IMG/VR virus record: IMGVR_UViG_3300042317_001568 | Coordinates: 62,001 to 126,000 of that record | Reading direction: 5' to 3' (one strand) | DNA length: 64,000 nucleotides | Shown here: piece by piece, positions 1-64,000 of the stretch | How the letters are laid out: each line of letters starts with the position of its first letter | Position numbering within the stretch: the stretch's first letter is position 1 | Notes under the pieces: model-generated | Seen by the model: the letters and a program-made list of their open reading frames with translations, nothing else | What the model was told of the DNA's origin: nothing | The model's database searches: none | Position numbers and translations under genes: made by a program

Positions 1-613
1 GTGTGCAAACACGCTGCGCGAAGCCGACGAGATGGCCGACCTGCTCATTGGATTTTTAACAACCAAGCGTGCGAATGACGACGCGCTTGGTGATGCGTCT
101 GAAGGCGAAGATCACGACACCGCTGGTGACGAAGACTCCGGCGCTGGCGATGCCCCTATGATGGGCGGCGCTGACGAATCCGCTGCGCTTGCCGGAGCCG
201 AAGGTGACCCTGCCGCCGGTGGCGACATGGGCGGCATGATGGACGGCGGCATGGGCGGAGAACCGTCTGAAGACGAAGCTGTTCAAGAACTGGCGATGGC
301 TTTAGAAGAACTCGGCATTCCGCCGGAAGCACTTCTTGAAGCTGTTCAATCTGGCGCTCTCGGCGGAGACGCCGGCGGTGCTGGTGGAATGCCCCCAGCC
401 GGCGGCGAAATTCCTGCTGAAGCTGCTGCGCCCGGTATGGACGCTGCGCCGAAGATGGCTGCCGACCGCGCGCAAGCCCTAACTGAAGTTGGCTCTGCTG
501 TAATCAACTTCAAGCGCTCTGGCAAGTTTCAAATCAAAGAAGCTCGTACAAAGCGTTCCCGCCAGTTGCGTGATATAATGAAGCAGCATGTAATCGAACT
601 GGTAAACCGATAA
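1..613 (+). CDS. 5'-truncated acidic, Gly/Ala/Met-rich head-region protein (scaffold/internal head protein candidate)
   Basis: Frame stays open to the window edge; low-complexity acidic sequence; lies upstream of the capsid genes. Confidence 0.5.
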   Translation, partial: CANTLREADEMADLLIGFLTTKRANDDALGDASEGEDHDTAGDEDSGAGDAPMMGGADESAALAGAEGDPAAGGDMGGMMDGGMGGEPSEDEAVQELAMALEELGIPPEALLEAVQSGALGGDAGGAGGMPPAGGEIPAEAAAPGMDAAPKMAADRAQALTEVGSAVINFKRSGKFQIKEARTKRSRQLRDIMKQHVIELVNR

Positions 614-627
614 TTACGGAGGTTTTA

Positions 628-1059
628 ATGTCCGCTAACAACACAAATACACTTGTGCAAAAAATCATCGATTACATTGGTTATTCCGATGCCGCGATGA
701 CAAAGGCTGCCGCATCGCTGCAGGTCCAAGAAACACAGGCGACAAAGATTGCCTCGCTGATTCCGACCGCCGTGAAGGCGTGCGTTGAAAATGAACGGAT
801 CGAACCGCATCAAAAAGAAGCGCTTGAACAAGCCCTTCGCGACCCAGTAGCGACCATGGAGCTTGTTGTAAAACTTGCTTCGCATCGCAACTCCGCCGAA
901 CTCGGCCGCCTCGGCCAGCCGGTTGGTCAGCAAAAGTCTGCGTCGTACGATCCGAACACAAGTCTGACGAACGGGTACGTGGGTGCCCGTGACGGCCGCG
1001 TAAAGGCGTCCGACGTGAAGTTGTTCACGGGTCTCGGTCTGAATCCGCCCACCACCTGA
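628..1059 (+). CDS. Hypothetical head-module protein
   Basis: 143-aa ORF with GGAGG RBS; within the head gene cluster. Confidence 0.6.
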   Translation: MSANNTNTLVQKIIDYIGYSDAAMTKAAASLQVQETQATKIASLIPTAVKACVENERIEPHQKEALEQALRDPVATMELVVKLASHRNSAELGRLGQPVGQQKSASYDPNTSLTNGYVGARDGRVKASDVKLFTGLGLNPPTT

Positions 1060-1093
1060 TCCTTAAAAACTACTTAGACATGGAGGTCTAACA

Positions 1094-1687
1094 ATGGCTG
1101 TTCCTGAGCAAATGTTTGCGCACGGTTTAGACGTCAAAAAGGGCTGGTTCGACATGGCCTCGCTCGATTATTCGGCGAAGCTTGCGACTACCGTCACGTT
1201 TGACGTAAAGCGCGGTCGCGTTGTCCACGTTAACACTAACGGTGAGTTCGTGCCGGGTGCGCACAAGACGTGCCCCGCGGTCTTCCTGCTTAACGGTTCG
1301 GACGACGCCGACGTAAGTAACCCCGGTTACAACTCGCCGATGACATCGGCGAATTTCATGCACATCGCAGTTGCGCCGACCGGCAAGATGTCCGGCCTCG
1401 TAGCGACTGGCGGTTACGAAATCTCCTCGACGGAGTTCGTGACTGCTAACACCTACACGCCCGGCGATCTGCTTTCGGTAACTACGAAAACTGGCGCTGG
1501 CAGCACCGTAGCTGCTACCGACGGTCTTCTGACGAACTACAGCGTTACGCAGTATGCGCAGCCGGTAGTCGGCGTTGTATCCAGCGGTGCTGGCAAGAAT
1601 CACAACGGGATTCAAGCCCTTTCGTTCTGGTGCGTCTATCTCCCGGGCGCGGCCAACTGGAACGGCGTACAGGCGGCTAGCGCCTAA
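1094..1687 (+). CDS. Putative capsid decoration/cement protein
   Basis: Beta-rich, Gly/Thr-rich 197 aa immediately upstream of the major capsid gene; strong SD. Confidence 0.6.
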   Translation: MAVPEQMFAHGLDVKKGWFDMASLDYSAKLATTVTFDVKRGRVVHVNTNGEFVPGAHKTCPAVFLLNGSDDADVSNPGYNSPMTSANFMHIAVAPTGKMSGLVATGGYEISSTEFVTANTYTPGDLLSVTTKTGAGSTVAATDGLLTNYSVTQYAQPVVGVVSSGAGKNHNGIQALSFWCVYLPGAANWNGVQAASA

Positions 1688-1718
1688 CTCTAACTAATAG
1701 AACATGGAGGTTCTTAAG

Positions 1719-2645
1719 ATGCCCACTCAGCAAGAAATCCAACTGCTCAACGAGACTCTTTTTGAGCAGCTTGATACACCCGGCATGCAGAAGCAGGCCA
1801 TTGATGCGGTTAACGACTTCACGCGCACCAAGATGCGTGAAGACGGCTTCTACCGTCGTATTATCCCGCCGCTAACCATCACCAACGACGAACTCGATCG
1901 TCAGGTTGATACGGACAAGCCGGTGAAGGTAGTCGACAAGGAGCCCGATTCCCCGGCAGCCGTGTCGATTCCGTTCGCCACGCTCCCGAGCAACTTTTAC
2001 ATCCGTGGCCCGCGCTACCGCGTCATGTTTGACCGGATCGTGTCGCCCCGCGCTGTAAAGGACGTTGACGAGCTGCGTACGTACGTCATCGACATCCGTC
2101 AGGTCCTCAGCGACAACATGATCAAGGACATGCTCGCTGAAGAAGACTCGAAGTTCATCACGGCGTTTAACCTCGCCGTAGGCACAAAGGACGCCGTTAA
2201 CACGCTGTCCGATACCGTGCAGTACGAATCGATCAGCGGCGGGATCACCCGCGAAACGCTGGTTGACGCGCTCAAGGTAATGCCGAAGACCCCGAGTCAC
2301 TTTGAGGTTGAAACCTGCCTCGTGAATAACATCACGATCAAGGAACTCCTCAAGTTTGGCCGCGACGAGATGGGTGGTGATTTCTCGCAAGACATCATCA
2401 AGAACGGTTGGGCGGAGACGAACTTCCTCAACTGCCGCTGGATCGTCACGATCAAGCGGAACCTCGTTCAGGACAACGAAATGTACATGTTCGCCAGCCC
2501 CAAGTTCATCGGAAAGAACTACGAGCTTGAGCCCACCACGATGTATATCCGTCGTGAAGCTTACATGCTTGAGTACTTCTCGTACAACACGCAGGGTGGC
2601 TCGTTCGGTCACACGAACGGTCTGGCGAAGGTTGAATTTGTCTGA
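1719..2645 (+). CDS. Major capsid protein (HK97-fold, inferred)
   Basis: ~308 aa; GGAGG SD places the start at ATG 1719; strongly biased C-ending codons; position between decoration and neck genes. Confidence 0.75.
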   Translation: MPTQQEIQLLNETLFEQLDTPGMQKQAIDAVNDFTRTKMREDGFYRRIIPPLTITNDELDRQVDTDKPVKVVDKEPDSPAAVSIPFATLPSNFYIRGPRYRVMFDRIVSPRAVKDVDELRTYVIDIRQVLSDNMIKDMLAEEDSKFITAFNLAVGTKDAVNTLSDTVQYESISGGITRETLVDALKVMPKTPSHFEVETCLVNNITIKELLKFGRDEMGGDFSQDIIKNGWAETNFLNCRWIVTIKRNLVQDNEMYMFASPKFIGKNYELEPTTMYIRREAYMLEYFSYNTQGGSFGHTNGLAKVEFV

Positions 2646-2673
2646 GTCGTGTAAATAACCAAGGAGCACAATC

Positions 2674-3069
2674 ATGAGTCAGGTTAAAGAGGCTGCCGAA
2701 CAGGCGTACGCCACCGTCGTTAGTCAGTTAGCAGCCCCCTATTTCTTTGAGAAGCTTTCGGCTCACGGCATCGCGCCGCGGACCGAGGGAGAGGCCGCCG
2801 AAATGTGGGCGGCGGCGCATAAGCTTCACGTGCTCTACACGGCTGAGCAGGAAAAAACAGCCGCGGCGCAGGCCGGCGAACTACAAGCTGTCAATCAGCA
2901 GTTAGACGTCGCCCTCGCCGCGGCTGGTTTCGGTTCTGGTTCTAAGACCAATAGCAACGTTGATATTTTCAAGGAAGCAGCGGTCGTCGCTGCTGAACAG
3001 CCTGAAATCGCCGATGCTGTGTTAACGCTTCAAGCGGCAGCCGCTGCTGCGCTACAGAGCGCCGAGTAA
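2674..3069 (+). CDS. Hypothetical Ala-rich head protein
   Basis: 131-aa ORF with AAGGAG RBS. Confidence 0.6.
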   Translation: MSQVKEAAEQAYATVVSQLAAPYFFEKLSAHGIAPRTEGEAAEMWAAAHKLHVLYTAEQEKTAAAQAGELQAVNQQLDVALAAAGFGSGSKTNSNVDIFKEAAVVAAEQPEIADAVLTLQAAAAAALQSAE

Positions 3070-3080
3070 CGGAGTAAAAA

Positions 3081-3494
3081 ATGCCAAATACGACAACTGA
3101 TCTCTACACCATTGTTAAAAATACGTCCGGCGGGGAGCGCTTCTTTGGCTTCCTAGGCGTTCGTGGCACGCGTCTTGCAAACAACGCCACGTACACCGTA
3201 CCCGGCGACCTTGTGGCGCAGCTGGGTGGCCAGCGCAGCCAACGAAAGTTTCAAGCGTTTGAAGAAGCGCTGAACACCAACAAACTCGAAATCGTGAAGT
3301 CTCCTTCGGTTTACCTGCTCAGCGAAACTGGCGGCGTGACCAAGGAACTGGCCCTGAATTCGGGTGGCTCGCTCGGCACCACAACCCCGTCGTGGGACGG
3401 TGGCAGCGCCTTCGCTGCTACGGCTGGCGCAACCGGCCCGACCGGCGCTACCGGTGCTACAGGCCCTCGCGGCGCTACAGGCCCCGCTGCCTGA
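3081..3494 (+). CDS. Virion protein with short C-terminal collagen-like (G-X-T) tail
   Basis: C-terminus [20 protein letters not shown]. Confidence 0.6.
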   Translation: MPNTTTDLYTIVKNTSGGERFFGFLGVRGTRLANNATYTVPGDLVAQLGGQRSQRKFQAFEEALNTNKLEIVKSPSVYLLSETGGVTKELALNSGGSLGTTTPSWDGGSAFAATAGATGPTGATGATGPRGATGPAA

Positions 3495-3518
3495 TAGTCG
3501 TCTCTTATCTGGTTTACG

Positions 3519-3555
3519 CAAGGGCTGGCCGTTTAACGGTCAGCCCTTGTTGTTT
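3519..3555 (+). terminator. Intrinsic terminator ending the head operon
   Basis: caagggctggccgt-tta-acggtcagcccttg stem followed by ttgttt. Confidence 0.75.
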
Positions 3556-3581
3556 GTATACTTATAGCACGGAGCACACTT

Positions 3582-4568
3582 ATGGCTGTTATCGCTACGC
3601 CGGTCGCCCACCCCATTGTCCAGTGCTGCGATAACGCTGCGCAGCCTGTTTTGACGCCAGTCACTTGCGCGGGACAAAACGTGCTCAGCGCCGTTGTTTC
3701 AACTGTGAACGGCCAGCCGGTCACAGGACGCATGCAGTCAATCTCAATTACACAAGGCCAGTGCGCTACGATTGAGTGGCAGATGCGCGATCAGTCTGGC
3801 GTGCCGGTTAACTTATCTGCATGTTCCGCGACGCCGTTCGCCATCGTGTTACGGTTAAAAGAGCAACTGTCGTGGGGAAACGTCAATTCGCCGCTTGAGG
3901 TTGCCGGCACTATTGCCGCTGCCGCAACCGGAAAAGTAACCGCGCAGCTTACGGCTGGAATGGTAGCTACGCCGGGTATTTACTACGCCGAATTTGCGTT
4001 AATTAATGTGCCGGCGCAAGCGCAAAACCAGCCGTGCGTTGTGTTTTCGAACACCTTTCATTTAATCATTAACCGCAGCAATTTTAACGGCGGCGCGGAA
4101 ATGGGCGGGCCCCCAAGTATCGCTGAAGTTCGTTTACACCTGCGCGACTCCAATCCCGGCGAAAGTTTTCTGCTCGACCGACTGATGTTTGACGACGCCG
4201 AAATCGCCCTCGCTATTACGCGTCCGGTGCAGTATTGGAACGAGATTCCGCCGCCGTTGGACCGCATTTACAACACACAAAATTTCCCGTTCCGCTATCA
4301 CTGGTTAGAAGGCATCTGCGCTAATCTGTTTTTGATGGTGGCTGAGCAGTTTCGCCGTAACCAGTTTAATTACTCTGCCGGCGGTCTTTCCGTAGACGAT
4401 CAAAACAAAGAAGGCGCTTACGAGCGTGCCGGCCAAACACGGTGGCAGGCTTATCGGGAGTGGGTGCGGGCGACAAAAGCCAGCATTAACCTTGAAAGCT
4501 GCTACGGCGAAGTTACGTCAAACTATAAGTACAGCGCCTACACCGACGCGATCCGAATTCGCTATTAG
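3582..4568 (+). CDS. Putative neck/head-tail adaptor protein with N-terminal beta-sandwich domain
   Basis: Position after the capsid genes; helical C-terminal region (EVRLHLRD...FDDAEIALA) typical of adaptor proteins. Confidence 0.55.
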   Translation: MAVIATPVAHPIVQCCDNAAQPVLTPVTCAGQNVLSAVVSTVNGQPVTGRMQSISITQGQCATIEWQMRDQSGVPVNLSACSATPFAIVLRLKEQLSWGNVNSPLEVAGTIAAAATGKVTAQLTAGMVATPGIYYAEFALINVPAQAQNQPCVVFSNTFHLIINRSNFNGGAEMGGPPSIAEVRLHLRDSNPGESFLLDRLMFDDAEIALAITRPVQYWNEIPPPLDRIYNTQNFPFRYHWLEGICANLFLMVAEQFRRNQFNYSAGGLSVDDQNKEGAYERAGQTRWQAYREWVRATKASINLESCYGEVTSNYKYSAYTDAIRIRY

Positions 4569-4692
4569 CGCATTCTAGAATCTGGAAAATGCGTCGTAAG
4601 TGCTTTGTTCCCTAGCACTTTCGCAATTCGCGAATTTGGAATATGGCGCTTGTCCGCAGTTCGCGAACCGTGGACAGCTGCGCGGACACTGG

Positions 4693-4721
4693 CTAAATAT
4701 GTTGCAAATTTGTGGCATATT
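4693..4721 (+). promoter_or_regulatory. Promoter-like motif CTAAAT-N17-CATATT, copy 1
   Basis: Identical boxes and spacing recur at 5465-5493 and 49079-49107. Confidence 0.75.
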
Positions 4722-4766
4722 TAACGTGGTTCCGATTACCTATGCCCACTAAAAAAGGGAGTTTCT

Positions 4767-5399
4767 GTGCTGGCTGTAAATCCACCAACCCAGATGTTGC
4801 TGCAGTACTTGGAGCATTGTCGCGACAATAGCGACGGCGTGTTCACTGATCCCGCGCTGCATCCGTACTTTATGTCGCTCGCCGTCGCGAAAGCCGTCGG
4901 CATGGACCACACCACTGAAGAGTATAAAGAGCGTGCGTTGTCGACGCTCGCGAATTGGTCGCGGATGCTGTGCGGACAGCTGACCAGCGTATCTATGCGG
5001 GAAATCGCTGACTGCGGCAAGTTCGCGCAGGACAGCGGTGACCGCAAAGGCGAGAAAATGGCCAAAGACCTGCTCGACTCGATGCCGCTGATTCAGGCTG
5101 TTTTCAAGTCGTGGGACGCTGCGGTTGACCACGAGCACATCGCGGAGTGGATTTATGAAGACGGCGTACGTCGGGAGAAGGAAGGGACTGCGCCCCATAT
5201 TTCGAATGAGTTTGTTGCAAAAGAGAAGAAGAAGCTCGACGACCTCTTCGAATTAATTCAAAAGAAGCTCGGAGAGCTCGATGGCTCTGGCCCGCAGCCC
5301 GAGGAGGTCAAATCTCCCGAGCCGGCGCGTCCACCAGTGACGCCGGCCGACATCATGAAGATGCTGTTCGATAACGCCAAGAAGCCGTCTGCGAACTAA
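4767..5399 (+). CDS. Hypothetical protein (cassette A cargo)
   Basis: 210 aa, GTG start after an AAGGGAG RBS; has its own promoter motif and terminator. Confidence 0.7.
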   Translation: MLAVNPPTQMLLQYLEHCRDNSDGVFTDPALHPYFMSLAVAKAVGMDHTTEEYKERALSTLANWSRMLCGQLTSVSMREIADCGKFAQDSGDRKGEKMAKDLLDSMPLIQAVFKSWDAAVDHEHIAEWIYEDGVRREKEGTAPHISNEFVAKEKKKLDDLFELIQKKLGELDGSGPQPEEVKSPEPARPPVTPADIMKMLFDNAKKPSAN

Positions 5400-5412
5400 G
5401 TTCAACGCGGCG

Positions 5413-5457
5413 AGAAGGAGCGGGCACCAAAACCGGTGCTCGCTTTTTCTTAGCTAT
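5413..5457 (+). terminator. Intrinsic terminator followed by TTAGCTAT
   Basis: agaaggagcgggcacc-aaaacc-ggtgctcgctttttct. Confidence 0.75.
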
Positions 5458-5464
5458 CGGTGAC

Positions 5465-5493
5465 CTAAATTAGGCGCGATTTTGCGTCATATT
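5465..5493 (+). promoter_or_regulatory. Promoter-like motif CTAAAT-N17-CATATT, copy 2
   Basis: Repeated motif upstream of the AAA+ gene. Confidence 0.75.
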
Positions 5494-5529
5494 ATTTGTG
5501 TCCCCGTTTCCGCTATGAAGGAGCTTGCG

Positions 5530-6369
5530 ATGAGTATTGCAGACGGAGTGTGCGATCTTCTGCCCGGCTATTTCGCTCGACGAGGCGAGGCCCTGCTGGC
5601 CAGATGGATGCACGAGGCCCGCGGGAAGGAACCGCGCGGTGGTTTACTGGTCGGCCCGCCCGGCACCGGCAAGACGTTCTTTGCCGACGCGTTCGCCCGC
5701 GGCCGCAAGGCCGAGCAGGTGTTTATTCCGTGCCACCCGTGGCTCACGAATGAGGAGCTACATCAGGGTGTGGACATCGGCCGCGTGGCGGTCGGGGTCG
5801 AGCACGCCGACGAGGCGTACATCGACGGCCAGCTGCTGCGCGCTGTGCGCATGTCGCACGACTGCGACGTGGTTATCACGTTGGACGAGGTCGAAAAGGC
5901 TGGGTCGCGGTTTTACCCGCTTATCCTCGACTTCTTGCAGAATGGTCGGGTGCCTGATGCCCGCCACAAGCTGCACAGCGGCAACACGGCCCGGATGTTT
6001 ATCGTCCTGACCGCGAACGAAGAGGTTGACCTGCCCGAGGCCATTAAACGGCGCTGCTTTCGGGTAAACATGGGCTTTCTGCCCGAGCATGTCGAAACCG
6101 ATGTGCTGCGCAAGCAGACAGGCGCACCGGGAGGGGCCTGTCGCATCATTGTGCGCATGGCGAACGCAATCCGGCAGAACGGCGACTCCAAGCCGTCCCT
6201 GCAGGAGCTTCGTCACTTGCTTATGGCGCGAGACCTGTGCGTAAGCACGGACGACGTAGCCACTTTGATCGAAGCGTTTCTTGTAAAAGAAACCAAGGAC
6301 ACGGAGGCCCTTAAACAGGCATTCAGCAAACCCGAAGCTGTACTGTTCGGGGAGTTCAAAAGGAAGTAA
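5530..6369 (+). CDS. AAA+ ATPase, MoxR/AAA_5-like
   Basis: Walker A GPPGTGKT, Walker B ITLDEVEK, sensor I LTAN, Arg finger EAIKRRC; AAGGAG RBS favours ATG 5530. Confidence 0.85.
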   Translation: MSIADGVCDLLPGYFARRGEALLARWMHEARGKEPRGGLLVGPPGTGKTFFADAFARGRKAEQVFIPCHPWLTNEELHQGVDIGRVAVGVEHADEAYIDGQLLRAVRMSHDCDVVITLDEVEKAGSRFYPLILDFLQNGRVPDARHKLHSGNTARMFIVLTANEEVDLPEAIKRRCFRVNMGFLPEHVETDVLRKQTGAPGGACRIIVRMANAIRQNGDSKPSLQELRHLLMARDLCVSTDDVATLIEAFLVKETKDTEALKQAFSKPEAVLFGEFKRK

Positions 6370-6371
6370 CC

Positions 6372-7781
6372 ATGAGCCTGACACTGCGGAAGTTGCAGCG
6401 AATGCTGTCGAAGTCCGTGAAAACTACCCGCGATGTTAGGTTTACGGACCCGCGAGAGCGGGCAGAGTTCGCGGAGTTTATCAAGGGCGTATACGCCGAA
6501 GAATTTACGAGCCCGCTTCTTCGACAAGGGCACGTTCGCGAGAACTGCCCGTGCGGTAATTGCGGCCCCAAAACCGTGAACAACATCACGGCGCTTATTG
6601 ACCGGTTGACAAAGCGGCACGGCCATCGTGCCACACTCAGCCAGTTGCTGGAGCCCAGAAATAAGTCTGGGCGGGCTCAAGGCGGTAGCGGTAAATCAAA
6701 CGGAGCACCGCAGGAGGAGCCCCAGCAGGCACCTTCTGGCGGGTTTGATCCTCCGCCCGCCAAAGATACGGCCGCGGAACCACCGCAGCCCGAGAACTGG
6801 GAACCAACTCCCGCCGCCCAAGAAACTCCAAAACCAAAAACTGAGCGTGAAAGGCTTTCCGACGAGGAAAAAGATTTACGTGCGCGGTTAAAGGAATTGG
6901 AGAAGCAGAAAGCCGCCGCGAAAGCACGCGGCAGTCTGCAAGCTTCGGCGATAGATGTTGTGATAAAGAAAGCCAGAAAGCAGCTGAAGGACGCCCGGAA
7001 ACAGGCATCTAAAATCAGCGGCGTTGCTGGTATTGAGAGTGCTCCGTCGTTGGAGGCTCGACGACGCGCAGCCGGCACACATGGCCGCCTGCGGGTCGTT
7101 CCGCCTCAACTGCGGAACAAAACAGCGGAACTCATTAATAAGTTAGTGCATGAAAGCGGCGCAGCTGGTGACCGCCTCACGCCTATCCCAATTTTGAGTG
7201 CGCGAAAAGTTGTCAAGAGGATGCTTGTCCGGCGTCCACTTGGTAACGCGTTTAAGGAGGACAGCAACGCCGGTCGTCCCGTCACGCTGTTCTTGCCCGA
7301 CGTCTCGCCGTCTTGCGCCCGACAGGCTCAAGCGGCGTGTGACGTCGCTAATGCGGCAGGGTACGCTGGAGTCTCTGGCTCTGACGTACTGGTTTTCCCA
7401 CACTCTAACGGAGAGGTGGAGGAAGATTACGTGCCGTGGTTTAACGGTCGACCCAACTTGGCAAACTTGACGAAAACAGAAGCGCTGTTTTCCGAGATAA
7501 CAAGCGGTCGGTCGCGGTATAACATCCGGATAGTAGTCGCCATTGGCGACCACGACGCCGCGGAGTTGTATCGAGAAATCGCGGCGCTAAAAAAAGTGGT
7601 GCGATTAGTGTGGTTGCACAATATTCCAGTGAGTCGTCGTCGACCCACGGTTGTGCCGTCTGACGCCAATAACTTGTACGGCGAGAATTGGACAGCTGAA
7701 ACACGCAACAAGGTCACAATGATCTACGGTTGCGTTGATCAGGCGTCTATTCTCGGCGGGCTAGAACTGGCTCTTTCTTAA
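6372..7781 (+). CDS. vWA-domain partner of the MoxR-type ATPase
   Basis: MIDAS-like DVSPS and VVAIGD; Pro/Glu/Gly-rich linker; begins 2 nt after the ATPase stop. Confidence 0.65.
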   Translation: MSLTLRKLQRMLSKSVKTTRDVRFTDPRERAEFAEFIKGVYAEEFTSPLLRQGHVRENCPCGNCGPKTVNNITALIDRLTKRHGHRATLSQLLEPRNKSGRAQGGSGKSNGAPQEEPQQAPSGGFDPPPAKDTAAEPPQPENWEPTPAAQETPKPKTERERLSDEEKDLRARLKELEKQKAAAKARGSLQASAIDVVIKKARKQLKDARKQASKISGVAGIESAPSLEARRRAAGTHGRLRVVPPQLRNKTAELINKLVHESGAAGDRLTPIPILSARKVVKRMLVRRPLGNAFKEDSNAGRPVTLFLPDVSPSCARQAQAACDVANAAGYAGVSGSDVLVFPHSNGEVEEDYVPWFNGRPNLANLTKTEALFSEITSGRSRYNIRIVVAIGDHDAAELYREIAALKKVVRLVWLHNIPVSRRRPTVVPSDANNLYGENWTAETRNKVTMIYGCVDQASILGGLELALS

Positions 7782-7836
7782 GCGCGCACCATTAACAGCG
7801 GCACTCCGTTTTACGCCGCAGGAGGTAATTTATGCA

Positions 7837-8411
7837 CTGGCCTAGATAAAGCGATGCCCGGGGTAATCAGCCCGGAGCCTTCGTCTGCAGGGATTAATTG
7901 TTTTCCATGTAGCCGAAATAAAGGGACGACAAACAAACACGGGTTCTTGAAGGCTCGTGAGGACAAAAGTCGTAAACATAGCGGAGCTGTGTCCGACGCT
8001 TTGAGGGGACAATGGCAGGTTAGTCCCACAGGGGAGACACGAGACTTTATTGCGGAACGTCGCCTAATAGCGAAACGCCGCGACATCGTTTCGGTCAAAC
8101 CAGACCGGCCCCGGATTTTGTAACGCGGTTTGCTGCCTAGAAGCGGCCGCGCATATCCCCTGTCGAAAGCGCGCTCGATGGGGGGTCGCTCAATCTGGGA
8201 CTTTTCGTCTGTGCGAAGGTCACGCGGGCCGTCGTGCCCGCGGAATATCACAGAACTATACTAACACGCGCTATTCGTCTAGTCCGGGTAGCGTAGGCTT
8301 TCTCGGTGCGCCTGCTTTAAGCGGTTGCCGCCACGTTCGGCGAGCACTGAGCCACTTCCGCTGAGCAATTGGCGGAGGGGGGAATCGAAATGGCCCCTTT
8401 GGGGCCGTTTC
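7837..8411 (+). ncRNA. Large structured non-coding RNA candidate, family unassigned
   Basis: Long-range closing helix 7837-7853/8269-8287 and at least 10 nested helices; wobble pairs read as G-U on the + strand; no credible CDS. Confidence 0.7.
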
Positions 8412-8420
8412 TTTAGCTAT
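8387..8420 (+). terminator. Intrinsic terminator followed by TTAGCTAT
   Basis: gaaatggcccc-ttt-ggggccgtttc-ttt. Confidence 0.75.
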
Positions 8421-8443
8421 CAGCGCTCCAGTAGAATAATGGT

Positions 8444-9673
8444 ATGACGTACCAAAAAACTTTTCCGTTCCGCCGTGTTTCCGTGGATCACATGGTCCGC
8501 GGAACAACCCGGGTTTGGTGGCAACTTGAGCCGCTATTCCGCGATCCCGGGCCGCATGTCTACCAGCTGCAAGTCAGCAAATCTGGTTTAACAAACTCTT
8601 CAGACTGGGCCGATGTCGGGCCGCCGTTAACAAACGCTTATGTGGCGTATGACTCGGCGTGGCGACTATCCGGATATTCCCTGCTTACGCATTATCGCGT
8701 TAAATTAACAACGCCAACAACTGTCTATGTCTCGCAATCTGCAGGTTGCTTTGGCGAGTTAAACGAGCGCGACTGGGTGTTGTCGCAAGAAATTATCCGT
8801 AAAGAACAGCTACGGCATCAATTTGTGTCGACGCCCGGGTATCTTATTAAGGCTATGCGTTTCGGAAAGCCGTGCCCGCGCTGCCGAGAAAAGCTGACGC
8901 AGGAAGTACTCGACTCGTATTGCCCGGTCTGTAGCGGCACTGGTTTTGAGGTCGGCTATTTTCCGCCGCAGCCGTTGCAATGCTGGGATTTATCTTTACA
9001 GACAATTCAAGAAGAAGGCGATGCGCAGGCCCGCGGGCCCACACGCGACAACGCCGTTGTCCAAGCACGCGTAATTGGTTTTCCGGCTTTAAATAAATAT
9101 GACGTGTGGGTAAACGCCGCCAGCGACGAACGCTGGATAATTGACACAATTCAAGTTGTCGCGGCTATGAGGAATGTGCCGCTGGTGTATCAGGTGCAGT
9201 TAAACCTCGCGCCGTTTACAGACGGTATTTACACATTTGAAGTCGGCGGAGAGTCGCCCACGCGCGACCCGTCGACAGAAGGCCCTACTGTTGGGTGCGG
9301 CGATGTCATCTTAAACCATAACTACAACGGCAACGATCGGTACGCCTACCTGTCTCCGACGGGGTGCCCAATCAGCGGCGCTACGGTATACGTGTTTAAC
9401 AGAAACGTATATGACGTAAACGGCCCGCAAATTGCCCGGACTATGGCGCTCGCAAAAACGAGCACAACCGCAAACGGCCGCTGGGTGCAGGGCGTTAATG
9501 TAAATCCCGGCAACTACGCTATTCTTTATGAAAAGACTGGCGAGTTCGGCCCAGACGTAGATTTTGTAACTGTGGTTGCGCCACCGCCTACCGCATCTGT
9601 TAAAACAGCGACACCCGCAAAGAGCGCCCCGACATGGCCGACGAAAAAAGAAAACGACTTCTGGACCATATAA
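8444..9673 (+). CDS. Putative head-closure/neck protein with CxxC...CxxC insert and C-terminal beta-sandwich
   Basis: CPRC...CPVCSGTGF; lies between the adaptor and tail-completion genes. Confidence 0.55.
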   Translation: MTYQKTFPFRRVSVDHMVRGTTRVWWQLEPLFRDPGPHVYQLQVSKSGLTNSSDWADVGPPLTNAYVAYDSAWRLSGYSLLTHYRVKLTTPTTVYVSQSAGCFGELNERDWVLSQEIIRKEQLRHQFVSTPGYLIKAMRFGKPCPRCREKLTQEVLDSYCPVCSGTGFEVGYFPPQPLQCWDLSLQTIQEEGDAQARGPTRDNAVVQARVIGFPALNKYDVWVNAASDERWIIDTIQVVAAMRNVPLVYQVQLNLAPFTDGIYTFEVGGESPTRDPSTEGPTVGCGDVILNHNYNGNDRYAYLSPTGCPISGATVYVFNRNVYDVNGPQIARTMALAKTSTTANGRWVQGVNVNPGNYAILYEKTGEFGPDVDFVTVVAPPPTASVKTATPAKSAPTWPTKKENDFWTI

Positions 9674-9767
9674 AGCTAAGTCCGGGGAAAAAGCGGCTGC
9701 AGCCCGGCAGAATAAAAATAGCCCTGCCGAAAATCTCAATAAACAAATCGCGCCCAAAGGATACGCC

Positions 9768-10487
9768 ATGAGCGACTGCCCAACGCCGCCGAACCCGCCA
9801 GAGGTCGAGGCGCAGTTTCCGGAAGGTAGCCAGCCGGAAAACCGCGTAGACAAAGTTAGTGCGCTGTGCTCTTACGGCATGCGCCCCCACGTCATGACCG
9901 GCCTTTTACGTCAATTACTCATCGGGCACTTTACCGATCCGCAACATATTGAAGAGCCAAGAGTTAGGCGACAAATAGAGCTGCTTAACCAATGGCAGCC
10001 AGAACCAGACATTGGAGTGCCGCCGCAAAAGGGCATTCTTATTGAGAGCATTACTCGCTGGACACCCAATTCGGCCGACAAGCGACCGGCGGTACTAATT
10101 AAACGAAACTCGTGGACATGGTTGAAACAGACCATTGGTGACCGGTTGGAAACTAATCTTTACACCGGCAAAGAATCTTATTTTGGTTTTTGGCAAGGAA
10201 GTCATACAATTTACTGTATGTCCGGAACAGGCGCCGAGACTGAGTTCTTGGCCGCCGAAGTTTGCAAATTTTTGATACTTTTCTCGCCGTTAATACGGTC
10301 GCAACTGGAATTGCATAAATTCTTTGTCAGCGAAGTTGGCGGTGTTGGGGAAGTGCAAGAAGTGGTTCAGGGATACGCCGTCCCTGTCACTGTGACGTAT
10401 GTAGCAGAGGAGAATTGGTCGATTCAACCATACGTCCCGCGCCTCAAGCGGATTGTCTTCAAGGCTTCAGATTTGTTGTCGTATTAA
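9768..10487 (+). CDS. Putative tail completion/terminator protein
   Basis: Directly upstream of the sheath gene; RPAVLIKR motif; ATG 9768 follows AAAGGA. Confidence 0.5.
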   Translation: MSDCPTPPNPPEVEAQFPEGSQPENRVDKVSALCSYGMRPHVMTGLLRQLLIGHFTDPQHIEEPRVRRQIELLNQWQPEPDIGVPPQKGILIESITRWTPNSADKRPAVLIKRNSWTWLKQTIGDRLETNLYTGKESYFGFWQGSHTIYCMSGTGAETEFLAAEVCKFLILFSPLIRSQLELHKFFVSEVGGVGEVQEVVQGYAVPVTVTYVAEENWSIQPYVPRLKRIVFKASDLLSY

Positions 10488-10582
10488 AACGCGGTAGTTG
10501 TTTTGTTTAGAATAGTGGTTGTGTATACTACTGAGTACGCGATTACCGCACCGCACACAATTTAGGGCATGGAGGCCTTCGT

Positions 10583-13500
10583 ATGTCGAGCTACGTAAAA
10601 CCGCAAGTTCTTGTATTCCAAGAATTCTCAATCGTCCCCACCGAAATCACTGAGCCGCTGCGCGCGCACATCACCGGCCCGAACGGCGTGCTGCACCGGT
10701 ATAGCGACTCTGATGAAAAACAAACCATCCGCCTCGGCGCATATAACCAAACTGACGACGTTTGCTACCCGTGGCCGCAGCGTAAGCCCGGCTCGCTTGT
10801 CGACCTTGATTACGTCAAGCTGTACATCGACAACGCGCTGCTCAAGTATTACGAGCACAACCTGAGCGACGTCGAAACCACAATCACCGCTGTAGAAACA
10901 AACCAGCGAGTGCTTCCGAACTGGATCACGTCGGACGACCTCTCCTTTAAGTCGAACACCGCGGCGTACCCGCGATCGACAGAGTTTAATGACCGCGACG
11001 TTCAACTTGGTGACGTTGTTTATCTGCGCACGGTAAGCGCCGATAACAACTGCGAAGAGACCACACTGTGGACATCTGTCGCGGGCTTTGCTTCGGACAA
11101 CGTCCCGTCGCGCATTAAGCCGGCTGTGGTCGACGACAACAACTGCGCGGGCCATAGCGCTACAACTAGCTCAGCGCAAGTTCACGCTGACGGCGGGGCG
11201 CTCGACAACTCGGTTGTAATCAACGCCGTCGATGGTTCGCTCTACAACGGCCTGCCCAGCGGCGACGTAGAAGAGACTTATACCATTACAGTCGTAAAGA
11301 GCTCGATTAGCGGATGCAACGCTGCGCGACTTCGCGTTCGATCGGCTTCTCGCCGCGACGACGTCGCCGAAGTAACAGCGGCGGCTTTCGGCTCGCCGAC
11401 AACTATCGGTACGCGCGGCCTCAAAGTCACGTTTGCCGTGACTGCCGGCAGCGGCGACACTTTCCTCGTCGGCCAGCAGTGGACTGTAAGCGTAACTCAA
11501 AGCGTCACCGCCACGACTATCGCGTCGGCCGCCGACGGTAACTTCACTATGGACGGCGATGACATCCTCGGCGCCTATACCGGCGACAAGAACGACATTT
11601 ACGTCGTCGAAGTCACCAAGGGCGGTTACTGGGCTGCTCTCCCGGCGATCACTGTTCGCACGGTAAAAGGTCTTGATTTCTCCGGCCCAACCGAAGTAAC
11701 TGCCTCTGGTGTAGAGGTCGGTATCGGCACCAGCGGCGTAAAAATTGTGTTGACGTCGACACAGGGTCTCCGTAAGGGTGACAAGTTCTACGTCACTGTT
11801 GTTTCGGCCAAGGCCGGCGAAGTGCGCAAGCTCATTCTCCGTGACGACCTCCCGGTTGCTATGCGAGAAAAGTCGATGCTCGCCAAAAAGCTCCACACGG
11901 CCAAGCTCGCTTCGACAGCCAACGTCGTCAGCCTGAGCGGCACGCCAACTATTGACGGCGTCGCGCTCCAGTCGGGCGACAAGGTTCTCTTAAAGAATCA
12001 AACCAACGCTGCGCAGAACGGTCTGTATGTCGTTCCGGCCGCGTCGGGCGACCCGGCTACCGTGGGCAATTGGACACGGACCACTGGCAATGACGTACTC
12101 ATCGCCGGCTCGTTTGTCCGCGTTACGCACGGCTCGACACAGGCTACCAAGGGTTACCTGTTAACTAACACCGGGACGTTGAATTTAGGTACCACGACGT
12201 TGACGTTTGTAAACGACGACGACGCTGATGTGCTGAAGTTCCCGTCGCTCGACCTGAAGCTGTTCATCAAGGACAACATTCAGGTTTCGAAGAATCGTAT
12301 CGGTTACGCCCCGATGACCAACTACTGGTTTGAAGATACGCAGATTTGCGTACAAGAAGGCATTGTGGCGTATCACCCAGAGTGGACAGATGCCGGCGCA
12401 GAGCAGCCGCTGCCCGTTGAGGGCGGCACGCTGTACGCCGAATACCGCGAGTGGGTGTTCGACCTGAGCGACGAAGTTAACGCCATGAGCGACGTGGCCG
12501 ATCTTGATAACATTCCCGGCCAGCTTCACCCGGACAACCCGCTGAAGTGGGGCGTTTACAAGGCGCTTGCTAATTCGAACGGTACCGCTGTGAAGTACAC
12601 AGCCGTGCACGATCCGAAAGAGCTGGACAGCTGGGTGCAGGTCCTTGAGCGTCTCAAGGGTCGCGACGACTTCTATAACCTTGTCCCGATGACGTTTGAC
12701 CGTATGGTGCAGAACCTGTGGGCCGCCCACATCGGCGCCGAGTCGAACGAGTACGCTAACAACTGGAAAGCTGGTTACTTTGCGCTCCGCGCCGAGACTC
12801 ATCAGCTGGTTGTCGGCGAAGGCGCCCGAATTCGGGGCGTTCTTGCCGAGGTTATGCCCGAAGCCGTTCTGGCCACGCTTGCCGATGACCCGAACGCGAC
12901 GAACACGCAGTACACGCTGCTGCAAGTTCCGACCGGCAACAACAACGCCAGCGGTTACTTTATTACAAATGACGTACGCCCCGGCGACATCGTTCGGTAC
13001 AACTACACCACCGACGGTTTCGGCGACGTGCAGTACGAAGAGTACGTTGTAGACAAGGTTCTGTCGGAAAACTCGCTGCTCCTGTACACCGGCGGTGACG
13101 TCGCTGTAACAACGCCGCAGCAGTTTGAAATCTGGCACAACCGGAACCGCAACGAAGTTGCCGACCACATTGCCGAACAGGCTGGTTCGCTGTCGAACCG
13201 TCGGGTTTGCGCCGTGTGGCCGGATCAGGTCGGCGAGGCCGGCACAACACAGCCCGGCTATTACTTAGCCGCTGCGCTGGCCGGTCTGACGTCGGGCGTG
13301 GTCCCGCACCAGCCGCTTACCAACGTAGAGGTAGCCGGTTTCGACGACTTCACGCGGTCCTACAAGTACTTCAATGAAACGCAACTTAACCGTATGGCTG
13401 AAGCTGGCGTCTGGATTGTGACGGAAGACCGTGACGGCACGCCGCACACGCGGCACGCGCTGACGACGGACAACCTCGACCTGAATCGTCGGGAAGAGAT

Positions 13501-13792
13501 GATCCGCCGCAACGTCGACTCGATGTCGTACCTGTTCTACCGTCGTCTGCGTCCGTACATCGGCCGCACGAACGCGCAGCCCGGAATGGTTAAGGTGCTA
13601 GAGTTCGAAGTAACGCGCGTCATCGATTTCTTGAAGTCTAACGGCAACACTGCAGAACTCGGCTCGCAGTTAATCAACGGCTCGATCCGCAAGCTGCAGA
13701 TTCATCCGCTGCTGAAGGATCGGATCGAGATTGTTCTTGATCTGGTTGTTCCGGCTCCGCTCAACAACATCGAACTGCACTTAGTGGTCTAA
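10583..13792 (+). CDS. Tail sheath protein (1069 aa, with inserted domains)
   Basis: N-terminal YVKPQVLVFQE; sheath-like C-terminus (PHQPLTN...RRNVD...P.PLNNIEL); followed by a tube-sized gene. Confidence 0.85.
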   Translation: MSSYVKPQVLVFQEFSIVPTEITEPLRAHITGPNGVLHRYSDSDEKQTIRLGAYNQTDDVCYPWPQRKPGSLVDLDYVKLYIDNALLKYYEHNLSDVETTITAVETNQRVLPNWITSDDLSFKSNTAAYPRSTEFNDRDVQLGDVVYLRTVSADNNCEETTLWTSVAGFASDNVPSRIKPAVVDDNNCAGHSATTSSAQVHADGGALDNSVVINAVDGSLYNGLPSGDVEETYTITVVKSSISGCNAARLRVRSASRRDDVAEVTAAAFGSPTTIGTRGLKVTFAVTAGSGDTFLVGQQWTVSVTQSVTATTIASAADGNFTMDGDDILGAYTGDKNDIYVVEVTKGGYWAALPAITVRTVKGLDFSGPTEVTASGVEVGIGTSGVKIVLTSTQGLRKGDKFYVTVVSAKAGEVRKLILRDDLPVAMREKSMLAKKLHTAKLASTANVVSLSGTPTIDGVALQSGDKVLLKNQTNAAQNGLYVVPAASGDPATVGNWTRTTGNDVLIAGSFVRVTHGSTQATKGYLLTNTGTLNLGTTTLTFVNDDDADVLKFPSLDLKLFIKDNIQVSKNRIGYAPMTNYWFEDTQICVQEGIVAYHPEWTDAGAEQPLPVEGGTLYAEYREWVFDLSDEVNAMSDVADLDNIPGQLHPDNPLKWGVYKALANSNGTAVKYTAVHDPKELDSWVQVLERLKGRDDFYNLVPMTFDRMVQNLWAAHIGAESNEYANNWKAGYFALRAETHQLVVGEGARIRGVLAEVMPEAVLATLADDPNATNTQYTLLQVPTGNNNASGYFITNDVRPGDIVRYNYTTDGFGDVQYEEYVVDKVLSENSLLLYTGGDVAVTTPQQFEIWHNRNRNEVADHIAEQAGSLSNRRVCAVWPDQVGEAGTTQPGYYLAAALAGLTSGVVPHQPLTNVEVAGFDDFTRSYKYFNETQLNRMAEAGVWIVTEDRDGTPHTRHALTTDNLDLNRREEMIRRNVDSMSYLFYRRLRPYIGRTNAQPGMVKVLEFEVTRVIDFLKSNGNTAELGSQLINGSIRKLQIHPLLKDRIEIVLDLVVPAPLNNIELHLVV

Positions 13793-13813
13793 CTTACTGC
13801 AACGAGGTAAAAA

Positions 13814-14242
13814 ATGGCTATCCCTTTCGGCGTCGAACAGACGCACAATGGCGGCGTAAAAGTCGAGAATATTACGTTAAAGATTGCGGGGCAGGACGCT
13901 GCCGTGGCGCAACAGTTTCAATTTACGTTAACTCGTAACGTGAATCTGTTGTATGAAATCGGTACAAACAAGACCTATTACGTCGGTAATCGGCGCCAAG
14001 GGCAGGGTACGCTGCAACGCGTCGTTGCCGGTGCCGCAGGTTTTACTGGTATCGTAAAAGCGCTTGGCGACCTATGCTTGCCGCAAGATTGCCAACTACA
14101 GGGCTTTGGTTGCACCGGCGGTGCGGTCACTTACACCCTTAAGAAGGCGCTTGCGACGGCCCTCGGCGCTACCGTAACAGCTCAGGACGTTGTCATCACG
14201 GAGTCGATCAATCTGATCTTTATCGACATCGACTACGGTTGA
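13814..14242 (+). CDS. Tail tube protein
   Basis: 142 aa after the sheath; RNVNLLYEIG...GTLQRV pattern. Confidence 0.75.
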   Translation: MAIPFGVEQTHNGGVKVENITLKIAGQDAAVAQQFQFTLTRNVNLLYEIGTNKTYYVGNRRQGQGTLQRVVAGAAGFTGIVKALGDLCLPQDCQLQGFGCTGGAVTYTLKKALATALGATVTAQDVVITESINLIFIDIDYG

Positions 14243-14270
14243 TTCAAACGGTTGATTAAACTTAAACGAG

Positions 14271-14305
14271 TAAACCCCGGTTGCGCAAAACGCAGCCGGG
14301 GTTTA
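14271..14305 (+). terminator. Strong hairpin after the sheath-tube operon (terminator or RNA stabiliser)
   Basis: taaaccccggttgcg-caaaa-cgcagccggggttta. Confidence 0.65.
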
Positions 14306-14363
14306 TGGTATTGGGCGTAACTGCCCGGGGCTTCGGCCCGTAACCTCACCGCAAGGTGGTAAA

Positions 14364-17273
14364 ATGAGCGAAGGTAACCGGCCGGGGCCGTCAGCGTCCC
14401 CGTACAGCTCGGGGTCTCAATATTATCAAGACCCCACTATCGGAACACGCCGCCTGCAAAATGACACGCAGTACGGTAGCCGAAACTCGACGAGCGCTTA
14501 CGGCGCGCAGTTATCTCCCGCTGCTGACCCCAACAGTACAGCTCCGGCTTTTCATAACAGCTCGATCGACACGCCACGATTACACGTAGGCACGATCGCC
14601 GACGGCACCGCGATCGCAAACTGCTATCGCGTTAATTTGGGCGGTGAAGCTGACTGTCCGATTATTGCTTCGGCAGCTAGTCACAACAGCCAGTCGCCTT
14701 TTGGCGCTACGTCTATCAGTACGTATTCTCCGGGTACGCACGTAGTGGTCATGGTGCACAACCGAGACCAGAAAGGCGTTATTCTCGGTGCCGTGCCGCC
14801 GTACATTGACGTCGGCCGTGTGGCCTATCACGACTACATCTCAGCGGCATCGAGAACGCGCGTAGACGACTGCCACAAGCGTTACCTTAAAATGGAACAC
14901 GCCGGCTACATGTCTGACTACAGCAATTGGCGCCCTGTGGATGCCACGTTGGCCAGCGAGTGGGGCGCGATAACAACCACGGGCGCTGGAATCACATTAG
15001 ATGATTTCATGGTGCGCGTGGGAATTAACGAGTTCTGCGGTCTATACGCATTTTATCACGATCAGCTATTGCGCCTGTCTGGCTACAACTTGCAACTGTG
15101 GACTGCCGGCTCAGAGCGCGACGCCTACATGGATCAGGCGGAGTGCAACGACACGCAAGGTTACACGCCGTATCCGTGGGAGGGTGTAGGCAATCTTGAA
15201 CCCGGCATCCCGGTAATTCAAGAATACGAACCGAAAACCTATAACTGCTTTAGCGGTAAGCCGTATTACTCGCGGTGGGAAAACATTCACGAGTTTGCGC
15301 AGCCGTATCACCGCACGCAAACATTTTACGGTTATTTGGGTCAGGGTGGCCGATACGTTACTCATGCCCCGCCGCCCGGTTTACAGCGCTGGACATACAA
15401 AGGCGAGCCGGGTTCTCCGGGGGACACGCCCTACGATTCGCAAATAGAGGCTAAGAACGTCCCGCCAATTAATTGCTCGTCCGGGCCTGATAAGCAAAAA
15501 GACCATCAAGAAAAACCGGTATACGGCCTGCAAGAACACAACAGCGGCCTTGATGGGCGACTGTTTATTACGTCTGCAAAGGGCGTAGTTATCTCAAAAC
15601 GCATTCTGTTGCCGATCCCGCAGCGCATCAAACGGCCCGAAGACGTCGAGCAGGGTGATGAGGCCAGCAAGAATTACAAAGCTGCCAGTAAGTTCGGCAG
15701 CGGCCCAGACCACAAAATTACGGGTGACTTTGAAACAACGGACCAGCAGTACCCGAACATGCAGCGGGCCGCCGCGGTGCTCGACCTGCACGGGTATTTG
15801 TTTAACTATGCCGGTCTGCACCCATTTTATTGGCACGCGAAAGATTACAAGACGTGGGAAGAGCAAGACCTGCGCAGCGAGGGGTACGCGAACTACAACC
15901 AAAAAATACCGGACTTCGGCCAGCTTGCCGGCGCGAAGATGTACCTAAAAGAAGAGTCGCCGAAGAACTGGAAGATTGACCACAGGTACAACACACAAAA
16001 ATTTTGGGAAACAGAGTCGTTTATTTCGCTGCTGGAAGAAGGCACGGTCGTTATCGGCGACGGGTATGGCGCCGAAATTCGCATGTCCGGTGGTTGCGTG
16101 TTTATCTCTGCTCCCGGTGACGTGTGGTGCAAGAGCGGAAGAGACGTGCAACTGTGGGGCGGCAACGACGTTATTACGCGCGCCAATAAAAGCGTGGACA
16201 TCTCGTCGACCGAAAAGAATGTCCGCATTAAAGCCGAAGAGCACGTGCTGGTTTTTGCTGGTAATGAACAGTCTCAGCACGAAGGCGGGATTCTACTTGA
16301 GAGCCGCGGCAAGACTGTCGAATACGACTTTGAACAATGCGGCGACGAAATTCGCTTTGCCGGTATTGTGATGCGCGCGCCAGAATCTAATGTTGTCAGT
16401 CTGGCGCATCAGATTTACATGCGCACAGGTGGCGGCGAGATCAAGCCGGGGCAAATCGTATTAGATGCCGCAAAGGGCGACAGCGACATTGTGACCAAGT
16501 CGAAAAACATGTACAGCTATGTAAATGAGACAGGCGCTGTATATCAGTTTTTTGGGTCTCAAAACGGGTTCGTTGGCCGCGCTAATCTTTTTAGGGAAGA
16601 CATTACGCTCCTGTGCGGCCCGGTCGGTACTACGGGGAGCATCTTCGCAAACGGCGACGTGATGTGTAATGGTAGCGCGGGTTTCTTAGCTGCTGCCGGC
16701 CACATTATCACAAAGAAAGCGGCCACATCTGGCGCGATATTCGTAGCCCCCTGCGACGCCGAAAGTGGTTGCGAAAGAATCGTCAACGAGGCGATCGAAA
16801 CGTTCGCGACGCTTAGTACCGAAGACGTGCCGGACATCGGCATGCAGATTGACGAGCAGGTGCTAGAGGCTCTGTGGTATGGCGAAAAGCGCGCCGGCAA
16901 CGACGACACGATTAACAAGATTGAGTTCTCGTTCCGGCGCGACGAAGACTACAAGATACCCGACTTCGTGCTGTATGAAGATCGTTGGCAGCAGATGGCG
17001 CGGCTCGGAGGCCAAGAACCCGCTAAGTGGACAGAGCGGCCTGTTAAAAACAAGGCGTGTGACGAAACGTGGCCGTTCCCCGGTAAGAAGTGGCTGAAGG
17101 ACGAGCCGGCGTATGTCGAACAAGACTTCTCTATTGTGCAAATAGAGGGCGGGTACATCGACAAAGAACGCGGCGAATCACCCGGCCTCGCGGGCGAGTA
17201 CCAGCAACCCAAATTCAAAAACAACAACAAAAAAACACTTGACGGCAATTATCCCATTACACCAAGGACGTAA
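14364..17273 (+). CDS. Putative baseplate central spike/hub (gp5/VgrG-like)
   Basis: N-terminal OB-fold-like segment (YSPGTHVVV...GVILG); beta-repeat segment (ISAPGDVW..SGRDV); position in the tail cluster. Confidence 0.55.
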   Translation: MSEGNRPGPSASPYSSGSQYYQDPTIGTRRLQNDTQYGSRNSTSAYGAQLSPAADPNSTAPAFHNSSIDTPRLHVGTIADGTAIANCYRVNLGGEADCPIIASAASHNSQSPFGATSISTYSPGTHVVVMVHNRDQKGVILGAVPPYIDVGRVAYHDYISAASRTRVDDCHKRYLKMEHAGYMSDYSNWRPVDATLASEWGAITTTGAGITLDDFMVRVGINEFCGLYAFYHDQLLRLSGYNLQLWTAGSERDAYMDQAECNDTQGYTPYPWEGVGNLEPGIPVIQEYEPKTYNCFSGKPYYSRWENIHEFAQPYHRTQTFYGYLGQGGRYVTHAPPPGLQRWTYKGEPGSPGDTPYDSQIEAKNVPPINCSSGPDKQKDHQEKPVYGLQEHNSGLDGRLFITSAKGVVISKRILLPIPQRIKRPEDVEQGDEASKNYKAASKFGSGPDHKITGDFETTDQQYPNMQRAAAVLDLHGYLFNYAGLHPFYWHAKDYKTWEEQDLRSEGYANYNQKIPDFGQLAGAKMYLKEESPKNWKIDHRYNTQKFWETESFISLLEEGTVVIGDGYGAEIRMSGGCVFISAPGDVWCKSGRDVQLWGGNDVITRANKSVDISSTEKNVRIKAEEHVLVFAGNEQSQHEGGILLESRGKTVEYDFEQCGDEIRFAGIVMRAPESNVVSLAHQIYMRTGGGEIKPGQIVLDAAKGDSDIVTKSKNMYSYVNETGAVYQFFGSQNGFVGRANLFREDITLLCGPVGTTGSIFANGDVMCNGSAGFLAAAGHIITKKAATSGAIFVAPCDAESGCERIVNEAIETFATLSTEDVPDIGMQIDEQVLEALWYGEKRAGNDDTINKIEFSFRRDEDYKIPDFVLYEDRWQQMARLGGQEPAKWTERPVKNKACDETWPFPGKKWLKDEPAYVEQDFSIVQIEGGYIDKERGESPGLAGEYQQPKFKNNNKKTLDGNYPITPRT

Positions 17274-17274
17274 A

Positions 17275-18282
17275 ATGGAATTAGCAGACAACAGCGCGTT
17301 ATCTGATTTTACAAAAAAGACGCTAGAACAGTTTGGCTGGAAAGACAAAGAACCGATTCCGGCTGATCTGGGCTCGCTACTTATGTCTTTTCGCGAGACG
17401 TTGCCGCCGTCGAAAAATTTCAACGTGCTCGTAGACGCTACCATGTTGAACGAAGAGCAGACTAAACAAATTAAGGACATGCTCGCCGAAGCCAAGGTCG
17501 CGAAAAAAGAGTTAGACCAAAAAGAACAGAAAGACCAACAACAGGCAAAACTGTTCGATAAAATGCCGCCGTCTTTAGCCGAATCGTTTAAAAAAGTGCT
17601 TGCGGATAATCCGCAAATTATCGACGACCGCGACACGACTGAAGCCGCAACAGAGAAAACCGAAACAACGGCTACGGCTGCAGCGCCAGTAGAAGAAAAG
17701 GTTGCTGTGGCGCCAGCCCCGCCCGCCCCTAGCCCTACGCCAGTAAACGGGCCGCCTTTCTGCCCCCGGTGTGGCTGGGACATGAAGCAAAAGTTTGAAA
17801 TCACGCCAACCGATGCCGACAAAGAAGAGTTTTTGATTGCGCTTCTTGGCGGCCAGCGATTTAGGCGCACCTACGAGTTATTTGGCGGAAAGGTCCGTGT
17901 AACATTTCGCAGCATGCTCGCCGAAGAGAACAAAGCGATTTATCGGCAGCTCGTCATTGATCAGCAGGCTAAAAAGATCGCGACCGAGGCTGAGTGGTTT
18001 GTGCAGATGATGGATTATCGGCTGGCGTGCTCGCTCGACGAGATGACTACGCTTGACGGTAAACTTGTGGCCAGTGTCCCAGAAGTAGCGTTAGTCAGCC
18101 CGCTGCCGGAAAGCGACGAGAACAATCCGTTGGTGCAGCAGCTGAGCAAAATCAACAAGGATGTGCTGGCCCAAGAAGTTACTAGACGGCTCGTTGGGGC
18201 GCATTTAAGGCGATTTCAACGGTTGCTGGAGACGCTAGAAGCGCAGGCACTAGACCCAAGTTTTTGGAACGGGATCGCGTAG
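17275..18282 (+). CDS. Tail assembly chaperone (gpG-like) with CPRCG motif
   Basis: Upstream of the tape measure gene; overlaps a -1-frame ORF at a T5 run. Confidence 0.55.
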   Translation: MELADNSALSDFTKKTLEQFGWKDKEPIPADLGSLLMSFRETLPPSKNFNVLVDATMLNEEQTKQIKDMLAEAKVAKKELDQKEQKDQQQAKLFDKMPPSLAESFKKVLADNPQIIDDRDTTEAATEKTETTATAAAPVEEKVAVAPAPPAPSPTPVNGPPFCPRCGWDMKQKFEITPTDADKEEFLIALLGGQRFRRTYELFGGKVRVTFRSMLAEENKAIYRQLVIDQQAKKIATEAEWFVQMMDYRLACSLDEMTTLDGKLVASVPEVALVSPLPESDENNPLVQQLSKINKDVLAQEVTRRLVGAHLRRFQRLLETLEAQALDPSFWNGIA

Positions 18283-18653
18283 CGGCTTATATGGTGCGGG
18301 CCGCTACGACGGGAGCAATTGATTACTCCCGGGCCAATCCCTCTGAAAAATTCTGGCGCATCAAGCACCGGCTCGTTTTACACGAGCTAGAGCGGGCAGA
18401 CGACCAAAAACTGGTTGAATACACCCACCAACACTGGTGCGCGTATCTCAGCCACGGGTCGCTGAAAGAGGGCGGTTTCGAAATCGCGAAAAAGGCGGCT
18501 ATTACGTCGCTTCGTGGTTTAGAGCAGATTATTTTCCCGTGGCTGCCAGACCCGGAAACGGAAACAAAAAATAGTACAATGGATAGCGCTACAGACAATC
18601 TTGTTAAATATTATCGCCAACACGTGGCGCCAAAAAATGAACAACCCAGCTGA
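18264..18653 (+). CDS. Tail chaperone frameshift extension (gpT-like)
   Basis: -1 frame relative to the preceding gene; no SD; immediately before the tape measure gene. Confidence 0.55.
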   Translation: MERDRVAAYMVRAATTGAIDYSRANPSEKFWRIKHRLVLHELERADDQKLVEYTHQHWCAYLSHGSLKEGGFEIAKKAAITSLRGLEQIIFPWLPDPETETKNSTMDSATDNLVKYYRQHVAPKNEQPS

Positions 18654-21600
18654 CCAATTTAACAATGCGCTCCAAATGGCTGGCACGGGTCAGGGGCAGT
18701 ACCCATTTCTGTACCCGACGCCGTATGCCCCGGCGCAATTCGGGCTTGGAAATTCAGATATGGGCTCACTGGTGGCTATGTTCGCCGGCCCGCTTTTGGA
18801 GGCCGCCGCTGGCCCGGAAAACTTTATCCCGCAATTAATGCCAACGCAGAATCTCATGGACAGTCACGCCATGAGAAACTATCAGCGCGAAATGTTAACG
18901 TCTTCTTTGTCGGTGGCCGGCGGTGCTCGTGGCCCGGTTGCGCAAGGTCTGCTGGGTATGCGGAGCGCTTTCACCGACGACCCGATTACGCAGTTAAACC
19001 GCGAGCAAGCCGACACGGCCGCGGGCGTTTTAACGCACCCGATTGTCAAAGCCATTGCCAGCTCTGTCATGGGCCCAGAGACGCTTGAAGCGGCGATGTA
19101 CGGGAGCAAAGGCGACATCACGTCACTGAATTCGGCAATCGCCAAGACTGGGTTTTTCCGGTCTGACCCCATGGGTGGTCAGCGGATGACAGCCGACTCA
19201 TTGACATCTTTTACAGAGGGCGTGTACTCGCACTTATACGAGCAAGAAGGGAACCTCGACAGCATTGAGGCCGATGCGCGAAAAAAGCGTGGCATTAACC
19301 CAATGCGCAACAACCGAATCGACGAGGCGCGGCAAAAGCTTAAAGACGCTGCCGGCAAACCAGAGGCAGACATTATTAATGACGAAGAAGTCGTCACCCG
19401 CATGGTCGACATGGACAACGCGGACGCCGAAGTCTCGCGCATGTATAAAAAATACGTCAAAAACGGCACGGCAGTCACAACCGAAGAGCGCGCTAAAGAA
19501 CTGTCCAAATTTGACCGGGCTGTTGACGAAGCCGGCGTACTTGACAGGGGTGAAGCAACAATCGGGCAGCTGCGCAAAGCGGCTGAACAAGCGCCGGTCA
19601 ATCGCATGCACGGTTTTATGGCTGGGCAGGTCGGGCAGATGCAGCAGGAGCTGTTCGAACGCGGCCTAATGCCTGAAGCGGTTGGGCACATGTCGGCTGA
19701 CGACCGGATGCGCACAGTTGGAGAAACGCAACGCGATGACGAGACCGTTGAGCGACTAGCGCGAAAAATGGTCCGCGCCGACTTTGAAAAAACAGACCCG
19801 GCGTTCAAGAGCTTGTCCTCAGAGCAGCAAGATCGCCTGATAGATACAAAAACACCAGAAGCCGTTAAAGAACTGCGGAAGACGGAAAAAGAAGCGACTA
19901 AATACGCGCGCGGTGACGCAGACGCGATGTCGATCGAAGACCTTGAAAAACAAGGCGGTATGGATTTACTTACGGTTGACGCTGACGCTAGCCGCGCTGC
20001 GGGAACGCTGGAGAAGTATTCAGGAGCGCTTGGCGCCATCCGAGACCTGTTCGGCGACAACGGTAATCCAAATGCGCCTGTACCAGCGTTGCTCAAAATG
20101 CTAGACGCGTTAACCAACGGCACGGCTGGGCAGTTCGAGCCCGGCCGCGTAGAGGCGGAATTACGCAAAATGCAGTCGCTCGCCAAAGAAACTGGCGTAG
20201 GTATGAATCAGTTGGCGCAGCTGTCTACAAACGTAACGATGCAGGGGCGCATGTTTGGCCTTAATGACGCTAGCGCAGTGCAGGGTACAAACGCCACGCT
20301 GGCGGCAATTAAAGTCATGCAGGAGAGCGGCGCGTTCTCCACCGGCCGATTTGGCGCAATGAATAAAGAACAGGCCATGGAGTCTGTCGGTCGTTCGGTG
20401 CAGGCGGGCGCCGCGTCGAATAACGCCAAGGCCGCGGCAACGCTTGCGCGACTTTATGACGCCGACCCGCAAAAATACGCGGGCACAGAATTAGAAGCTG
20501 CTGTCGAAGCGTATCGCGACCCAAATAGCGAAGGCGTGTATACCGACCCAAATACGGGCGAGCAAAAGAACTTAGTCGAGATGATTGGTCGCTATGGTCC
20601 CGGGGCGGCGCGAGAAATTTTTGTAAACTCAAACAACGGTAAGGGCGGCGGATTTGATAGTGCTTTTTACGATCCGCTTACCGAAGAAAAAACGCTGGAT
20701 AACAAACTCTTTGGTTATCAAACGCAAGCCGTTGAGGGCCGGCAGTACGCCTACAATGCGACGCGGTCGGTTACCGCTGCCGAGCTAGAAAGCGACGACA
20801 AACTATTTTCGGGCGCTGATCCGCAAGAGCGCAGCAGACGATTTGATCTTGCGTCAGCGGTCGTTAATCAGATGGTGCTTGACACCGGAGACAAGTCGCC
20901 GGCAGAGCGTAAAAAATACTTTGATACACAACTGGAAGTCGAGGTTGCGCAAAAGCTTAAAGATTCTGGCGTGGCAGACGCAGAAGCTGAAGCGCAAGCT
21001 AAAGAGTTTGCGGGGCGATTTAAAAACGACCCCGCGCTCATCGACCAATACGCCTCCACGGCTGGCATGGCGCTCGCGGCAATCCCGGGCGCTGATCTGA
21101 ATCTCGTGACATACACGCAGAAGTATGGCCGAGGCGCGGCACACGAGTTTGCGCAAGAAAGTGCCCGCGCCGGCGCGAGAGCTGAGCAGAAAAAAAATGC
21201 CGCCATGGGGCATGAGTCCGGCCCGCTGCAACGACTGTCAGACTACTTCCGCGAGATCGGCGAAAGCGGCGAAAAATTTACTCTCAGCGGTTTTATGGAT
21301 GCCGCAGCGCCACAGATCAAAAACAGCGAAGTGGCGCAGAAGTATATGTCGAAAATGGAACCGGGATTTGAGGCCCTTGGCGACCGTATGAAAGACGTGT
21401 TCGTCACGGACTCGTATATCGACACGCTCGCCGAAAACAAGAATTACGATGAGCTGATGAAGCTTGCCGATCCGACCGGCAACCTTAAAAAAGCGAAGAC
21501 TAGAGTAATTTCTGGAAAAGAGCTCGACACCGCGCGAAACAAAACGATTACGAAGCGATACGACAAAGAAGGCGCGATCGACGAGGACGCCGTAGCTCGC

Positions 21601-23451
21601 GATTATAAGCAGCTCGTAGGTGGCGCCGGCGAGGGTATGAGTACAGAAGAGAAACTGCAAGAACTTCGTCTAAACGACGAATTTATGGAATCCGTTGACC
21701 GAGAAGTTCGCCACGACCAGAACGCCATCTCGGAGGCGCAGCTCATTAAAGAGGCCCGCGGGGCAAAGGGTCAGGCGCGAGAAGGACAAGAAGCGCGAGC
21801 CGAACGGCTGCAGCGTATCGAAGCGTCTTATTTTTACGGCAAAGACGCGGAGAAAACAAAAGAAGGCGTCAGTTCTGCGCTGCGCGAGTTCGACGTAAAA
21901 ATGACCGACGAAGAAATTCGTGAGTATCAAGACCTCGTGCTCGACAGCTCTGAAGAAGGTAAACGTAAGTTAAACGAAAAAATCGACGAAGATATTTCTG
22001 GCTGGCAATTAAACAAAGAAGACACGGAAGACTTGCGTTCAGTTTTAAATGCACAGCAAGAAGCGCGTAACATCGATCCTGCGTCTCTCGGCCTGACAGA
22101 CAAGCAGTCGGGGATGATGAAGCAAACAGACGAAGGCGTTGTAGACCAGACGAGCATCGACGCTCAAACTGTTGTGCTCCACGGCGTGCGCTTCGTCGAC
22201 GACAACGGCAAAGAAATTTCTTTAGGCGGTTCTCGCGAAGAGGCGGCAGTGGCGTCAATGGCTATTCGTGACCGCGCCAACGCCATGGTCAACGAGCATT
22301 ATTCGCGCGTGGACTCTACCGGTAACAGCTCCGCGTTTTCTGACGCTGAGGTGAAAGATGCCGCTATGCGTTTATCCGACGAACTCGGCATCAGCCGCGA
22401 AAGCGCTACCGAAATGATGCAGGGTATTCAAGAAGAACGCGCAAAAAACTCTAGCGGTCTCGGACTAGGTTACTTTGTTGGCGATAACTTGGAGTACTCC
22501 AAAGACAAGCAGCAAAAACACAGTCAGCAGGCAAAAGAGATTGTTGGCGCAGCTGTAGGCGACAAAAAATCGATGTCGTCTGCCGAAGTAAATGACGCCG
22601 TAAAGAAAATGTCGGCGGCGTCGAAAATCTCTGAAGAAGAAGCGCGTGCTTTCATAACGGGCGAAATAAGCGCGCGAAAAATTGACACGCCAGACAGCAA
22701 ATCTAGCAAAGCCAGCAAGCCGACAGACACGTCTTCTGCGGACAAACCGAAACCAGACCAAATAGCAGAAAAGCCAAAACCGGCAGGGGTGGACGCGACG
22801 AGAACGGCCGCTGCAGCAGTAAAAGCTGTTTATGAAAAAGAAGGCGTGAAGGCTGCGACCGGCGTCGCGTACGAACAACCCAGTAAAGAAGACGCAACTC
22901 GATTTGCGGAGGGCGTTTCACACTCACGCGCCGCAAGCATAAGTGCCGGCCGCGACGGGGCCGATCCGACAATTGCATATACACGTCCGGCGGTGAGCGA
23001 CGGGGTCGACCCGGCCGCCCGAGCGGCGGGCCGCGCCAATGTCGCTTCGACAACTGAATATACACGTCCAATGCTCGATGGTCCCAGTGTGGCACTTGCG
23101 GAAGAAATACGGTCCTCGTCAAGAATAGGCTCCGGGCGAGAATCAACACCAACCAGCGGACGCGCCACAGAAGATGTCGCCCGGATTGGTGGTGGTTTGC
23201 AGGGCAGCCCGGCGGGCTTAGGCGGCATTGAACAAATAGTCCGCCAGCTGACCGTACAACCGGCTGCAACCGGCGGCGCTGCTGGCGGCAATCAAGAAGT
23301 GCGGCTAACCGGTACGCTGTCGTTAAACGGGCTGCAAGAAGCAATGCTGGCCGCAACAAGCAGCCGCAGCGTGCATATAGACGGCGGCGCGCCTATTGTG
23401 AAAGACCCCGCGCCGATGATGTCTGCTCCGGGCGGCTCCAAAAACGCATAG
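18637..23451 (+). CDS. Tape measure protein
   Basis: ~1600 aa, helical and Ala/Glu/Lys-rich; follows the chaperone pair. Confidence 0.75.
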   Translation: MNNPADQFNNALQMAGTGQGQYPFLYPTPYAPAQFGLGNSDMGSLVAMFAGPLLEAAAGPENFIPQLMPTQNLMDSHAMRNYQREMLTSSLSVAGGARGPVAQGLLGMRSAFTDDPITQLNREQADTAAGVLTHPIVKAIASSVMGPETLEAAMYGSKGDITSLNSAIAKTGFFRSDPMGGQRMTADSLTSFTEGVYSHLYEQEGNLDSIEADARKKRGINPMRNNRIDEARQKLKDAAGKPEADIINDEEVVTRMVDMDNADAEVSRMYKKYVKNGTAVTTEERAKELSKFDRAVDEAGVLDRGEATIGQLRKAAEQAPVNRMHGFMAGQVGQMQQELFERGLMPEAVGHMSADDRMRTVGETQRDDETVERLARKMVRADFEKTDPAFKSLSSEQQDRLIDTKTPEAVKELRKTEKEATKYARGDADAMSIEDLEKQGGMDLLTVDADASRAAGTLEKYSGALGAIRDLFGDNGNPNAPVPALLKMLDALTNGTAGQFEPGRVEAELRKMQSLAKETGVGMNQLAQLSTNVTMQGRMFGLNDASAVQGTNATLAAIKVMQESGAFSTGRFGAMNKEQAMESVGRSVQAGAASNNAKAAATLARLYDADPQKYAGTELEAAVEAYRDPNSEGVYTDPNTGEQKNLVEMIGRYGPGAAREIFVNSNNGKGGGFDSAFYDPLTEEKTLDNKLFGYQTQAVEGRQYAYNATRSVTAAELESDDKLFSGADPQERSRRFDLASAVVNQMVLDTGDKSPAERKKYFDTQLEVEVAQKLKDSGVADAEAEAQAKEFAGRFKNDPALIDQYASTAGMALAAIPGADLNLVTYTQKYGRGAAHEFAQESARAGARAEQKKNAAMGHESGPLQRLSDYFREIGESGEKFTLSGFMDAAAPQIKNSEVAQKYMSKMEPGFEALGDRMKDVFVTDSYIDTLAENKNYDELMKLADPTGNLKKAKTRVISGKELDTARNKTITKRYDKEGAIDEDAVARDYKQLVGGAGEGMSTEEKLQELRLNDEFMESVDREVRHDQNAISEAQLIKEARGAKGQAREGQEARAERLQRIEASYFYGKDAEKTKEGVSSALREFDVKMTDEEIREYQDLVLDSSEEGKRKLNEKIDEDISGWQLNKEDTEDLRSVLNAQQEARNIDPASLGLTDKQSGMMKQTDEGVVDQTSIDAQTVVLHGVRFVDDNGKEISLGGSREEAAVASMAIRDRANAMVNEHYSRVDSTGNSSAFSDAEVKDAAMRLSDELGISRESATEMMQGIQEERAKNSSGLGLGYFVGDNLEYSKDKQQKHSQQAKEIVGAAVGDKKSMSSAEVNDAVKKMSAASKISEEEARAFITGEISARKIDTPDSKSSKASKPTDTSSADKPKPDQIAEKPKPAGVDATRTAAAAVKAVYEKEGVKAATGVAYEQPSKEDATRFAEGVSHSRAASISAGRDGADPTIAYTRPAVSDGVDPAARAAGRANVASTTEYTRPMLDGPSVALAEEIRSSSRIGSGRESTPTSGRATEDVARIGGGLQGSPAGLGGIEQIVRQLTVQPAATGGAAGGNQEVRLTGTLSLNGLQEAMLAATSSRSVHIDGGAPIVKDPAPMMSAPGGSKNA

Positions 23452-23458
23452 GTGAATT

Positions 23459-23935
23459 ATGGCCTCAGTATTTACTCCCTGCTCCGGTGTTGTCGGCGTG
23501 GTCCGCGAGGGCTGCAGCGAGACAGACAATTTTTTCATCTCTGTATCCGGGGGAAGCGGGGACTTAGTCGACAGCGCTATTGTGACAAACATGTCGCTAG
23601 AGCTGAGCGGCAACTATCAGTTTCTGCATACGCTTAATGATTTTATTTACGCCTACTCGTTCGGCGACCGAATCGGCACGTTGCAAATAGGCGGCGTTGG
23701 TTTCGCCAAACCGTGCTCTGGCGGCAAAGGCGGGTTGGTAAAAGCCTATGAGTGGTACAAATCGAACCGAATTAGCCGGGCAACAAGCATTTTGACAATA
23801 GTGTTGCGCGACAGCGAGTCTACCGGAACGTTTTTAGGGTTTTTGACAGGCATGAAGTTAGACGTCACGAACGAGAGCGAAACCGGCGCTATGGGTCACT
23901 GGTCGATGCGCTTTGAAATACTCCCGGAGAACTGA
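23459..23935 (+). CDS. Putative tail tube initiator/baseplate protein
   Basis: 158-aa beta-rich protein right after the tape measure gene. Confidence 0.5.
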   Translation: MASVFTPCSGVVGVVREGCSETDNFFISVSGGSGDLVDSAIVTNMSLELSGNYQFLHTLNDFIYAYSFGDRIGTLQIGGVGFAKPCSGGKGGLVKAYEWYKSNRISRATSILTIVLRDSESTGTFLGFLTGMKLDVTNESETGAMGHWSMRFEILPEN

Positions 23936-23936
23936 G

Positions 23937-24875
23937 ATGATTAATCACGCGAGAACATTGCTGCTTAATCAGCATCCAGATTCTGTGGGTGTAGATGACG
24001 TAGGCTACGAATACATACCGCCGGGGTTTAAGCCGCAAAAACTTCCAACCGCGCTAGACACTGTCCACAAGATTTTGTTCGGCAGCAGACCTGACAATTA
24101 CTTTTTGAATTTTCGCGCGTATGAGCTGCTAAGTTACATCCACCAGACCGAGCTCGATACGTTCTTACGCGCGCTCGATCCGCGAATTACGTATTGGCGA
24201 AAAACAGCTACTGATTTCTACGGTCCGGCTAAAAAAGTATTTGTCGAGCAAATCGTCGGCGCCCCCGCCCGGCTGAGCATTGCCGGTACTGCGTTTGCCA
24301 GCGACGCGATTGGCAGGAGCGAGTACACATACACAGCAGTATTCGGGAAAAAAGCTGTCGGGTCGCCGAATGAAAAAACAATACTCGTCGCAAAGCCGGA
24401 TACGAGCGAGCTATCGTCGAAGGACGTGTCTGGTATTACGCCGGTTTTAACGCTTCCGAACACGCAGCTAAACGCCCGCGTAGACTCGGCGACCGTGTAC
24501 GAGCGGCTAATTACCGAGATCGGCGATATTTTTGTAGTAGAGAATTACTCGGCAGCCACCAACGGCGAACTTCTTTTAGAGCGTCCCGCCGGCATGAACA
24601 TCTTGTCCATGCTCTCGGCTGATGACTTAATAGATACGGTTACCGCAGCGTGGCGTGTCAATGTTTTAACGAATCCGACTTCAGCGCTTATAACCACACT
24701 CCCCAACTTAGAGTTTTTGGGCGAGCCGCTTTACTTGGAGTTATTTGGCGTCAAACCAGCAGAACCGTACGCGACGTTTTTGAATCTGTGGGAGACACAT
24801 CCACTGCCGGCCTATAAACTAAGCGGAATCGTTTTAGCGCTGATTTATCGCTTAAATGAACTGTCGAGGAAATAA
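23937..24875 (+). CDS. Hypothetical baseplate-region protein
   Basis: ATG 1 nt after the previous stop; operon context. Confidence 0.5.
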   Translation: MINHARTLLLNQHPDSVGVDDVGYEYIPPGFKPQKLPTALDTVHKILFGSRPDNYFLNFRAYELLSYIHQTELDTFLRALDPRITYWRKTATDFYGPAKKVFVEQIVGAPARLSIAGTAFASDAIGRSEYTYTAVFGKKAVGSPNEKTILVAKPDTSELSSKDVSGITPVLTLPNTQLNARVDSATVYERLITEIGDIFVVENYSAATNGELLLERPAGMNILSMLSADDLIDTVTAAWRVNVLTNPTSALITTLPNLEFLGEPLYLELFGVKPAEPYATFLNLWETHPLPAYKLSGIVLALIYRLNELSRK

Positions 24876-26545
24876 TGTCAGCCGACAACTTCGTATACTC
24901 CAAGTTTAAAGTTAAAGTAGATATTGAAGGCACCGTCTTTGAAGACGAGGTTGTCGCGGTTTCGGCTACCTATGGATTAAACGACATTCCAACGGCTACG
25001 GCTGTAATTGCTTGCGGCATAAATATGCGCACGATGCAGCCCTCAAAAATCCACGGCGCGCTCAACACGTTACTGCCGCGCATGAAGGCGACCATCGACG
25101 TCACAATCGAGACACCGTTTGGAAGAACTTGGAAATCACCCTCGGGCACGCACCGAGTTTTTGAAGGTTACTATGTCGGTATAGGAATTCAACGTTCAGA
25201 CACAAACGCAAATTACATTCTGCATTTCGTGCACTGGCTTGATGACTTGAACTGCGGCTCTATCCTAAACGGCAACTGGTATCCGGGCACACCGGCTGAT
25301 ATGGCGCAAACAGCACTGTATGGCTCGCTCGCGAGTATGCCCGGTTCAAACTTGGGGGCGCCTGTTCCTTTTGCGGACCCGTATCTGAATTTGATAACCA
25401 AACCAAACATGGAGAACGACTTATGGGGCAGCGTTTTAAAACCAGTGCTGCTGGGCCTCTCCAACCGAAAGAACCCCATAACGCAAGGAACGTGCCTCGG
25501 TAGTGATAACAACAATAAAATTGTGGAGGACGGTTTAAATAAAATACCAGACGGCGCGCCGACAGCGCTTCCGCTTTCAATGGACCTGCCCAACGTCGAC
25601 GGGCCGCTGCTCAGTGTAAATGCGCAAACTGGCATCTCAAAAATGCTGACAAATGGGTTAGCGTATAACACTATTTGGAGCAAACTGGTCGGCGAACTGG
25701 CGGCGAGCTTCTTGTTTGCGATATCACCCGGAACAACATTTGCAACAGTCATACCGTTTTTTGGCGGATTGCGCATTTCAGCTGACGGCACAGCTTGGCG
25801 CACGATCAGACTAAACGATTACAATTACGCAAATTTTAATTCAAGTCAGCGGCAGCTACTTGAGTCAATCAGCGTGTTTTATCCATTTGTCAGTAACTCC
25901 AATCTCGGCGGCGGGCGAGAAGCCGCGGCGCCGTCGATATCCCAGTGCCCGCCAGTAGCAAAATATCCCACAATCCCGACTAGCCGTAAGGGCGTGATAA
26001 TGGTTCGTGAGCTGCCGACATGGCTACACAATTGCACGTCGGTTGGCGGTTATGCGCACGAAGCCTTGTACCCAGAAGTTGATACACATTCGCCCGGTCA
26101 GGGGTCGTCAACGCCAACCGGCAGTGTGACAATCCGTCCGCCGCTTACAATTGAACGTGAAAAAGGCGTCGCTTCACGTTATTGCGAGCATTGGTATAAA
26201 ACAGAAATTCTAAACCAGCGATACGGCGAATTGTCGGGCAAGTTACGATTTGATATCGCGCCCGGCAGCATGGTTGCCATAGAGGTGCCCCCGCCGCCAC
26301 CGCCAGTAAATCCTTTGTCAAACGGCGGCGAGCCGAATCACATGTACGCAAGCGTCACAAAGGTGTCTTTTGTAATAAACGCGGAACAACATTCTGCCGG
26401 AACTTCGCTCGTGCTAACCAACTTACGCAGCGAGGCAGAGAACAATGACGCGCAGCTAACTAACGAAAAACCGCCGCTGTACCAAACACCGTGGTATGGC
26501 GGCCCACTAACAAAAGAAGCGACCGGAGATAATATCTTGCGATGA
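24875..26545 (+). CDS. Putative baseplate hub protein (gp27/gpD-like)
   Basis: VFEGY near the N-terminus; LRFDIAPG...YASVTKVSF near the C-terminus; position. Confidence 0.55.
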   Translation: MSADNFVYSKFKVKVDIEGTVFEDEVVAVSATYGLNDIPTATAVIACGINMRTMQPSKIHGALNTLLPRMKATIDVTIETPFGRTWKSPSGTHRVFEGYYVGIGIQRSDTNANYILHFVHWLDDLNCGSILNGNWYPGTPADMAQTALYGSLASMPGSNLGAPVPFADPYLNLITKPNMENDLWGSVLKPVLLGLSNRKNPITQGTCLGSDNNNKIVEDGLNKIPDGAPTALPLSMDLPNVDGPLLSVNAQTGISKMLTNGLAYNTIWSKLVGELAASFLFAISPGTTFATVIPFFGGLRISADGTAWRTIRLNDYNYANFNSSQRQLLESISVFYPFVSNSNLGGGREAAAPSISQCPPVAKYPTIPTSRKGVIMVRELPTWLHNCTSVGGYAHEALYPEVDTHSPGQGSSTPTGSVTIRPPLTIEREKGVASRYCEHWYKTEILNQRYGELSGKLRFDIAPGSMVAIEVPPPPPPVNPLSNGGEPNHMYASVTKVSFVINAEQHSAGTSLVLTNLRSEAENNDAQLTNEKPPLYQTPWYGGPLTKEATGDNILR

Positions 26546-27345
26546 GCGCAAACCAAAACTACAAACCGTCTGGGTCTATACTTGGCGATGTTGCGCCGCC
26601 TTTTTCAAAAAACGAAGCGGCTGAAAACGATTTCAACACGCAGTTTAGTTCGTGGTTGGCTAATCCTACGCCAGAAAGCAATGATCAAATACTTACCTCC
26701 GTGCAACCTACAATCGACACTGCGTTGTCGAGTTATGTCGGGCGCACAACGAGCCCAACCATGCGCTCGAAGGCGCGCCTGATGGCGCTGAACGCGCTAA
26801 AAACCTACGATCCGCAACGCGGCAACGTACGCACACACTTGCTGTCGCAAATGCAGGGTCTTCGTCGGCTAAACGCAAAAGAACAAAACATTATCAGTAT
26901 CCCAGAGCAAGTTGGACTTGATTTCCAAAAGCTTGATTCTGCGGAAAACGAGTTACGCGACAAGTTTAATCGGGACCCGTCTGACGACGAGGTCGCAGAT
27001 TACACGGGCTTGTCTGTTAAACGCATTCGTAAAATTAGGGGTTTCCATCAGCCGCTTTCAGAGGGCATGACAGCCGCAGTAGCCGATAGCGAGAATTCAC
27101 CCGCAGAAGTAGCCAGCACCTTACCGGGCGCGACCTCGTCAGCAGATGCTTGGTTAGGTTTTGTGTACGACGACCTAAGCCCGACCGACAAGCTAATCAT
27201 GGACATGACATTGGGTCGCAACGGCCGACGTCGGGCGTCTACGCAAGATATCGCTAAACGCTTGAACATTACTCCCGGGGCGGTCAGTCAGCGGGCGGCA
27301 AAAATTCAAGTGATGCTCGACAAACGATACGATCACAACTTTTAA
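26542..27345 (+). CDS. RNA polymerase sigma factor, sigma-70 family (group 3-like)
   Basis: Region 2 ALKTYDPQRG; region 3 FNRDPSDDEVADYTGLS; region 4 HTH STQDIAKRLNITPGAVSQ. Confidence 0.85.
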   Translation: MSANQNYKPSGSILGDVAPPFSKNEAAENDFNTQFSSWLANPTPESNDQILTSVQPTIDTALSSYVGRTTSPTMRSKARLMALNALKTYDPQRGNVRTHLLSQMQGLRRLNAKEQNIISIPEQVGLDFQKLDSAENELRDKFNRDPSDDEVADYTGLSVKRIRKIRGFHQPLSEGMTAAVADSENSPAEVASTLPGATSSADAWLGFVYDDLSPTDKLIMDMTLGRNGRRRASTQDIAKRLNITPGAVSQRAAKIQVMLDKRYDHNF

Positions 27346-27354
27346 AGGTGCAGT

Positions 27355-27813
27355 ATGGGTCACGGGACAAAAAAGGGCGTGGTTGACGGGCAGTTTATAA
27401 AGCGCGTCAGCGACCTAGAAAAAAAAGCCGACAAAGCGAAAACACATTTTCGTGACCACGGCGGTTATCGCGAGTGGTGGACTCCCGACGGAGTTGTTGA
27501 CCCGCTAGACGTGCCTTCGTTGCACGAACCGAACTGGCAGCGCAACAACATCAATCAAATATACTCTGACAGCATACTAACTAACAGCGATCAAGCCGCG
27601 GGCACCACCGGCGACCTTTTCGCGATGAAGTGGCAGGCCGACTTTATGGCCGTCGAGGAGCGGGCTTTCAGAACACGCCACGCCAGTTTTGTCCGCTGCG
27701 CGTCACTTGCGCACGGAAGATTAGACGGGCACAGCATTCCGGTAAAAGGCGTTTTTGGCCATTTGAAATCGACTATCGACAAGGCGCTGGAAGAAGGCGC
27801 AAAAACAGGGTAA
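27355..27813 (+). CDS. Hypothetical protein
   Basis: 152-aa ORF in the operon with an AAGGTG RBS. Confidence 0.6.
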   Translation: MGHGTKKGVVDGQFIKRVSDLEKKADKAKTHFRDHGGYREWWTPDGVVDPLDVPSLHEPNWQRNNINQIYSDSILTNSDQAAGTTGDLFAMKWQADFMAVEERAFRTRHASFVRCASLAHGRLDGHSIPVKGVFGHLKSTIDKALEEGAKTG

Positions 27814-27819
27814 TACGTT

Positions 27820-28329
27820 ATGGCACTAAGCGACTATGCAAATCGTAAATACGACTACTTGGCGTTACGAAACGTTAACACCAAGAAAAAAACGCGTCTC
27901 GGTTTGGAGCTATTCAACGAGACCGACAACGGCGCTATTTGCGTTGGCCCGCAAAAGCTAGCCCAGCGGTGGCTGCTGGAATTTATGACTGAAGTAGGGT
28001 CTATGCCCGGCAAGCCCAAACGCGGCTGCAATTTTATGCGGGCGGCGCGAACCGGCAAATTCTTAACCAAGCTAAACGTTGAGACAGAGTTTTCTTTTTC
28101 AGCCGTTGTTGTACGCCGAAACCTGATAAACGAAGAATACGCCGATATGCCCGACGACGAGCGCTTTCTTTCGGCGGAGCTGCTTTCGTCGACTATTGTC
28201 CCGGATAACACTGTTGGCCAGAAGACGGCAACCAGCGCGACGTATCTTCAACTACGTGTTAAAATTAACAGCCGCGCCGGGTCTTCGCGACAGGTAGTCG
28301 TCCCAATCGAAATTATTCCGCAGGCTTAA
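27820..28329 (+). CDS. Baseplate wedge/sheath initiator (gp25/gpW-like)
   Basis: GPQKLAQR...GSMP...RG motif; directly upstream of the baseplate J-like gene. Confidence 0.6.
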   Translation: MALSDYANRKYDYLALRNVNTKKKTRLGLELFNETDNGAICVGPQKLAQRWLLEFMTEVGSMPGKPKRGCNFMRAARTGKFLTKLNVETEFSFSAVVVRRNLINEEYADMPDDERFLSAELLSSTIVPDNTVGQKTATSATYLQLRVKINSRAGSSRQVVVPIEIIPQA

Positions 28330-28331
28330 CC

Positions 28332-29987
28332 ATGCCACTAGAAATCACGAAACTAGACGAGTTAGCGCCCGAAAAGGTCGAGGCGATTTTTGCGACGTTC
28401 ACGCAACTAATGCAGGAGCGCCACCCAGAAGTCGAGCTCACCCGCGGAGCGTTTCACGACCTTGTGCTGTATTTCAATAGCGTGCTGGCCGCAGCCGTTC
28501 GAGAAAACATCGATCTCGTACTGCAGAGCAATAGTCTTTGGCAGATCATAAAAAACCCGGCGCTGGCAGAAGTAGAACTCGTTGACCGCGTTTTGTCGAA
28601 CTACAACGTTGTGCGAGACAGTGGCACAGAAGCAACCGGGCTTGTGACAGTTGTGGTTAATCTGCCGGTGCTGACAAACATTGCGGCCGGGGTAATACTC
28701 TCTGCCGACGATATTGAATTTGTGACTACGAACGACTTTGTGCTTATACCGCCAACTGCGCAACCGCGGGACGACAACGACAAAAAGCTCGTTGTTGTTG
28801 GTGACGGCACGTACGCGGCGAACATTACAGTGCAGGCCGTGGAGGTAGGCGCCAGCGGTAACATACCCCGCGGCACGAAACTGATTCCAAATTTCGCTCA
28901 GAACAACGTATTAGAACTTTTTGCTGCGAGCGACTTTATTGCCGGCCGTGACGCGAGCACCAACGAAGAATACTTACAAAAGCTAGCCACTGGTTTGGCC
29001 GCTAAGACAATCGGCGGGCGCAAGAGCTACGAGGCTTTAATACGGGCGCAAAGCAAGTTTGAAAATATGCTGCACTGCTCTGTGCTTGGGTGCGGCGACC
29101 CAGAACAGCAAAGAGACCAGCACGGCCTGTTTCCTATTTCTGGCGGCGGCAAAGTAGACGTATACGTGCAGACAAATTTTACAGGGCAAGAGGTAACAAA
29201 CTTTCTGCCGGCGAAGTACATAGGCCCCGGCGACGTAGGCAGCGTGTGGCAAGTCAACCTTGACCGCGAGATCACACCCGGTTTTTACGACATTGTTCGC
29301 GTTACGACTCCCAGCAAGGACGATGAAGCGCACAAAATCTTAATGGAAGACCGCGGCGCTAATTTAACAGACATCGCATACGTTCCTGACATCAAGTACT
29401 TACATGAGAGCGCATACACGCGCTATCAGTACGCGATCATTCAGTTTGAAGACGAAACCGTGCTGCCAACCACGGAGAATAACCTTATCCCGAACGTGAC
29501 GACGGCGCAGTACGCAGTCACTACACGCAGCATGCCGCTTGTCGCCGAGATTCATGACTTTTTAACGTCTCGTGACACGCGGGCGCGGGGCACAGACATT
29601 CTGGTAAAAGCGGCTGTACCGTGTTTCACCAGAATATCGTTTACGATTCAAACGGAAGCCAGCGAGCCCGTCTTAGATTCGACAATCGCTGAAATCAAAC
29701 TAGCTATTGTAAAAGCTATCGGCAATATTGGTTTTGGCGGACAACTGCATTCGTCGATTATTAGCGGCGCCGCGCACAAGTATCTCAGCGGCCGACAAGC
29801 GATTCGCGAGATTGATATGTTTGGAAAAATTCACCGCCCTGACGGCACGATTGCTTACCTGCGAGACAATACGCTGCTCACAATACCTAACGACCCGCAA
29901 CGCTTGGTCACCGGGAGAACTACCGCGTTTCTCGTCGGCGTAGCGGATATCGCCATAACAACAGCCACCGCCGGCTTTACCGACTAA
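28332..29987 (+). CDS. Baseplate J-like wedge protein
   Basis: R..G..ATG.V; V.A...G..GNI..G; G.DA.TNEE patterns. Confidence 0.8.
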   Translation: MPLEITKLDELAPEKVEAIFATFTQLMQERHPEVELTRGAFHDLVLYFNSVLAAAVRENIDLVLQSNSLWQIIKNPALAEVELVDRVLSNYNVVRDSGTEATGLVTVVVNLPVLTNIAAGVILSADDIEFVTTNDFVLIPPTAQPRDDNDKKLVVVGDGTYAANITVQAVEVGASGNIPRGTKLIPNFAQNNVLELFAASDFIAGRDASTNEEYLQKLATGLAAKTIGGRKSYEALIRAQSKFENMLHCSVLGCGDPEQQRDQHGLFPISGGGKVDVYVQTNFTGQEVTNFLPAKYIGPGDVGSVWQVNLDREITPGFYDIVRVTTPSKDDEAHKILMEDRGANLTDIAYVPDIKYLHESAYTRYQYAIIQFEDETVLPTTENNLIPNVTTAQYAVTTRSMPLVAEIHDFLTSRDTRARGTDILVKAAVPCFTRISFTIQTEASEPVLDSTIAEIKLAIVKAIGNIGFGGQLHSSIISGAAHKYLSGRQAIREIDMFGKIHRPDGTIAYLRDNTLLTIPNDPQRLVTGRTTAFLVGVADIAITTATAGFTD

Positions 29988-29995
29988 GTGCAACT

Positions 29996-31699
29996 ATGGC
30001 AAAACCAGAATACGTCTACCCCGGTTCAGATTTTGACCGGGCCCGTAATTTGTTAACTGTACTCGGCACCTTCTGGGCAAAGACCTACACCGGATCGGAC
30101 CAGTTGCTGTCTTACGTGACAGCGCTCGGCCTTGGTTCAGCGCAGGCGCATCGTAATCTGCTAGAAGTCGTTGCGGCCACGAGCCGCTACGAAGTCCCAA
30201 TTTTTCACGAAGAGTTGCTGGTACCAATCGTCATTCGCAAGAGTGAACTAAACAGCAATCAAATCAACGCCGCCGCGTTCGATCAACCCGACATTTATTT
30301 TAATGGCAAGCTGCAATTTGATGTGCCACCTGAAAGCGCGTTGTTTTCTTTTCCAGTGCCGCCAACTCTAAAAAATGTGCAGCAGATTTTCAACAAAATT
30401 GTGTTTCCCACCTCAGTGCTGCTTGGCGGAGTAGACTTTATTGTTGACCCAGTTGCCGGAGCTATACGGTTTACGGCAGACCCGTTCAACAATGAAAGCT
30501 TTCTGCGGGCGCCAGTGCAAGAAGCTGCGGACGATGAAGAAATCACGCTGTGGGGGTTTTGCGGCGACTTTGACTACCAGTACGTGTTTACGCAATTTGC
30601 TTATGCGCTTGGTTTACAACTGAGTAGCAGTGAAAACTCAAAGCTACTGATGAACGCCATTACCAACGGGCTCGTGAATGGCGGCGCAACGGCTAAAGAC
30701 ATCGACTTGGCGTTTTCGGCTCTGTGCGGCATACCGCTGACGGCGGAAAATAAAGAAACCATCGAAGCTGTTTTTTACGACAGCCGTGGGTTGGTTATTG
30801 CCTCAGATTCGGCCGTGTATCGGTTTCAAGAACCCGCCGAACCGCTCGTCAGCGTTGGCGCCGTTCTTGCCGCGGGGTCGCAGCTTGTCCGCTGTTTCGA
30901 GGTGCTGGAGTTTTTCAATCTTCACTCTTACAAAATGCCGGGTGACGAAAACATCTTACCCGCCACAAAAAGCGACGAGTTGGCCACTCAGATATTCGAG
31001 CCGATCGTCACCGAAAACGACAGCGGGATAGTCATAACCACGATCGCCAATCCCCGCAAAGAGCTGCTGGCTCTCGCCGTGGACAACGGGTTTTTACCGT
31101 CGTGCTTTTTGGGTGACCTTGTTTTTGAGAACAAAGTTATTCCGCTAGAGATAACGACGGAGCACCCAACCGGCTACACGTACGTAAAGTTTAAATTAGG
31201 CGGTTTCCCGGCTGACGCGACGCAGTTCTTTGACATGCTGCACGCGCGCGGAATAGCGTTGGCGGAAGCCGCAGCCGACCCGTGCGTTGTGAAAAACAAG
31301 CGGACCGGGACGCTCGCGCACATTCTAGACCGCCGCGAGCAGGCCACCGACGAGCCCACAATAGACGATTTACCGCAGAATATTAACCCTATGCGGTTTC
31401 TAATTGAAAACGTGCTCAGAAACAACGTTTTTGTTGTTAGAATAGTGGTGGCTGCGCTTGGCGTAGACGCGCTCAATTTACATAATATCCGGCACCTGCG
31501 GCGCTTAATTCCGCCGCAGACGGCCATGATTGTTGTGTTTGAGCTGTCAGGAAAAACAGAGGAAATTGACGGCGACAAAATGCTCGACGACGTGCCGGCT
31601 ACGTTCACGGGCGCCGAACCAGCCAGCGACAATATTGACGATACGTACGTAATCGATGAAGGCGCTTTTGCCCGACTTTTATCCGGCACCTGCCAATAG
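29996..31699 (+). CDS. Putative baseplate wedge protein (gpI/gp7-like)
   Basis: Follows baseplate J; LRRLIPPQT resembles the wedge 'P.H' motif. Confidence 0.5.
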   Translation: MAKPEYVYPGSDFDRARNLLTVLGTFWAKTYTGSDQLLSYVTALGLGSAQAHRNLLEVVAATSRYEVPIFHEELLVPIVIRKSELNSNQINAAAFDQPDIYFNGKLQFDVPPESALFSFPVPPTLKNVQQIFNKIVFPTSVLLGGVDFIVDPVAGAIRFTADPFNNESFLRAPVQEAADDEEITLWGFCGDFDYQYVFTQFAYALGLQLSSSENSKLLMNAITNGLVNGGATAKDIDLAFSALCGIPLTAENKETIEAVFYDSRGLVIASDSAVYRFQEPAEPLVSVGAVLAAGSQLVRCFEVLEFFNLHSYKMPGDENILPATKSDELATQIFEPIVTENDSGIVITTIANPRKELLALAVDNGFLPSCFLGDLVFENKVIPLEITTEHPTGYTYVKFKLGGFPADATQFFDMLHARGIALAEAAADPCVVKNKRTGTLAHILDRREQATDEPTIDDLPQNINPMRFLIENVLRNNVFVVRIVVAALGVDALNLHNIRHLRRLIPPQTAMIVVFELSGKTEEIDGDKMLDDVPATFTGAEPASDNIDDTYVIDEGAFARLLSGTCQ

Positions 31700-31706
31700 G
31701 CGAACA

Positions 31707-32348
31707 ATGGACGAAAATAGCGTAATTCCGGCGTCTTTCGTAAACGGCCACGTAACGATTTGGGATTGCCCGGTCGGCGGCGAGAAATCTCTCGTCGGCG
31801 ATCAGCCTAACCAGATTCAGTATTCGTGGGGTTTTATCGCATCGAGGCAGCTTGGTTACCGGTTTCAGCCGAACAGGGACAGTTACCACATCTCGGCGAT
31901 GTACATTGAGTTTGAGAATCAATCTTCGGCAGCTGCGCTTGCGGGGACGGCTGTGTCTGTTTCTTCCAGCTTTCCGCGCTCCGACAGCATTGGTTACTAC
32001 AACAGCCTGTCCGGCAACCGCGACTTTTTACGTATCCCGTTAATCATCGAGCCGACCAGCAGCGTCGCAAGCGGCACCGAAGCAAACCTCGACGATTTGC
32101 CGCTAGAGCAGCAGTTCAACAAATTAACGTTTTTTGCGCAGACAGCCGGAAGCACAGGTGTTCACGGAAAAGCATTCTCGCCGGCACACAACAGCAAGGT
32201 TTACGCCGTAGCGCTCGTCGCTGCGCCGGTGTTCAGCGACCGCACAAAAGACGCCGTGTTTGCTCGGACGGTTCTAGCGTCAGGCAATCAAGTTGCCAAA
32301 ACAGCTTCGTCTCAGATTGGCATAACATGGGATATCTCTTTCAAGTAA
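31707..32348 (+). CDS. Baseplate/tail fibre attachment protein
   Basis: C-terminal VFART...KTASSQIGITWDISF pattern. Confidence 0.5.
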   Translation: MDENSVIPASFVNGHVTIWDCPVGGEKSLVGDQPNQIQYSWGFIASRQLGYRFQPNRDSYHISAMYIEFENQSSAAALAGTAVSVSSSFPRSDSIGYYNSLSGNRDFLRIPLIIEPTSSVASGTEANLDDLPLEQQFNKLTFFAQTAGSTGVHGKAFSPAHNSKVYAVALVAAPVFSDRTKDAVFARTVLASGNQVAKTASSQIGITWDISFK

Positions 32349-32366
32349 ACATGTCGGAGGACAAGG

Positions 32367-34277
32367 ATGTCCGGAAATTGGCTTCACAACATTCGACACG
32401 TTACGCCGGGAGAGCCCGTCGATGCCGGGGTAGTTAACCGCCCCGACCGGACGCTAGAGGACCGCACCGATTACCTCAAGGACAGGCTCGACGCTTCAGA
32501 CGCCGGCCGTGCGCTATTTGACGTTGATGCGACGATTGCGTCAGACGTATTACCGGGACAACCTGTCTTTTGGAATCACGTCGCGCAGCGATACGAACGT
32601 GCTCTCGTAGCTACAGAAGTCGATACAGCAACACAAGCTATTGTGGTACTGCCGTCGGCTGAGTGCGTCGGCATGTGTTTGCGCAAAAAAGCAGCTGACC
32701 GGGGAGACATCGTTCTCCGCGGTTTGGTGACATTTGAAAATTTGAATGCGTCTGTCGGACAAACAGTCGCCCCGGGTCGGTATTTTCTGTCTGCCAGTGA
32801 GCCGGGAAAGTTAACAAAACAACAACCGCCTGTTACGGTAAGCGTGTGCTACGTGCAGGGCCCGCGGGATAACTGCTCTGACGCGTTACGCGTAATCGTA
32901 ATGCCGCAGCTGCGCGATTACACGAACGACCACACGCACTACAGGTTTGATCTTATTGCCGCCCCTGCCGGCACAGGACAAGCGGTCTCAAACAACAAGG
33001 TAGCCATTGTATCGCCGTCGTCGGCTCTTCCGGGTTGGCTGCCGGCAAATCACACTGTGTTTAACGGCAAAGCTCCGGCTGGCGCAGTGTTCGGTTACAA
33101 CATCTCGAAACACCCGGCGCTTTCTCGGGTGTGGCCGCCCGTGCCAATTCAATCAGTGTCCATGCTTTGGGACAAAGGAACGTCGCTTGTCGGCGGCACG
33201 GAAATACCGCTCGGTCCTGCGGGTTTAGCCGTCTGCGACGTAAATGGCATTTGGTGGATGAGCGACTGCCAGACAGACGTACCGTGGCCGGCCTCTCCGG
33301 CTGTGGCAGGAGCTGGAATAAATAACATTACAGAGGTGCTCGCCAATCGTGCCGAGTGCCCGCGTTCAGAGGCTATGCGTGTCACGGTTATTTTCCTTCG
33401 CATGCTGCTCGGAAACGACCGCACAGTGGTAACAAGTCTGGCTCCTGCGCCAGAAAGCCCGATCGAAGTTTTAAATTGCGATGGCGAGCCCGGAAACACT
33501 GGCGACCTCGAACTAGACCTGAATCTGCAGGTCGTCGATTGCGCGCCGCTTGGCGTAGACGCAAACGGCAAAGTTCTTGGTGACGTAATCGAAAAAAATA
33601 AGCTGCAAAAAATATGGGTTGCTGAGGGTGTCGTCGCCCACAACCTGACCCAGCTTAGCCTGACCAGCACGCGTACGCGGCCGCTTACAAATGCAGAAAA
33701 AACAGCGTTCGATTTCTCGGCCGGTGAAAATGTATTAGCGCATCAGGGTTTAGTCCGGATAAATTTCAACAACCAGTTCGCTGAACGCGAAGTGGCTCCG
33801 CAGATTGTGCGCTTAAACGACGCCGTCGAGCGGTTGTACAAAGATATTCCTTATCTTGGTCTTCCGGGCGCCCAAGAGTCGTCGCTGCGGCTGCGGTTCA
33901 ACATCCCGTACGTAAGCTTAAGCGCGCCGGCGTCGCTACAGATGAAAATACGTGTGCAGCTGTTTGGTCGCGGCGGCGCATTGACGGGCAACACAACAGC
34001 ACTACCCGCGCTTACTCTTACGTACCGCAAAATAAACGTTCCCGGAACGGGCGCAACCCCGCTGCCCGCAAGCGACACTGCGCTTGCGTTCCCGAGCAAC
34101 GGGCAGAGTATTTTAGTGCTGCGCGATCAAGTCGTTCAGCGCGATAGCGGTTTATTTACTGTTGCTCCCGGCGACACGGTACTTGTAACAATTCAACGCG
34201 CTTACAGCGTATCAGACACGTATCCAGAAGTCGGCATTTTACGCGTATCAGGCATCATCATTGACGCAGGCAGCTAA
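32367..34277 (+). CDS. Tail fibre-associated structural protein
   Basis: N-terminal GEPV..GV.NRP...L..RT.YLK motif seen in fibre N-termini. Confidence 0.55.
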   Translation: MSGNWLHNIRHVTPGEPVDAGVVNRPDRTLEDRTDYLKDRLDASDAGRALFDVDATIASDVLPGQPVFWNHVAQRYERALVATEVDTATQAIVVLPSAECVGMCLRKKAADRGDIVLRGLVTFENLNASVGQTVAPGRYFLSASEPGKLTKQQPPVTVSVCYVQGPRDNCSDALRVIVMPQLRDYTNDHTHYRFDLIAAPAGTGQAVSNNKVAIVSPSSALPGWLPANHTVFNGKAPAGAVFGYNISKHPALSRVWPPVPIQSVSMLWDKGTSLVGGTEIPLGPAGLAVCDVNGIWWMSDCQTDVPWPASPAVAGAGINNITEVLANRAECPRSEAMRVTVIFLRMLLGNDRTVVTSLAPAPESPIEVLNCDGEPGNTGDLELDLNLQVVDCAPLGVDANGKVLGDVIEKNKLQKIWVAEGVVAHNLTQLSLTSTRTRPLTNAEKTAFDFSAGENVLAHQGLVRINFNNQFAEREVAPQIVRLNDAVERLYKDIPYLGLPGAQESSLRLRFNIPYVSLSAPASLQMKIRVQLFGRGGALTGNTTALPALTLTYRKINVPGTGATPLPASDTALAFPSNGQSILVLRDQVVQRDSGLFTVAPGDTVLVTIQRAYSVSDTYPEVGILRVSGIIIDAGS

Positions 34278-34280
34278 GCC

Positions 34281-35228
34281 ATGCCTATTGGAAATTGGAA
34301 TCTACAGTGGCTAAATCATAACTCGCAGCGGGCTTACCCACTGACTGAGCGCGCTTCCAAAGTAGACACCAGTAGCGTAATCACGATCCCCGACAGTTTC
34401 ATCGTAGAGCTCTACCTGCCAATCCACTCTGGTACGACTTTTACGCCGGCTGGTTTCTTCATCAAGTCGCTGTTGATCTCGCCGACCGGGTTTAACATCG
34501 TTGTCGGCTACTCTGACGGCACAAACACTGTAGACGTAGCCGCCACAAACATTGCGCGTAGCTCGTTCATCGCTAACCGGGCGTACGCACTGATCGGTAT
34601 TGATAACTTTTACGATTCAGTGGGCTACATCGTAATTGGCAACCTCGACGAGATCGATCTGCTGCCGTCGGGGCTGTACACGTTTACCAGCGCGTCTGCT
34701 GAACTAGAGCCGGGCGCAATCCGCCCGATGCTGCGCGCTGTGTCACGCCTGCAGGTTATCAACAATACCGAAACAAGCGCGCCTATTTACGGCGACGTAA
34801 CGCTTGTGGCTGGGCCTAACGTACGGCTAAACGTAATAACTTCCGGCGCAGAAACTCAAATCGTGTTTCAGGCGATCTCGGGTGAAAACCTCAATCAAAA
34901 CTGTCTCTGCCAGATTCCGGACACGGCTGACTGCATTACCAGCATAAACGGACAGACGGGCATAAACGGCAACTTCGAGATTGCGCCAAATGACTGCATT
35001 GAAATAGAAACGATCGCGGGTGGTATTAAAATCAGCGACATCTGCGCGCAACCGTGCTGCGGCTGCTCAGAGCTAAACGCGGTGTTGTCGCAAATCGATC
35101 GCTTCGGCGACGGTATTACTACGCTGCAAAACTTCGTGACACGGCTTGGTTCCGAAGTAACTCAGATGAGTCTAGTTGTGCTCGGCAGTCGCCTGAGCAG
35201 CTCTGGATGCGACACAACTACGGGGTGA
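34281..35228 (+). CDS. Cys-rich tail protein, paralog family member 1
   Basis: N..RAYPL, ING..GN and CxxPCCxC followed by a coiled coil. Confidence 0.55.
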   Translation: MPIGNWNLQWLNHNSQRAYPLTERASKVDTSSVITIPDSFIVELYLPIHSGTTFTPAGFFIKSLLISPTGFNIVVGYSDGTNTVDVAATNIARSSFIANRAYALIGIDNFYDSVGYIVIGNLDEIDLLPSGLYTFTSASAELEPGAIRPMLRAVSRLQVINNTETSAPIYGDVTLVAGPNVRLNVITSGAETQIVFQAISGENLNQNCLCQIPDTADCITSINGQTGINGNFEIAPNDCIEIETIAGGIKISDICAQPCCGCSELNAVLSQIDRFGDGITTLQNFVTRLGSEVTQMSLVVLGSRLSSSGCDTTTG

Positions 35229-35232
35229 CGCG

Positions 35233-37683
35233 ATGGCATGCGGAAACAGCGTCACATCCGACTACATTAAAAATTTGCTGGTCGGCAAAAATTTTAAATC
35301 GCGCTATTTCGACGGCGTGCAGGCGAACGGTCTTTATGGCTTAGACCTGTTTCTCAACTTTTATGAAAACAACGTCAACCGCGCCGGCGGCGAAACCGAT
35401 TTAAACGCGACCGCTAATTTTGTACGCAATCCAAATTGCTGGGCGTACGACATCGATTTAACGTGCTGTTCGCCGTGGAACATGCATCCGACGCTGCGCC
35501 TTGCCGGCGGCATTCTGCCGTCGAGCAGCCACCATATGGCGGGCACGCTCATCAGTCCGCGACACGTAATTTTTTGCCAACACGACGATTTTTATCCGCC
35601 AGCTGGGAGTCTTATTCGGTTTGTCACAAGAGACAACCAAACTGTGACAAAAACAATAACAGCCGTGCAGGAATCAGCCGCCGGCGACTTTACGGTAGGC
35701 GTGTTAGACAGCGATGTCCCGCCGACAATAACGTTCGCGCGAATTCTCCCAGACAACTGGAGAGAAAAGTTTGCGATGAATTACAACGACAGCGATTTTG
35801 CTGAAGAGTTACTGGGAATATCGCTGAACCAAGACAAGAGCGTATTGTTACGCCGTGTACAAATACCGCCACAAGTACCAAACGAGATAGTGGTTGATGT
35901 TCTTGGTTCGGGTCTTGGGCCGGCTGACGCTATGCGCGGTATTAGAAAGTACGATTCCGGCAGCCCCACTTTTTTGATCGTAGACAACACGCCAATCATT
36001 GTAACTACCTTTTTTACCGCGAATAGTGGCGAGTCAATTTACGCATGTCGGCACGCCATAAACGACGCTATGTTGTCGCTCGGTGGCGGTTACACGCTGA
36101 CGCCGGCTAACTTAAACGCTTACAGCACTTTCTTGTCGTCAGAACGCGGCAGAGCTGGCGTGGGCGTAGTGCAACCGCAAAGCGGCCTCGATTATCCGCT
36201 CGTAGCGCCGACAGACGAGGTGCGTTACCTCATCGCTGACTTTGAATTAAGTTTCGATGACCTCGGCGAATACGGGGCGGGCCCCAAAGTAGTGCCGCCG
36301 CTTAAAATAAAACATCTGTACAACGTTGGCTGCGTGGATTACGGACGGCCCGACGGATTTCCAACGCCACGAGACGCCGCTAAAGCAGATATTCAAATCG
36401 TAGATTCTGCTGGCACGGTAGTGTTCGACACTTTTGCCGGCGGGACCGCTGACAGCATCAAAGAATGGGGCGCTGATTATACGCTGTATAGCTGGAAAAA
36501 GAGCAATCAGGTTTGTTCTCTTTTGGCTTACAAAACATGGCAACCAGACGCCTTCAAAAACGGCGAAGGGCCGAGACGTCGAAATTACGACAAATATCTG
36601 ACACCAGTAAACGCGCAGATTGACTCTCGCGCTGTTTACAAAATGCCAAAAAGACTGCGCAGTCTGTCTGTAAAGAGTAGCCCAAACTGCGCCGCGGTCT
36701 GCGGGCCGTACACCGGGCGAATCAGCTTTAAAAACGGATTCAATACGACAATTGCAGCGGGTGATTCAACAATCAACAATTTTCGTGTAAACACGGCTAT
36801 TACATTTAGCGCTATTGCCGGAAGTGGCGCCGGGAAGTATTCAAGCTGCCCGGACACGTCAATCGTCGCACAATCGATTACTAAGATTAATGGCGCTGCT
36901 GCTCCCGGCGGCGACTTTGTTATTGCTGCCACTGACTGCCTTTGGGCAAAAAAACCGACGACTCGTCCAGCAGGTGCTGCGTACGTTATTCCATCACCCA
37001 CCGTGCCGCAGCAGCTTGGCGGAAACTGCGGGCCGTGCTGCGAGTGCAACGACTACGCTGCGGTGGCAGAAGAGATAAACCGTGTTCAGGCGTTCTACGT
37101 GCAGATTGGCGACCGAGTTAACAATGTAAAATTCCAGCACGAAGCAAATATTGAACGCTGGCTCGCGCAACAATCATGCAGCATCAATCCGCTGAAACTT
37201 CTTTTGGTCCCGCAGCGATGCCCGTACATGGACGTTGTGGCGATGATCTGCAATCCGTGTCAAGAATGCATAAACAACAGCTTAATCACTGTCTCACTTA
37301 CACCGCGAGAGGTAGTAGCGTCAGCGGAAGTTGTCGCCGGTAAGACGGCCATGTACGCAAAAGGTGTAAACGGCCGGCCGGTTGCAATTACAAAAACAAC
37401 AACTGTCAATCAGCAGACCGGCCGAATTACAACACAATTTTCTGCGCCGTTTAATCAAATCACTGCTGGCGCAAATGCATACCTGCAGTTCCGCGTAAAA
37501 TTCTCTGTAAAAAGTCCGTACACGATCGACGGCGCGTTAACAGCAGTCGAAATTGCGACGGGGCAGCGTATCCGCACCGGTTGCGCAGACAGCCCGGCAA
37601 CCGTCACCCGTGTTGACGCCACGGCAATAAAATCAGAGGCGCTATTCTGCACAACCGACGGCAAAACAGTATTCCCGGTATAA
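35233..37683 (+). CDS. Tail protein with N-terminal trypsin-like serine protease domain
   Basis: GTLISPRHVIFCQH (His), GDFTVG (Asp), YDSGSP (Ser); the remainder resembles the paralog family. Confidence 0.65.
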   Translation: MACGNSVTSDYIKNLLVGKNFKSRYFDGVQANGLYGLDLFLNFYENNVNRAGGETDLNATANFVRNPNCWAYDIDLTCCSPWNMHPTLRLAGGILPSSSHHMAGTLISPRHVIFCQHDDFYPPAGSLIRFVTRDNQTVTKTITAVQESAAGDFTVGVLDSDVPPTITFARILPDNWREKFAMNYNDSDFAEELLGISLNQDKSVLLRRVQIPPQVPNEIVVDVLGSGLGPADAMRGIRKYDSGSPTFLIVDNTPIIVTTFFTANSGESIYACRHAINDAMLSLGGGYTLTPANLNAYSTFLSSERGRAGVGVVQPQSGLDYPLVAPTDEVRYLIADFELSFDDLGEYGAGPKVVPPLKIKHLYNVGCVDYGRPDGFPTPRDAAKADIQIVDSAGTVVFDTFAGGTADSIKEWGADYTLYSWKKSNQVCSLLAYKTWQPDAFKNGEGPRRRNYDKYLTPVNAQIDSRAVYKMPKRLRSLSVKSSPNCAAVCGPYTGRISFKNGFNTTIAAGDSTINNFRVNTAITFSAIAGSGAGKYSSCPDTSIVAQSITKINGAAAPGGDFVIAATDCLWAKKPTTRPAGAAYVIPSPTVPQQLGGNCGPCCECNDYAAVAEEINRVQAFYVQIGDRVNNVKFQHEANIERWLAQQSCSINPLKLLLVPQRCPYMDVVAMICNPCQECINNSLITVSLTPREVVASAEVVAGKTAMYAKGVNGRPVAITKTTTVNQQTGRITTQFSAPFNQITAGANAYLQFRVKFSVKSPYTIDGALTAVEIATGQRIRTGCADSPATVTRVDATAIKSEALFCTTDGKTVFPV

Positions 37684-37686
37684 GTC

Positions 37687-39447
37687 ATGAGCGTAAGAAA
37701 TCTTAACTGGTACAACCTGCAGTCGACTCGGGAATACCCGCTCGACGACTTGGCGACGTCAGAAACAGACGAGCATGTTGCTATGCCTAGCAACCTGTTA
37801 GTAGACGCACATATACGTTTTCCAGAAACACTCGGAAAATACGCGTACGTGCAGGGAGCCACATCTGCCCCGGGAATTGTGACGATTCTAATAGGCGTGT
37901 CTGAAAACCCAACCACAGAAGGCATGACCGTCGCGGCCGTGCGAGCCCCGCGCCCAGTCAGCCCATATGTGAACTACGACATCACAGCTATTGTTCCCGG
38001 AGTAGCCGGCTGGATCACTTTTGGTCCGGGCATAGAAGAAATGTTTGCAGGGCGTTTTTCGTCGCCAAGACAAACGTTGATTAATGCGCGGTGTGCGCGT
38101 GCGTACAAACCACTGCCGATCCCCAGTATCAGTAAAACTGGTTTAAATACCACGCTGTCCGGCATTGTAAAAATAATTGGTGAGCCGCCGATAGAAGCGG
38201 TGTTTCATTCTTCGTTAGCGGTGGCCGGTAAAACAGCGCAAGCAATCGTCTTGCGATTAAGCAAAGATGACGCGTCACTTAGTTACAACCCGTTTACGTA
38301 TTTTACTGGTTCTTGCGGGCAACGACCCGAGAGCGGAACGTGCCCTAAAACACCAATTGAAACTATTAACGGCGTATCGCCCGACTGTCACGGAAACATC
38401 AATATTGTTTTTGGCGGACCGTTGACAGCGTTACCATTTCAAAATTGCGGCGGTATTGACGTTTTGACACCAACCACGTTAGCGCAAGTGTGCACGAGTA
38501 CCAACACACGGCGCGCGTCATTTAAAGACCTCTGCTGCCCAGACGTCGTGGAGACGCTGAGCGCGCTTTACGCTATCACTGAATTTGTACAAGGAAAAGT
38601 AGTGCAGGTTCAAAGCGACCCAGTGACTTATTACAAAGCAGTTAGTCAAACTAGCGGCACAATTAACTGGGAGCCGACAACAGCCGTAGACGCTATTTGC
38701 GGCTGGCCAGACCCAACAGACGCTATACCTGCAACCACGTTTACCCTCACCGCCATGCAAGACTATCCGTGCTTAAATCTGCCGGCCTGCATTGATTTTT
38801 GTTCTTGCGGCGACGAACCGCCACTATTTGAAACGCGGCGCGGGTCGTTCAAAAAACTCAACACGCAAGCGCCGTTTGGCTGCGTCCCGTGTGGCACTGG
38901 GCAAGAAGCCGCGCCGAGCGAAGATCAAACGATTAAAACAGCGCGGAACACGTACGCGGCGGTAAACAGCAGTTCGACAAGCATCGCAACGCTTAAAAAT
39001 TGCGCGACAGACTGGGCCTATAACAAAACAATTAGCGCGCAGTTTAAAATTGGCAGCGAAGGATTAGACCGCAACGGCGGCATAGTCATTAATTATGTGC
39101 ACGACACTGGAAGCGTTCCTCCGCAAGTGAAATACCTTGCGGCAGTGTTGGATGTTAGCCGTGGCGAGCTGCGCCTGTTGCGGTACGTTAACGATAGCTT
39201 TATCGCCGAGGGCTACGCCACGTTTCCGGTGATTACTGGCAACTGGTATGAGATGTCTGTAACGCCTATTTTTACAGGCACTGGCGTAACAATAAAAGTT
39301 GTCGTAAAAGAGCTCGAAACAGCGGCCCGTACGGTAGAATTAATGGTGCCGCTTACATTTGAAAAATACGGTAATCCCACCGGTTTATACGGCTTATTTG
39401 CCAGCAGATCATGGACCTACTTCAATCGTTTTACCGTCAGCGAGTGA
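37687..39447 (+). CDS. Cys-rich tail protein, paralog family; C-terminal lectin/beta-sandwich-like domain
   Basis: NWYN...REYPL; INGVSPDCHGNI; beta-rich C-terminus. Confidence 0.55.
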   Translation: MSVRNLNWYNLQSTREYPLDDLATSETDEHVAMPSNLLVDAHIRFPETLGKYAYVQGATSAPGIVTILIGVSENPTTEGMTVAAVRAPRPVSPYVNYDITAIVPGVAGWITFGPGIEEMFAGRFSSPRQTLINARCARAYKPLPIPSISKTGLNTTLSGIVKIIGEPPIEAVFHSSLAVAGKTAQAIVLRLSKDDASLSYNPFTYFTGSCGQRPESGTCPKTPIETINGVSPDCHGNINIVFGGPLTALPFQNCGGIDVLTPTTLAQVCTSTNTRRASFKDLCCPDVVETLSALYAITEFVQGKVVQVQSDPVTYYKAVSQTSGTINWEPTTAVDAICGWPDPTDAIPATTFTLTAMQDYPCLNLPACIDFCSCGDEPPLFETRRGSFKKLNTQAPFGCVPCGTGQEAAPSEDQTIKTARNTYAAVNSSSTSIATLKNCATDWAYNKTISAQFKIGSEGLDRNGGIVINYVHDTGSVPPQVKYLAAVLDVSRGELRLLRYVNDSFIAEGYATFPVITGNWYEMSVTPIFTGTGVTIKVVVKELETAARTVELMVPLTFEKYGNPTGLYGLFASRSWTYFNRFTVSE

Positions 39448-39450
39448 TCC

Positions 39451-40233
39451 ATGTCAGAGCGCATTTTATTCCCACAGTTCCGCGACGAGCAAAGCGACTC
39501 GCGGTACCCCTTTACGGACGGGTCTAGCCTAAAGCCGGCAGAAATTAGTTTAACGATAGACCCCGCGTGTTTTATCGACGCCACGTTTCATCCAATAGGC
39601 GGCGGGGAGGCGATATTTTTGAGCCGGTTGATTGTGTCAGCGCTGAATTTTGAATTTGTCGTAGAAACCGCGAACCCGAGCGTAATAGTTCGTGGTGTGT
39701 ACGATTGGCGCGAGCCACCAAGCAACGGGATTATGCCGTTTTTTGATCAGTACGACAGGCCCGCCGGTTTAGTGCTTGTAGACAACGAAAAAATGTCACA
39801 GTTTTTGAGTTGGGGTATTGGCACATACACTTTCGGGCAGCGGTCGGCGCAATTTGTAACGACAACTTTTATTCCAGCAAAAGAGCCCGGCGTACGCGCA
39901 ATCCAGTCTGACCGCGAAGATAGTTTTTTAACAGGCGATGTTTGGATAATCGGAGATGCCGGCGTGGTAGTGCGCGCAGAGGGAGACCGCACCATTCGCG
40001 TCGATGTCGTCGGGGTGCCGCTGTACAGGCGCGTAGCTTGTGATGACGCCGCTGCGGCAGCGCCGCCCAAACCGTATTTGAAGACAATCAACGGGTGCGG
40101 TCCCGACGAGTTTGGAAATTTCACAATTACAGCCACAGACAAAAATTTGCCGGCGGGCCGGGACGACACGGTAGTCCGAATTTATCCGACGAACGGCGGA
40201 CTTGTCTTTGAGGCGCTTGGCGGGAGTGTCTAA
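39451..40233 (+). CDS. Tail protein, paralog family
   Basis: SRYPF; INGCGPDEFGNF. Confidence 0.55.
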   Translation: MSERILFPQFRDEQSDSRYPFTDGSSLKPAEISLTIDPACFIDATFHPIGGGEAIFLSRLIVSALNFEFVVETANPSVIVRGVYDWREPPSNGIMPFFDQYDRPAGLVLVDNEKMSQFLSWGIGTYTFGQRSAQFVTTTFIPAKEPGVRAIQSDREDSFLTGDVWIIGDAGVVVRAEGDRTIRVDVVGVPLYRRVACDDAAAAAPPKPYLKTINGCGPDEFGNFTITATDKNLPAGRDDTVVRIYPTNGGLVFEALGGSV

Positions 40234-40235
40234 AC

Positions 40236-41252
40236 ATGTCGCGTCCCGGCTTTTACAACGACAACGAGTACCGCGCCTATCCGTTTATTTACAACTCGGC
40301 TGCGGACGCGTTGCCGACTAACGTTATTGTTGACGCCGGTTTCATTATGGGGTTGGACGCAGATTACGATGAGACGACAGATTACATTTGGTTAGAGCGC
40401 GTGCAGCGTATATGCGTTACCGGGCGCACAGACTTCAAATTTGTGTTTCGGGTCACGGGCGTTTCGCAACCGATTATTTTTGCGCGGGCCGCGCCAAATG
40501 TTGGCACGCCGCCAACTATTGAGTGGGTGACCGAGTACGCCGAATCAGCCGACGACGCCGCGAGCTGCGGAACAGACCCTGTCTGGTCTGGGTTTATGGT
40601 CACCGGCCGCCTAACCGAATTGGCGGCGAGCATGGTGGAACAGTTCGGGGCGCCAAACACAGACAGTGGCGCGGTAACACACGAGTTAGTGTTTGCGAAT
40701 AACGCGTACAGGATTGAACCGGCACGCGTGCAGAATTTACGCAAAGCCTATCTTCGCAGTGTCAGCGTAGGCAATTATCGCCGCGTAACTGTGCCGGTGT
40801 GCAACAACAGCGGCGCAAGCGTTTTGCCGAATAAAACAGTTATCGTAAACAAAGAATGCATGCACGGCAATTTGCTGTTTCGCGAAGGATACAACTGCCA
40901 GATTATTCAAAAGACGCGCAACAACAGTATTAACATCGGCGCAGTAAAGGGCGGCGGCACAGCAGAAGACAGCGCCCTGTGCGAGAACTCGGGCGAAATC
41001 CCCTTTACGCCGAACGAGGAAAAACCGCTAGAGGTCGCGGCGGCAAACGGCAAACCCGAAGTGCGCAGCAAATTTTTGAGCGGCGGGCCTGCGTGCAAAG
41101 ACTTGATATTCACGATTAACGGAATCGGGGGCGGTAATGTAAACTTAATAGGCGGCGTTAACTTCAGCATGCGCGGGCCAGACGAAGGCGAAACAGCCAC
41201 GCTCCACTTGAACATGAATCAGAATATTCAAGGTGGCTGCGATGGTAATTGA
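40236..41252 (+). CDS. Tail protein, paralog family
   Basis: FYNDN.YRAYPF; [10 protein letters not shown]. Confidence 0.55.
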
Positions 41253-44200
41253 CAATTTATTCGCCGGTTCATCGTGCAATATTCGCGAGGTAGAGCGCGT
41301 TAATTTCAGCTTCGTTGCCGACGCTGATTGCCAGATAGCGCCCTTACCGCTGCCAATCTTTGAGTGCGAGTTGCCGCCCGTGCCGCCTGAACCGGACACG
41401 GAAGTCGGCGTAATTTGTCCTGTTTTCGGGCCGGTAGTTGGCGAAATCCGCGTGGGATATCAGCCGCCCACCAACAATTGCTTTATTAAACGCCTTCCCG
41501 AAGCAAAGCTCAGCATAACTAAAACAGCGACAGACCCGTGTAACTACGAACTGGCGCTGGACATCAACGTACCAATCCCGCCGCCGCCGTGCCCGACAAT
41601 TCGCTCTGGGCCTTCGCAGATTGAGGTCGGCTACGATTCTTGCGTATCGCCGCGGGCCGAGCTAATTGTAGACAAAACGATTATTCCGGCGACGTGCACC
41701 ACACCGGAGCGCTGCGAGTTCGATATCGGTTTTGATATAGCCATACCAATTCCGCGCCCGCCATGCCCCGTAATCAGGCGCGGCACATTCACTGTCGATA
41801 CTGGGTTTACAGGTTCGAGCTGTCTGGCCGGCAAAAAAAATTCTTTTAAGGTCACACAGTCAACGATTCCGGGCGACTGTGACACGCCAGAGACGTGCCA
41901 ATACGTCTTCGACCTAGAAATTGTGGTGCCGGTTCCAAAGCAACCGTGTCCAATCTTAAACAGAAAGCAATTCACGGTTTCTTCCGCGTACACATCAGCT
42001 GCGAGCCCGTGCGCGCCCAGTACGTTTTCTATTACCTCTATACCAATTCCGGGAGACAATTGCCGGACAGCAGACACATGCCGCTATGACTTTGAATTAG
42101 CGATTAATGTACCGATACCCCCGCCGCCGTGCCCAGTCATTCGCCGGCGTGTATTTGACGTATCGGTCGGCTACGAAGGCGAAGACTGCGTAGCCGGCGA
42201 CAACTCATTTGAAGTAGTCGCGGACCCGATACCGAGCACGGGCTGTGGCGATCCGGGGCGCTGCGAGTTTGACGTTGATTTAGTTCTAAAGATTCCTATC
42301 CCGAAACCACCGTGTCCAATTCTTAGACAGGTAAGCGACCCGAACGATTTCGTATCTGTTGGATACGACGGCTGTCCGGATGTTGTCGGCAAATCATCGT
42401 ATTTTGCAATTACTCCGGTTACAACAACTACGACCGATGGTTGCAGAACGGTAAAAACGTGCGGCTGGGAAGTCGACCTGCGAATTGTCGTGCCCATCCC
42501 TAAGCCGCCGTGTGTCGTGCTGAGCAAAAGCCCAGACCGCTCGACGTTTGTGTATGTGGGCTACGAAGACTCGCCGTGCGTCAAGGATAAGCAAAGCCAG
42601 TTCAGTATTCGAAAGACCGAGTACAACGACACCGACGGCTGCACCACCGTCAAGCGCTGCGAATGGGAGTTCGACATTGAGATTGTCGTGCCTATCCCCA
42701 AGCCGCCTTGCGTAAATCTTAAGCGCAAGAAAACCGGCAACTTTGTCTACGTTGGCTACGAGGGCTGCACGAATGTCGCGGGCAAGACGTCCTACTTCGC
42801 TATTACGCCCGTAGTGTCGGCACCCACTGCCGGCTGCAATACAGTACCAAAATGCGAATGGGAATTTGACATTGAGATTGTCGTACCGATCCCGAAGCCG
42901 CCGTGTGTCAGTCTTAAACGTAAAACGTCCGGCGACTTTGTTTCCGTCGGCTACGCGGGCTGTGAAAAGGTCGCTGGCAAGACATCGAAATTTGCGATCA
43001 CGCCTGTCATTAGCACTGAGACAGATGGCTGCACTACAGTAAAGAAATGCGAATGGGAATTCGACATCGAGATTGTCGTACCAATCCCCAAACCGCCGTG
43101 CGTAAGCCTAAAGCGCAAAACATCGGGCGATTTCGTTTCCGTCGGCTACGAAGGCTGCGAAAAAGTTGTCGGCAAAACATCCAAGTTTGCGATTACGCCC
43201 GTCATCAGTACTGAGACAGACGGTTGCACTACGGTAAAAAAATGCGAATGGGAGTTCGACATCGAAGTTGTCGTTCCTATTCCTAAACCCCCGTGTGTCA
43301 GCCTTAAGCGCAAAACATCCGGCACGTTTGTGTACGTCGGCTATCAGGGTCAGACGCCAGTCGCGGGGCGCAGTTCGCGCTTTGCAATAACGCCGGTCAC
43401 CACTACAGAAACAGACGGCTGCACGACGGTAAAAAAATGCGAATGGGAATTCGACATTGAGATTGTCGTACCGATCCCTGAGCCGCCATGCGTTACGCTG
43501 AAACGTAAAACCACGGACAACTTTGTCTCCGTCGGCTACGAGGGCTGTGAAAAAGTTGTTGGCAAAACATCGCGCTTCACCATTACGCCTATCACCGGCA
43601 CTACGACGGTCAATGGCGTGACGCTGAAAAAGTGCGAATGGGAATTCGACATTGAGATTGTCGTTCCGATCCCGAAACCGCCATGCGTTAGCCTCAAGCG
43701 CAAGACGTCTGGAGACTTTGTTTCCGTCGGCTACGAAGGTTGTTCGACGGTTGCGGGTAAGTCGTCCAAATTTGCGATTACACAAGTCACGACCACAACG
43801 CAAGATACCTGCAACACGGTAAAGAAGTGCGAATGGGAATTTGACATTGAGATTGTCGTCCCGATCCCGAAGCCGCCGTGCGTAACGCTGACGAACAAAA
43901 AATCTGGCGGGTTCGTGACGGTCGGTTACGAGGGTTCGTCTTGCGTAACCGGCAAATCGAGCAAATTCACTATCACAAAAGTCGCGGCAACTCCGTCTAC
44001 GTCGTGCACCAAGCCAGATGATTGTGAGTGGGAATTCGATATCGACGTCATCGTACCGATACCGAAACCAAAATGCCCGAAGCTGCAGACCAAAGCTACA
44101 AACAAAATCAAGTCGACTTACGAGGACTCACAAACCCCGTTCCCCGGCACAGCTAAGTTTCAGATCATTCCGACCACAAACACGTCGGCGGCATGCAAAA

Positions 44201-47200
44201 CGCCTGACGAGTGCCAGTTTGATTTCGACATTGACATTGATTTTAAGCTTCCTCGCCCACCGTGCCCGCAGATTACTATTCGGCGCCAAACGGTGCGAGC
44301 CGACTACGAAGTGCCGAGCACGCAGCTTTATTTTAATTCGATTACGCAGCATCAGCTGAACACCGGCACCAACCGCCCGCCGCAGTGTATCTTCAATGTT
44401 GACTTTGATCTGCAAATCAAAATACCGAAACCACCGTGCATAAAAATTCAGGTGGGCACAATCGATTTGAGGAAAGTCGATATCGACCGAGAACCGGTGT
44501 TTCGGTTAACGCCGCGCCAGAACTGCAACGCCGGGTACTTCGACAACACGTTCTTAGACTTCACTATTGAGTGGCCGTGGTGCAAGCCGTATTTCGTATA
44601 CGACATATCCGGCAGTTACTCCGGTGGCCCTCCCGAATCGCAGTCTTTAAGCGCAAAATACTACGACCCCGTCGACGGCGATGGCTGTGGCGGCGACGAC
44701 AAAACCAAGCTGTACGTCAAACAAGACCAAAGCGATAAGTGCAAGTTTTGGATATCCGCGGAGACAAAGCTCAACATCGCGTCGAGTGTGTACAAAGTAA
44801 AAGAGGTTGAAATCACTGGGTGTGACACCGACAACTTCGGCTACGGTGGCTACGCAAACGACACCTATTGCGCGATCAGAGAAGTACAGATTGAAGAAGA
44901 GATAAAATCAGGCGGCGCGGGCTGCAATACCTCACCCAAGGTTGTCGAGCAAAAAGTAAAAATTGTAACCAACCCGTTGAAGGCCGGTAAAGTCACGGTT
45001 ACGCCAGACAGTGTCGCCAGCGGTGAATTGTCAATTGTCGACAAAGACACGTACTCTGAGTTAACGCTTACGCTTGATTTCAACACGGTTGAATGCAGCA
45101 GCGGGGCGAGTGCTGGCGGTGGCGGTGGTGGTGGTGGCGGCTACGGCGGCAGCAGCGGAAGCGGCGGAAGTTCTGGCACGGTCTTTTGTTACACCGGCCC
45201 TAGCGGCGCCACGGGTCCCCGCGGTCCGACGGGTCCGTGCGGCCCAACCGGCGCGACAGGACCAACTGGCCCGCGCGGATTCACGGGCGTTACTGGTCCG
45301 CCGGGTCTGACTGGCCCGTCTGGTCCTTCAGGCCCGGCCGGCCCGCTACCGCTCATCAGCGCATTTGTTATGCAGCCGCTTGTAACCCCGCCGGCGCAAC
45401 CATACTTAAACGTCTCGGGTACACCAGAAGCACCAATATTAGAGTTTTATCTGCAGCGCGCACCGTACGTAACCAAAGGAAACGTACAGATTGTCGCGCC
45501 GGACATCGACCCTGATATTACCGCGCAGGGCGGCGGCGCGCAGGGCGACCTAACGCTCGACTTCAAACTACCGCGCGCGGCAAAAATAAATGTAAAACCA
45601 GTCACGGTATTAACGCCAGATACTGTGCCTACAGCTGTCGGGCAACCCAACGCCGGCGACGTAGATTTAACGTTCTCATTACCGCGCGCAGCAACTGTTA
45701 CAAAAGGAGATTTCGAGGTCCTTGATCCCGATCAAGACCCAGAAGTCGATTTCCAGATTCAAGCCGGCGACGTCACCGTTGACTTCAAGCTTCCCAGAGC
45801 AGCCGAGATCAACGTTCAACCAACCACGGTTGTAGCGCCTAACGTCGATCCATCGGTATCACAAACAACCACAGCCGGTGACGTAGATTTGACGTTTAGT
45901 CTGCCGCGGGCGCCAGAGTTTACAGTTGCCGCCACCAATATCGGGGGTGCGGGCGATGACCCTGCTGTAGAGTTAGCGCAAACCGGCGGCGGCGATTACG
46001 AATTTACTTTCACCCTGCCGGGCGCTAAGTCTCTTGCGATTGGTACTACGACGACACTAGACCCCGTAAACGACCCGACTGTTGCGCTTATCGCAAACGG
46101 CGACGACAGCGGCTACGACATTAACTTCTCGTTGCCGCGAGCAATAGCGTTCACGTCAAACTCGTTTGCCATAGACCCGATAGATGACCCGATTGTGATG
46201 GTGAGTACGGACCCGTTCAGCGGCGATAAGCATCTCGGGTTTAATTTACCGCGAGCTCGCCGCGTGGATGTTGGCAACGTGATTTCAATCGGCCTCACCG
46301 GGCCGACAGGTCCAAATAATGCGTACATTTGCTCCGAGCTGGATATCACATGCGCGGCGAAGGTTACCGCCCGAGAAGATACGGCCGGCGACGTATTGCT
46401 CGACTTTGAAATTCCTTTAGGCCCAACCGGCCCGGCGGGACCGTCTGGTCCGACAGGGCCGACAGGACCTACCGGCGCCACAGGCCCGGATGGCCCGCAA
46501 GGTATAGAAGGCCCGCTTGGGCCGACGGGACCGTCTGGTCCGACAGGGCCTACAGGGCCAACTGGAGCTACCGGGGTCGCTGGGCCGCAAGGCGTAGAAG
46601 GGCCTCTCGGGCCGTCTGGTCCGACAGGGCCGACAGGGCCTACAGGGCCTTCAGGGCCACGCGGCTTTCAGGGTGTAACGGGCCTGTCAGGCCCAAGCGG
46701 TCCGAAGGGGCCCACGGGCCCAACGGGCGCTACAGGGCCAGCAGGGCCCTCTGGACCGCGTGGTTTAGGCGAAACAGGGCCGACAGGGCCGACGGGCGCT
46801 ACAGGGCCGAGCGGGCCGCAAGGGCCTATTGGGCCGCAGGGTCCTGAAGGTGTTCAAGGTCCGCAGGGTCCAGAAGGACCGCAAGGTCAAATAGGTAACG
46901 CCGGGCCGCAGGGGGCGCAGGGTCCTCCGGGTGTTCAAGGCGCCGACGGTCCAGAAGGCCCACAAGGACCGCTTGGGCCGTCTGGACCAGCAGGCCCTTC
47001 CGGACCAACTGGCCCGAGCGGCCCATTAGGCCCGACAGGTCCGATAGGTCCTTGCGGACCGCCGGGCTCGCCGGGGCCGCAGGGCGCGACAGGCCCCACA
47101 GGGCCAGCAGGGCCGAGCACATTAACTGAAGCGTTATTGCAACAAATTATTGCGGCTGTAAACACCAACCCCGCACTGCGGCTTGCAATAAAAAACGCAG

Positions 47201-47211
47201 CGCTAGCGTGA
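41233..47211 (+). CDS. Giant fibre protein: ~16 Cys-rich repeats, nine LPRA repeats, two collagen-like G-P-T/S tracts
   Basis: Repeats are directly visible in the translation. Confidence 0.8.
42658..44075 (+). repeat. Coding tandem repeat with a 195-nt (65-aa) period
   Basis: CEWEFDI codons start at 42658, 42853, 43048, 43243, 43438, 43633, 43828 and 44023. Confidence 0.9.
46420..47117 (+). repeat. Collagen-like Gly-X-Y coding repeat (~75 triplets)
   Basis: Uninterrupted or near-uninterrupted [12 protein letters not shown] run. Confidence 0.9.
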
Positions 47212-47212
47212 T

Positions 47213-47241
47213 TTGACAAAAACGATATAAGTTTCGACAAT
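47213..47241 (+). promoter_or_regulatory. Sigma70-like promoter TTGACA-N17-GACAAT
   Basis: Perfect -35 box and 17-nt spacer in an intergenic position. Confidence 0.5.
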
Positions 47242-47265
47242 CGAAACAACCAAGGAGCGGTACCT

Positions 47266-47649
47266 ATGCAACGCACGCGCAGTGTTTCATTCAGCCGAGA
47301 CAATCTAATTCATCTTGTGATGCGACCTGATTTTTTCGAAAAGAACCCGTCGCTCGTTACGCAGCAGCAAGAAATAACAGATTGTGTGGCGCGGTACAAA
47401 GAATCCATTGCCGCGGCTGGGTGCGGCTGCCGTGCCAACACTAGCCTTGTGATGGACTGCCTAGAAAATTTGCTGACAAAACTTGAAGCACTGCAAGCTG
47501 CGGGCGACGAATTATCTAAGCAAGCCGTGGCAGAATTTATTAAGTACTCTACCAACGTTGTGCCGCGAGAAAATGAAACCATCACTTTAAACGTTTATTT
47601 CCGTAAAACCGGCGTGGACGATGCGCACAAATACGAGTTTGTATTATGA
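47266..47649 (+). CDS. Hypothetical protein with CGC motif
   Basis: AAGGAG RBS; 127 aa. Confidence 0.6.
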
Positions 47650-47924
47650 GCCTTAAAGCCAGCCCCAACACATCAAAATTGCTTTACGGAACTAAACCGC
47701 AGGTCCGCGCCGACGGGGATGACGCCGGCGTTGTGACTGTACGCCTCCGCGACGATTGTCACCGCCCCGTCGCTGGTCGAACAGTGGTGCTCACGGCCGA
47801 TCGCGGAGACGTCACAATTCAACAACCCGGGCCGACGAACGCAGAAGGGCTCGCGCTCGGCTACGTGCGTTCAAGTGTTCCGGGACCCGTAAACATTACC
47901 GGCGTTATACAACCACTGACGTAA
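47646..47924 (+). CDS. Stand-alone bacterial Ig-like (Big_1/invasin-type) domain protein
   Basis: ADG.D...VTV.LRD....PV.G..V...TNAEG.A...V.S..PG...IT. Confidence 0.75.
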   Translation: MSLKASPNTSKLLYGTKPQVRADGDDAGVVTVRLRDDCHRPVAGRTVVLTADRGDVTIQQPGPTNAEGLALGYVRSSVPGPVNITGVIQPLT

Positions 47925-47929
47925 TAAAC

Positions 47930-48757
47930 ATGACTACAGAAAACTGCTGCAACAATCAAGATTACCCCGGCGCAATTCAGCTCGATGGCGCGCTGACCTT
48001 GAACTTTTATTCGCCGGAGTTGCCACCGCCGCCGCCAGCTCCGGACAGCGGACGCAATATCCATTTAGTGTGGGAGGTCAGCCGCTACAACTACCACTCG
48101 ACAGACGGTATTCGCGTGCGCATTACAGCCGACAGCGCAACGTTAATGTCGCCCAAAGTGTTCGCGTACCAGTTGCTGCCGCTGAAACCCGGCGATGAAG
48201 AACGCGTAGGAAGCTTTGATCATGTGTGCTCGCCGGTCGACCTAGAGGAGTACCCTGAAGACGAACCCATTGCGAACTCCCGGCCGGCTTGGTTCCGGTT
48301 GAACTATGTAGACGTTCTGCTGCGGTCGCGTGCGGAGGTAAAGGGGTTTGTCCAAGACGTGACAGAAGATGTCCAGCGGCTTAAGCAGACACTGGACACG
48401 ATGGACGATTTACTGCCGGGTGGCGCCATGTGGTTTGGCACACCGCCGGTTGCTCCAGCCGCCCCGACAGGTCTCGTGACCACCGTCGGGAACGCGCGAG
48501 TGACTTTAGGCTGGGCAGCGCCGACAAACAACGGCGGCGCACCGATAACAAATTATCTTGTGCAAAGAACGCTGGCGACCGGCACTCCCAACTGGATAAC
48601 CGTGTCGTCCGCGGCTTCGGTTGCAACAAACCGCATTGTTACCGGTTTGACAAACGGCGTTGGTTACAAATTTCGTGTTGCTGCTGTAAACATCATTGGC
48701 CCCGGGCCGTTTGTAACAACAAGCAACGCTGTCACCCCAGTTCAACCGGCACCATAA
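47930..48757 (+). CDS. Virion protein with C-terminal fibronectin type III domain
   Basis: PAAPTGL...VTLGWAAP..NGGAPITNY...VTGLTNG..YKFRVAAVN. Confidence 0.8.
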   Translation: MTTENCCNNQDYPGAIQLDGALTLNFYSPELPPPPPAPDSGRNIHLVWEVSRYNYHSTDGIRVRITADSATLMSPKVFAYQLLPLKPGDEERVGSFDHVCSPVDLEEYPEDEPIANSRPAWFRLNYVDVLLRSRAEVKGFVQDVTEDVQRLKQTLDTMDDLLPGGAMWFGTPPVAPAAPTGLVTTVGNARVTLGWAAPTNNGGAPITNYLVQRTLATGTPNWITVSSAASVATNRIVTGLTNGVGYKFRVAAVNIIGPGPFVTTSNAVTPVQPAP

Positions 48758-48759
48758 CC

Positions 48760-49065
48760 ATGCGCGACCTTGTTGTTATTGAAGACAGCCTAATCTTTTC
48801 AATGCTGAACGACACGGCGTTTACAAACACTATTCCGTGCTTGTTCGGCAAAAAAGACATTTTTTTAACAAACGCTACTGGCGGTTGCAGCAGCTGCTCA
48901 CAAAAACGGCAAGAACGACGACGCGCCGAGATCGCGCGAATAAAGGCGTGTCTCGCGGGGCTGAGCACAGAAAAGCGCGCTGAGCTTAAAAAACTCTTCA
49001 ACACGCAAAAAATTCGGATCGTGTACACGACCGCCGGCAATCAGACCGCGCAAGTCACATTTTAG
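48760..49065 (+). CDS. Hypothetical protein with CxxC motif
   Basis: ATG 2 nt after the FN3 gene stop; CSSC. Confidence 0.55.
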   Translation: MRDLVVIEDSLIFSMLNDTAFTNTIPCLFGKKDIFLTNATGGCSSCSQKRQERRRAEIARIKACLAGLSTEKRAELKKLFNTQKIRIVYTTAGNQTAQVTF

Positions 49066-49078
49066 GGGAAAAGACGCG

Positions 49079-49107
49079 CTAAATTTTTCGCAATTTCGCG
49101 GCATATT
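49079..49107 (+). promoter_or_regulatory. Promoter-like motif CTAAAT-N17-CATATT, copy 3
   Basis: Repeated motif. Confidence 0.75.
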
Positions 49108-49154
49108 AGATGCCCCGCTATCTCATTATCAGCGGGTCACTCTGGAGACGCGAA

Positions 49155-49601
49155 ATGGCTGCAACTGCGACTATAAGGGATTTTGTCGTATCTGAAGACG
49201 TGGTAGAACACGTCAAGGCGCGTATCAAACACCATCTGCGACATCGGCAGAAGCGGGGTGTACCGAAGACGAGTCAGACGCTGGTGGACCGCGTCATGGC
49301 TAAATACGACGCGGCGTTTCCAGACAAGTTCTGGCATCGCGTCGGATTGTGGTACACCAAGATCATGGAACGGACGCTTCCAAAAATGCGCGGGTTTGCC
49401 GCCACTGATTTCTTTGAGATTGTTGCGGCGCACCTCCGCAACAACGAAGACTACGATGGTTTTCAGGACCCACCTGACGACATCGAACAGCGCGTCCAAC
49501 GTGACGCATATGTCGCCTGCACTGCGGGCATTAGGGACTACACTTATGACGATGACATCGACACGTTCGATGATGACGGACCTAGCCACGATTCGTGGTA
49601 A
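49155..49601 (+). CDS. Hypothetical protein (cassette C cargo)
   Basis: GGAG RBS before ATG 49155; acidic C-terminal tail. Confidence 0.65.
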   Translation: MAATATIRDFVVSEDVVEHVKARIKHHLRHRQKRGVPKTSQTLVDRVMAKYDAAFPDKFWHRVGLWYTKIMERTLPKMRGFAATDFFEIVAAHLRNNEDYDGFQDPPDDIEQRVQRDAYVACTAGIRDYTYDDDIDTFDDDGPSHDSW

Positions 49602-49702
49602 AACATGCACGGCTATGCAGTCGTAACAATCTACGCAGATTGTTTCGACTCGTAGTCGTGCTAAATTTTGCTATTGCCACTTTCCCTTAGCTATTACAAC
49701 TT

Positions 49703-50188
49703 ATGGCCAAAAAAATTGACAAAACGTTGCAGGTACAACCGACCCCGAAAACCGCGTATTCGATGCCGGAACCAAATGATGACATGGCCGCCTTCGGTTG
49801 GGACTTGTCAAAAATTCGGTTTCCGGCGCCCGGCTTAAAACGCGGCGACGTCTGGTCCGGCCCGCCGATCTGGAGCGTGCCAATTAACATCGAGCTCGTA
49901 AATAAGTACGGCCCCGATATTCAGTTCCTCAACCCCCGATTTCTGCAACTCATCCTCGACGCATCGCCCGAAGTGCAAGAAGCAGTAGCTAAAGCAAAAG
50001 CGGCGCGATATACAGCCACGGCTATCGCGGAACTGCAGAAAACTATTATGACTGTCTTCAAAACGATGATTATCCCAAACATCGTCGAGCGCTTTGAAAA
50101 CATATCGGACGGCGTAGCGCAATTCTACGCCGCCCGATTAGCGTGGACGACAAAGTACGGAGAAGACCAATCAGAAGACGTCAAGTAA
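49703..50188 (+). CDS. Hypothetical protein
   Basis: 161-aa ORF. Confidence 0.55.
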   Translation: MAKKIDKTLQVQPTPKTAYSMPEPNDDMAAFGWDLSKIRFPAPGLKRGDVWSGPPIWSVPINIELVNKYGPDIQFLNPRFLQLILDASPEVQEAVAKAKAARYTATAIAELQKTIMTVFKTMIIPNIVERFENISDGVAQFYAARLAWTTKYGEDQSEDVK

Positions 50189-50459
50189 TCGACGCTAAGA
50201 CTGTGAAGTCTCGTCGATAACCCGCGACCGGGCCGCGCTTGCCCATCAGCAGCTCGTCGTCGGTCTTTCCGTCGGCGTCAACCGGGTACGGACCGCCGGC
50301 GTTAGAAACACCCGGCCGGTGCAGTCCTTTTGACGCGGCTTCTTTCAGGACTAGATTGGCAGTGTCGGGCGACAGAAGTTCCTCTATACTGCGACCTTCG
50401 GCAACAAACTCGCCGCGGGTATTTGATAACACCGATAAGGAATCAACAATGGAAGCCAT
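50181..50459 (-). CDS. Hypothetical protein (92 aa)
   Basis: GGAG upstream of ATG 50459 on the - strand; protein-like composition. Confidence 0.5.
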   Translation of the reverse strand: MASIVDSLSVLSNTRGEFVAEGRSIEELLSPDTANLVLKEAASKGLHRPGVSNAGGPYPVDADGKTDDELLMGKRGPVAGYRRDFTVLASIT

Positions 50460-50577
50460 GGAAACGGTCTCCGAAAAAAAGGAAAAACAACCACTTGCGC
50501 TTGGTATGGTAACACCGGCGTTATGTTTGAGCAAGCTACAAACACGGGCTCTTTTCACCGGCGTACTCGGTAAAAAC

Positions 50578-50958
50578 ATGCCAAGCGACGCCGACGAATT
50601 AAACAGCACCGACTTCATGTTTCTGCTGCTTGCCGACCTTTTAGAGAAGCTGCCGTTTCTGCAAGCCGCGCAACGCACCCTCATCCTGACCGAGATGTAT
50701 CGCGGCCCGTTCGGCGCCGGTTGCGACAGTTGTTTAAACCAGCTAGTTTTTGCCGACGAACGCTATTGCACGTGGACTAAGAATTTCGGGTTTCTCGACC
50801 TCGAAACAGGCGACATGGGCGTCTCGCCAAAGGGCGTACCAATGGAAACAATCGGGTACAATTTAAACGAGCTCACCAAGCGCGCCCGGTTGAACATCGA
50901 AAAAAGGAACGGTTTGCATGTCGAAAAACCCGATGCAGGAAATGTGGCGGAGTCCTGA
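50578..50958 (+). CDS. Hypothetical protein
   Basis: 3' part of ORF 50239-50958 that does not overlap the - strand gene. Confidence 0.45.
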   Translation: MPSDADELNSTDFMFLLLADLLEKLPFLQAAQRTLILTEMYRGPFGAGCDSCLNQLVFADERYCTWTKNFGFLDLETGDMGVSPKGVPMETIGYNLNELTKRARLNIEKRNGLHVEKPDAGNVAES

Positions 50959-51595
50959 AACCTTTGCTTCTGTGCTGCTAGCGGCCTATTTGGACGCCTT
51001 TGGCACTGAGGCGCTTGACTGGGACCCGACTACTGCTACCCTTGAAATAGAGCAGGAGTTTGACGTCGACTTGCCACAGGGGTCGCTGGACAAGCTCATG
51101 GTCGCGGTGCAGATGCTCACCACCGACAAATTTTATCGCAGCTTGCCGGACTTTATTACGTTCTGCAATGTGCTGTCGGGGGATGACTACCGCCCCGACA
51201 TGTGGGACCCAGCCGACGCCGAAGAGGTAGCGTGGGGTATCACAGAGGCGATGATTATCTACCCGCCCGAAGACAACGAACTGGAACCTTTTAACGACGA
51301 GATTCGGGCGTACATTGGCGCGGTGCTAGATTCTGAAGGGCTGATGAATCCGCCAGATATTTTACGTATTGCGCTTCGCATGGGGCGCGTTTCCCCAAAC
51401 ATGGAGGATTTTTCGGACGACCCCGCAATGTTTAACGCGGTGTACGATCTCGAAGAGGGCAAGAAAGAAGACATCAATCAAACAATCATTAACCGGACAA
51501 AGCGACTGGCCGATCAGTTTGCCGCGCTAAAACTGCAAAACGGCAAAACAGAAGAAATGGTCACGCTTCTCCGGCAAATGACCACAAGAAAATAG
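50918..51595 (+). CDS. Hypothetical acidic helical protein
   Basis: 225-aa ORF with an AAGGA RBS. Confidence 0.6.
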   Translation: MSKNPMQEMWRSPETFASVLLAAYLDAFGTEALDWDPTTATLEIEQEFDVDLPQGSLDKLMVAVQMLTTDKFYRSLPDFITFCNVLSGDDYRPDMWDPADAEEVAWGITEAMIIYPPEDNELEPFNDEIRAYIGAVLDSEGLMNPPDILRIALRMGRVSPNMEDFSDDPAMFNAVYDLEEGKKEDINQTIINRTKRLADQFAALKLQNGKTEEMVTLLRQMTTRK

Positions 51596-51603
51596 GCTCA
51601 TTT

Positions 51604-51822
51604 ATGTTGGTGCTGGCGCGCAAAAAGAATGAAGAAATCATCATCGGAAGCGGCCCCGACGCCATCGTGTTAAAGGTGATGGAGCTAACGCAAGATCGCG
51701 TGCGGCTCGGCATCACGGCGCCGGCTACCGTCAACATACTGCGAAAAGAACTCATTAAACTTGGAGAAAAAGAAAATGGGCTGGAACGATCGGATGATCG
51801 ACAATCCATACCCGCCGTATGA
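51604..51822 (+). CDS. csrA: Carbon storage regulator CsrA (RNA-binding translational regulator)
   Basis: MLVLARKKNEEIIIG...VRLGITAP..V.ILRKE matches the CsrA signature. Confidence 0.9.
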   Translation: MLVLARKKNEEIIIGSGPDAIVLKVMELTQDRVRLGITAPATVNILRKELIKLGEKENGLERSDDRQSIPAV

Positions 51823-52066
51823 GAGTTACACAGAGCAAGACCACTACGCAGCGTATTTAGAGTATCTAGAGCAGTGCCGGCAAGAGAGCGGAATCAGCTC
51901 ACAAAACGTAAACCCGGCAGAACTAGCTACACACTTACAGGAGCAACCACAGCCGCCAACCTTGTTGTCGCGGTTATGGTTGAGAATTTTTGGCGAAGAA
52001 GTTTCCAAAAACCAACAAGAAAATCACAGACGCCGCGAACAAGAAGACGCGGACGTACCTTTTTGA
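51775..52066 (+). CDS. Hypothetical protein
   Basis: ORF with a GGAG RBS; ends DVPF. Confidence 0.45.
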
Positions 52067-52067
52067 G

Positions 52068-52247
52068 ATGGTGTGGGCGGCGATAGAAAAACTCGACAGG
52101 GACTTGACGTCAGCAGAAGCTGATCGGCTGACGAACGAAGAGTTAAAAATTCTCTGTCAAATTCTCGCGCCGCTGTCGAGTGTCGTCGAAAGAATACACG
52201 ACAAACCTAAAAAAACGCCCCGCCCGAAGGCGAGGCGCAAGGGATGA
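52068..52247 (+). CDS. Small hypothetical protein
   Basis: ATG 1 nt after the previous stop; basic C-terminus. Confidence 0.4.
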   Translation: MVWAAIEKLDRDLTSAEADRLTNEELKILCQILAPLSSVVERIHDKPKKTPRPKARRKG

Positions 52248-52268
52248 CCCGGCTGGGACATCAGTGCG

Positions 52269-53453
52269 TCAGGCGTTGTCAGCCTGCGCGAGCTCGTAAA
52301 GTTTTTCCAGCGGAAGCATGTCGCTGGCGGCTTTGGTCTGCACAACCGCGGCGATCTTCTTTTCCTGCATGAGGCGATCCAGCATGCCGGCCATACCGCG
52401 GTCAAGCGTCGGCACAATGGCCGCAATCTTATCGCGGTCCATGTAAACACCGCCGGACGAGACAGCGTCGGCGAAGTCGTCACCGAGCCAGTTGCGCACT
52501 TCTTCAACAGCAAGCTTTTCGAGGTCGTCGATGGCGTACACATTGCCCGTTGTCGTTTCGACGTTATTTGACATAAAGTCGCGGGCGGCTTTTTCCGTCA
52601 CGGCAAAAAGAATTTCTTCCGGACGCTCAAGCCCGCCGGAGCCGTAGAGGCGCTCAAGCTTGTTCTCGCGGTCGAACGCGTCAACCGCTGCCGCAATCTT
52701 GAGCCGCATATCCTGAGTTCTCGCGGCGTCCGGATTGGCGTCAACAGCGCTCGCCAGCTTGGACAGTTCTTGCCCGGCAGCGGCGTTGCTCCGACGGACA
52801 AGCGCCGCCCGCTCACGCAGCATCTCGCCGGCTACCTTGGCGGCACAGGCGCCGTAACCAGCCGACAGAGACAGCATATGCACCTGCTCGTTAATGTCGG
52901 CATTATACGCCGCGGCCTTTTCGAGAATCTTGTTGGCGATCACATGTCGGTCTGTGAATACAAACTCGTCGCGGAACTTCTCAAAGTGCGCGGCAGCAAA
53001 CTTCACTTCCGGTGCATTCCGAAGGGGCCAGTGCCGGTCTTTGCTGCCGTTTTCGGCAACCCAGACAATGGCGAAATCAGCGTCGTTCAGCTCGTCCACG
53101 CCCCGTGTTTGGTCCGCAGCTGCCTTCTTCTCTACGGCGTAGACCTGCCCAAGAATGCCGAAATATTGCGCGGAATCGTGTATCCTAGTCCTGATAGCCG
53201 ATGCGTCAGCCGGTTTAAACTCGGCGGCTTTGTCGGCAAAGTACACGGCAGACAGCCACGTCGCTGCGGCTGTATGGCACGGATATAGTTTGTTAAGAGG
53301 GTCGGCGTACAGGTGTCGCGGCATTTCGCTGTTCGGGGCCCGCTGCGCTTCCGAGGCGTTCTTTACAAAATCGGGCGGCGCGAATAGAGTCGTTAAACGA
53401 TGTGTCTCCCGACCACTTACGTCGTGAACATGATCCAGCGGAATTGTGCTCAT
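52269..53453 (-). CDS. Hypothetical Ala-rich protein, possibly an internal head protein
   Basis: 394 aa; two similar segments (LYPCHT...SAVYF / HWPLRN...AAAHF); many K-x-A motifs. Confidence 0.6.
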   Translation of the reverse strand: MSTIPLDHVHDVSGRETHRLTTLFAPPDFVKNASEAQRAPNSEMPRHLYADPLNKLYPCHTAAATWLSAVYFADKAAEFKPADASAIRTRIHDSAQYFGILGQVYAVEKKAAADQTRGVDELNDADFAIVWVAENGSKDRHWPLRNAPEVKFAAAHFEKFRDEFVFTDRHVIANKILEKAAAYNADINEQVHMLSLSAGYGACAAKVAGEMLRERAALVRRSNAAAGQELSKLASAVDANPDAARTQDMRLKIAAAVDAFDRENKLERLYGSGGLERPEEILFAVTEKAARDFMSNNVETTTGNVYAIDDLEKLAVEEVRNWLGDDFADAVSSGGVYMDRDKIAAIVPTLDRGMAGMLDRLMQEKKIAAVVQTKAASDMLPLEKLYELAQADNA

Positions 53454-56094
53454 GGGTTTTCCTGCCTGTGTTATTCGCCCGAATAGTCATTTAACCGCGC
53501 TGACGGCTCTGGCCGTGTCGCCGGAACACCCGGCGTTCCCGGCCGTGGTCAATTGTCCTATCTGTCGGCAAAATGGACTACACCTGTTTGAAGACGCCGC
53601 CACAAACGGCGTTTGGCTAAATTGTACCAACTGCCGAGCGCACGGCGATTTTATCACCTTTGGCGCAGCAGTGTGGAATTTAAGTTTACCAGAAACCATC
53701 GTAAAATTCAGCGAGCAAGGTTGCCTATCTGAAGACAAAATCGACCAGACTGTAACAGAATACGAGAAATTTTACCCCCGGCTTACCGCGCTAGAAACGT
53801 TCATTTCTGACTCGTTTGCGCAAACGTGGTCCCACGCGGACGACATTGTAGCCACCCGCCTTCGGGACTGGGGTGTGCACCGTGAAGCCGGAGACAACTT
53901 TAACACGATTGTAGGAGTAGCTGATTATGCGCAGATTACAAAGATTTGTTCGACGCTGGGAAGATCAAAACCAGCTCGATTACGCGAAGATGGGTCCGGT
54001 ATTGTATTTCCTTTTCATGACTTGCCCGGACGCCTAACTGGATTTTTACTGCTCCAATACAACGAGCGACTTGAATCAAAACAGACATTCATACCACTTG
54101 CGCATTACAAAAAAATAAAGCCCGAAGCGGGCTACTTCTTTCTGCAGGCTAGCGTCCTGCCACCAAACCAAAAATTTCGCGACAACCAATTCATTTCAGA
54201 CGACATCCTCTGGGTGCTTCGTGCGCAATGCGCACATCTAAAAAACAAGTTTGAACTGCTTCCACTGTTAGGCAGTTACACCGGCCCCGAAGCAAATAGC
54301 TACGGAAATAGCTGGCAGGGCATGCCGCCCGCCAAAAGAATTTTTTACACACCTACCTACACCCCAGAAAACATTGGGCGCGCATGTAACGCCCGCGGCT
54401 ATGTAGCCGTAAGCAGCACTCACTTCAGGCAGCGCGACCAGTACAACTTTCACGAAAAAGCGATCGGGCGGCTTCGCGACCTACTATTAGGCGCAGAGAC
54501 ATGGCCGAGCGCCTTAGCAAATGCGTTGCGCAACCAGACCGAAGTGGCGGCAAAATCGTTCTGCCAGCGGCTCGTAATCTCGCCTGACAAACTCAGCGGG
54601 TTTTTGACGTCTTTTGATCACGCGTTTTCGGATGGCTTTGTAGATGCTGTGCTAGCCGCCAAAAAGAGCAGCCCGCCGCAGCAGATCAGTGTCCGACAGC
54701 GCTGGGTCCCAATCGCCCGTGAAACCGGGTGGTGGACAGGCAACGGGTTTCAGATTTCAAACGCCAGCCCGCGGATAAAAAAAGTTCTGCAGGCGGATGA
54801 CGGCAGCCGGGTTTACGTCGGCAGCGTTTCTGGAGCAGGCTTTTCATTCGATTTTACGGTTGCGGCAGAACTAGTAGACCGGCAGGGACTGTTTAAGTAC
54901 GCCTCCACCGTTCTAGCCAACAACGGCAAGTTGCTGGTCTACGACACGCGCTGGAACCGAAAAAGCCTGCTTATAGCCATGCAAATGCATCCGCCGGAAA
55001 TAGCGTCTGTTCGCGCCAAGCTTGGCTGGGACGAGCTTACGAACTCGTTCCGGTTTGCGCGCTACGAGATCACAGCCGCCGGTGACATCCAGCGGCACGA
55101 GCTTCTACCCGGACAAACGTATGCAGACAATTTCCCGGAGCCCCATATTCTCGCCCCCGGGATACAACCGCTACTTACCGCGTCAAACTCAAACGCGTTT
55201 GTCTGGGCAACTGCTGCGCATGTAATAGGTAATCTGGTCGCGCCGATCCTGAAGCGAAGCCCGATTGCTTTAGCCCTGACGCCAGAAAATTTCAGCGCCG
55301 GAGCCAAGGTAGCGGCCGCCCTTAACTGCCGACTCACCCAGACAACTAATATCAAAAAGAACTCGATGGGCAATACTGTCGAACGCATTTTGGCCCAGCA
55401 CGACTGGCCGGCCTGCGTTTTAAACGTATTCCACGATAGCGTGTTTAGCCGGATTATTCCGCACTATCATCTGCAGCCCGTTATTATCCGCACCACAAAA
55501 CAATGCGCAATTTCAGCCACAAGCTACGGCTGGCAAACCATCGCGCCCGGCGTGGCCGAAACAGCCCCCGACTGTTCGGCGCTAGCGTACGTACTACCGA
55601 ATTATTTACAAGACAGGCTTCGGCATCGGTGGGCTAACGTTTATCGCCAAAATGACTACGTAGCCGCTATACTCGGCGACCTAAGCGACTGGCTACAAAA
55701 AACGTACGGCGAGACATTCAATCTAGAATTTGCGCGCCGAATTATTTACAATTCGATAAACACACACGAATTGTTGAAACAAGAACTGCGGCACGCAATA
55801 AACCAAAATCGAATCAAGGTCGTGCCGCAGCCGCTCAAAAGACAACAACCCAGCAATTACTTCATAAAACAACATAACGCATGGTGGATTAACAGGCGGG
55901 CAGTCGACAATTACTTTTTCAGCTTACGCAGTACGCCGATCAACTGGGTCGGATTTATTGAGGCGCTCCAAGAAAACGACTTGCTCATCAAGGAAGAAAT
56001 TATTAACAATACTGTCGGTGTATGGATTCCTTCGTCGTGGTGTGACACGCTGCTAACAGCACCGGCGCTGCACTCGGCTAAACACACGGGTTAA
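53446..56094 (+). CDS. Large primase-like protein with N-terminal Zn-binding domain
   Basis: CPIC...WLNCTNC..GDFI resembles a primase zinc-binding domain; IVFPFHD..GRLTG; LGWD; no intact Walker A seen; start uncertain. Confidence 0.45.
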   Translation: MLMGFPACVIRPNSHLTALTALAVSPEHPAFPAVVNCPICRQNGLHLFEDAATNGVWLNCTNCRAHGDFITFGAAVWNLSLPETIVKFSEQGCLSEDKIDQTVTEYEKFYPRLTALETFISDSFAQTWSHADDIVATRLRDWGVHREAGDNFNTIVGVADYAQITKICSTLGRSKPARLREDGSGIVFPFHDLPGRLTGFLLLQYNERLESKQTFIPLAHYKKIKPEAGYFFLQASVLPPNQKFRDNQFISDDILWVLRAQCAHLKNKFELLPLLGSYTGPEANSYGNSWQGMPPAKRIFYTPTYTPENIGRACNARGYVAVSSTHFRQRDQYNFHEKAIGRLRDLLLGAETWPSALANALRNQTEVAAKSFCQRLVISPDKLSGFLTSFDHAFSDGFVDAVLAAKKSSPPQQISVRQRWVPIARETGWWTGNGFQISNASPRIKKVLQADDGSRVYVGSVSGAGFSFDFTVAAELVDRQGLFKYASTVLANNGKLLVYDTRWNRKSLLIAMQMHPPEIASVRAKLGWDELTNSFRFARYEITAAGDIQRHELLPGQTYADNFPEPHILAPGIQPLLTASNSNAFVWATAAHVIGNLVAPILKRSPIALALTPENFSAGAKVAAALNCRLTQTTNIKKNSMGNTVERILAQHDWPACVLNVFHDSVFSRIIPHYHLQPVIIRTTKQCAISATSYGWQTIAPGVAETAPDCSALAYVLPNYLQDRLRHRWANVYRQNDYVAAILGDLSDWLQKTYGETFNLEFARRIIYNSINTHELLKQELRHAINQNRIKVVPQPLKRQQPSNYFIKQHNAWWINRRAVDNYFFSLRSTPINWVGFIEALQENDLLIKEEIINNTVGVWIPSSWCDTLLTAPALHSAKHTG

Positions 56095-56096
56095 TT

Positions 56097-56426
56097 ATGA
56101 CACGTAACAATCGTTTCGACCTCTCCCGCGGCGACGGCCTTGATGATGATTTCATCGAGGAGGAGTGGCAGTTTGTTAGCGACGACGATGACGAGGACGA
56201 CGACGATTTGTTAGAACAACCCCCGGCCCGCGTCAATTGGTACGTTGACGAAGACGAAGATGAAGAAGACGACGACTGGGAAGACGACGAAGACGACGAG
56301 GAAGAAGAGGACGACGAAGAAGACGAAAATGGCTGGGAAGACGACGAAGAAGAAGACGAAGATTTTGTAGACGATGACCCGGCTTACAAAGAAGATTTTG
56401 AGGACGACGACTACTTCGACGAATAA
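56097..56426 (+). CDS. Extremely acidic protein
   Basis: More than half of the residues are Asp/Glu. Confidence 0.65.
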   Translation: MTRNNRFDLSRGDGLDDDFIEEEWQFVSDDDDEDDDDLLEQPPARVNWYVDEDEDEEDDDWEDDEDDEEEEDDEEDENGWEDDEEEDEDFVDDDPAYKEDFEDDDYFDE

Positions 56427-56428
56427 CT

Positions 56429-56899
56429 ATGCAAACTTTCCTGCCCCTGCCGAGTTTTCGGCGGTCGGCGCAGTGCCTTGACAACAAACGTCTGGGCAAA
56501 CAACGGGTAGAGTGTAAACAAATACTTCTCTGCCTCGGGGTGCCGATTGGCGCCCACATACCCGGAAAAAGAGGCTGGCAGTCTCACCCGGCTGTTCTTA
56601 TGTGGTCGGGATACGAAACTGCGTTGCTGACATATAGCATCGTAGTCTGCCGAGAATGGCGGTCGCGCGGGTTTAAGGACCGACTGCGCGACGAGTTTCT
56701 AGCGGCGTATTCTCAGCTCAGACCTACCGTTGCAATAAACCGCTACCCGCCATGGTTCGGCGCGGCGGAATTGCACGCGTCTCACCGCAGTTCGTTGCTG
56801 CGCAAAGACTCAAGGCATTACTCACAGTTCGGCTGGAGTGAGCCCGACGATTTACCATATTTTTGGCCAACACAAAACGCAGCGTTAGTTTCTGCGTAA
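56429..56899 (+). CDS. Pyrimidine dimer DNA glycosylase/endonuclease V-like protein (MSMEG_6728 family)
   Basis: MQTFLP...LD.KRLGKQRVE..QIL...HPAV.MW.GYE...EW..RG...H.SHRS.LLRKD. Confidence 0.8.
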   Translation: MQTFLPLPSFRRSAQCLDNKRLGKQRVECKQILLCLGVPIGAHIPGKRGWQSHPAVLMWSGYETALLTYSIVVCREWRSRGFKDRLRDEFLAAYSQLRPTVAINRYPPWFGAAELHASHRSSLLRKDSRHYSQFGWSEPDDLPYFWPTQNAALVSA

Positions 56900-56929
56900 C
56901 ACGTGTAGTTTTCAAAAAGGAACACACAC

Positions 56930-57949
56930 ATGGCTCGTAAAGAGCACCCTCAAACCCGCGGAATGGCGTCGAGATCAGCTAAGAAAGCCGCCGTTGCCCA
57001 GCCGCCGACCCGAAAAAGAAACGACAATAGCGTCAGACGAATGCCGCTAAAGCAGTGGCTGGCTATTCCCGACGCCCCCGTTCAGCGCAATACTGAGCGA
57101 CACTGGCGCGAGAAGGCCAAGTTTTATCTCAGCACACTGCGCAAAGCTCACTGTACAGTGCATATGGCCGTAACAGAGACGGGGGCAAAATATAAACTTG
57201 ACTCGCATACTCGTTGTTACGGTTGGGTTAACGGCCTAACTGACGCCGTGCCGGACTATGTCGACGTGGTCGTATATCACGTAAAGGACGAAGAAGCCGT
57301 TATCGACGAGTACTATACGTTAGACGGCACCGGGCAGGGTAAAGACGCGGCTGATCAATTGTTTAGCGCGTTCAAACAGTTCGGTATTAAATATGACTCG
57401 GCGTTTTTCCGCGGGTGCAAAGGCATCGTCTCTTCTTTGAAAGAAGCGCTGTGGGAAATAAGTCGGCTGTACGAGATCGACGGGGCGCCTGCCAATTTAC
57501 GCAAAACGTCCGTGCTGACTTGCGTAAAGTTTTTTCAAGAGCAACTCCGCGCCCTCGACGCGATCGCCCCGACGTACGGGCGTTTTGCGGGACCGCCAAC
57601 GGCAGCGTTCTTGTTGGCGCATTTTAAGTACACTGAGCTTGGAAAAAACGTAGCCGACGTCGTCGAGTTTTTCCGGCTGCATCAGAATGACGCCGGCGTG
57701 AAAAACGGCAAACGCCACGACGCGGTTTACGCCATGACAAAAATTATGGCAAAGAAAGGCGGCGGCGGTGCTGGTCATCGACGCGAGCGCTTGAGCCGTA
57801 TTTTGGCTTGCGTTGAGCGCTTTGTCGGCCCCGGAGGCAGGCAAGCCGATTTCCAAAACGGCGGACTCGTTGATATGGAGAATTACCTCATCGAGGAACA
57901 CGCCATACTCGCGAAACGGGGCAAGAAGACCGGCGCGCTTACGCGCTGA
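56930..57949 (+). CDS. Hypothetical protein, possible ParB/Srx-like N-terminal domain
   Basis: QRN...KYKLDSHTR resembles the ParB-like DG.HR motif; basic N-terminus. Confidence 0.4.
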   Translation: MARKEHPQTRGMASRSAKKAAVAQPPTRKRNDNSVRRMPLKQWLAIPDAPVQRNTERHWREKAKFYLSTLRKAHCTVHMAVTETGAKYKLDSHTRCYGWVNGLTDAVPDYVDVVVYHVKDEEAVIDEYYTLDGTGQGKDAADQLFSAFKQFGIKYDSAFFRGCKGIVSSLKEALWEISRLYEIDGAPANLRKTSVLTCVKFFQEQLRALDAIAPTYGRFAGPPTAAFLLAHFKYTELGKNVADVVEFFRLHQNDAGVKNGKRHDAVYAMTKIMAKKGGGGAGHRRERLSRILACVERFVGPGGRQADFQNGGLVDMENYLIEEHAILAKRGKKTGALTR

Positions 57950-57998
57950 TCGCAGCGCAGTTTGCCTATGTAGGTAAATTGTGCATAATTACGCAAAT

Positions 57999-58071
57999 GC
58001 CGGTGTAGCTCAGTTGGTAGAGCCGCTGATTTGTAATCAGCAGGTCGTCGGTTCGAGTCCGACCGCCGGCT
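57999..58071 (+). tRNA. trnT: tRNA-Thr(UGU), CCA not encoded
   Basis: GCCGGTG/CGCCGGC acceptor stem; D arm GCTC-AGTTGGTA-GAGC; anticodon arm GCTGA-TTTGTAA-TCAGC; T arm GTCGG-TTCGAGT-CCGAC. Confidence 0.95.
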
Positions 58072-58113
58072 TTTGCGTTAATTTTGTATACTGTCGTTGC
58101 AAGGAGGCGCGAC

Positions 58114-58554
58114 ATGATATTCAAAATTTGCTGCAAAGACATCAACAACCTGACCACGACAGAAGTCACGACGATTATGTCGCGACTGTCTTGGCCAGAC
58201 TCCGGTAGCGATAGCTCCATTCAAAAAGAGCTCATTAAACGCTACGTAACTGTCACGCCGGGATTAAAACCGGCTATGACGCTAGCGCTGATTTGGATCA
58301 ACGACGAACTGGTTGGGTGGGTCGGAACACGACCATGGCCTGAGAAGTTCAAAGGCAATCCAATTATGGCGCAAACAGTCGAGTGCTTTGTGGACGAAAA
58401 TCATCGCCGCAAAGGTATTGGGCGTATTGGCCTGCAGGCCTTGATAGCTGCGGGTTTTGTGAACAGGTTGCGCCCTGTTTCGGTGTATGCGCCAGAGGTC
58501 ATAAAACTGGCGGAGCAATGTGGCTGCGCCATAGTCATCTACTGCGACTCATAA
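58114..58554 (+). CDS. GNAT-family acetyltransferase
   Basis: FVDENHRRKGIG acetyl-CoA-binding motif A; AAGGAGG RBS. Confidence 0.75.
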   Translation: MIFKICCKDINNLTTTEVTTIMSRLSWPDSGSDSSIQKELIKRYVTVTPGLKPAMTLALIWINDELVGWVGTRPWPEKFKGNPIMAQTVECFVDENHRRKGIGRIGLQALIAAGFVNRLRPVSVYAPEVIKLAEQCGCAIVIYCDS

Positions 58555-58564
58555 GGTAAAATAA

Positions 58565-58942
58565 ATGCCGGAAACAAAACCAAACCCAGACGATACCGTA
58601 ATCTGGCTTCGTCTGACGTTTGAGCAGTTGAAAGACATCAAACCGGGAAGCGAACTGGCAAAAACAATTTTAAGGGATTCGCTTGTGTACGGCTCGGCAT
58701 GGCGGCCGGCCTACATCAACGCCGTCGAGCGGTTGATAATTAATCCGGCGCTTATGCTTGACGAGGACGCGCCAATAAGCGACCGAGAAACGCTAGACGG
58801 CGAAGACGGGGCGTACGTTATGTGCTGGCAGTTTATCCCGCACAGCGCCGTGATTCCACCCACTAACGCGCAAATAGCCGGCCCACCAGCAGCGGCCGAG
58901 TTAAATCGGTTAAAGGCGATCGCAGAAAACCTAGACGTGTGA
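58565..58942 (+). CDS. Hypothetical protein
   Basis: 125-aa ORF with an AAGGT RBS. Confidence 0.55.
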   Translation: MPETKPNPDDTVIWLRLTFEQLKDIKPGSELAKTILRDSLVYGSAWRPAYINAVERLIINPALMLDEDAPISDRETLDGEDGAYVMCWQFIPHSAVIPPTNAQIAGPPAAAELNRLKAIAENLDV

Positions 58943-58951
58943 GGTGACTCC

Positions 58952-59170
58952 ATGCAGCGGTACCATCAAGAAAAACACATCATTGAGCGGCGACGCGAAG
59001 AGGCACGCAATCGCTACGGCTACGACCACGGCAAAACAGGGCGGTACAGAAAAACGCACAACGGTTGTAACGCATCTTCGTGCCAACTGTGCCACCCAGA
59101 GAAATACCCAAAAAGAATTCCCACTAGGAAGGAACAACAGGCTAAATATGACGAACGATCCGGAGGCTGA
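58952..59170 (+). CDS. Small basic protein with C-x4-C-x2-C-H motif
   Basis: GAGGTG RBS; CNASSCQLCH. Confidence 0.55.
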   Translation: MQRYHQEKHIIERRREEARNRYGYDHGKTGRYRKTHNGCNASSCQLCHPEKYPKRIPTRKEQQAKYDERSGG

Positions 59171-59375
59171 CATCCTCAACCTGCCAGTCAGTTACTTCAA
59201 TTTTTCCGTCCGCGCCCGCAAGTGCTTTAGAAAGCTGAACGTCGAGACAATTGGCGACCTTGTTGCCAAGAGCGCTGAAGACTTGATCGAATGCAAGAAC
59301 TTTGGCGTGACGAGTCTTAATGAGGTTCGGGAAAAACTCAGAGATCGCGGGCTATCGCTGAGGGACGACACGTGA
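59148..59375 (+). CDS. Stand-alone RNA polymerase alpha subunit C-terminal domain
   Basis: FSVRARKC...ETIGDLV..S.EDL..CKNFG.TSL.EV..KL...GL.L is the alpha-CTD signature. Confidence 0.85.
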   Translation: MTNDPEADILNLPVSYFNFSVRARKCFRKLNVETIGDLVAKSAEDLIECKNFGVTSLNEVREKLRDRGLSLRDDT

Positions 59376-59722
59376 ACATACTGGAGCAAACAATGGTCGA
59401 TTTTGTACGAAGCATTGAAGAGAAGGCTGAGCATCTCGCCGCTGCCGTAGTGGCCGAGCAAGCGCTGGAAGACGCGCGTATCAATATCAAGCTCGCAGCT
59501 ATCGAGCGCATCATGTCCCGTGGCGACAACACGTTGACGGGAAAGCCGCATTCGTTCTCGTCTGCGGAATCAGTTGTGAATACTGACGACGAGTATCAGA
59601 GTTATCTGGAACGACAGCGCGAAGCTGTCCGCACGCGAATCTTGGCGCGGGGGGCTTACGACGCAGCAGTAGCCGCCGCCCGACTCGCGGCGAATGCCAG
59701 CGAACCACATGCCAACGTTTGA
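59372..59722 (+). CDS. Hypothetical coiled-coil protein
   Basis: GTGA overlap with the previous stop; helical. Confidence 0.55.
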   Translation: MNILEQTMVDFVRSIEEKAEHLAAAVVAEQALEDARINIKLAAIERIMSRGDNTLTGKPHSFSSAESVVNTDDEYQSYLERQREAVRTRILARGAYDAAVAAARLAANASEPHANV

Positions 59723-60149
59723 TGGCGACTACGATGACACGGACGCCAAATATCAGTTAAGCTCTATGGACGCTGTGCGCGACGCTGCCCTTATTATGTA
59801 CGGGCGTTTCGTGGCTGCCATAAGCGGACTAGAGCGCAATGATGACCGCGCTAGCAAGCAGCACTGTCATCTTTCGTTGGAAGAAACTGAAAATATCGTC
59901 AAGAAACACGCTGTCGTAGACGACGCTGTTTACGCTGTCGGGGGCGACACCGAGCAGGAAGCGCGTAAAAAAATTGACGATATGATGACAGAATTGTGCG
60001 ACGCTGTTATGGGCAACGTCGTATCCGAGGGCGTAAAACAAGAGCTCTTTGAGCAGGAGTTTGACTCGGATAAAAACAATTTTGTGTTTACCATCACCGC
60101 TAAAGGAGACGAGCTTAAAACAAGACTCGTTGAGGCTGGAGACGACTAA
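59709..60149 (+). CDS. Hypothetical acidic protein
   Basis: ORF in the operon. Confidence 0.55.
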   Translation: MPTFDGDYDDTDAKYQLSSMDAVRDAALIMYGRFVAAISGLERNDDRASKQHCHLSLEETENIVKKHAVVDDAVYAVGGDTEQEARKKIDDMMTELCDAVMGNVVSEGVKQELFEQEFDSDKNNFVFTITAKGDELKTRLVEAGDD

Positions 60150-60367
60150 TGGCCTTTCAAGGAAAGAAAGGCGACCGTGTTCGCCTTGTGTTTATGCCCG
60201 ATGATCCCGACCCAATTCCTGAGGGAACCGAAGGTACGGTCGAGGGTGTTGTTGACATAGATTGGGGGCAAGACAAAAAGAAACAAGTATACGTGCGGTG
60301 GGACAACGGGCGCACATTGTCGTGCGTTTGCCCACCGGACTTTCTTGAAATTTTGCCGCTCGTCTAA
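60149..60367 (+). CDS. DUF4314-like protein
   Basis: GDRVRLVFM.DDP.PIP.GT.GTV..V....V.VRWDNG.TL. Confidence 0.7.
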   Translation: MAFQGKKGDRVRLVFMPDDPDPIPEGTEGTVEGVVDIDWGQDKKKQVYVRWDNGRTLSCVCPPDFLEILPLV

Positions 60368-62383
60368 TCACGGCATGTTAAAAAAGCGATCGTCCATATC
60401 GGCTGAATCCCAATCCGCCTGCTGACCCTCCACCGACCGCTGCGCCATTCGGGTCAAACCCGCTAATTGCGCAAAGTTCGGCCACGAATCGGTTATGTGC
60501 CATGCCGCGGCAGCGCCAATATTTACAGCCTGCGCAAAGTCGTCGGTAAGTAACGTATTGCGCGTAATCGTGTAGATGTCACTCCCGAGGCGCGAATCGG
60601 TCTTATTTTCAACGAGCGCCAGAAAGTCAGAGACAAGACCCGGCGAATCCTGAGACGACCAGTCATATTGGAAGAAGCGTATTTGCTTCAGTTTGATCGC
60701 TTGGCACGTGTACAGCAATGAACGTGTTTTATCTAGACTGTAGTGAGCGCGGTGATTGATTGGCGTAGGCGGTTTGTACACAAGTAGGTCTTGAGCAGCA
60801 GACCTAACAAGCCGCACGGCCAATACGCGATCGAGGTTGAAACCGGCTTGCACCATAACGGTTTCGCGCACGGTTCCGGCACCCGTGTAGTCGTGAGCAA
60901 CAAAATCGCAGTTGAAGTGACTCGACCACCTCATGCACTCAACAGCCTCAGCAAGATGATCGCCACCGATAAGCAATCTTTTCGCCCACAACACGTCGAT
61001 AGTGCCGTCATGTCTGAACCCGAGAACGGCAAGTACGGTGAAGCTAATGCCTTCTTCACCGCCACCGCCCCAGTCGATTGCCAGTATTCTATGTCGGTAA
61101 TGCTCAAGATTTGCCGTACATTCTGGCAAGGGTTCTTTTTTGTTTTCCCACGGTAACAAGCACGCGGCTTTTAGCTCTGTCTCGCTGATAAGCTTTTGCC
61201 CTGTGTCGACGCTCTCGCCCATGACTTCGTTGTAGAACTGGGCCTGCGTCATGTTGCCATAACCTTCACGCTTCAAAAGCAGTGTAGCCCATTTCTCTGC
61301 GTCGGAAAAATGAAGCGGCAGGATCATCTGCGGAACATGATATCCAGCAAAGCGCCATCGGCGTTCTGGAAATCTGTGCACCCAACGACCATGCCGTGGA
61401 GTAATAGCTTTCCGACATTTCGCACACACTGTGCCCGGCTGCTTTTCGCTAATGTGAATGTTATATTCGCCTATCATCGCGTCGAGATCGTATTCCAACG
61501 ACGGGATGTTCCACTTACCGCAAGAGAGGCATGGAATAAACCATTCGGCCTGCGACGAACGCTTATACAGGCCATAAATTAAATTGTCGAGCGTCTTCGG
61601 GGTCCCGGTGTAGTACATAGTCCCCCATTTGGAGTACGACATAGTTTCCTGAATAATAGGAATATGGTCGGGGTCCATGTCCTGCACTTCGTCGATGCAC
61701 ACCCGGTCCGCGGAGACACCACGAACACGATCTGAGTCCATCAGCGCGAAACTGAACAACATCATCGAATTGTTCTTGAACGAACGCTGAAGCACTGAGT
61801 TCTCTGTGCTCGTGCCTGACCACAGCGCCTTCACAGGCGACTGGTCAATAAAAGGTCGAACATAGTTGTTGCTGAACCGCCGTATCTGTTCGTACAGCGG
61901 AGTGACAAATAACGTTTTGAAAAACGGCACCGAGTTGGCAAACACAACTCCGTGTGCTGCAAGCGATGTGGATTTCGATACCTGCCTCCCCGTGCACCAG
62001 ACCTGATTTTTCGGCATAAGGCAACGAAAAAGTGGGCTGAACGGGTAATGATTAGTTAAACCATACGGTTTGCCGTTAAGGTTTAGAACTAATGGGAGTA
62101 TCGGTTCCAACGACGGAAACGCGCGATTCTTTGCCAGAGCCTGTAGAACAGCAGATCGCTCCAGCACTGATTTGCGGTCAGTGAGGTCGATTGACAGCAA
62201 GTCTTGTAGCAGCGTCTGAACTCCAGCGTTTGGAATTTCAGCGGCTGCGTATTCCTGCGGGGATTGATCCCGCTTAATTTCTGGTGACATATGCGCAATA
62301 ATACTCGAAAAAGTTCGCCACGTCGCCGTTATCCAGCCAGCAGTCCCAAACCAGAACTGCAATGGCTTGAAGACGGAGTCCAC
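60368..62383 (-). CDS. terL: Terminase large subunit (gpA-like)
   Basis: Walker A GRQVSKST; Walker B VCIDEVQD; GTPK; Zn ribbon CLSC...CAKC; nuclease LAIDWG...DD; start may be ATG 62290. Confidence 0.85.
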   Translation of the reverse strand: MDSVFKPLQFWFGTAGWITATWRTFSSIIAHMSPEIKRDQSPQEYAAAEIPNAGVQTLLQDLLSIDLTDRKSVLERSAVLQALAKNRAFPSLEPILPLVLNLNGKPYGLTNHYPFSPLFRCLMPKNQVWCTGRQVSKSTSLAAHGVVFANSVPFFKTLFVTPLYEQIRRFSNNYVRPFIDQSPVKALWSGTSTENSVLQRSFKNNSMMLFSFALMDSDRVRGVSADRVCIDEVQDMDPDHIPIIQETMSYSKWGTMYYTGTPKTLDNLIYGLYKRSSQAEWFIPCLSCGKWNIPSLEYDLDAMIGEYNIHISEKQPGTVCAKCRKAITPRHGRWVHRFPERRWRFAGYHVPQMILPLHFSDAEKWATLLLKREGYGNMTQAQFYNEVMGESVDTGQKLISETELKAACLLPWENKKEPLPECTANLEHYRHRILAIDWGGGGEEGISFTVLAVLGFRHDGTIDVLWAKRLLIGGDHLAEAVECMRWSSHFNCDFVAHDYTGAGTVRETVMVQAGFNLDRVLAVRLVRSAAQDLLVYKPPTPINHRAHYSLDKTRSLLYTCQAIKLKQIRFFQYDWSSQDSPGLVSDFLALVENKTDSRLGSDIYTITRNTLLTDDFAQAVNIGAAAAWHITDSWPNFAQLAGLTRMAQRSVEGQQADWDSADMDDRFFNMP

Positions 62384-62538
62384 ACGTTCATGAAAACTGT
62401 CGCCAACTGCTTGTACAACACAGGCATGGCGGCAGCGGACGCAGTGGATCGCTTTTCAAAGCAACGCCCGACGCGGCGATAGGTATTATTCTTGCAAACA
62501 AGTATACTGAGCAGTAGCTTGTTTACAAGGAGCGAGAT

Positions 62539-62772
62539 ATGCCACAAATCGGCAAAAGCGGAAAATTGTATCAAGAGCGCCGCCAACCGCAGTTTCAATC
62601 TACGCTGCGCGGTCCCGGCCCGCAAATTTACTTGGCAGACAACGCCGTGCACGATTTGCCGCTTGAGCCGCCGTATCCCTTTCCACAATACCAACGCCAG
62701 CAAAACGGCGACCCAGTGCCTGACGCTGGTCGTACGCAAGCGTGGCCGCACGGAGATCAATACGCCCCCTGA
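62539..62772 (+). CDS. Hypothetical Pro/Gln-rich protein
   Basis: AAGGAG RBS; upstream GTATACT motif. Confidence 0.5.
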   Translation: MPQIGKSGKLYQERRQPQFQSTLRGPGPQIYLADNAVHDLPLEPPYPFPQYQRQQNGDPVPDAGRTQAWPHGDQYAP

Positions 62773-62942
62773 TGGACAACGACGTCAACAAAACGTTCAC
62801 CTTACTTGCCGGAGGTTTAATTGCGGCAAATTTGCTCTTGCCGGCTAGCGCCGGATTTGGCATCATAACCACAGGCTTTGCGCTTTATTTCATGCTGCGC
62901 GCAACAAATGCAATTAGGCGCAGCGAACTGCGACGAGAATAA
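62772..62942 (+). CDS. Small membrane protein (2 predicted TM segments, basic tail; holin-like)
   Basis: Two hydrophobic segments; TGATG coupling with the previous gene. Confidence 0.45.
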   Translation: MDNDVNKTFTLLAGGLIAANLLLPASAGFGIITTGFALYFMLRATNAIRRSELRRE

Positions 62943-62944
62943 GC

Positions 62945-63292
62945 ATGTGGTCTTGGCTCGACTTTCTCGCGGTAATCTTTGCCGCCGGCGCCATCATTGA
63001 AGTGTGGCACAAGGGCACCATCTTTGCCACTGCGCGTGCCTACGTGCAGGCTTGGCAAGATAGCGTCGACTCCGAAAGCTTTCGGGGAAGACTTTTCGAA
63101 CTACTGACGTGCCCGTTCTGCCAGAGCTATCACGTACCGTTTTACCTGTTTTTGCTGCTCTGGCTGAGCACAGGAGTCGGGTCGCTTGCGGAGAACTTGA
63201 TGCGAGCTATAGTGTACGGACTAGCGGCTACCAGAATTGGTAACGTGTTGAATAGCGTACTTCCACCCACAGCAAAGTATAAGGACATATGA
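62945..63292 (+). CDS. DUF1360-like membrane protein
   Basis: ELLTCPFCQSYHV flanked by hydrophobic segments. Confidence 0.65.
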   Translation: MWSWLDFLAVIFAAGAIIEVWHKGTIFATARAYVQAWQDSVDSESFRGRLFELLTCPFCQSYHVPFYLFLLLWLSTGVGSLAENLMRAIVYGLAATRIGNVLNSVLPPTAKYKDI

Positions 63293-63678
63293 CCACAGAA
63301 CCAGAAGAAAATCAGGCCGTTGCTGAACCAACACGCCTGCCATACGACGCAGAATTTGTTAAACACACTGAAGAGTTTATCGCAAAATCTATGCAGTCTA
63401 TTCCAGAGCTGCAAGGCGTTGCGATCGTTCCGCTATGGGCGCGACAGCCAGAAAATTTCCCGCCCGGATTTCTCAAGCTTCGGTCGCAGAACAGCCTGTA
63501 TGTCCAAGAACTATTAAAACTGATTAGTTTGTTCACCGCCTTCAGTGTCGAGGCGCACAAAGATTTTATGGGTCAAGTGCAGATACTTGACAACTATGTC
63601 CGAGAACGGCAGAACAAACTGAACGAAATACAGGGCGCCATCAATGCTGCAGGAAACACCGCCAGTTCACCGGAATAA
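63289..63678 (+). CDS. Hypothetical protein
   Basis: AAGGA RBS; ATGA overlap. Confidence 0.55.
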   Translation: MTTEPEENQAVAEPTRLPYDAEFVKHTEEFIAKSMQSIPELQGVAIVPLWARQPENFPPGFLKLRSQNSLYVQELLKLISLFTAFSVEAHKDFMGQVQILDNYVRERQNKLNEIQGAINAAGNTASSPE

Positions 63679-63964
63679 TTTTGTAGACGTCAAGCTCGAT
63701 TCAGGAGCTGACGCAAATGACGTACTTGTAAAAATACTAGAAGCGCAGTACGCCGAAAAAGAGCCTAACGACTTGCGTACGGCGCTCGAACGTTTCGGTA
63801 AGACGTGGGACAACGCCGAATTACTCGCCGATTTTGAGGTAGAGTTTTTTGACCCGCCGTACGTACGAGTAATTCAAACCAACACTGGTGTACGCGGCAC
63901 AGTGCTGTTCGTCAGTAATCCGCGCGTATATTTCTATTTTTGCGCAAATACTTCGGCGGCGTAA
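63644..63964 (+). CDS. Hypothetical protein
   Basis: 106-aa ORF. Confidence 0.5.
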   Translation: MLQETPPVHRNNFVDVKLDSGADANDVLVKILEAQYAEKEPNDLRTALERFGKTWDNAELLADFEVEFFDPPYVRVIQTNTGVRGTVLFVSNPRVYFYFCANTSAA

Positions 63965-64000
63965 GCATGGACAACAAAAAACACTACGACACTGGCGCCG

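What the first reader, a model, noticed from the sequence alone, without database searches (positions are those of the whole stretch)
1074..10579. CsrA-type hexaloop hairpins over the SD of the major virion genes
Seen: ttagac-ATGGAG-gtctaa (1074-1091, decoration protein), agaac-ATGGAG-gttct (1699-1714, major capsid) and agggc-ATGGAG-gcctt (10564-10579, sheath). The loop is identical and C-G closed, while the three stems differ yet still pair, which is natural covariation. Known: CsrA/RsmE bind (A/U)CANGGANG(U/A) presented as an ANGGAN hexaloop that overlaps the SD. The phage encodes CsrA at 51604-51822. Inference: a phage CsrA regulon that times or balances translation of high-copy structural proteins.
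Basis: partly seen in the sequence, partly recalled or inferred. Interest (0 to 1): 0.85.

Follow-up and report, generated by a model that had tools for sequence, protein, structure and literature searches.

The report
GGA-loop hairpins on phage virion-gene ribosome sites
A family of uncultivated ~200-kb phages folds the ribosome-binding sites of its capsid, capsid-surface and tail-sheath genes into small conserved hairpins that look exactly like binding sites for the RNA regulator CsrA, which these phages usually also encode; whether CsrA actually controls them is untested.

Summary
All three hairpins sit at the stated coordinates, 5-9 nt before the start codons of a probable capsid decoration protein, the major capsid protein and a sheath-like protein. 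The gene at 51604-51822 is a real CsrA (Pfam E 1.2e-17).

In about 60 related viral contigs the same hexaloop (A-Y-G-G-A-G, closed by C-G) recurs at the same genes. The stems change by compensatory substitutions, and neighbouring genes with equally good Shine-Dalgarno (SD) sequences have no stem. The hairpins are therefore real, selected RNA elements.

csrA is also conserved: it lies in the same syntenic slot in 40 of 45 relatives, it is closest to the FliW-partnered type, and its RNA-binding residues are kept. The loop matches the published CsrA consensus sequences exactly.

The regulatory link is still inferred. One lineage has csrA precisely missing from that slot yet keeps all three hairpins. 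A csrA-positive subclade has lost the sheath stem. No second GGA site accompanies the hairpins, and the stems are weak (-3.6 to -7 kcal/mol).

My best reading is that these are CsrA operator sites tuning translation of high-copy virion proteins (about 0.45). The main rival is a CsrA-independent hairpin that simply displays the SD (about 0.38).

The parts
1074..1091 (+). RBS hairpin 1: 6-bp stem ttagac/gtctaa, hexaloop ATGGAG, SD GGAGG(T). ACAUGGAGGU is a full match to A/UCANGGANGU/A.
   Evidence: MFE -5.4 kcal/mol; conserved in 48/61 orthologous sites with a stem of 4 or more pairs; covariation
1094..1687 (+). 197-aa protein directly upstream of the capsid gene; probable capsid decoration or surface protein
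   Evidence: no Pfam/PHROG hit; all-beta model, pLDDT 65; best fold matches are capsid-surface proteins, none significant
1699..1714 (+). RBS hairpin 2: 5-bp stem agaac/gttct, hexaloop ATGGAG. ACAUGGAGGU is a full consensus match.
   Evidence: -3.6 kcal/mol; 48/61 orthologous sites with a stem of 4 or more pairs; 86.7% of cells paired and 4/5 pairs with double changes; found by a covariance model (CM) built without it (E 0.0024)
1719..2645 (+). major capsid protein, 308 aa (the true start is 1719, not the in-loop ATG at 1704)
10564..10579 (+). RBS hairpin 3: 5-bp stem agggc/gcctt, hexaloop ATGGAG. GCAUGGAGGC matches the core consensus only.
   Evidence: -7.1 kcal/mol in context; stem 3-8 bp in most close relatives, absent in one subclade
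10583..13792 (+). tail sheath-like protein, 1069 aa, with an Ig-like insertion
10522..10529 (+). TGTATACT promoter-like box about 35 nt upstream of hairpin 3, conserved in relatives; it places the hairpin in a short 5' UTR
58092..58114 (+). fourth SD hexaloop hairpin: gucguuGC-AAGGAG-GCgcgac, bulged 8-bp stem, before a GNAT acetyltransferase gene (58114-58554)
   Evidence: (-9.9 kcal/mol, z -1.75); conservation in relatives not examined
51604..51822 (+). phage csrA, 72 aa, closest to the FliW-partnered type; its 3' end overlaps the next gene (ATG 51776)
   Evidence: Pfam E 1.2e-17; nearest structures are B. subtilis CsrA 1T3O and Geobacillus CsrA-FliW 5DMB; L2, R6, K7, I14, A39, R47, E49 conserved; syntenic in 40/45 relatives
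616..623 (+). related SD without a stem (ACGGAGGT before gene 628-1059); CACGGAGG in most relatives
   Evidence: stem of 4 or more pairs in only 4/53

Best explanation
Shown: each hairpin is a short, weakly stable RNA stem-loop in the late mRNAs. It holds the first four SD bases (GGAG) in a fixed six-base loop A-N-G-G-A-G, closed by a C-G pair, 5-9 nt before the start codon of a high-copy virion gene. Selection maintains this loop geometry while the stem letters change.

Inferred: these are operator sites for CsrA. The phage makes its own FliW-type CsrA from a conserved module about 50 kb downstream, and the host probably has one too. A CsrA dimer clamps the GGA loop, covers the SD and blocks 30S binding, so translation of capsid, decoration and sheath proteins is held down or balanced. 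As late mRNAs accumulate they outnumber CsrA and escape together. That would give a delayed, coordinated burst of the proteins needed in hundreds of copies.

The direction and size of the effect, and which CsrA (phage or host) matters, are not known.
For: - Consensus match. The loop plus closing pairs (ACAUGGAGGU) match the RsmE consensus A/UCANGGANGU/A. CAUGGAG is an exact instance of the SELEX consensus mAwGGAs of the FliW-type C. jejuni CsrA (PMC6692469).
- Fixed geometry. 74 of 117 unique orthologous sites have their best hairpin in exactly the NNGGAG hexaloop register, 15 in any other register and 28 in none. Register-shifted controls give 1.5% against 12.7%. A simple 'expose the SD' hairpin would not need to pair the fifth and sixth SD bases every time.
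- Covariation. MCP site: 86.7% of cells paired, score 0.428 against 0.126 in shuffles (0/500), 4/5 pairs with compensatory changes. Decoration plus sheath sites: 0.542 against 0.220 (0/500), 5/5 pairs. RNAalifold predicts the same hairpin.
- Gene specificity. Decoration 48/61 and MCP 48/61 sites with a stem of 4 or more pairs. Neighbouring genes with good SDs: 2/48, 1/51, 4/53 and 0/35.
- The regulator. csrA is real, keeps its RNA-binding residues, and occupies the same slot in 40/45 related loci. On 20 contigs it co-resides with the hairpins.
- Long co-existence. A phage that makes CsrA and carries perfect CsrA sites on its most abundant mRNAs has kept both through divergence down to about 70% nucleotide identity.
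Against: - One lineage (100% identical across four contigs, L008-L010 and L260, from four samples) lacks csrA precisely at the conserved slot yet keeps all three hairpins; its sheath stem is 8 bp.
- Two more loci lack csrA there (L273, L263).
- A csrA-positive subclade (L034, L043; relatives L030, L031 and L033 share the loss) has no sheath stem.
- GGA triplets are not enriched 10-70 nt upstream (0.76 per 62 nt against 0.83 background). The usual two-site leader architecture is therefore absent.
- GGAGGU is also simply a strong SD. Given a stem, ACA...GU follows automatically, so sequence alone cannot separate CsrA binding from SD display.
- Non-hairpin SDs in the same phages also read A-Y-GGAG.
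- There is no GGA site in the csrA leader itself, no Csr-type sponge RNA and no FliW among the neighbours tested.
- The csrA status of the distant relatives that also carry such hairpins is unknown, except for one csrA-positive contig.
Confidence: 0.45

Rival explanations
1. CsrA-independent, cis-acting RBS hairpin. A small local stem keeps the SD's GGAG single-stranded in a loop. That insulates it from pairing with neighbouring coding sequence in long polycistronic late mRNAs, so initiation stays maximal and constant for the proteins needed in the highest copy number. The resemblance to a CsrA site is a by-product, because CsrA sites mimic SDs.
For: - The hairpins persist unchanged in the csrA-less lineage.
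- They mark the strongest SDs (GGAGG[T]) of a genome in which many genes have weak or no SD.
- They sit on high-copy genes: capsid, decoration, sheath, and in distant relatives the tube and a probable scaffold gene.
- The stems are weak (-3.6 to -7 kcal/mol), so a ribosome could open them easily.
- There is no second GGA site.
Against: - The loop is always exactly six bases, and the fifth and sixth SD bases are always paired. That hides part of the SD instead of exposing it.
- Hairpins also occur before a GNAT gene and a 789-aa GTG-start protein that are not obviously high-copy.
- The cultured distant relative Arash has a plain AAGGAG with no stem at its capsid gene.
- This reading does not explain why the clade conserves csrA.
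Confidence: 0.38
2. mRNA processing or stability element. The hairpin marks an endonuclease cut site, or protects a processed 5' end, so that the segments encoding capsid, decoration and sheath proteins outlive the rest of the operon.
For: The elements are intergenic within a polycistronic head operon (1060-1093, 1688-1718). Relatives often carry an extra, larger hairpin just upstream of the decoration-gene site.
Against: The stems are too weak for a protective 5' hairpin. The distance to the start codon is fixed and the SD is always in the loop, which points to initiation rather than decay. No nuclease gene was identified in the window.
Confidence: 0.07
3. Target of another factor that recognises GGAG. 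One candidate is a RegB-like endoribonuclease, which in T4 cuts GGAG in SDs. Another is a phage-specific translational activator.
For: GGAG is invariant in the loop. Only 64 kb of a 205-kb genome was examined, so such a factor could be encoded elsewhere.
Against: No such gene was found. T4 RegB acts on early mRNAs, not late ones (from my own knowledge, not checked against a paper). The match to the CsrA consensus is more specific.
Confidence: 0.05

Closest known systems
CsrA-FliW-flagellin circuit of Bacillus subtilis and Campylobacter jejuni
   Same: The phage protein is closest to this CsrA type (1T3O, 5DMB). In those bacteria the main target is the mRNA of the most abundant self-assembling structural protein. 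CsrA binds A(A/U)GGA in hairpin loops that overlap the SD. The C. jejuni SELEX consensus mAwGGAs equals CAUGGAG (PMC6692469).
   Different: The putative targets here are phage capsid, decoration and sheath mRNAs. There is one GGA hairpin per leader rather than two. No FliW homologue was found in the neighbours tested. Nothing is known about an antagonist.
RsmE/RsmA-hcnA type SD hairpin operators of Pseudomonas (consensus A/UCANGGANGU/A)
   Same: An ANGGAN hexaloop closed by C-G, with an A-U pair next, overlapping the SD. Hairpins 1 and 2 match every specified position.
   Different: The gammaproteobacterial systems rely on sponge sRNAs (RsmY/Z, CsrB). None is detectable here, and the protein is not of that subfamily.
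csrA genes on phages and plasmids (about 1.2% of phage genomes, PMC7366521; plasmid RsmQ, PMC9928087; phage PTXU04 csrA, PMC11879866)
   Same: A mobile element carries its own CsrA. Knockdown of the PTXU04 gene reduces plaque size.
   Different: Those proteins are proposed to act on host mRNAs, and no phage-encoded target has been described. Here candidate targets lie on the phage's own structural genes.
T4-type RBS hairpins (genes 25, 38, e)
   Same: A local hairpin at the RBS of a late phage gene modulates initiation.
   Different: As I recall them, the T4 hairpins bring a distant SD closer to the start codon or sequester the RBS. They do not present GGA in a conserved hexaloop. This comparison is from memory and was not tested.

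Membership tests
CsrA/RsmA RNA binding site | GGA triplet in the loop of a short hairpin | tested here: met
CsrA/RsmA RNA binding site | extended consensus A/UCANGGANGU/A (RsmE) or mAwGGAs (C. jejuni CsrA) | tested here: met
   Hairpins 1 and 2 match fully. Hairpin 3 matches the core CANGGANG only. The ACGGAG variants in relatives fit RsmE but not 'w' of mAwGGAs.
CsrA/RsmA RNA binding site | the site overlaps the SD or start region of the regulated gene | tested here: met
   The loop holds GGAG of the SD, and the start codon lies 5-9 nt after GGAG.
CsrA/RsmA RNA binding site | two or more GGA sites about 10-63 nt apart, bridged by one dimer (typical of repressed leaders) | tested here: not met
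   GGA within 10-70 nt upstream: 0.76 per 62 nt against 0.83 background. 56% of sites have at least one, and 56% is expected.
CsrA/RsmA RNA binding site | physical binding by CsrA and a translational effect | not testable with these tools
   Needs EMSA, toeprinting or reporter assays.
CsrA/RsmA RNA binding site | co-occurrence with a cognate csrA | tested here: inconclusive
   20 contigs carry both. 2 contigs of one genotype have the hairpins but no csrA at the conserved slot. A csrA-positive subclade lacks the sheath stem. The host's csrA status is unknown.
CsrA protein family (PF02599) | profile match above the curated cut-off | tested here: met
   64 bits against a 27-bit cut-off, E 1.2e-17
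CsrA protein family (PF02599) | conserved RNA-binding residues (L2, R6, K7, I14, A36, I42, R44, E46 in C. jejuni and E. coli numbering) | tested here: met
   L2, R6, K7, I14, A39, I45, R47 and E49 are present. L2, R6, the R44 equivalent and the E46 equivalent are invariant in the 12-sequence alignment A1, and the LVL-R N-terminus and the R-x-E motif are kept in the clade's CsrAs. Residue list from PMC6692469.
FliW-CsrA partner-switch system | a FliW (PF02623) partner encoded alongside | tested here: not met
   No Pfam hit in the five neighbours 49703-52066, nor in other small ORFs tested. The remaining 140 kb of the genome was not examined.

The most novel reading that the evidence does not exclude
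The phage has co-opted the flagellar CsrA logic for virion assembly. Its CsrA represses capsid, decoration and sheath mRNAs through the SD hexaloops. A protein partner (an unassembled subunit, a chaperone, or the conserved overlapping downstream gene product MGWNDR...) relieves the repression. Synthesis of each polymerising subunit would then be coupled to assembly, as flagellin synthesis is coupled to secretion by FliW-CsrA.
Probability: 0.1. Interest if true: 0.88.

Novelty: new variant of a known kind. Interest (0 to 1): 0.62.

Why it matters
csrA genes are common in phages. This CsrA type alone hits at least 305 stretches in IMG/VR, many on 200-570-kb contigs. Even so, their role in the phage life cycle was described as untested in 2025 (PMC11879866), and the usual assumption is that they manipulate the host.

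These hairpins are the first concrete candidate targets I could find on a phage's own genes, and they sit on the genes whose stoichiometry matters most. The hypothesis can be tested directly with short synthetic RNAs, a 72-aa recombinant protein and reporter fusions, without culturing the phage.

If CsrA turns out to be irrelevant, the element is still a clean, covariation-supported example of a conserved RBS structure that marks high-copy virion genes. That would be useful for annotation and for RBS design.

Tried and rejected
- Megablast of 10 kb against cultured phages: no match. Only 27%-identity capsid hits by protein search.
- Single-protein searches with CsrA and with the 880-aa neighbour found only identical contigs. 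Alignment-based searches were needed.
- A third CsrA search aimed at the distant relatives returned none of their contigs among its best 80 of 305. Their csrA status therefore stays unknown, except L352/L118, which is csrA-positive.
- Whole-window enrichment of ANGGAN hexaloop hairpins: none (15 against 12.9 in shuffles).
- Folding-energy z-scores of the three hairpins: about 0, so thermodynamics alone gives no support.
- Second GGA sites: not enriched.
- Csr/Rsm sponge RNAs or any other Rfam family: only one tRNA.
- FliW or any annotated partner near csrA: none.
- SD hairpins in the 8-kb neighbourhoods of csrA in unrelated phages: 3.6% against 2.5% in the control, not informative because those loci are not structural modules.
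- Mini-ORFs starting at the in-loop ATG: rejected, because many relatives have ACG there.
- Host inference from MAG bins is mixed: Gemmataceae, Phycisphaerae, Nanopelagicales, Nannocystaceae, Methylococcales. Together with the Planctomycetes-like CsrA this is only a weak hint of a planctomycete host.


Full report
**What is in the window**

- 1074-1091: ttagac-ATGGAG-gtctaa
- 1699-1714: agaac-ATGGAG-gttct
- 10564-10579: agggc-ATGGAG-gcctt

Each ends 2-4 nt before a start codon (1094, 1719, 10583). The loop therefore holds GGAG of a GGAGG(T) Shine-Dalgarno (SD) sequence, and the fifth G forms the closing pair with the C.

The mechanical ORF start of the capsid gene (1704) is the ATG inside the loop. 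Relatives that read ACGGAG there show that the true start is 1719.

CATGGAGG occurs four times against 0.79 expected. The fourth copy lies inside a gene and has no stem.

Of 22 + strand GGAG-plus-start sites in the window, only these three have an uninterrupted stem of five or more pairs around the hexaloop. A fourth SD hexaloop hairpin with a bulged stem (58092-58114, loop AAGGAG) precedes a GNAT acetyltransferase gene.

ANGGAN hexaloop hairpins are not enriched in the window as a whole (15 against 12.9 in shuffles). The hairpins are also weak (-5.4, -3.6 and -7.1 kcal/mol, z-scores near 0). The window alone therefore shows a positional coincidence, not proof.

**The genes**

- 51604-51822 is a CsrA (Pfam PF02599, 64 bits, E 1.2e-17).
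- 1719-2645 is the major capsid protein (27% identity to the annotated capsid protein of Salmonella phage Arash, E 1e-21; PHROG major head protein).
- 10583-13792 is a long sheath-like protein with an Ig-like insert.
- The 197-aa protein at 1094-1687 has no family hit. A model built from 24 orthologues (pLDDT 65) is all-beta. Its best fold matches are capsid-surface proteins: the outer shell of Borrelia phage BB1, the HFTV1 and Sf11 capsids, the phi29 head-fibre base, and minor capsid proteins of mycobacteriophages. None is significant. 'Decoration protein' is plausible but not established.

**Relatives**

The window is part of a 205-kb IMG/VR contig. The capsid protein retrieved 66 loci from about 60 viral contigs, most of them 150-230 kb, at 53-100% capsid identity. 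A profile search added about 20 more distant contigs.

In these the motif C-A-(C/T)-G-G-A-G-G recurs before the same three genes, with stems that differ. Stems of four or more pairs around the hexaloop, by gene:

| Gene | Sites with stem of 4+ pairs |
|---|---|
| Decoration gene | 48/61 |
| Capsid gene | 48/61 |
| Sheath gene | 10/24 cleanly aligned starts |
| Neighbour w2674 (good SD) | 2/48 |
| Neighbour w3081 | 1/51 |
| Neighbour w628 | 4/53 |
| Neighbour w3582 | 0/35 |

Further observations:
- At least nine further sheath starts with a stem of five or more pairs fell in the 'internal alignment' class.
- The same phage has one more such hairpin just outside the window (L001:688-703, gccgc-ATGGAG-gtggc), before a 789-aa GTG-start protein of unknown function.
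- More distant relatives carry ANGGAG hexaloop hairpins on further structural genes, including the tube and the 400-460-aa protein upstream of the head genes.
- Among all distinct SD sites, 12.7% in the close clade and 9.2% in the distant clade have a stem of four or more pairs. Register-shifted controls give 1.5% and 2.4%.

**Covariation**

On gap-free alignments anchored on GGAG:
- The capsid-gene site has 86.7% of cells paired, a covariation score of 0.428 against 0.126 in shuffles (0/500), and compensatory changes at four of five pairs. Slid controls score 0.05-0.22.
- The decoration and sheath sites together give 81.6% paired, 0.542 against 0.220 (0/500), with all five pairs changing on both sides.
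- RNAalifold predicts the same hairpin without being told.
- A covariance model built from the decoration and sheath sites alone finds the capsid-gene site (E 0.0024).
- The loop register is fixed. 74 of 117 unique sites have their best hairpin as the NNGGAG hexaloop, 15 in any other register and 28 in none.

The hairpin is a real, selected RNA structure.

**CsrA in the clade**

The phage CsrA has only a handful of close homologues in the large protein collection. Its nearest named relatives are planctomycete CsrAs. The nearest solved structures are B. subtilis CsrA and the Geobacillus CsrA-FliW complex, so it is closest to the FliW-partnered type.

The residues needed for RNA binding in C. 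jejuni and E. coli CsrA (L2, R6, K7, I14, A36, I42, R44, E46; PMC6692469) are present, and the N-terminal LVL-R and the R-x-E motif are kept across the clade's CsrAs.

Profile searches showed csrA in a conserved block: w50449, w50918, csrA, an overlapping small gene starting MGWNDR, a reverse-strand 394-aa gene, and an 880-aa gene. Using the well-conserved upstream neighbour as a probe, 40 of 45 loci have csrA directly after it. On 20 contigs csrA and the hairpins are on the same molecule.

**Evidence against a strict phage-CsrA regulon**

- In L258/L259/L260 the neighbour's stop codon is followed after about 20 nt by the MGWNDR gene. csrA is cleanly absent.
- Two of these loci (L258, L259) lie on the contigs of L008 and L009. 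With L010 and L260 that makes four contigs of one genotype, 100% identical across four samples, whose nearest csrA-positive relative is only about 72% identical.
- This genotype has all three hairpins, and its sheath stem is 8 bp.
- L273 is a second, independent clean absence, and L263 has another gene in the slot.
- Conversely, the csrA-positive contigs L034 and L043 (and L030, L031 and L033 of the same subclade) have lost the sheath stem while keeping GCATGGAGAG.
- GGA is not enriched 10-70 nt upstream of the hairpins. The two-site leader typical of CsrA repression is therefore missing.
- No sponge RNA, no FliW among the tested neighbours and no GGA site in the csrA leader were found.
- GGAGGU is also simply the best possible SD. 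Once a stem is required, the A-C on the 5' side follows from the G-U on the 3' side. Only the first loop A and the fixed hexaloop geometry go beyond 'SD plus stem'.

**Evidence for the CsrA reading**

- The match to the published consensus sequences is exact. ACAUGGAGGU fits A/UCANGGANGU/A, and CAUGGAG fits mAwGGAs of the FliW-type C. jejuni protein.
- The hexaloop register, which always pairs the fifth and sixth SD bases, is what CsrA recognises. It is not what maximal SD exposure would favour.
- The clade has kept csrA and the hairpins side by side over long divergence.
- In FliW-type systems the principal CsrA target is the mRNA of the most abundant self-assembling structural protein, flagellin. 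That is a close functional analogue of capsid and sheath subunits.

**Verdict on mechanism**

I put about 0.45 on CsrA (phage, host or both) binding these loops and tuning translation. Titration by accumulating late mRNAs is the likely way out of repression. I put about 0.38 on a CsrA-independent hairpin that displays or insulates the SD. The remainder goes to processing or stability elements, or another GGAG-binding factor.

MAG bins holding relatives are mixed, two of six being Planctomycetota.

**Comparison with the literature**

csrA alleles on phages are known (30 of 2517 genomes in 2020, PMC7366521). [quoted passage not shown] My searches of the held library found no report of CsrA sites on phage structural genes. 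This is therefore a new variant of a known kind of system. It is well supported as an RNA element and unproven as a regulon.

Noticed in passing
window 3555-3562, 10522-10529, 58085-58092: Exact TGTATACT boxes. All are on the + strand, intergenic, and 20-55 nt before a gene start. The box is conserved before the sheath gene in relatives. Likely a phage promoter class (-10-like TATACT preceded by TTGT).
   Followed up: partly
window 5449-5457, 8412-8420, 49686-49694: (C/T)TTAGCTAT boxes in intergenic regions before genes 5530, 8444 and 49703. The last heads the module that contains csrA. Possibly a second promoter class, which would put csrA in a different temporal class from the sheath gene.
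   Followed up: no
window 10547-10559 and the orthologous positions in L004-L027: Conserved CCGCACACA box between the TGTATACT box and the sheath hairpin. It contains no GGA and its function is unknown.
   Followed up: no
window 51776-51822; L076, L078-L081: The csrA 3' end overlaps the start of the next gene (MGWNDR...) by 47 nt. The conserved 'NGLER' tail of CsrA is that start read in another frame. In one subclade the csrA ORF continues to 96 aa after a Lys-rich A-run.
   Followed up: partly
L258, L259, L260, L273, L263: Natural variants lacking csrA at the conserved slot. There are two independent clean absences, and one replacement by a membrane-protein-like ORF.
   Followed up: yes
window 6289-6318: Covariance-model hit (E 0.049) ACACGGAGGCC, inside the end of gene 5530-6369 and 55 nt upstream of the SD AAAGGAAG of gene 6372. 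This is the only place with CsrA-like two-site spacing.
   Followed up: partly
L001:688-703 (about 7.6 kb upstream of the window start): A further hairpin, gccgc-ATGGAG-gtggc, before a 789-aa GTG-start protein with no family hit. Conserved in L005, L006, L011, L014 and L020.
   Followed up: partly
window 57999-58071: tRNA-Thr (anticodon TGT), followed immediately by a TGTATACT box and the fourth SD hairpin.
   Followed up: no
window 41242-47211; 56429-56899; 10583-13792: A 1989-aa protein with collagen triple-helix repeats (a likely fibre). A pyrimidine-dimer DNA glycosylase. A sheath-like protein that is unusually long (1069 aa) with an Ig-like insert at residues 430-545.
   Followed up: no
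window 3518-3550: A strong 15-bp terminator-like hairpin overlapping the -35 region of the promoter-like site before gene 3582.
   Followed up: no
L071-L150, L362-L441: CsrA proteins beginning MLVLSRKK are very common in IMG/VR (at least 305 stretches). Many are on contigs of 200-570 kb that are not among the capsid relatives retrieved here.
   Followed up: partly

What the first reader, a model, noticed from the sequence alone, without database searches (positions are those of the whole stretch)
4692..8420. Tandem self-contained cassettes bounded by CTAAAT-N17-CATATT and hairpin+TTAGCTAT, inserted between two neck genes
Seen: cassette A (4693-5457) and cassette B (5465-8420) each begin with the same bipartite motif, with a GC(A/G)A(A/T)TT core in the spacer, and end in a terminator immediately followed by TTAGCTAT. 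Cassette B starts 7 nt after A ends. The ends form a short inverted pair (CTAA...TTAG). Non-structural cargo interrupts the putative adaptor and head-closure genes. Known analogy: repeated early-promoter stem-loop cassettes promote modular shuffling in T4-type phages. Inference: portable expression modules, with TTAGCTAT as a recombination or protein-binding boundary.
Basis: partly seen in the sequence, partly recalled or inferred. Interest (0 to 1): 0.75.

Follow-up and report, generated by a model that had tools for sequence, protein, structure and literature searches.

The report
Promoter-and-terminator-bounded phage gene cassettes
Two self-contained transcription units carrying accessory genes and a large structured RNA fill a variable slot between two conserved virion genes of a 205-kb lake phage, framed by a promoter and a terminator-plus-box signal that the whole phage group reuses, much like the PeSL regulatory cassettes of T4-type phages.

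Summary
CTAAAT-N17-CATATT (P) occurs 7 times in the 205-kb genome against 0.005 expected, always on the gene strand. TTAGCTAT (T-box) occurs 9 times against 1.3 expected, and almost always directly abuts a hairpin plus T-run. Both signals are conserved across a clade of about 190-205 kb freshwater phages that encode their own fused beta/beta' RNA polymerase. The site between the adaptor-like gene (3582-4568) and the neck-like gene (8444-9673) is a hypervariable slot. It is empty in about 20 relatives. In the others it holds at least six unrelated cargo sets, always opening with P and closing with terminator, T-box, a TATAAT-like box and 6 nt before the start codon. One cassette in a relative's slot is 84% identical in DNA to a cassette in another phage's early region, and the homology stops at the T-box. 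However, A and B are co-inherited and are one operon in two relatives. Several motif sites are syntenically conserved, and most variable genes lack the motifs. The cargo is a helical protein, a MoxR-type ATPase, a VWA protein and an undescribed structured RNA of about 0.55 kb. Verdict: a PeSL/moron-like regulatory grammar, a new variant of a known kind.

The parts
3582..4568 (+). Left flank gene L (328 aa), a conserved virion gene, probably a head-to-tail adaptor with an N-terminal beta-sandwich
   Evidence: 49 homologous loci found. The AlphaFold model's top Foldseek hit is the adaptor chain of a portal-adaptor complex, 8gtd_M, E 2.8e-5. There is no Pfam or PHROG hit.
4569..4692 (+). Spacer after L containing a hairpin (about 4599-4619), conserved in the A+B clade
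   Evidence: Read directly from the sequence. Shared blocks appear in the left junctions of L010, L013, L020, L021 and L044.
4693..4721 (+). Promoter-like signal P of unit A (CTAAAT-N17-CATATT)
   Evidence: Exact match. It is 1 of 7 copies in the genome against 0.005 expected. It fits the 54-site consensus.
4767..5399 (+). Gene A (210 aa): all-helical protein of unknown function with a conserved C-terminal PSAN tail
   Evidence: ORF with a GGGAG Shine-Dalgarno sequence. No family hits. Alignment A4 of 7 homologues.
5418..5449 (+). Intrinsic terminator of unit A (hairpin plus T-run)
   Evidence: The upstream 48 nt fold at -24.5 kcal/mol, followed by a T-run.
5450..5457 (+). T-box (TTAGCTAT) closing unit A. 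Together with P at 5465 it forms a composite terminator/T-box/promoter element.
   Evidence: The same composite sits between A and B1 in L002, L010 and L020 but is absent in L021 and L044.
5465..5493 (+). Promoter-like signal P of unit B
   Evidence: Exact match.
5530..6369 (+). Gene B1 (279 aa): MoxR-type AAA+ ATPase (AAA_5)
   Evidence: Pfam AAA_5, E 3.7e-13. The best full-length PDB relative is NorQ.
6372..7781 (+). Gene B2 (469 aa): N-terminal Cys-containing domain, low-complexity and coiled-coil linker, and C-terminal VWA/MIDAS domain (DVSPS)
   Evidence: Alignment A2. The model's top fold hit is the NorD VWA domain in the NorQ-NorD complex, prob 0.94, E 1.4e-3, followed by Rea1 MIDAS and integrin I domains.
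7821..7850 (+). Strong Shine-Dalgarno sequence (AGGAGG) plus a mini-ORF of 3-5 codons (MHWPR here; MPFP in most relatives) at the head of the non-coding tail
   Evidence: Conserved in all 7 relatives, with synonymous third-position changes.
7870..8360 (+). Conserved structured RNA region (at least 8 helices) inside unit B. No known family.
   Evidence: RNAalifold gives 84 pairs, 44 of them with changes on both sides. 28 well-paired covarying pairs against 2-5 in slid controls. z-score -3.9. No Rfam hit at E up to 10. Covered by a metatranscriptome contig. 1-2 nt indels in a 92%-identical relative.
8392..8412 (+). Intrinsic terminator of unit B (GC hairpin plus T-run)
   Evidence: dG -20.4.
8413..8426 (+). 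T-box in extended form (TTAGCTATCAGCGC), closing unit B and the whole insert
   Evidence: Present at the right edge of the insert in nearly all filled relatives.
8432..8437 (+). -10-like hexamer TAGAAT, 6 nt before the ATG of R. Probable restart promoter giving a leaderless or near-leaderless R mRNA.
   Evidence: A TATAAT/TACAAT/CATAAT/TAGAAT hexamer sits 4-7 nt before the ATG in most of the filled relatives whose R start abuts the T-box (in L021, L034, L039 and probably L033 the -10-like hexamer lies about 19-70 nt upstream), and is absent from empty sites. This arrangement is unique in this genome.
8444..9673 (+). Right flank gene R (409 aa), a conserved virion gene, possibly T4 gp13/14-like neck protein with a C-terminal beta-sandwich
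   Evidence: Adjacent to L in about 20 relatives. Weak structural similarity to a T4_neck-protein cluster, and a weak CarboxypepD_reg match.
49079..49694 (+). Third unit of the same kind: P 49079-49107, ORF 49155-49601 (148 aa), T-box 49687-49694, 8 nt before the next gene's ATG
   Evidence: The same arrangement is conserved at the syntenic site of two complete relatives.

Best explanation
The region is a hypervariable expression slot between two conserved connector genes. In this phage it holds one accessory module: helical protein A, a MoxR-type AAA+ ATPase, a VWA/MIDAS protein and a structured RNA of about 0.55 kb. The module is written as two transcription units. Each unit starts at a clade-specific promoter, P (CTAAAT-N17-CATATT, part of a 34-nt consensus). 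Each ends at an intrinsic terminator that is immediately followed by a conserved box (TTAGCTAT, often continued as YAGCG). P and terminator/T-box are the standard punctuation of one class of transcription units in this whole phage clade. That class is probably the early units. There are about ten per genome, all co-oriented with the genes. They are clustered in the ORFan- and tRNA-rich left arm and scattered singly inside late modules. Functionally, the cassette is transcribed on its own schedule and is insulated from the late operon it interrupts. A TATAAT-like box placed 6 nt before the ATG of the downstream gene then restarts that gene. In evolution, the short conserved signals frame a slot in which cargo is gained, lost and swapped. 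They also offer portable homology, as PeSLs do in T4-type phages. What is shown: motif enrichment and strandedness; hairpin/T-run association; conservation across diverged genomes; empty and filled sites; cargo turnover; one cassette shared between two genomic contexts with a homology edge at the T-box. What is inferred: promoter and terminator activity, timing, which polymerase reads P, what binds the T-box, and that recombination uses the motifs.
For: Enrichment: P 7 copies against 0.005 expected, T-box 9 against 1.34, extended T-box 5 against 0, all on the gene strand. Terminator association: 35 of 46 unique TTAGCTAT contexts follow a hairpin (dG -8 or lower) plus T-run, against 4% of random positions. 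Pairing: 7 of the 10 P (or near-P) sites in this genome are followed by a T-box; the other three are two internal tandem sites in one unit and the P at 4369. Conservation: the motifs are kept at syntenic sites in two complete relatives whose proteins are 30-75% identical, and in outgroup genomes with about 40% identical L protein and 10% lower GC. Specificity: an IMG/VR-wide scan for the T-box/P composite gives 43 true composites, all in this phage group, and 44 chance hits in AT-rich contigs that lack the rest of the consensus. Slot: L and R are 2-61 bp apart in about 20 relatives. Elsewhere there are inserts of 0.6-4.4 kb with at least 6 unrelated cargo sets. In nearly all of them P lies within 0-180 nt of the L stop codon and a terminator/T-box/-10 element precedes the R start. 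The AAA gene is absent from 5 complete relatives. Transfer: 388 nt of the third cassette in L002's slot are 84% identical to G3's early region, ending at TTAGCTATCAGC. The L034 cargo is 71-73% identical in protein to a gene in G5's tRNA region. Composite turnover: the internal T-box/P composite between A and B1 is present in 4 lineages and absent in 3. Cargo bias: 11 of 15 genes inside P...T units are absent from both complete relatives, against 67 of 223 outside (odds ratio 6.4, p 0.001). Transcription: a metatranscriptome contig from a 92%-identical relative covers 5949-8352 at depth 18, while L and A are uncovered and R is weakly covered. Literature: PeSL features are described in PMC2839356 and PMC4122927.
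Against: There are no transcription start or end data. The single RNA-library contig has no direction and could in principle be DNA. P is a poor match to TTGACA/TATAAT (2 of 6 and 4 of 6), and a generic sigma-70 scan does not call it. The T-box lies downstream of the termination point, so a role in termination is not obvious. It occurs without P downstream in 5 of 9 sites and without a clear hairpin in 2 of 9. A, B1 and B2 are always inherited together. A tree of L+R proteins fits one ancient origin of the slot followed by losses about as well as repeated insertion. The L038 deletion endpoints do not sit at the motif edges. Most accessory genes have no motifs. Only one cassette shows a homology edge at the T-box.
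Confidence: 0.7

Rival explanations
1. P and the terminator/T-box are the start and stop signals of the phage's own multisubunit RNA polymerase (the fused beta/beta'-N protein plus beta'-C). That enzyme may be delivered with the virion, as in the early transcription of phiKZ-like or N4-like phages. On this reading the cassettes form an orthogonal, host-independent expression system. This refines the best explanation and competes with the host-polymerase reading below.
For: The genome encodes a 1467-aa beta/beta'-N fusion and a beta'-C protein just upstream of the structural genes. It has no Sigma70_r2 domain and no T7-type polymerase. P carries far more information than ordinary sigma-70 promoters: it has invariant hexamers, a spacer CAAAA, GG before the -10, and TG after it. 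It is kept unchanged in relatives with 10% different GC content and only about 40% identical structural proteins, which suggests a co-inherited reader. Genomes G007 and G010 have both the polymerase and 7-9 P sites, and G009 shows neither. A review states that every polymerase-encoding jumbo phage has a conserved AT-rich motif near -10 of its early operons (PMC7598289).
Against: P has classic -35/-10 geometry (17-nt spacer, A at -11 and T at -7), unlike known jumbo-phage polymerase promoters. G006 has the polymerase but no exact P. Only one polymerase set was found, and nothing shows that it is packaged. There is no biochemical evidence.
Confidence: 0.35
2. P is a strong early promoter read by the host's primary-sigma holoenzyme, exactly as in T4-type PeSLs. 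The odd -35 would reflect an unusual host or a helper factor that replaces -35 recognition (MotA-like). The T-run plus T-box would then be an AT-rich upstream (UP-like) or activator element for whatever promoter follows, not part of the terminator.
For: The spacing is 17 nt, the -10 keeps A-11 and T-7, and G at -14 is conserved. When P follows a T-box, the box ends 7-12 nt upstream of the -35, which puts the T-run and box at about -40 to -60. At the R junction the box lies 9-14 nt upstream of a near-consensus TATAAT. PeSLs also have an AT-rich stretch upstream of the -35.
Against: The -35 matches TTGACA at only 2 of 6 positions, yet it is invariant. The T-box is rigidly fixed to the T-run (0 nt apart) but variably spaced from downstream elements. 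Three T-boxes are followed within 4-10 nt by a start codon with no -10 in between. Half of the P sites have no T-box upstream.
Confidence: 0.3
3. The cassettes are discrete mobile elements moved by site-specific recombination or homing. TTAGCTAT and CTAAAT would be their ends.
For: The insert edges coincide with the motifs in every filled relative. One cassette is found in two genomic contexts with an edge at the T-box. TAGCTA is a palindrome, and about 40% of P sites extend to AGCTAAAT, sharing the AGCTA core with the T-box.
Against: No tyrosine or serine recombinase is encoded. No target-site duplication is seen. The inverted match is only 4 nt. The left edge of the shared L002/G3 segment lies at the Shine-Dalgarno sequence, not at P. 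Cargo varies gene by gene inside a constant frame (L033 compared with L034 and L039). A+B is inherited vertically. Motif sites with conserved cargo exist at syntenic positions. The L038 deletion is not motif-precise.
Confidence: 0.08
4. The T-box is an oriented roadblock site, analogous to the stoperators of mycobacteriophage L5. A phage DNA-binding protein would sit just past the terminators of these units and block read-through into neighbouring late genes.
For: The box is an asymmetric 8-14 bp site, always in one orientation relative to transcription, always intergenic, and dispersed through the genome at the ends of units. It is the best-conserved DNA in otherwise diverged inserts: about 40 nt at 90% identity. 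The comparison with stoperators rests on my own knowledge of the L5 literature, not on a tool result.
Against: No candidate binding protein has been identified. A strong intrinsic terminator already precedes the box. The phage shows no sign of lysogeny.
Confidence: 0.2

Closest known systems
PeSLs (promoter-early stem-loops) of T4-type phages (Arbiol et al. 2010, PMC2839356; Comeau et al. 2014, PMC4122927)
   Same: Both are short composite intergenic elements: a stem-loop terminator, an AT-rich stretch and a promoter with -35/-10 geometry. Both are repeated through the genome in one orientation and lie preferentially next to ORFans. Both have occasional copies inside virion modules beside genes of unknown function. 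Both are associated with insertion, deletion and replacement of the genes between them.
   Different: The phage lineage is different: a freshwater clade of about 200 kb with its own multisubunit polymerase, whose capsid protein is only 27% identical to any isolate. The consensus is not the sigma-70 consensus. There are about 10 copies per genome rather than about 50. There is an extra invariant box (TTAGCTAT) between the terminator and the promoter. The terminator/T-box half also occurs alone at unit ends. Mini-circles and promoter or terminator activity have not been shown here.
Morons of lambdoid phages (HK97/HK022-type: a gene with its own promoter and terminator inserted between two genes that are adjacent in relatives; from my own knowledge of Juhala, Hendrix and colleagues)
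   Same: Accessory genes with their own promoter-like and terminator signals lie between two structural genes that abut in many relatives.
   Different: The phage is lytic-looking and jumbo, not a prophage. The signals are a phage-wide consensus rather than host-like ad hoc signals. The same slot is reused by many cargo sets. Base composition is only mildly different (56.7% against 53.7% GC).
MoxR AAA+ / VWA pairs (NorQ-NorD, CbbQ-CbbO, RavA-ViaA)
   Same: B1 is an AAA_5 ATPase whose best solved relative is NorQ. B2 ends in a VWA/MIDAS domain with a DxSxS motif whose best fold match is NorD bound to NorQ. The two genes are adjacent and co-oriented.
   Different: This pair is phage-encoded and always accompanied by the small helical protein A and a structured RNA of about 0.55 kb. 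B2 has a novel N-terminal domain and a long low-complexity linker. The client is unknown.
Early promoters of polymerase-encoding jumbo phages (phiKZ, AR9; review PMC7598289)
   Same: A highly conserved, phage-specific, AT-rich motif lies upstream of a set of presumed early operons in a phage that encodes a multisubunit polymerase.
   Different: The motif here is bipartite with sigma-70-like spacing. Only one polymerase gene set was found. The beta and beta'-N parts are fused rather than split.

Membership tests
PeSL (T4-type mobile regulatory cassette) | Composite intergenic element containing a promoter with -35/-10 boxes plus a stem-loop that can terminate transcription | tested here: met
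   T-box/P composites lie directly after hairpin plus T-run at genome positions 14930, 15571, 17331 and 67450 (= window 5450), and in 43 IMG/VR instances. Activity has not been assayed.
PeSL (T4-type mobile regulatory cassette) | Promoter identical or near-identical to the host sigma-70 consensus | tested here: not met
   CTAAAT matches TTGACA at 2 of 6 positions and CATATT matches TATAAT at 4 of 6. A generic sigma-70 scan does not report it.
PeSL (T4-type mobile regulatory cassette) | AT-rich stretch upstream of the -35 | tested here: met
   The T-run plus TTAGCTAT lies 7-12 nt upstream of CTAAAT in the composites. It is absent at the P sites that stand alone.
PeSL (T4-type mobile regulatory cassette) | Dozens of copies, concentrated in hyperplastic regions next to ORFans | tested here: inconclusive
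   There are only about 10 P and 9 T-box sites per genome. They are enriched next to accessory genes (11 of 15 against 67 of 223) and clustered at 14.9-19.6 kb, but most ORFans have none.
PeSL (T4-type mobile regulatory cassette) | Recombination between copies causes indels or replacements and yields mini-circles | tested here: inconclusive
   One cassette is shared between a slot and an early region, with its homology edge at the T-box. The composite between A and B1 comes and goes. Circles could not be sought, because the runs are held only as contigs.
PeSL (T4-type mobile regulatory cassette) | Host genome is a T4-like myovirus | tested here: not met
   No DNA match to any deposited phage. 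The capsid protein is 27% identical to Salmonella phage Arash and Vibrio phage D69. The genome encodes its own multisubunit polymerase.
Moron | Gene(s) present between two genes that are adjacent in related phages | tested here: met
   L and R are 2-61 bp apart in about 20 relatives, against a 3.9-kb insert here.
Moron | Own promoter and own terminator, expressed independently of the surrounding operon | tested here: inconclusive
   The sequence signals are present. One RNA-library contig covers unit B but not L or A. Direction and transcript ends are unknown.
Moron | Base composition unlike the neighbours | tested here: not met
   The insert is 56.7% GC against 53.7% for the window. Only B1 (61%) stands out.
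MoxR-VWA pair (NorQ/NorD-like) | AAA+ ATPase of the MoxR/AAA_5 type | tested here: met
   Pfam AAA_5, E 3.7e-13. A profile against the PDB matches NorQ over residues 33-271.
MoxR-VWA pair (NorQ/NorD-like) | Adjacent partner with a VWA domain carrying a MIDAS motif | tested here: met
   DVSPS is invariant in 7 homologues. The C-terminal alpha/beta model best matches the NorD VWA domain, then Rea1 MIDAS and integrin I domains. Scores are modest: E 1.4e-3, pLDDT 65-85. No Pfam hit.
Any Rfam family (for the RNA at 7870-8360) | Match to a curated covariance model | tested here: not met
   No hit at the gathering threshold over the window, and none at E up to 10 over 7700-8460.
Site-specific mobile element (integron cassette or transposon-like) | Cognate recombinase and defined recombination ends or target duplication | tested here: not met
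   No Phage_integrase or Resolvase domain in the genome. No duplication at the junctions. The ends share only 4 nt in inverted orientation.

The most novel reading that the evidence does not exclude
P and the terminator/T-box are the dedicated start and stop signals of the clade's own fused beta/beta' RNA polymerase. Any gene framed by them would then be expressed independently of the host and could move between phages of the clade. Cassette B would carry a new class of large structured RNA that works with a MoxR-VWA remodelling machine and its small partner A.
Probability: 0.2. Interest if true: 0.8.

Novelty: new variant of a known kind. Interest (0 to 1): 0.55.

Why it matters
It extends the PeSL idea, that short conserved promoter/terminator composites both regulate and shuffle accessory genes, from T4-type phages to an unrelated, uncultivated clade of freshwater jumbo phages. 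The grammar is new and unusually rigid, and its reader may be the phage's own polymerase. It gives a clean natural experiment: one slot between two connector genes that is empty in some relatives and filled with at least six different cargo sets in others. It supplies ready-made sequence handles (P, T-box) for annotating early units in metagenomic phage genomes. It also points to an undescribed structured RNA of about 0.55 kb linked to a MoxR-VWA pair.

Tried and rejected
- Megablast of 12 kb against deposited phages: no match.
- Rfam at the gathering threshold and at E up to 10: nothing except one tRNA.
- Generic sigma-70/terminator scan: calls neither P nor the two + strand terminators, so it is uninformative for this grammar.
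- Single-protein locus searches with R and B1: found only near-identical contigs.
- An alignment-based search added six distant AAA-VWA modules in contigs of about 40 kb. These have no motifs and no RNA, so the motifs do not belong to the cargo.
- The metagenome scan added almost nothing usable.
- A loose DNA pattern for the RNA core gave only chance hits and wasted a scan.
- Covariance model R1 found the RNA only in A+B-clade genomes.
- The sequence profile of B2 against the PDB, and the Atlas search for A, were uninformative.
- TTAGCTAT as a general late promoter: rejected, because 20-kb structural regions of empty-site relatives contain none.
- TTAGCT as a -35 box for the R promoter: rejected, because the spacing to the -10 varies from 11 to 16 nt.
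- Leaderless TATAAT-N6-ATG as a genome-wide class: rejected, because it is unique to the R junction.
- The CTAA/TTAG inverted pair as element ends: rejected as too short, and no recombinase is encoded.
- An apparent break in B1 of L013 was an artefact of my ORF picker. The frame is intact.

Full report
CONTEXT. The window is bases 62,001-126,000 of a single 205,010-bp viral contig with 53.8% GC. Almost all genes lie on the + strand. It comes from lake-water metagenomes and is present at full length in many lake runs. It has no DNA match among deposited phages. Its capsid protein is only 27% identical to the nearest isolates, Salmonella phage Arash and Vibrio phage D69. The phage encodes its own multisubunit RNA polymerase. 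One gene is a 1467-aa fusion of beta with the N-terminal half of beta'. A separate gene encodes the C-terminal half of beta'. Both lie just upstream of the structural block. No Sigma70_r2 domain, no T7-type polymerase, no integrase and no resolvase were found.

CTAAAT-N17-CATATT (called P here) is at 4693-4721 and 5465-5493. TTAGCTAT (called the T-box) is at 5450-5457 and 8413-8420. Each T-box directly follows a hairpin plus T-run (dG -24.5 and -20.4 kcal/mol). A third unit of the same design lies at 49079-49694. Across the genome, P occurs 7 times on the + strand and never on the - strand, against 0.005 expected per strand. TTAGCTAT occurs 9 times on + and 2 on -, against 1.34 expected. The extended form TTAGCTAT[CT]AGCG occurs 5 times, against none in 200 simulated genomes. 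Pooling 54 unique sites from this genome and its relatives gives a 34-nt consensus for P: gCTAAATa...g.CAAAA.cc.GGCATATt.a.TG. Pooling 60 T-box sites gives T-run, TTAG(C/A)TAT, CAGCG. Of 46 unique TTAGCTAT contexts, 35 sit right after a strong hairpin and T-run, against 4% of random positions.

THE MOTIFS ARE A CLADE-WIDE REGULATORY GRAMMAR. Two complete relatives were fetched (G003 and G005, collinear with this genome, proteins mostly 30-80% identical). They carry 7 and 4 P sites and 8 and 7 T-boxes, all on the gene strand. Several sit at the same syntenic places as here. These are the site after the glycosyltransferase gene, the ORFan/tRNA-rich cluster at 15-20 kb, the unit at window 49079-49694, and the unit near genome position 175 kb. 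A scan of all IMG/VR for the composite T-box, 7-12 nt, then P returned 87 hits. Forty-three carry the full extended consensus. All of these are in contigs of 45-61% GC, those I cross-checked by contig name belong to this phage group, including outgroup genomes whose L protein is only about 40% identical. The other 44 hits are in unrelated AT-rich contigs and lack every additional consensus feature. P is therefore a conserved promoter-type signal, and terminator plus T-box is a conserved unit-end signal. In this genome, 7 of the 10 P (or near-P) sites are followed 0.6-3 kb downstream by a T-box; the remaining three are two internal tandem sites within one unit and the P at 4369.

THE SITE IS A HYPERVARIABLE SLOT. 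Forty-nine related loci were recovered with the left flank protein. In about 20 of them L and R are separated by only 2-61 bp, and neither motif occurs anywhere in the 20-kb locus. The others carry inserts of 0.6 to 4.4 kb with at least six unrelated cargo sets. In nearly every filled site the insert opens with P, sometimes overlapping the stop codon of L. It closes with hairpin, T-run, TTAGCTATCAGCG, 9-14 nt, and a TATAAT-like hexamer, which in most of them lies 4-7 nt before the ATG of R (in L021, L034, L039 and probably L033 the hexamer lies further upstream). That last arrangement looks like a restart promoter producing a leaderless R message. It is found nowhere else in this genome. Five complete relatives with an empty site lack the AAA gene altogether. 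A tree of L+R proteins places filled slots in the basal clades and in the A+B clade. The empty state forms one clade of 12 plus one nested case, L038. The 22-bp spacer of L038 keeps the first bases of its sister's P and the last bases before R. It is therefore a deletion of a filled slot, but its endpoints are not at the motif edges.

EVIDENCE FOR PORTABILITY. Relative L002 has a third cassette at the right end of its slot. A stretch of 388 nt is 84% identical in DNA to a segment of G003's early region. It runs from the Shine-Dalgarno sequence through the gene and terminator to TTAGCTATCAGC. G003 has an empty L|R site, and the flanking core genes of these lineages are only about 70% identical in protein. 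The homology stops just after the T-box. The single cargo gene of L034/L035 is 71-73% identical in protein to a gene in the tRNA region of G005, where no motifs are present. A cargo gene of L030 resembles the gene behind the first P of G003 and G005. Within the A+B clade, the composite terminator/T-box/P between A and B1 is present in the window, L002, L010 and L020. It is reduced to a bare terminator in L013 and absent in L021 and L044, where A and B1 are 23-55 nt apart in one operon. The composite itself therefore comes and goes. Genes inside P...T units are enriched for accessory genes (11 of 15 absent from both complete relatives, against 67 of 223 elsewhere; p 0.001). Even so, 67 of the 78 genome-specific ORFs lie outside such units.

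A, B1 and B2 always occur together and track the phage phylogeny. 'Two tandem cassettes' is therefore the local transcriptional layout of one inherited module, not two independent mobile units. Cargo differences among L033, L034 and L039 are gene-wise inside a constant P...T frame. No recombinase is encoded and there are no target duplications. The CTAA/TTAG 'inverted pair' is only 4 nt. About 40% of P sites do extend to AGCTAAAT, sharing the AGCTA core with the T-box, and this remains unexplained.

THE CARGO. A (210 aa) is helical, has no detectable relatives outside the clade, and ends in an invariant PSAN tail. B1 is a MoxR-type AAA+ ATPase: Pfam AAA_5, with NorQ as its best solved relative. 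B2 ends in a VWA/MIDAS domain. It has an invariant DVSPS motif, and its best fold match is the NorD VWA domain bound to NorQ, followed by Rea1 MIDAS and integrin I domains. Distant AAA-VWA pairs occur in unrelated viral contigs of about 40 kb without the motifs.

THE NON-CODING TAIL. The last 630 nt of unit B are non-coding. A 92%-identical relative differs there by ten 1-2 nt indels. This tail is nevertheless conserved in blocks in all seven distinct A+B relatives, even though their B2 proteins are only about 40% identical. It opens with AGGAGG and a mini-ORF of 3-5 codons (MPFP in most relatives), which shows synonymous variation. It then forms at least eight helices. RNAalifold predicts 84 pairs, 44 of them with changes on both sides. 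Twenty-eight well-paired covarying pairs are found, against 2-5 when partners are slid by 1-3 columns. The folding z-score is -3.9. Two caveats apply: the structure was derived from the same seven sequences, and the sample is small. No Rfam family matches even at E 10. A covariance model of its core finds it only in A+B-clade genomes.

TRANSCRIPTION EVIDENCE. One freshwater metatranscriptome holds a 2396-nt contig of a close relative. It covers 5949-8352 at depth 18 and ends just before the unit-B terminator. L and A are uncovered and R is only weakly covered. This fits a separately and more strongly expressed unit B that includes the RNA. However, contigs have no direction and a single library is thin evidence.

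MECHANISM AND COMPARISON. The best reading is a PeSL/moron-like system. A clade-specific promoter and a terminator-plus-box frame self-contained, probably early, transcription units. The same short conserved signals mark and probably assist the exchange of accessory genes. The definition of PeSLs in the literature fits in architecture and genomic behaviour. That definition is a strong early promoter, an AT-rich upstream stretch and a stem-loop terminator. PeSLs lie mostly beside ORFans in hyperplastic regions, with a few inside virion modules, and they mediate indels and mini-circles. The system here differs in promoter consensus, copy number, phage lineage, and the presence of the invariant T-box.

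OPEN QUESTIONS. Who reads P is unresolved. It could be host holoenzyme or the phage's own polymerase. Favouring the phage polymerase are the rigidity of P and its conservation across GC-divergent relatives, together with the literature rule that polymerase-encoding jumbo phages have a conserved early-operon motif. What the T-box does is also unresolved. It could be part of a polymerase-specific stop signal, an oriented roadblock or binding site, or an upstream element for the next promoter. Both questions need experiments.

Noticed in passing
window 7821-8412: The non-coding tail of unit B is a conserved structured RNA of about 0.55 kb, with at least 8 helices showing compensatory changes and a folding z-score of -3.9. 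It is preceded by a strong Shine-Dalgarno sequence and a mini-ORF of 3-5 codons (MPFP in most relatives). No Rfam match even at E 10. It is found only together with the A/MoxR/VWA genes.
   Followed up: partly
outside the window: L055:7108-11511 and L055:12474-14384 (genome 47108-51511 and 52474-54384): The phage encodes a multisubunit RNA polymerase in an unusual layout: beta fused to the N-terminal half of beta' in one 1467-aa protein, and beta'-C as a separate protein. Only one set was found. It is conserved at 50-76% identity in relatives.
   Followed up: partly
window 8432-8446 and the same junction in L002, L013, L020, L022, L026, L030, L033, L044: Wherever the slot is filled, gene R is preceded by a TATAAT-like hexamer, in most relatives 4-7 nt before its ATG and with no Shine-Dalgarno sequence, suggesting a leaderless mRNA. 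Empty-site relatives lack this arrangement.
   Followed up: partly
window 5388-5399 (C-terminus of gene A) and alignment A4: Protein A is poorly conserved overall (20-31% identity) but ends in an invariant P-S-x-N tail. This might be a recognition tag for the neighbouring AAA+ ATPase.
   Followed up: no
L002:14895-15403 and the reverse complement of G003, 102301-102682: A small Cys-rich gene (129 aa) with its terminator and T-box is 84% identical in DNA between the structural-module slot of one phage and the early region of another. This is a recent cassette transfer.
   Followed up: yes
window 8462 (loose end in DNA run X2): The same lake sample holds a contig of a relative with the empty L|R junction (the L006-type spacer ending in CAAATAAACA before ATG). 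Filled and empty alleles therefore coexist in one community.
   Followed up: no
genome 5.5-13 kb, 33.4 kb, 120 kb and 146.5 kb (L053, L054, window 57999-58071, L058): Many tRNA-like sequences sit in intergenic gaps of the left arm and elsewhere. Only the tRNA-Thr at window 57999-58071 was formally called.
   Followed up: no
P sites generally, e.g. genome 4365-4374 and 14944-14953: About 40% of P sites read AGCTAAAT, so they share the palindromic core TAGCTA/AGCTA with the T-box. At genome position 4365 the reverse-strand T-box overlaps the -35 box of P. A common reader for both boxes is possible.
   Followed up: no
window 52269-53453 and 60368-62383, minus strand: Two long minus-strand ORFs (394 and 671 aa) lie in an otherwise single-strand genome. 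Whether they are genes was not checked.
   Followed up: no

Follow-up and report, generated by a model that had tools for sequence, protein, structure and literature searches.

A conserved ribosome-binding site and three- to five-codon frame at the head of an apparently new structured RNA of uncultivated jumbo phages

A Shine–Dalgarno (SD) sequence followed by a frame of three to five sense codons (the mini-ORF) stands at the head of what is apparently a new structured RNA of about 600 nt, conserved across a family of uncultivated jumbo phages. Both elements lie in a 64-kb stretch of DNA (64,000 nucleotides, here called the window) exactly as the original prediction, made from the sequence of that stretch, had given them (Table 1). 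The SD, the spacer, the start codon, the three to five sense codons, and the stop codon are kept in all 19 distinct homologues with a recognizable 5′ domain. Because the homologues keep the SD and the ATG and no relative carries a longer gene at the site, deliberate ribosome loading is the best reading of these observations, and the combination of a conserved strong ribosome-binding site with so short a frame suggests that a ribosome is deliberately loaded onto the RNA. The site is quite probably translated. As an explanation of its function, we favor the view, to which we give close to an even chance, that translation of the mini-ORF parks ribosomes at the 5′ end of the RNA, where they would serve as stabilizer and insulator at the tail of a putative AAA+/vWA operon.

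Table 1. Positions of the mini-ORF, the elements of the structured RNA, and the upstream genes in the window
Feature	Positions	Strand	Remarks
AAA+ ATPase gene (AAA_5, MoxR-like)	5530–6369	+	Pfam AAA_5, E 4e-13; first gene of the putative operon
469-aa gene with C-terminal vWA/MIDAS-like domain	6372–7781	+	stop 38 nt before the SD
Small hairpin GCGGC/GCCGC	7798–7819	+	abuts the SD; local folds; weak feature
SD AGGAGGT	7820–7826	+	family consensus GAAAGGAGG
Mini-ORF ATG CAC TGG CCT AGA TAA (MHWPR-stop)	7832–7849	+	5-nt spacer AATTT between SD and ATG
Helices P1 and P2	7856–7917	+	P1 7856–7861/7872–7878; P2 7880–7892/7905–7917; RNAalifold, CM alignment
Domain P4–P5	8014–8110	+	holds the invariant 4x4 internal loop
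Domain P6–P8	8111–8198	+	includes hairpin P7 (8124–8134/8142–8151)
Hairpin P9	8268–8294	+	loop UCUAGUC (8278–8284); stem covaries (RNAalifold)
P10 and long hairpin P11	8302–8381	+	P10 8302–8312/8339–8351; P11 8352–8364/8369–8381
Intrinsic terminator GGCCCC TTT GGGGCC + GTTTCTTT	8392–8414	+	probable 3′ end of the RNA

Conservation of the mini-ORF

The sample in which conservation was assessed consisted of 19 distinct sequences with a recognizable 5′ part of the RNA, drawn from about eleven clades; the homologous loci that were located number 106. Across this sample the module is retained down to 36% identity of the neighboring protein. The SD core GG[A/T]GG is present in 18 sequences, the remaining one (L026) having GAAAGGAA, and the spacer between the SD and the start codon is constant in length at 5–7 nt while its sequence is free to vary, as are the flanks. 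The start codon is ATG in 18 sequences and GTG in one; the frame comprises four sense codons in 14 sequences, five in four, and three in one, and it ends in TAA (13), TGA (3), or TAG (3). The type and position of the stop codon differ between clades while the length of the frame stays at three to five sense codons; a reading begun at an arbitrary position in these RNAs would run into a stop after three to five codons with a probability of 0.10 per lineage. Only about half of the sequences have a further stop, in a different frame, shortly after the first.

The encoded peptides are MHWPR (window and L019), MDWP (L021), MSWIR (L022 and L024), MIWH (L028), MHDP (L029 and L030), MNEH (L031), MPFP (L010, L013, L014, L018, L059, and L060), MNFT (L034), (GTG)FT (L011), MTWP (L015), and MGTQ (L026). 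Across the family they tend toward x-W/F-P-stop, that is, x-aromatic-Pro-stop. The last sense codon varies (CCN, AGA, CAT, ACG, or CAA) and is AGA in the window, L022, and L024. Among the six sequences of the MPFP clade, 2 of the 15 ORF sites are variable, both of them third codon positions, compared to 6 of the 6 spacer sites and 11 of the 12 downstream sites. This substitution pattern is coding-like, which argues that the frame is read. The geometry of the module is conserved, the length of its frame is constrained, and the substitutions within the frame are codon-like.

The heptamer AGGAGGT alone is not above chance, with two copies in 64 kb compared to 3.35 expected. GGAGG followed after 4–9 nt by ATG occurs seven times in the 64-kb window, each time on the + strand. 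Six of these sites start genes of 143–1069 aa, the sheath-like gene included, and the seventh is the mini-ORF. Since the other six sites start genes, the signal of the mini-ORF is of the kind that this genome uses for well-expressed genes. It is this combination that carries information, and the comparison of homologues weighs most.

The original prediction had made its case depend on conservation of the SD and the mini-ORF in homologous loci, and this is borne out in 19 of 19 sequences with a recognizable 5′ domain. Neither of the findings that it had named as fatal, namely homologues without the SD and the ATG or an intact longer gene in relatives, was encountered among them: no relative has a longer intact frame at the site, and all have three to five codons. 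In L027, a very distant homologue, the 3′ domain of the RNA is recognizable and the 5′ domain is not, and there is no SD or mini-ORF; thus, the RNA can exist without the module. The stretch L027:1535–2185 keeps the 3′ domain, the terminator, and the promoter-like block described below.

The structured RNA

The mini-ORF lies at the 5′ edge of a gap of 662 nt (7782–8443) that holds no conserved ORFs and separates the 469-aa gene from a 409-aa gene, and every relative has a gap of 580–770 nt in the equivalent position. In the five closest relatives, identity is 78% for the gap, compared to only 56–89% for the flanking protein. Its + strand folds better than shuffled sequences (z of −2.99); an RNA encoded on the minus strand was rejected, as its fold z is −0.26. 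The RNA totals about 600 nt with the mini-ORF, and its folded part (7856–8414) accounts for about 560 nt.

RNAalifold applied to nine sequences gave 122 pairs, of which 64 show compensatory changes. P1 is the first folded element and follows the stop of the mini-ORF by 6 nt in the window and by 6–9 nt in clades A–D. In the CM alignment of the 5′ module, 92.7% of the cells are paired, compared to 79.2% in shuffles (0 of 500) and 28–51% when the alignment is slid, and double changes are seen in 10 of the 15 pairs. The CM of the 5′ module misses the distant clades, save for a weak match in L034; the SD and the mini-ORF persist in distant clades although the architecture of P1 and P2 changes. About 11 of the 19 homologues form the small hairpin preceding the SD, with pairs that differ between them (GCGGC/GCCGC, GCGGU/ACCGC, GGCAU/AUGCC, CGAC/GUCG, and GUGC/GCAC), and local folds gave no such hairpin in L011, L013, L014, L018, and L034.

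The conserved cores common to all 19 sequences are GGGACGUC...GAAACGCC, GCUUUCUCG, and GUUGCCGUCACG..CGGCGA..GAGCC, and there is no or almost no variation in GGGACGTC and GAAACGCC across the 19. The 4x4 internal loop of the P4–P5 domain reads AACG (8056–8059)/AACG (8074–8077) in the window, the 5′ strand being GACG in other homologues, and is set within GG(G/A)ACGUC...GAAACGCC. P11 is closed by a GNRA tetraloop, which is GCAA in the window and GAAA or GUAA in relatives, and a GNRA-capped hairpin is found in most sequences. Most sequences also keep the terminator hairpin with its T run, and a G+C hairpin with 7–10 T after it on the + strand is seen in every homologue.

Neither the window nor the 11 homologous loci searched gave a match to any family of Rfam 15 at the gathering score. 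The families whose models gave no match include GOLLD, ROOL, OLE, raiA, HEARO, the group I and II introns, RNase P, 6S, and the riboswitches; at E-values up to 10, only SraG, SNORA57, and P36 were returned, all at chance level. A tmRNA was considered and rejected, as ARAGORN finds only a tRNA-Thr (57999–58071) in the window. A literature search found no published description of this RNA. Two ORFs are located inside the RNA, one of 89 aa (7854–8123, +) and one of 146 aa (7811–8251, −), neither of which has family matches. The 89-aa ORF is broken by a 1-nt indel in L019, a relative with 89% identity, and is 9–48 codons long in others. Both ORFs are probably not genes.

Pairing of the mini-ORF and the P7–P9 contact

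According to the original prediction, the mini-ORF forms one strand of a long-range helix that closes the RNA. Such a helix is real in the window, where positions 7833–7847 of the mini-ORF pair with 8277–8290 through 13 bp (−15.1 kcal/mol) and the pairing is used by the MFE fold. However, it is not conserved. When projected on the alignment, the 13 pairs are kept completely in L019, to the extent of 12 in L022 and L024, and to the extent of 10 in L021, whereas the other 14 sequences keep 0–6 of the 13, which is the chance level. No compensatory double changes are found in this helix. In the consensus folds the mini-ORF is unpaired, and neither the SD nor the ORF has a conserved partner across the family. 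Single-sequence partition functions gave the SD an unpaired probability that is about average, with predicted partners that differ between sequences. A local hairpin between the SD and the ORF in the MPFP clade (GGUGG/CCAUU) is perfect only in L010, L059, and L060 and is mismatched in L013, L014, and L018, and a CUAGGG after the stop, which competes with the 5′ strand of P1, is found in some distant clades only.

The proposed 3′ partner of the mini-ORF (8277–8290) falls in hairpin P9, the loop of which is complementary to the P7 loop GCCUAGA (8135–8141). This complementarity shows covariation in about ten clades, the loop pairs being CUAGA/UCUAG, CUAGACGA/UCGUCUAG, GGAUAG/CUAUCC, GGUAG/CUACC, GGAUCAG/CUGAUCU, GGUUGG/CCAACC, GGAUUG/CAAUCC, GUGUGGGG/CCCCACAC, GUCAAG/CUUGAC, AAUAGG/CCUAUU, and UAGGC/GCCUA. 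The pairs were taken from structure-defined loops and by direct reading, and the alignment clips the loops in distant clades. The complementary segment of P7 has a constant position, 54–64 nt after GAAACGCC, in most sequences. Since the partner of the P9 loop covaries clade by clade, the conserved interaction appears to be a kissing pair between P7 and P9, either intramolecular or intermolecular. The CUAG core in the window is palindromic, so that intermolecular pairing (oligomerization) is conceivable. At most, pairing of the mini-ORF gives an alternative structure confined to the clade of the window, in which the ORF mimics the P7 loop.

Genomic context and transcription unit

The window is part of a contig of about 205 kb that encodes a sheath-like gene and many large proteins of no assigned function, which points to an uncultivated jumbo phage. 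Searches of GenBank phages gave no DNA or protein match to the window, and the vWA-like 469-aa protein has no relative among 185,579 genomes. A search of genomes with the RNA core pattern gave 17 matches; nhmmer aligned no more than the pattern stretch in eight and nothing at all in the rest, and all were dismissed as chance. Searches of IMG/VR with three patterns of the RNA or promoter returned already known contigs and chance matches only, and a metagenome scan contributed three loci.

The pair of genes for an AAA_5 protein and a vWA-like protein is always directly upstream of the RNA. The likely true start of the AAA+ gene is the ATG at 5530, which is preceded by GAAGGAG, and AAA_5 homologues of 274–284 aa are found in every related locus. 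The 469-aa protein has no Pfam or PHROG match. It carries a DxSxS motif (D310/S312/S314) that is invariant in the alignment, and its AF2 model (pLDDT 72) gave weak top matches to MIDAS/vWA folds in Foldseek, none better than E 2.5e-3; no RNA-binding domain was found in this fold comparison. The SD follows the stop of the vWA-like gene by 10–39 nt in 16 of the 17 loci measured.

A terminator-plus-promoter-like block made up of a terminator hairpin, a T run, TTAGCTATC(A/G)G, 5–9 nt, and TA(G/A)A(A/T)T precedes the AAA+ gene at 5436–5472 and recurs at 8392–8437, after the RNA, where it is kept in all relatives. No comparable promoter or terminator was found between the vWA-like gene and the RNA. 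Given this and the bracketing blocks, the RNA probably forms the 3′ portion of a longer transcript, and the unit likely consists of promoter, AAA+ gene, vWA gene, mini-ORF, RNA, and terminator.

Several further observations concern the surroundings of this unit. Between the hexamer at 8432–8437 and the ATG of the 409-aa gene lie 6 nt, and this gene has no SD, which suggests that its mRNA is leaderless; in some relatives a leader of 50–80 nt precedes the downstream gene instead. The N-terminus of the 409-aa protein (8444–8503) comprises five variable residues and then a conserved (I/T)FPFRRVSVDHMVRG in almost all loci, the exceptions being three loci with YPF and L015 with a longer N-terminus. 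The resemblance of its FPF to the MPFP peptide is probably accidental. The tRNA-Thr (UGU) at 57999–58071 is the only tRNA in the window. A TTTTAG(A/C)TATCAG...TAnAAT block is present in two or three copies in IMGVR_UViG_3300044614_002195 (L104/L106) and IMGVR_UViG_3300044646_001937 (L077/L087), contigs of about 200 kb in which the RNA was not found within the stretches examined, and may be a promoter type common to a wider phage group.

Possible functions of the mini-ORF

If ribosomes are parked on the RNA, as we favor, a host ribosome would bind the extended SD, start at the ATG, make a tri- to pentapeptide, and terminate 6–9 nt before P1, which begins just past the footprint of an initiating ribosome. 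Given how short the frame is, the 16S 3′ end could reach the SD at every stage, so that ribosomes might dwell or cycle at the site. C-terminal proline slows peptide release at a stop codon, and the x-aromatic-Pro-stop ending may retard termination and thereby lengthen the dwell. Ribosomes in this position would shield the RNA from 5′-end-dependent decay, comparable to the action of the STAB-SD and of ribosomes on erm and hbs leaders. Furthermore, ribosomes coming off the vWA gene 10–39 nt upstream would be captured and discharged before invading the folded domain. Initiating ribosomes are described as blocking RNase J1 in the case of Bacillus subtilis hbs (PMC5737220), and the cry3A STAB-SD acts on an RNA processed from a longer transcript (PMC12970973). 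5′-end protection is a reasonable function for the mini-ORF. Actual translation, ribosome dwell, and a stabilizing effect are inferred. A pure stabilizer acting like the STAB-SD could do without a start codon, a stop codon, or a constrained peptide, and the constraint at the peptide level is therefore only loosely explained by ribosome parking. Further points against parking are that the single-sequence partition functions do not mark the SD as especially accessible and that L027 lacks the module.

An alternative is a translation-gated fold or arrest-peptide switch, in which occupancy of the mini-ORF decides whether P9 and the P7–P9 contact form and hence whether the active fold is reached. 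The 13-bp pairing of the window cannot coexist with P9 and the kissing pair, it is kept at 10–13 of 13 pairs in L019, L021, L022, and L024, the mini-ORF mimics the P7 loop in this clade (CUGGCCUAGA compared to CUGCCUAGA), and the peptide is constrained, all of which would suit such a switch. Nevertheless, we consider it unlikely, as the 14 sequences with 0–6 of 13 pairs conserve the mini-ORF equally, clade A shows no compensatory double changes, and the SD and the ORF have no family-wide partner. A leader-peptide switch, one of the roles suggested in the original prediction, has no conserved alternative helices to act through, and a cistron that it might regulate on its own transcript is not apparent; the next gene carries a separate promoter-like block and lies beyond about 550 nt of folded RNA and a terminator with 7–10 T, past which some read-through is conceivable. 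Gating of folding, another of those roles, is conceivable only as a lineage-specific add-on. The mini-ORF might also dock the host ribosome so that the RNA body, with or without the AAA+/vWA proteins, acts on or with it, for example in sequestration, reprogramming, or RNP assembly. The joining of a strong ribosome-binding site and a large conserved fold, together with genes for an AAA_5 and a MIDAS-like protein in the putative operon, speaks for this idea, and the x-W/F-P-stop tendency is compatible with a long-lived terminating complex. The structural matches to vWA are weak, however, and L027 lacks the module. When docking is specified as proceeding through a slowly terminating x-aromatic-Pro-stop, with an RNA body, perhaps remodeled by the AAA+/MIDAS pair, that acts on or uses the ribosome, we hold it to be less likely than the gated switch, and the general form of the idea ranks somewhat lower again.

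Improbable, and below any form of docking in our estimate, is a minigene of the lambda bar type, the repeated translation of which would drop peptidyl-tRNA, tie up tRNAs (Pro, Arg-AGA, and Thr), and perturb host translation. The strong SD and the three to five codons fit this anatomy, the frames of the window and of L022/L024 have AGA as their final sense codon, a tRNA-Thr is encoded by the phage itself, and shorter minigenes sequester tRNA more strongly (PMC2490762). Yet the invariable fusion to a folded RNA of 550 nt would be left unexplained, and the last sense codon varies. More improbable still is that the site is untranslated, the purine-rich block and the nucleotides next to it serving as RNA-structure or protein-binding elements with an incidental ATG and stop. 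In thermodynamic folds the SD is often paired with some other segment, and since the whole RNA is highly conserved, conservation alone is no proof of coding; against this, the predicted SD partners differ in every sequence, the spacer is constant in length and free in sequence, the start and the stop are kept while the flanks change, and the MPFP clade varies at third positions only. A remnant of a decayed longer gene, a hidden ORF in the RNA, or an exon 1 in front of a self-splicing intron might be suspected because the downstream 409-aa gene has no SD and an 89-aa ORF (7854–8123) exists in the window. These readings are hardly credible and were rejected: a longer ORF at this place is found in none of the relatives, a frameshift breaks the 89-aa ORF in L019, the models of group I and II introns give no match even at an E-value of 10, and a bona fide terminator precedes the 409-aa gene, whose ATG and N-terminus are conserved.

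Ribosome parking would place the RNA among phenomena that are familiar one by one, as SD-based stabilizers, minigenes, and short leader frames are all known already. To our knowledge, there is no precedent for a large, ornate non-coding RNA into which a conserved frame of three to five codons is built. A new RNA of the GOLLD/ROOL size class with a built-in, deeply conserved ribosome-loading site would offer an experimental handle, and a MoxR-like AAA+/vWA pair is tied to it in one putative operon. If our reading is true, the mini-ORF would be a rare natural case of selection on a frame of three to five codons, the peptide included, and would bear on the workings of minigenes, 5′ stabilizers, and very short arrest peptides. 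Should docking prove true instead, this would be an ornate RNA that engages the ribosome, and not merely a protected one.

Comparison with known systems

Compared to GOLLD and ROOL, whose structures have been solved while their function is not known (10.1101/2024.12.08.627333), the phage RNA is alike in its size of about 600 nt, its phage origin, its many covarying helices, and its loop–loop contacts. It differs in giving no match to their Rfam models, and GOLLD and ROOL have not been described with a conserved SD and mini-ORF.

In erm leaders, TnaC, and SecM, ribosome occupancy of a short frame matters more than its product. The mini-ORF resembles such leader and arrest peptides in its short frame and in the tendency of its peptide to end in aromatic-Pro-stop; it differs in that a peptide of three to five residues is too short for the tunnel constriction. 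Unlike an attenuator, the mini-ORF does not take part in conserved, mutually exclusive helices, the 10–13 of 13 pairs being kept in clade A only. Short frames within structured RNAs offer another comparison. The E-peptide of Tenson and Mankin, a pentapeptide encoded by a mini-gene in E. coli 23S rRNA, is reportedly cryptic in intact rRNA. Dual-function sRNAs (RNAIII/hld and SgrS/SgrT) encode 26–43 aa, and the frame of tmRNA has no SD or AUG. The E-peptide and the dual-function RNAs share with the phage RNA a short translatable frame inside a structured, otherwise non-coding RNA.

The lambda bar and synthetic toxic minigenes (PMC2490762) have in common with the phage module a phage-encoded SD, an AUG, a few codons, and a stop, and the mini-ORF falls within their limit of at most about six sense codons. 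Short minigene length is the regime of strongest peptidyl-tRNA drop-off and ribosome cycling (PMC2490762). The bar minigenes differ in being isolated sites without a large conserved RNA, and their effect is seen in Pth-deficient hosts.

The STAB-SD sequence, GAAAGGAGG, is identical to the consensus of the phage RNA family. It belongs to the cry3A mRNA of Bacillus thuringiensis (Agaisse and Lereclus 1996, as cited in PMC12970973). With the STAB-SD and the hbs leaders the phage RNA shares a near-perfect SD, which, to judge from the operon layout, would likewise stand near the 5′ end of a stable, processed RNA; in those systems a bound 30S subunit or initiating ribosome blocks 5′-dependent decay. 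An extended SD in a non-coding 5′ region is likewise found in 18 of the 19 phage sequences. The STAB-SD differs in acting without a start codon or an ORF and in heading an mRNA, whereas the phage module keeps an ATG or GTG and a frame of three to five codons in 19 of 19 sequences, with the start, frame length, stop, and in part the peptide conserved, and the RNA body that it heads is a non-coding fold.
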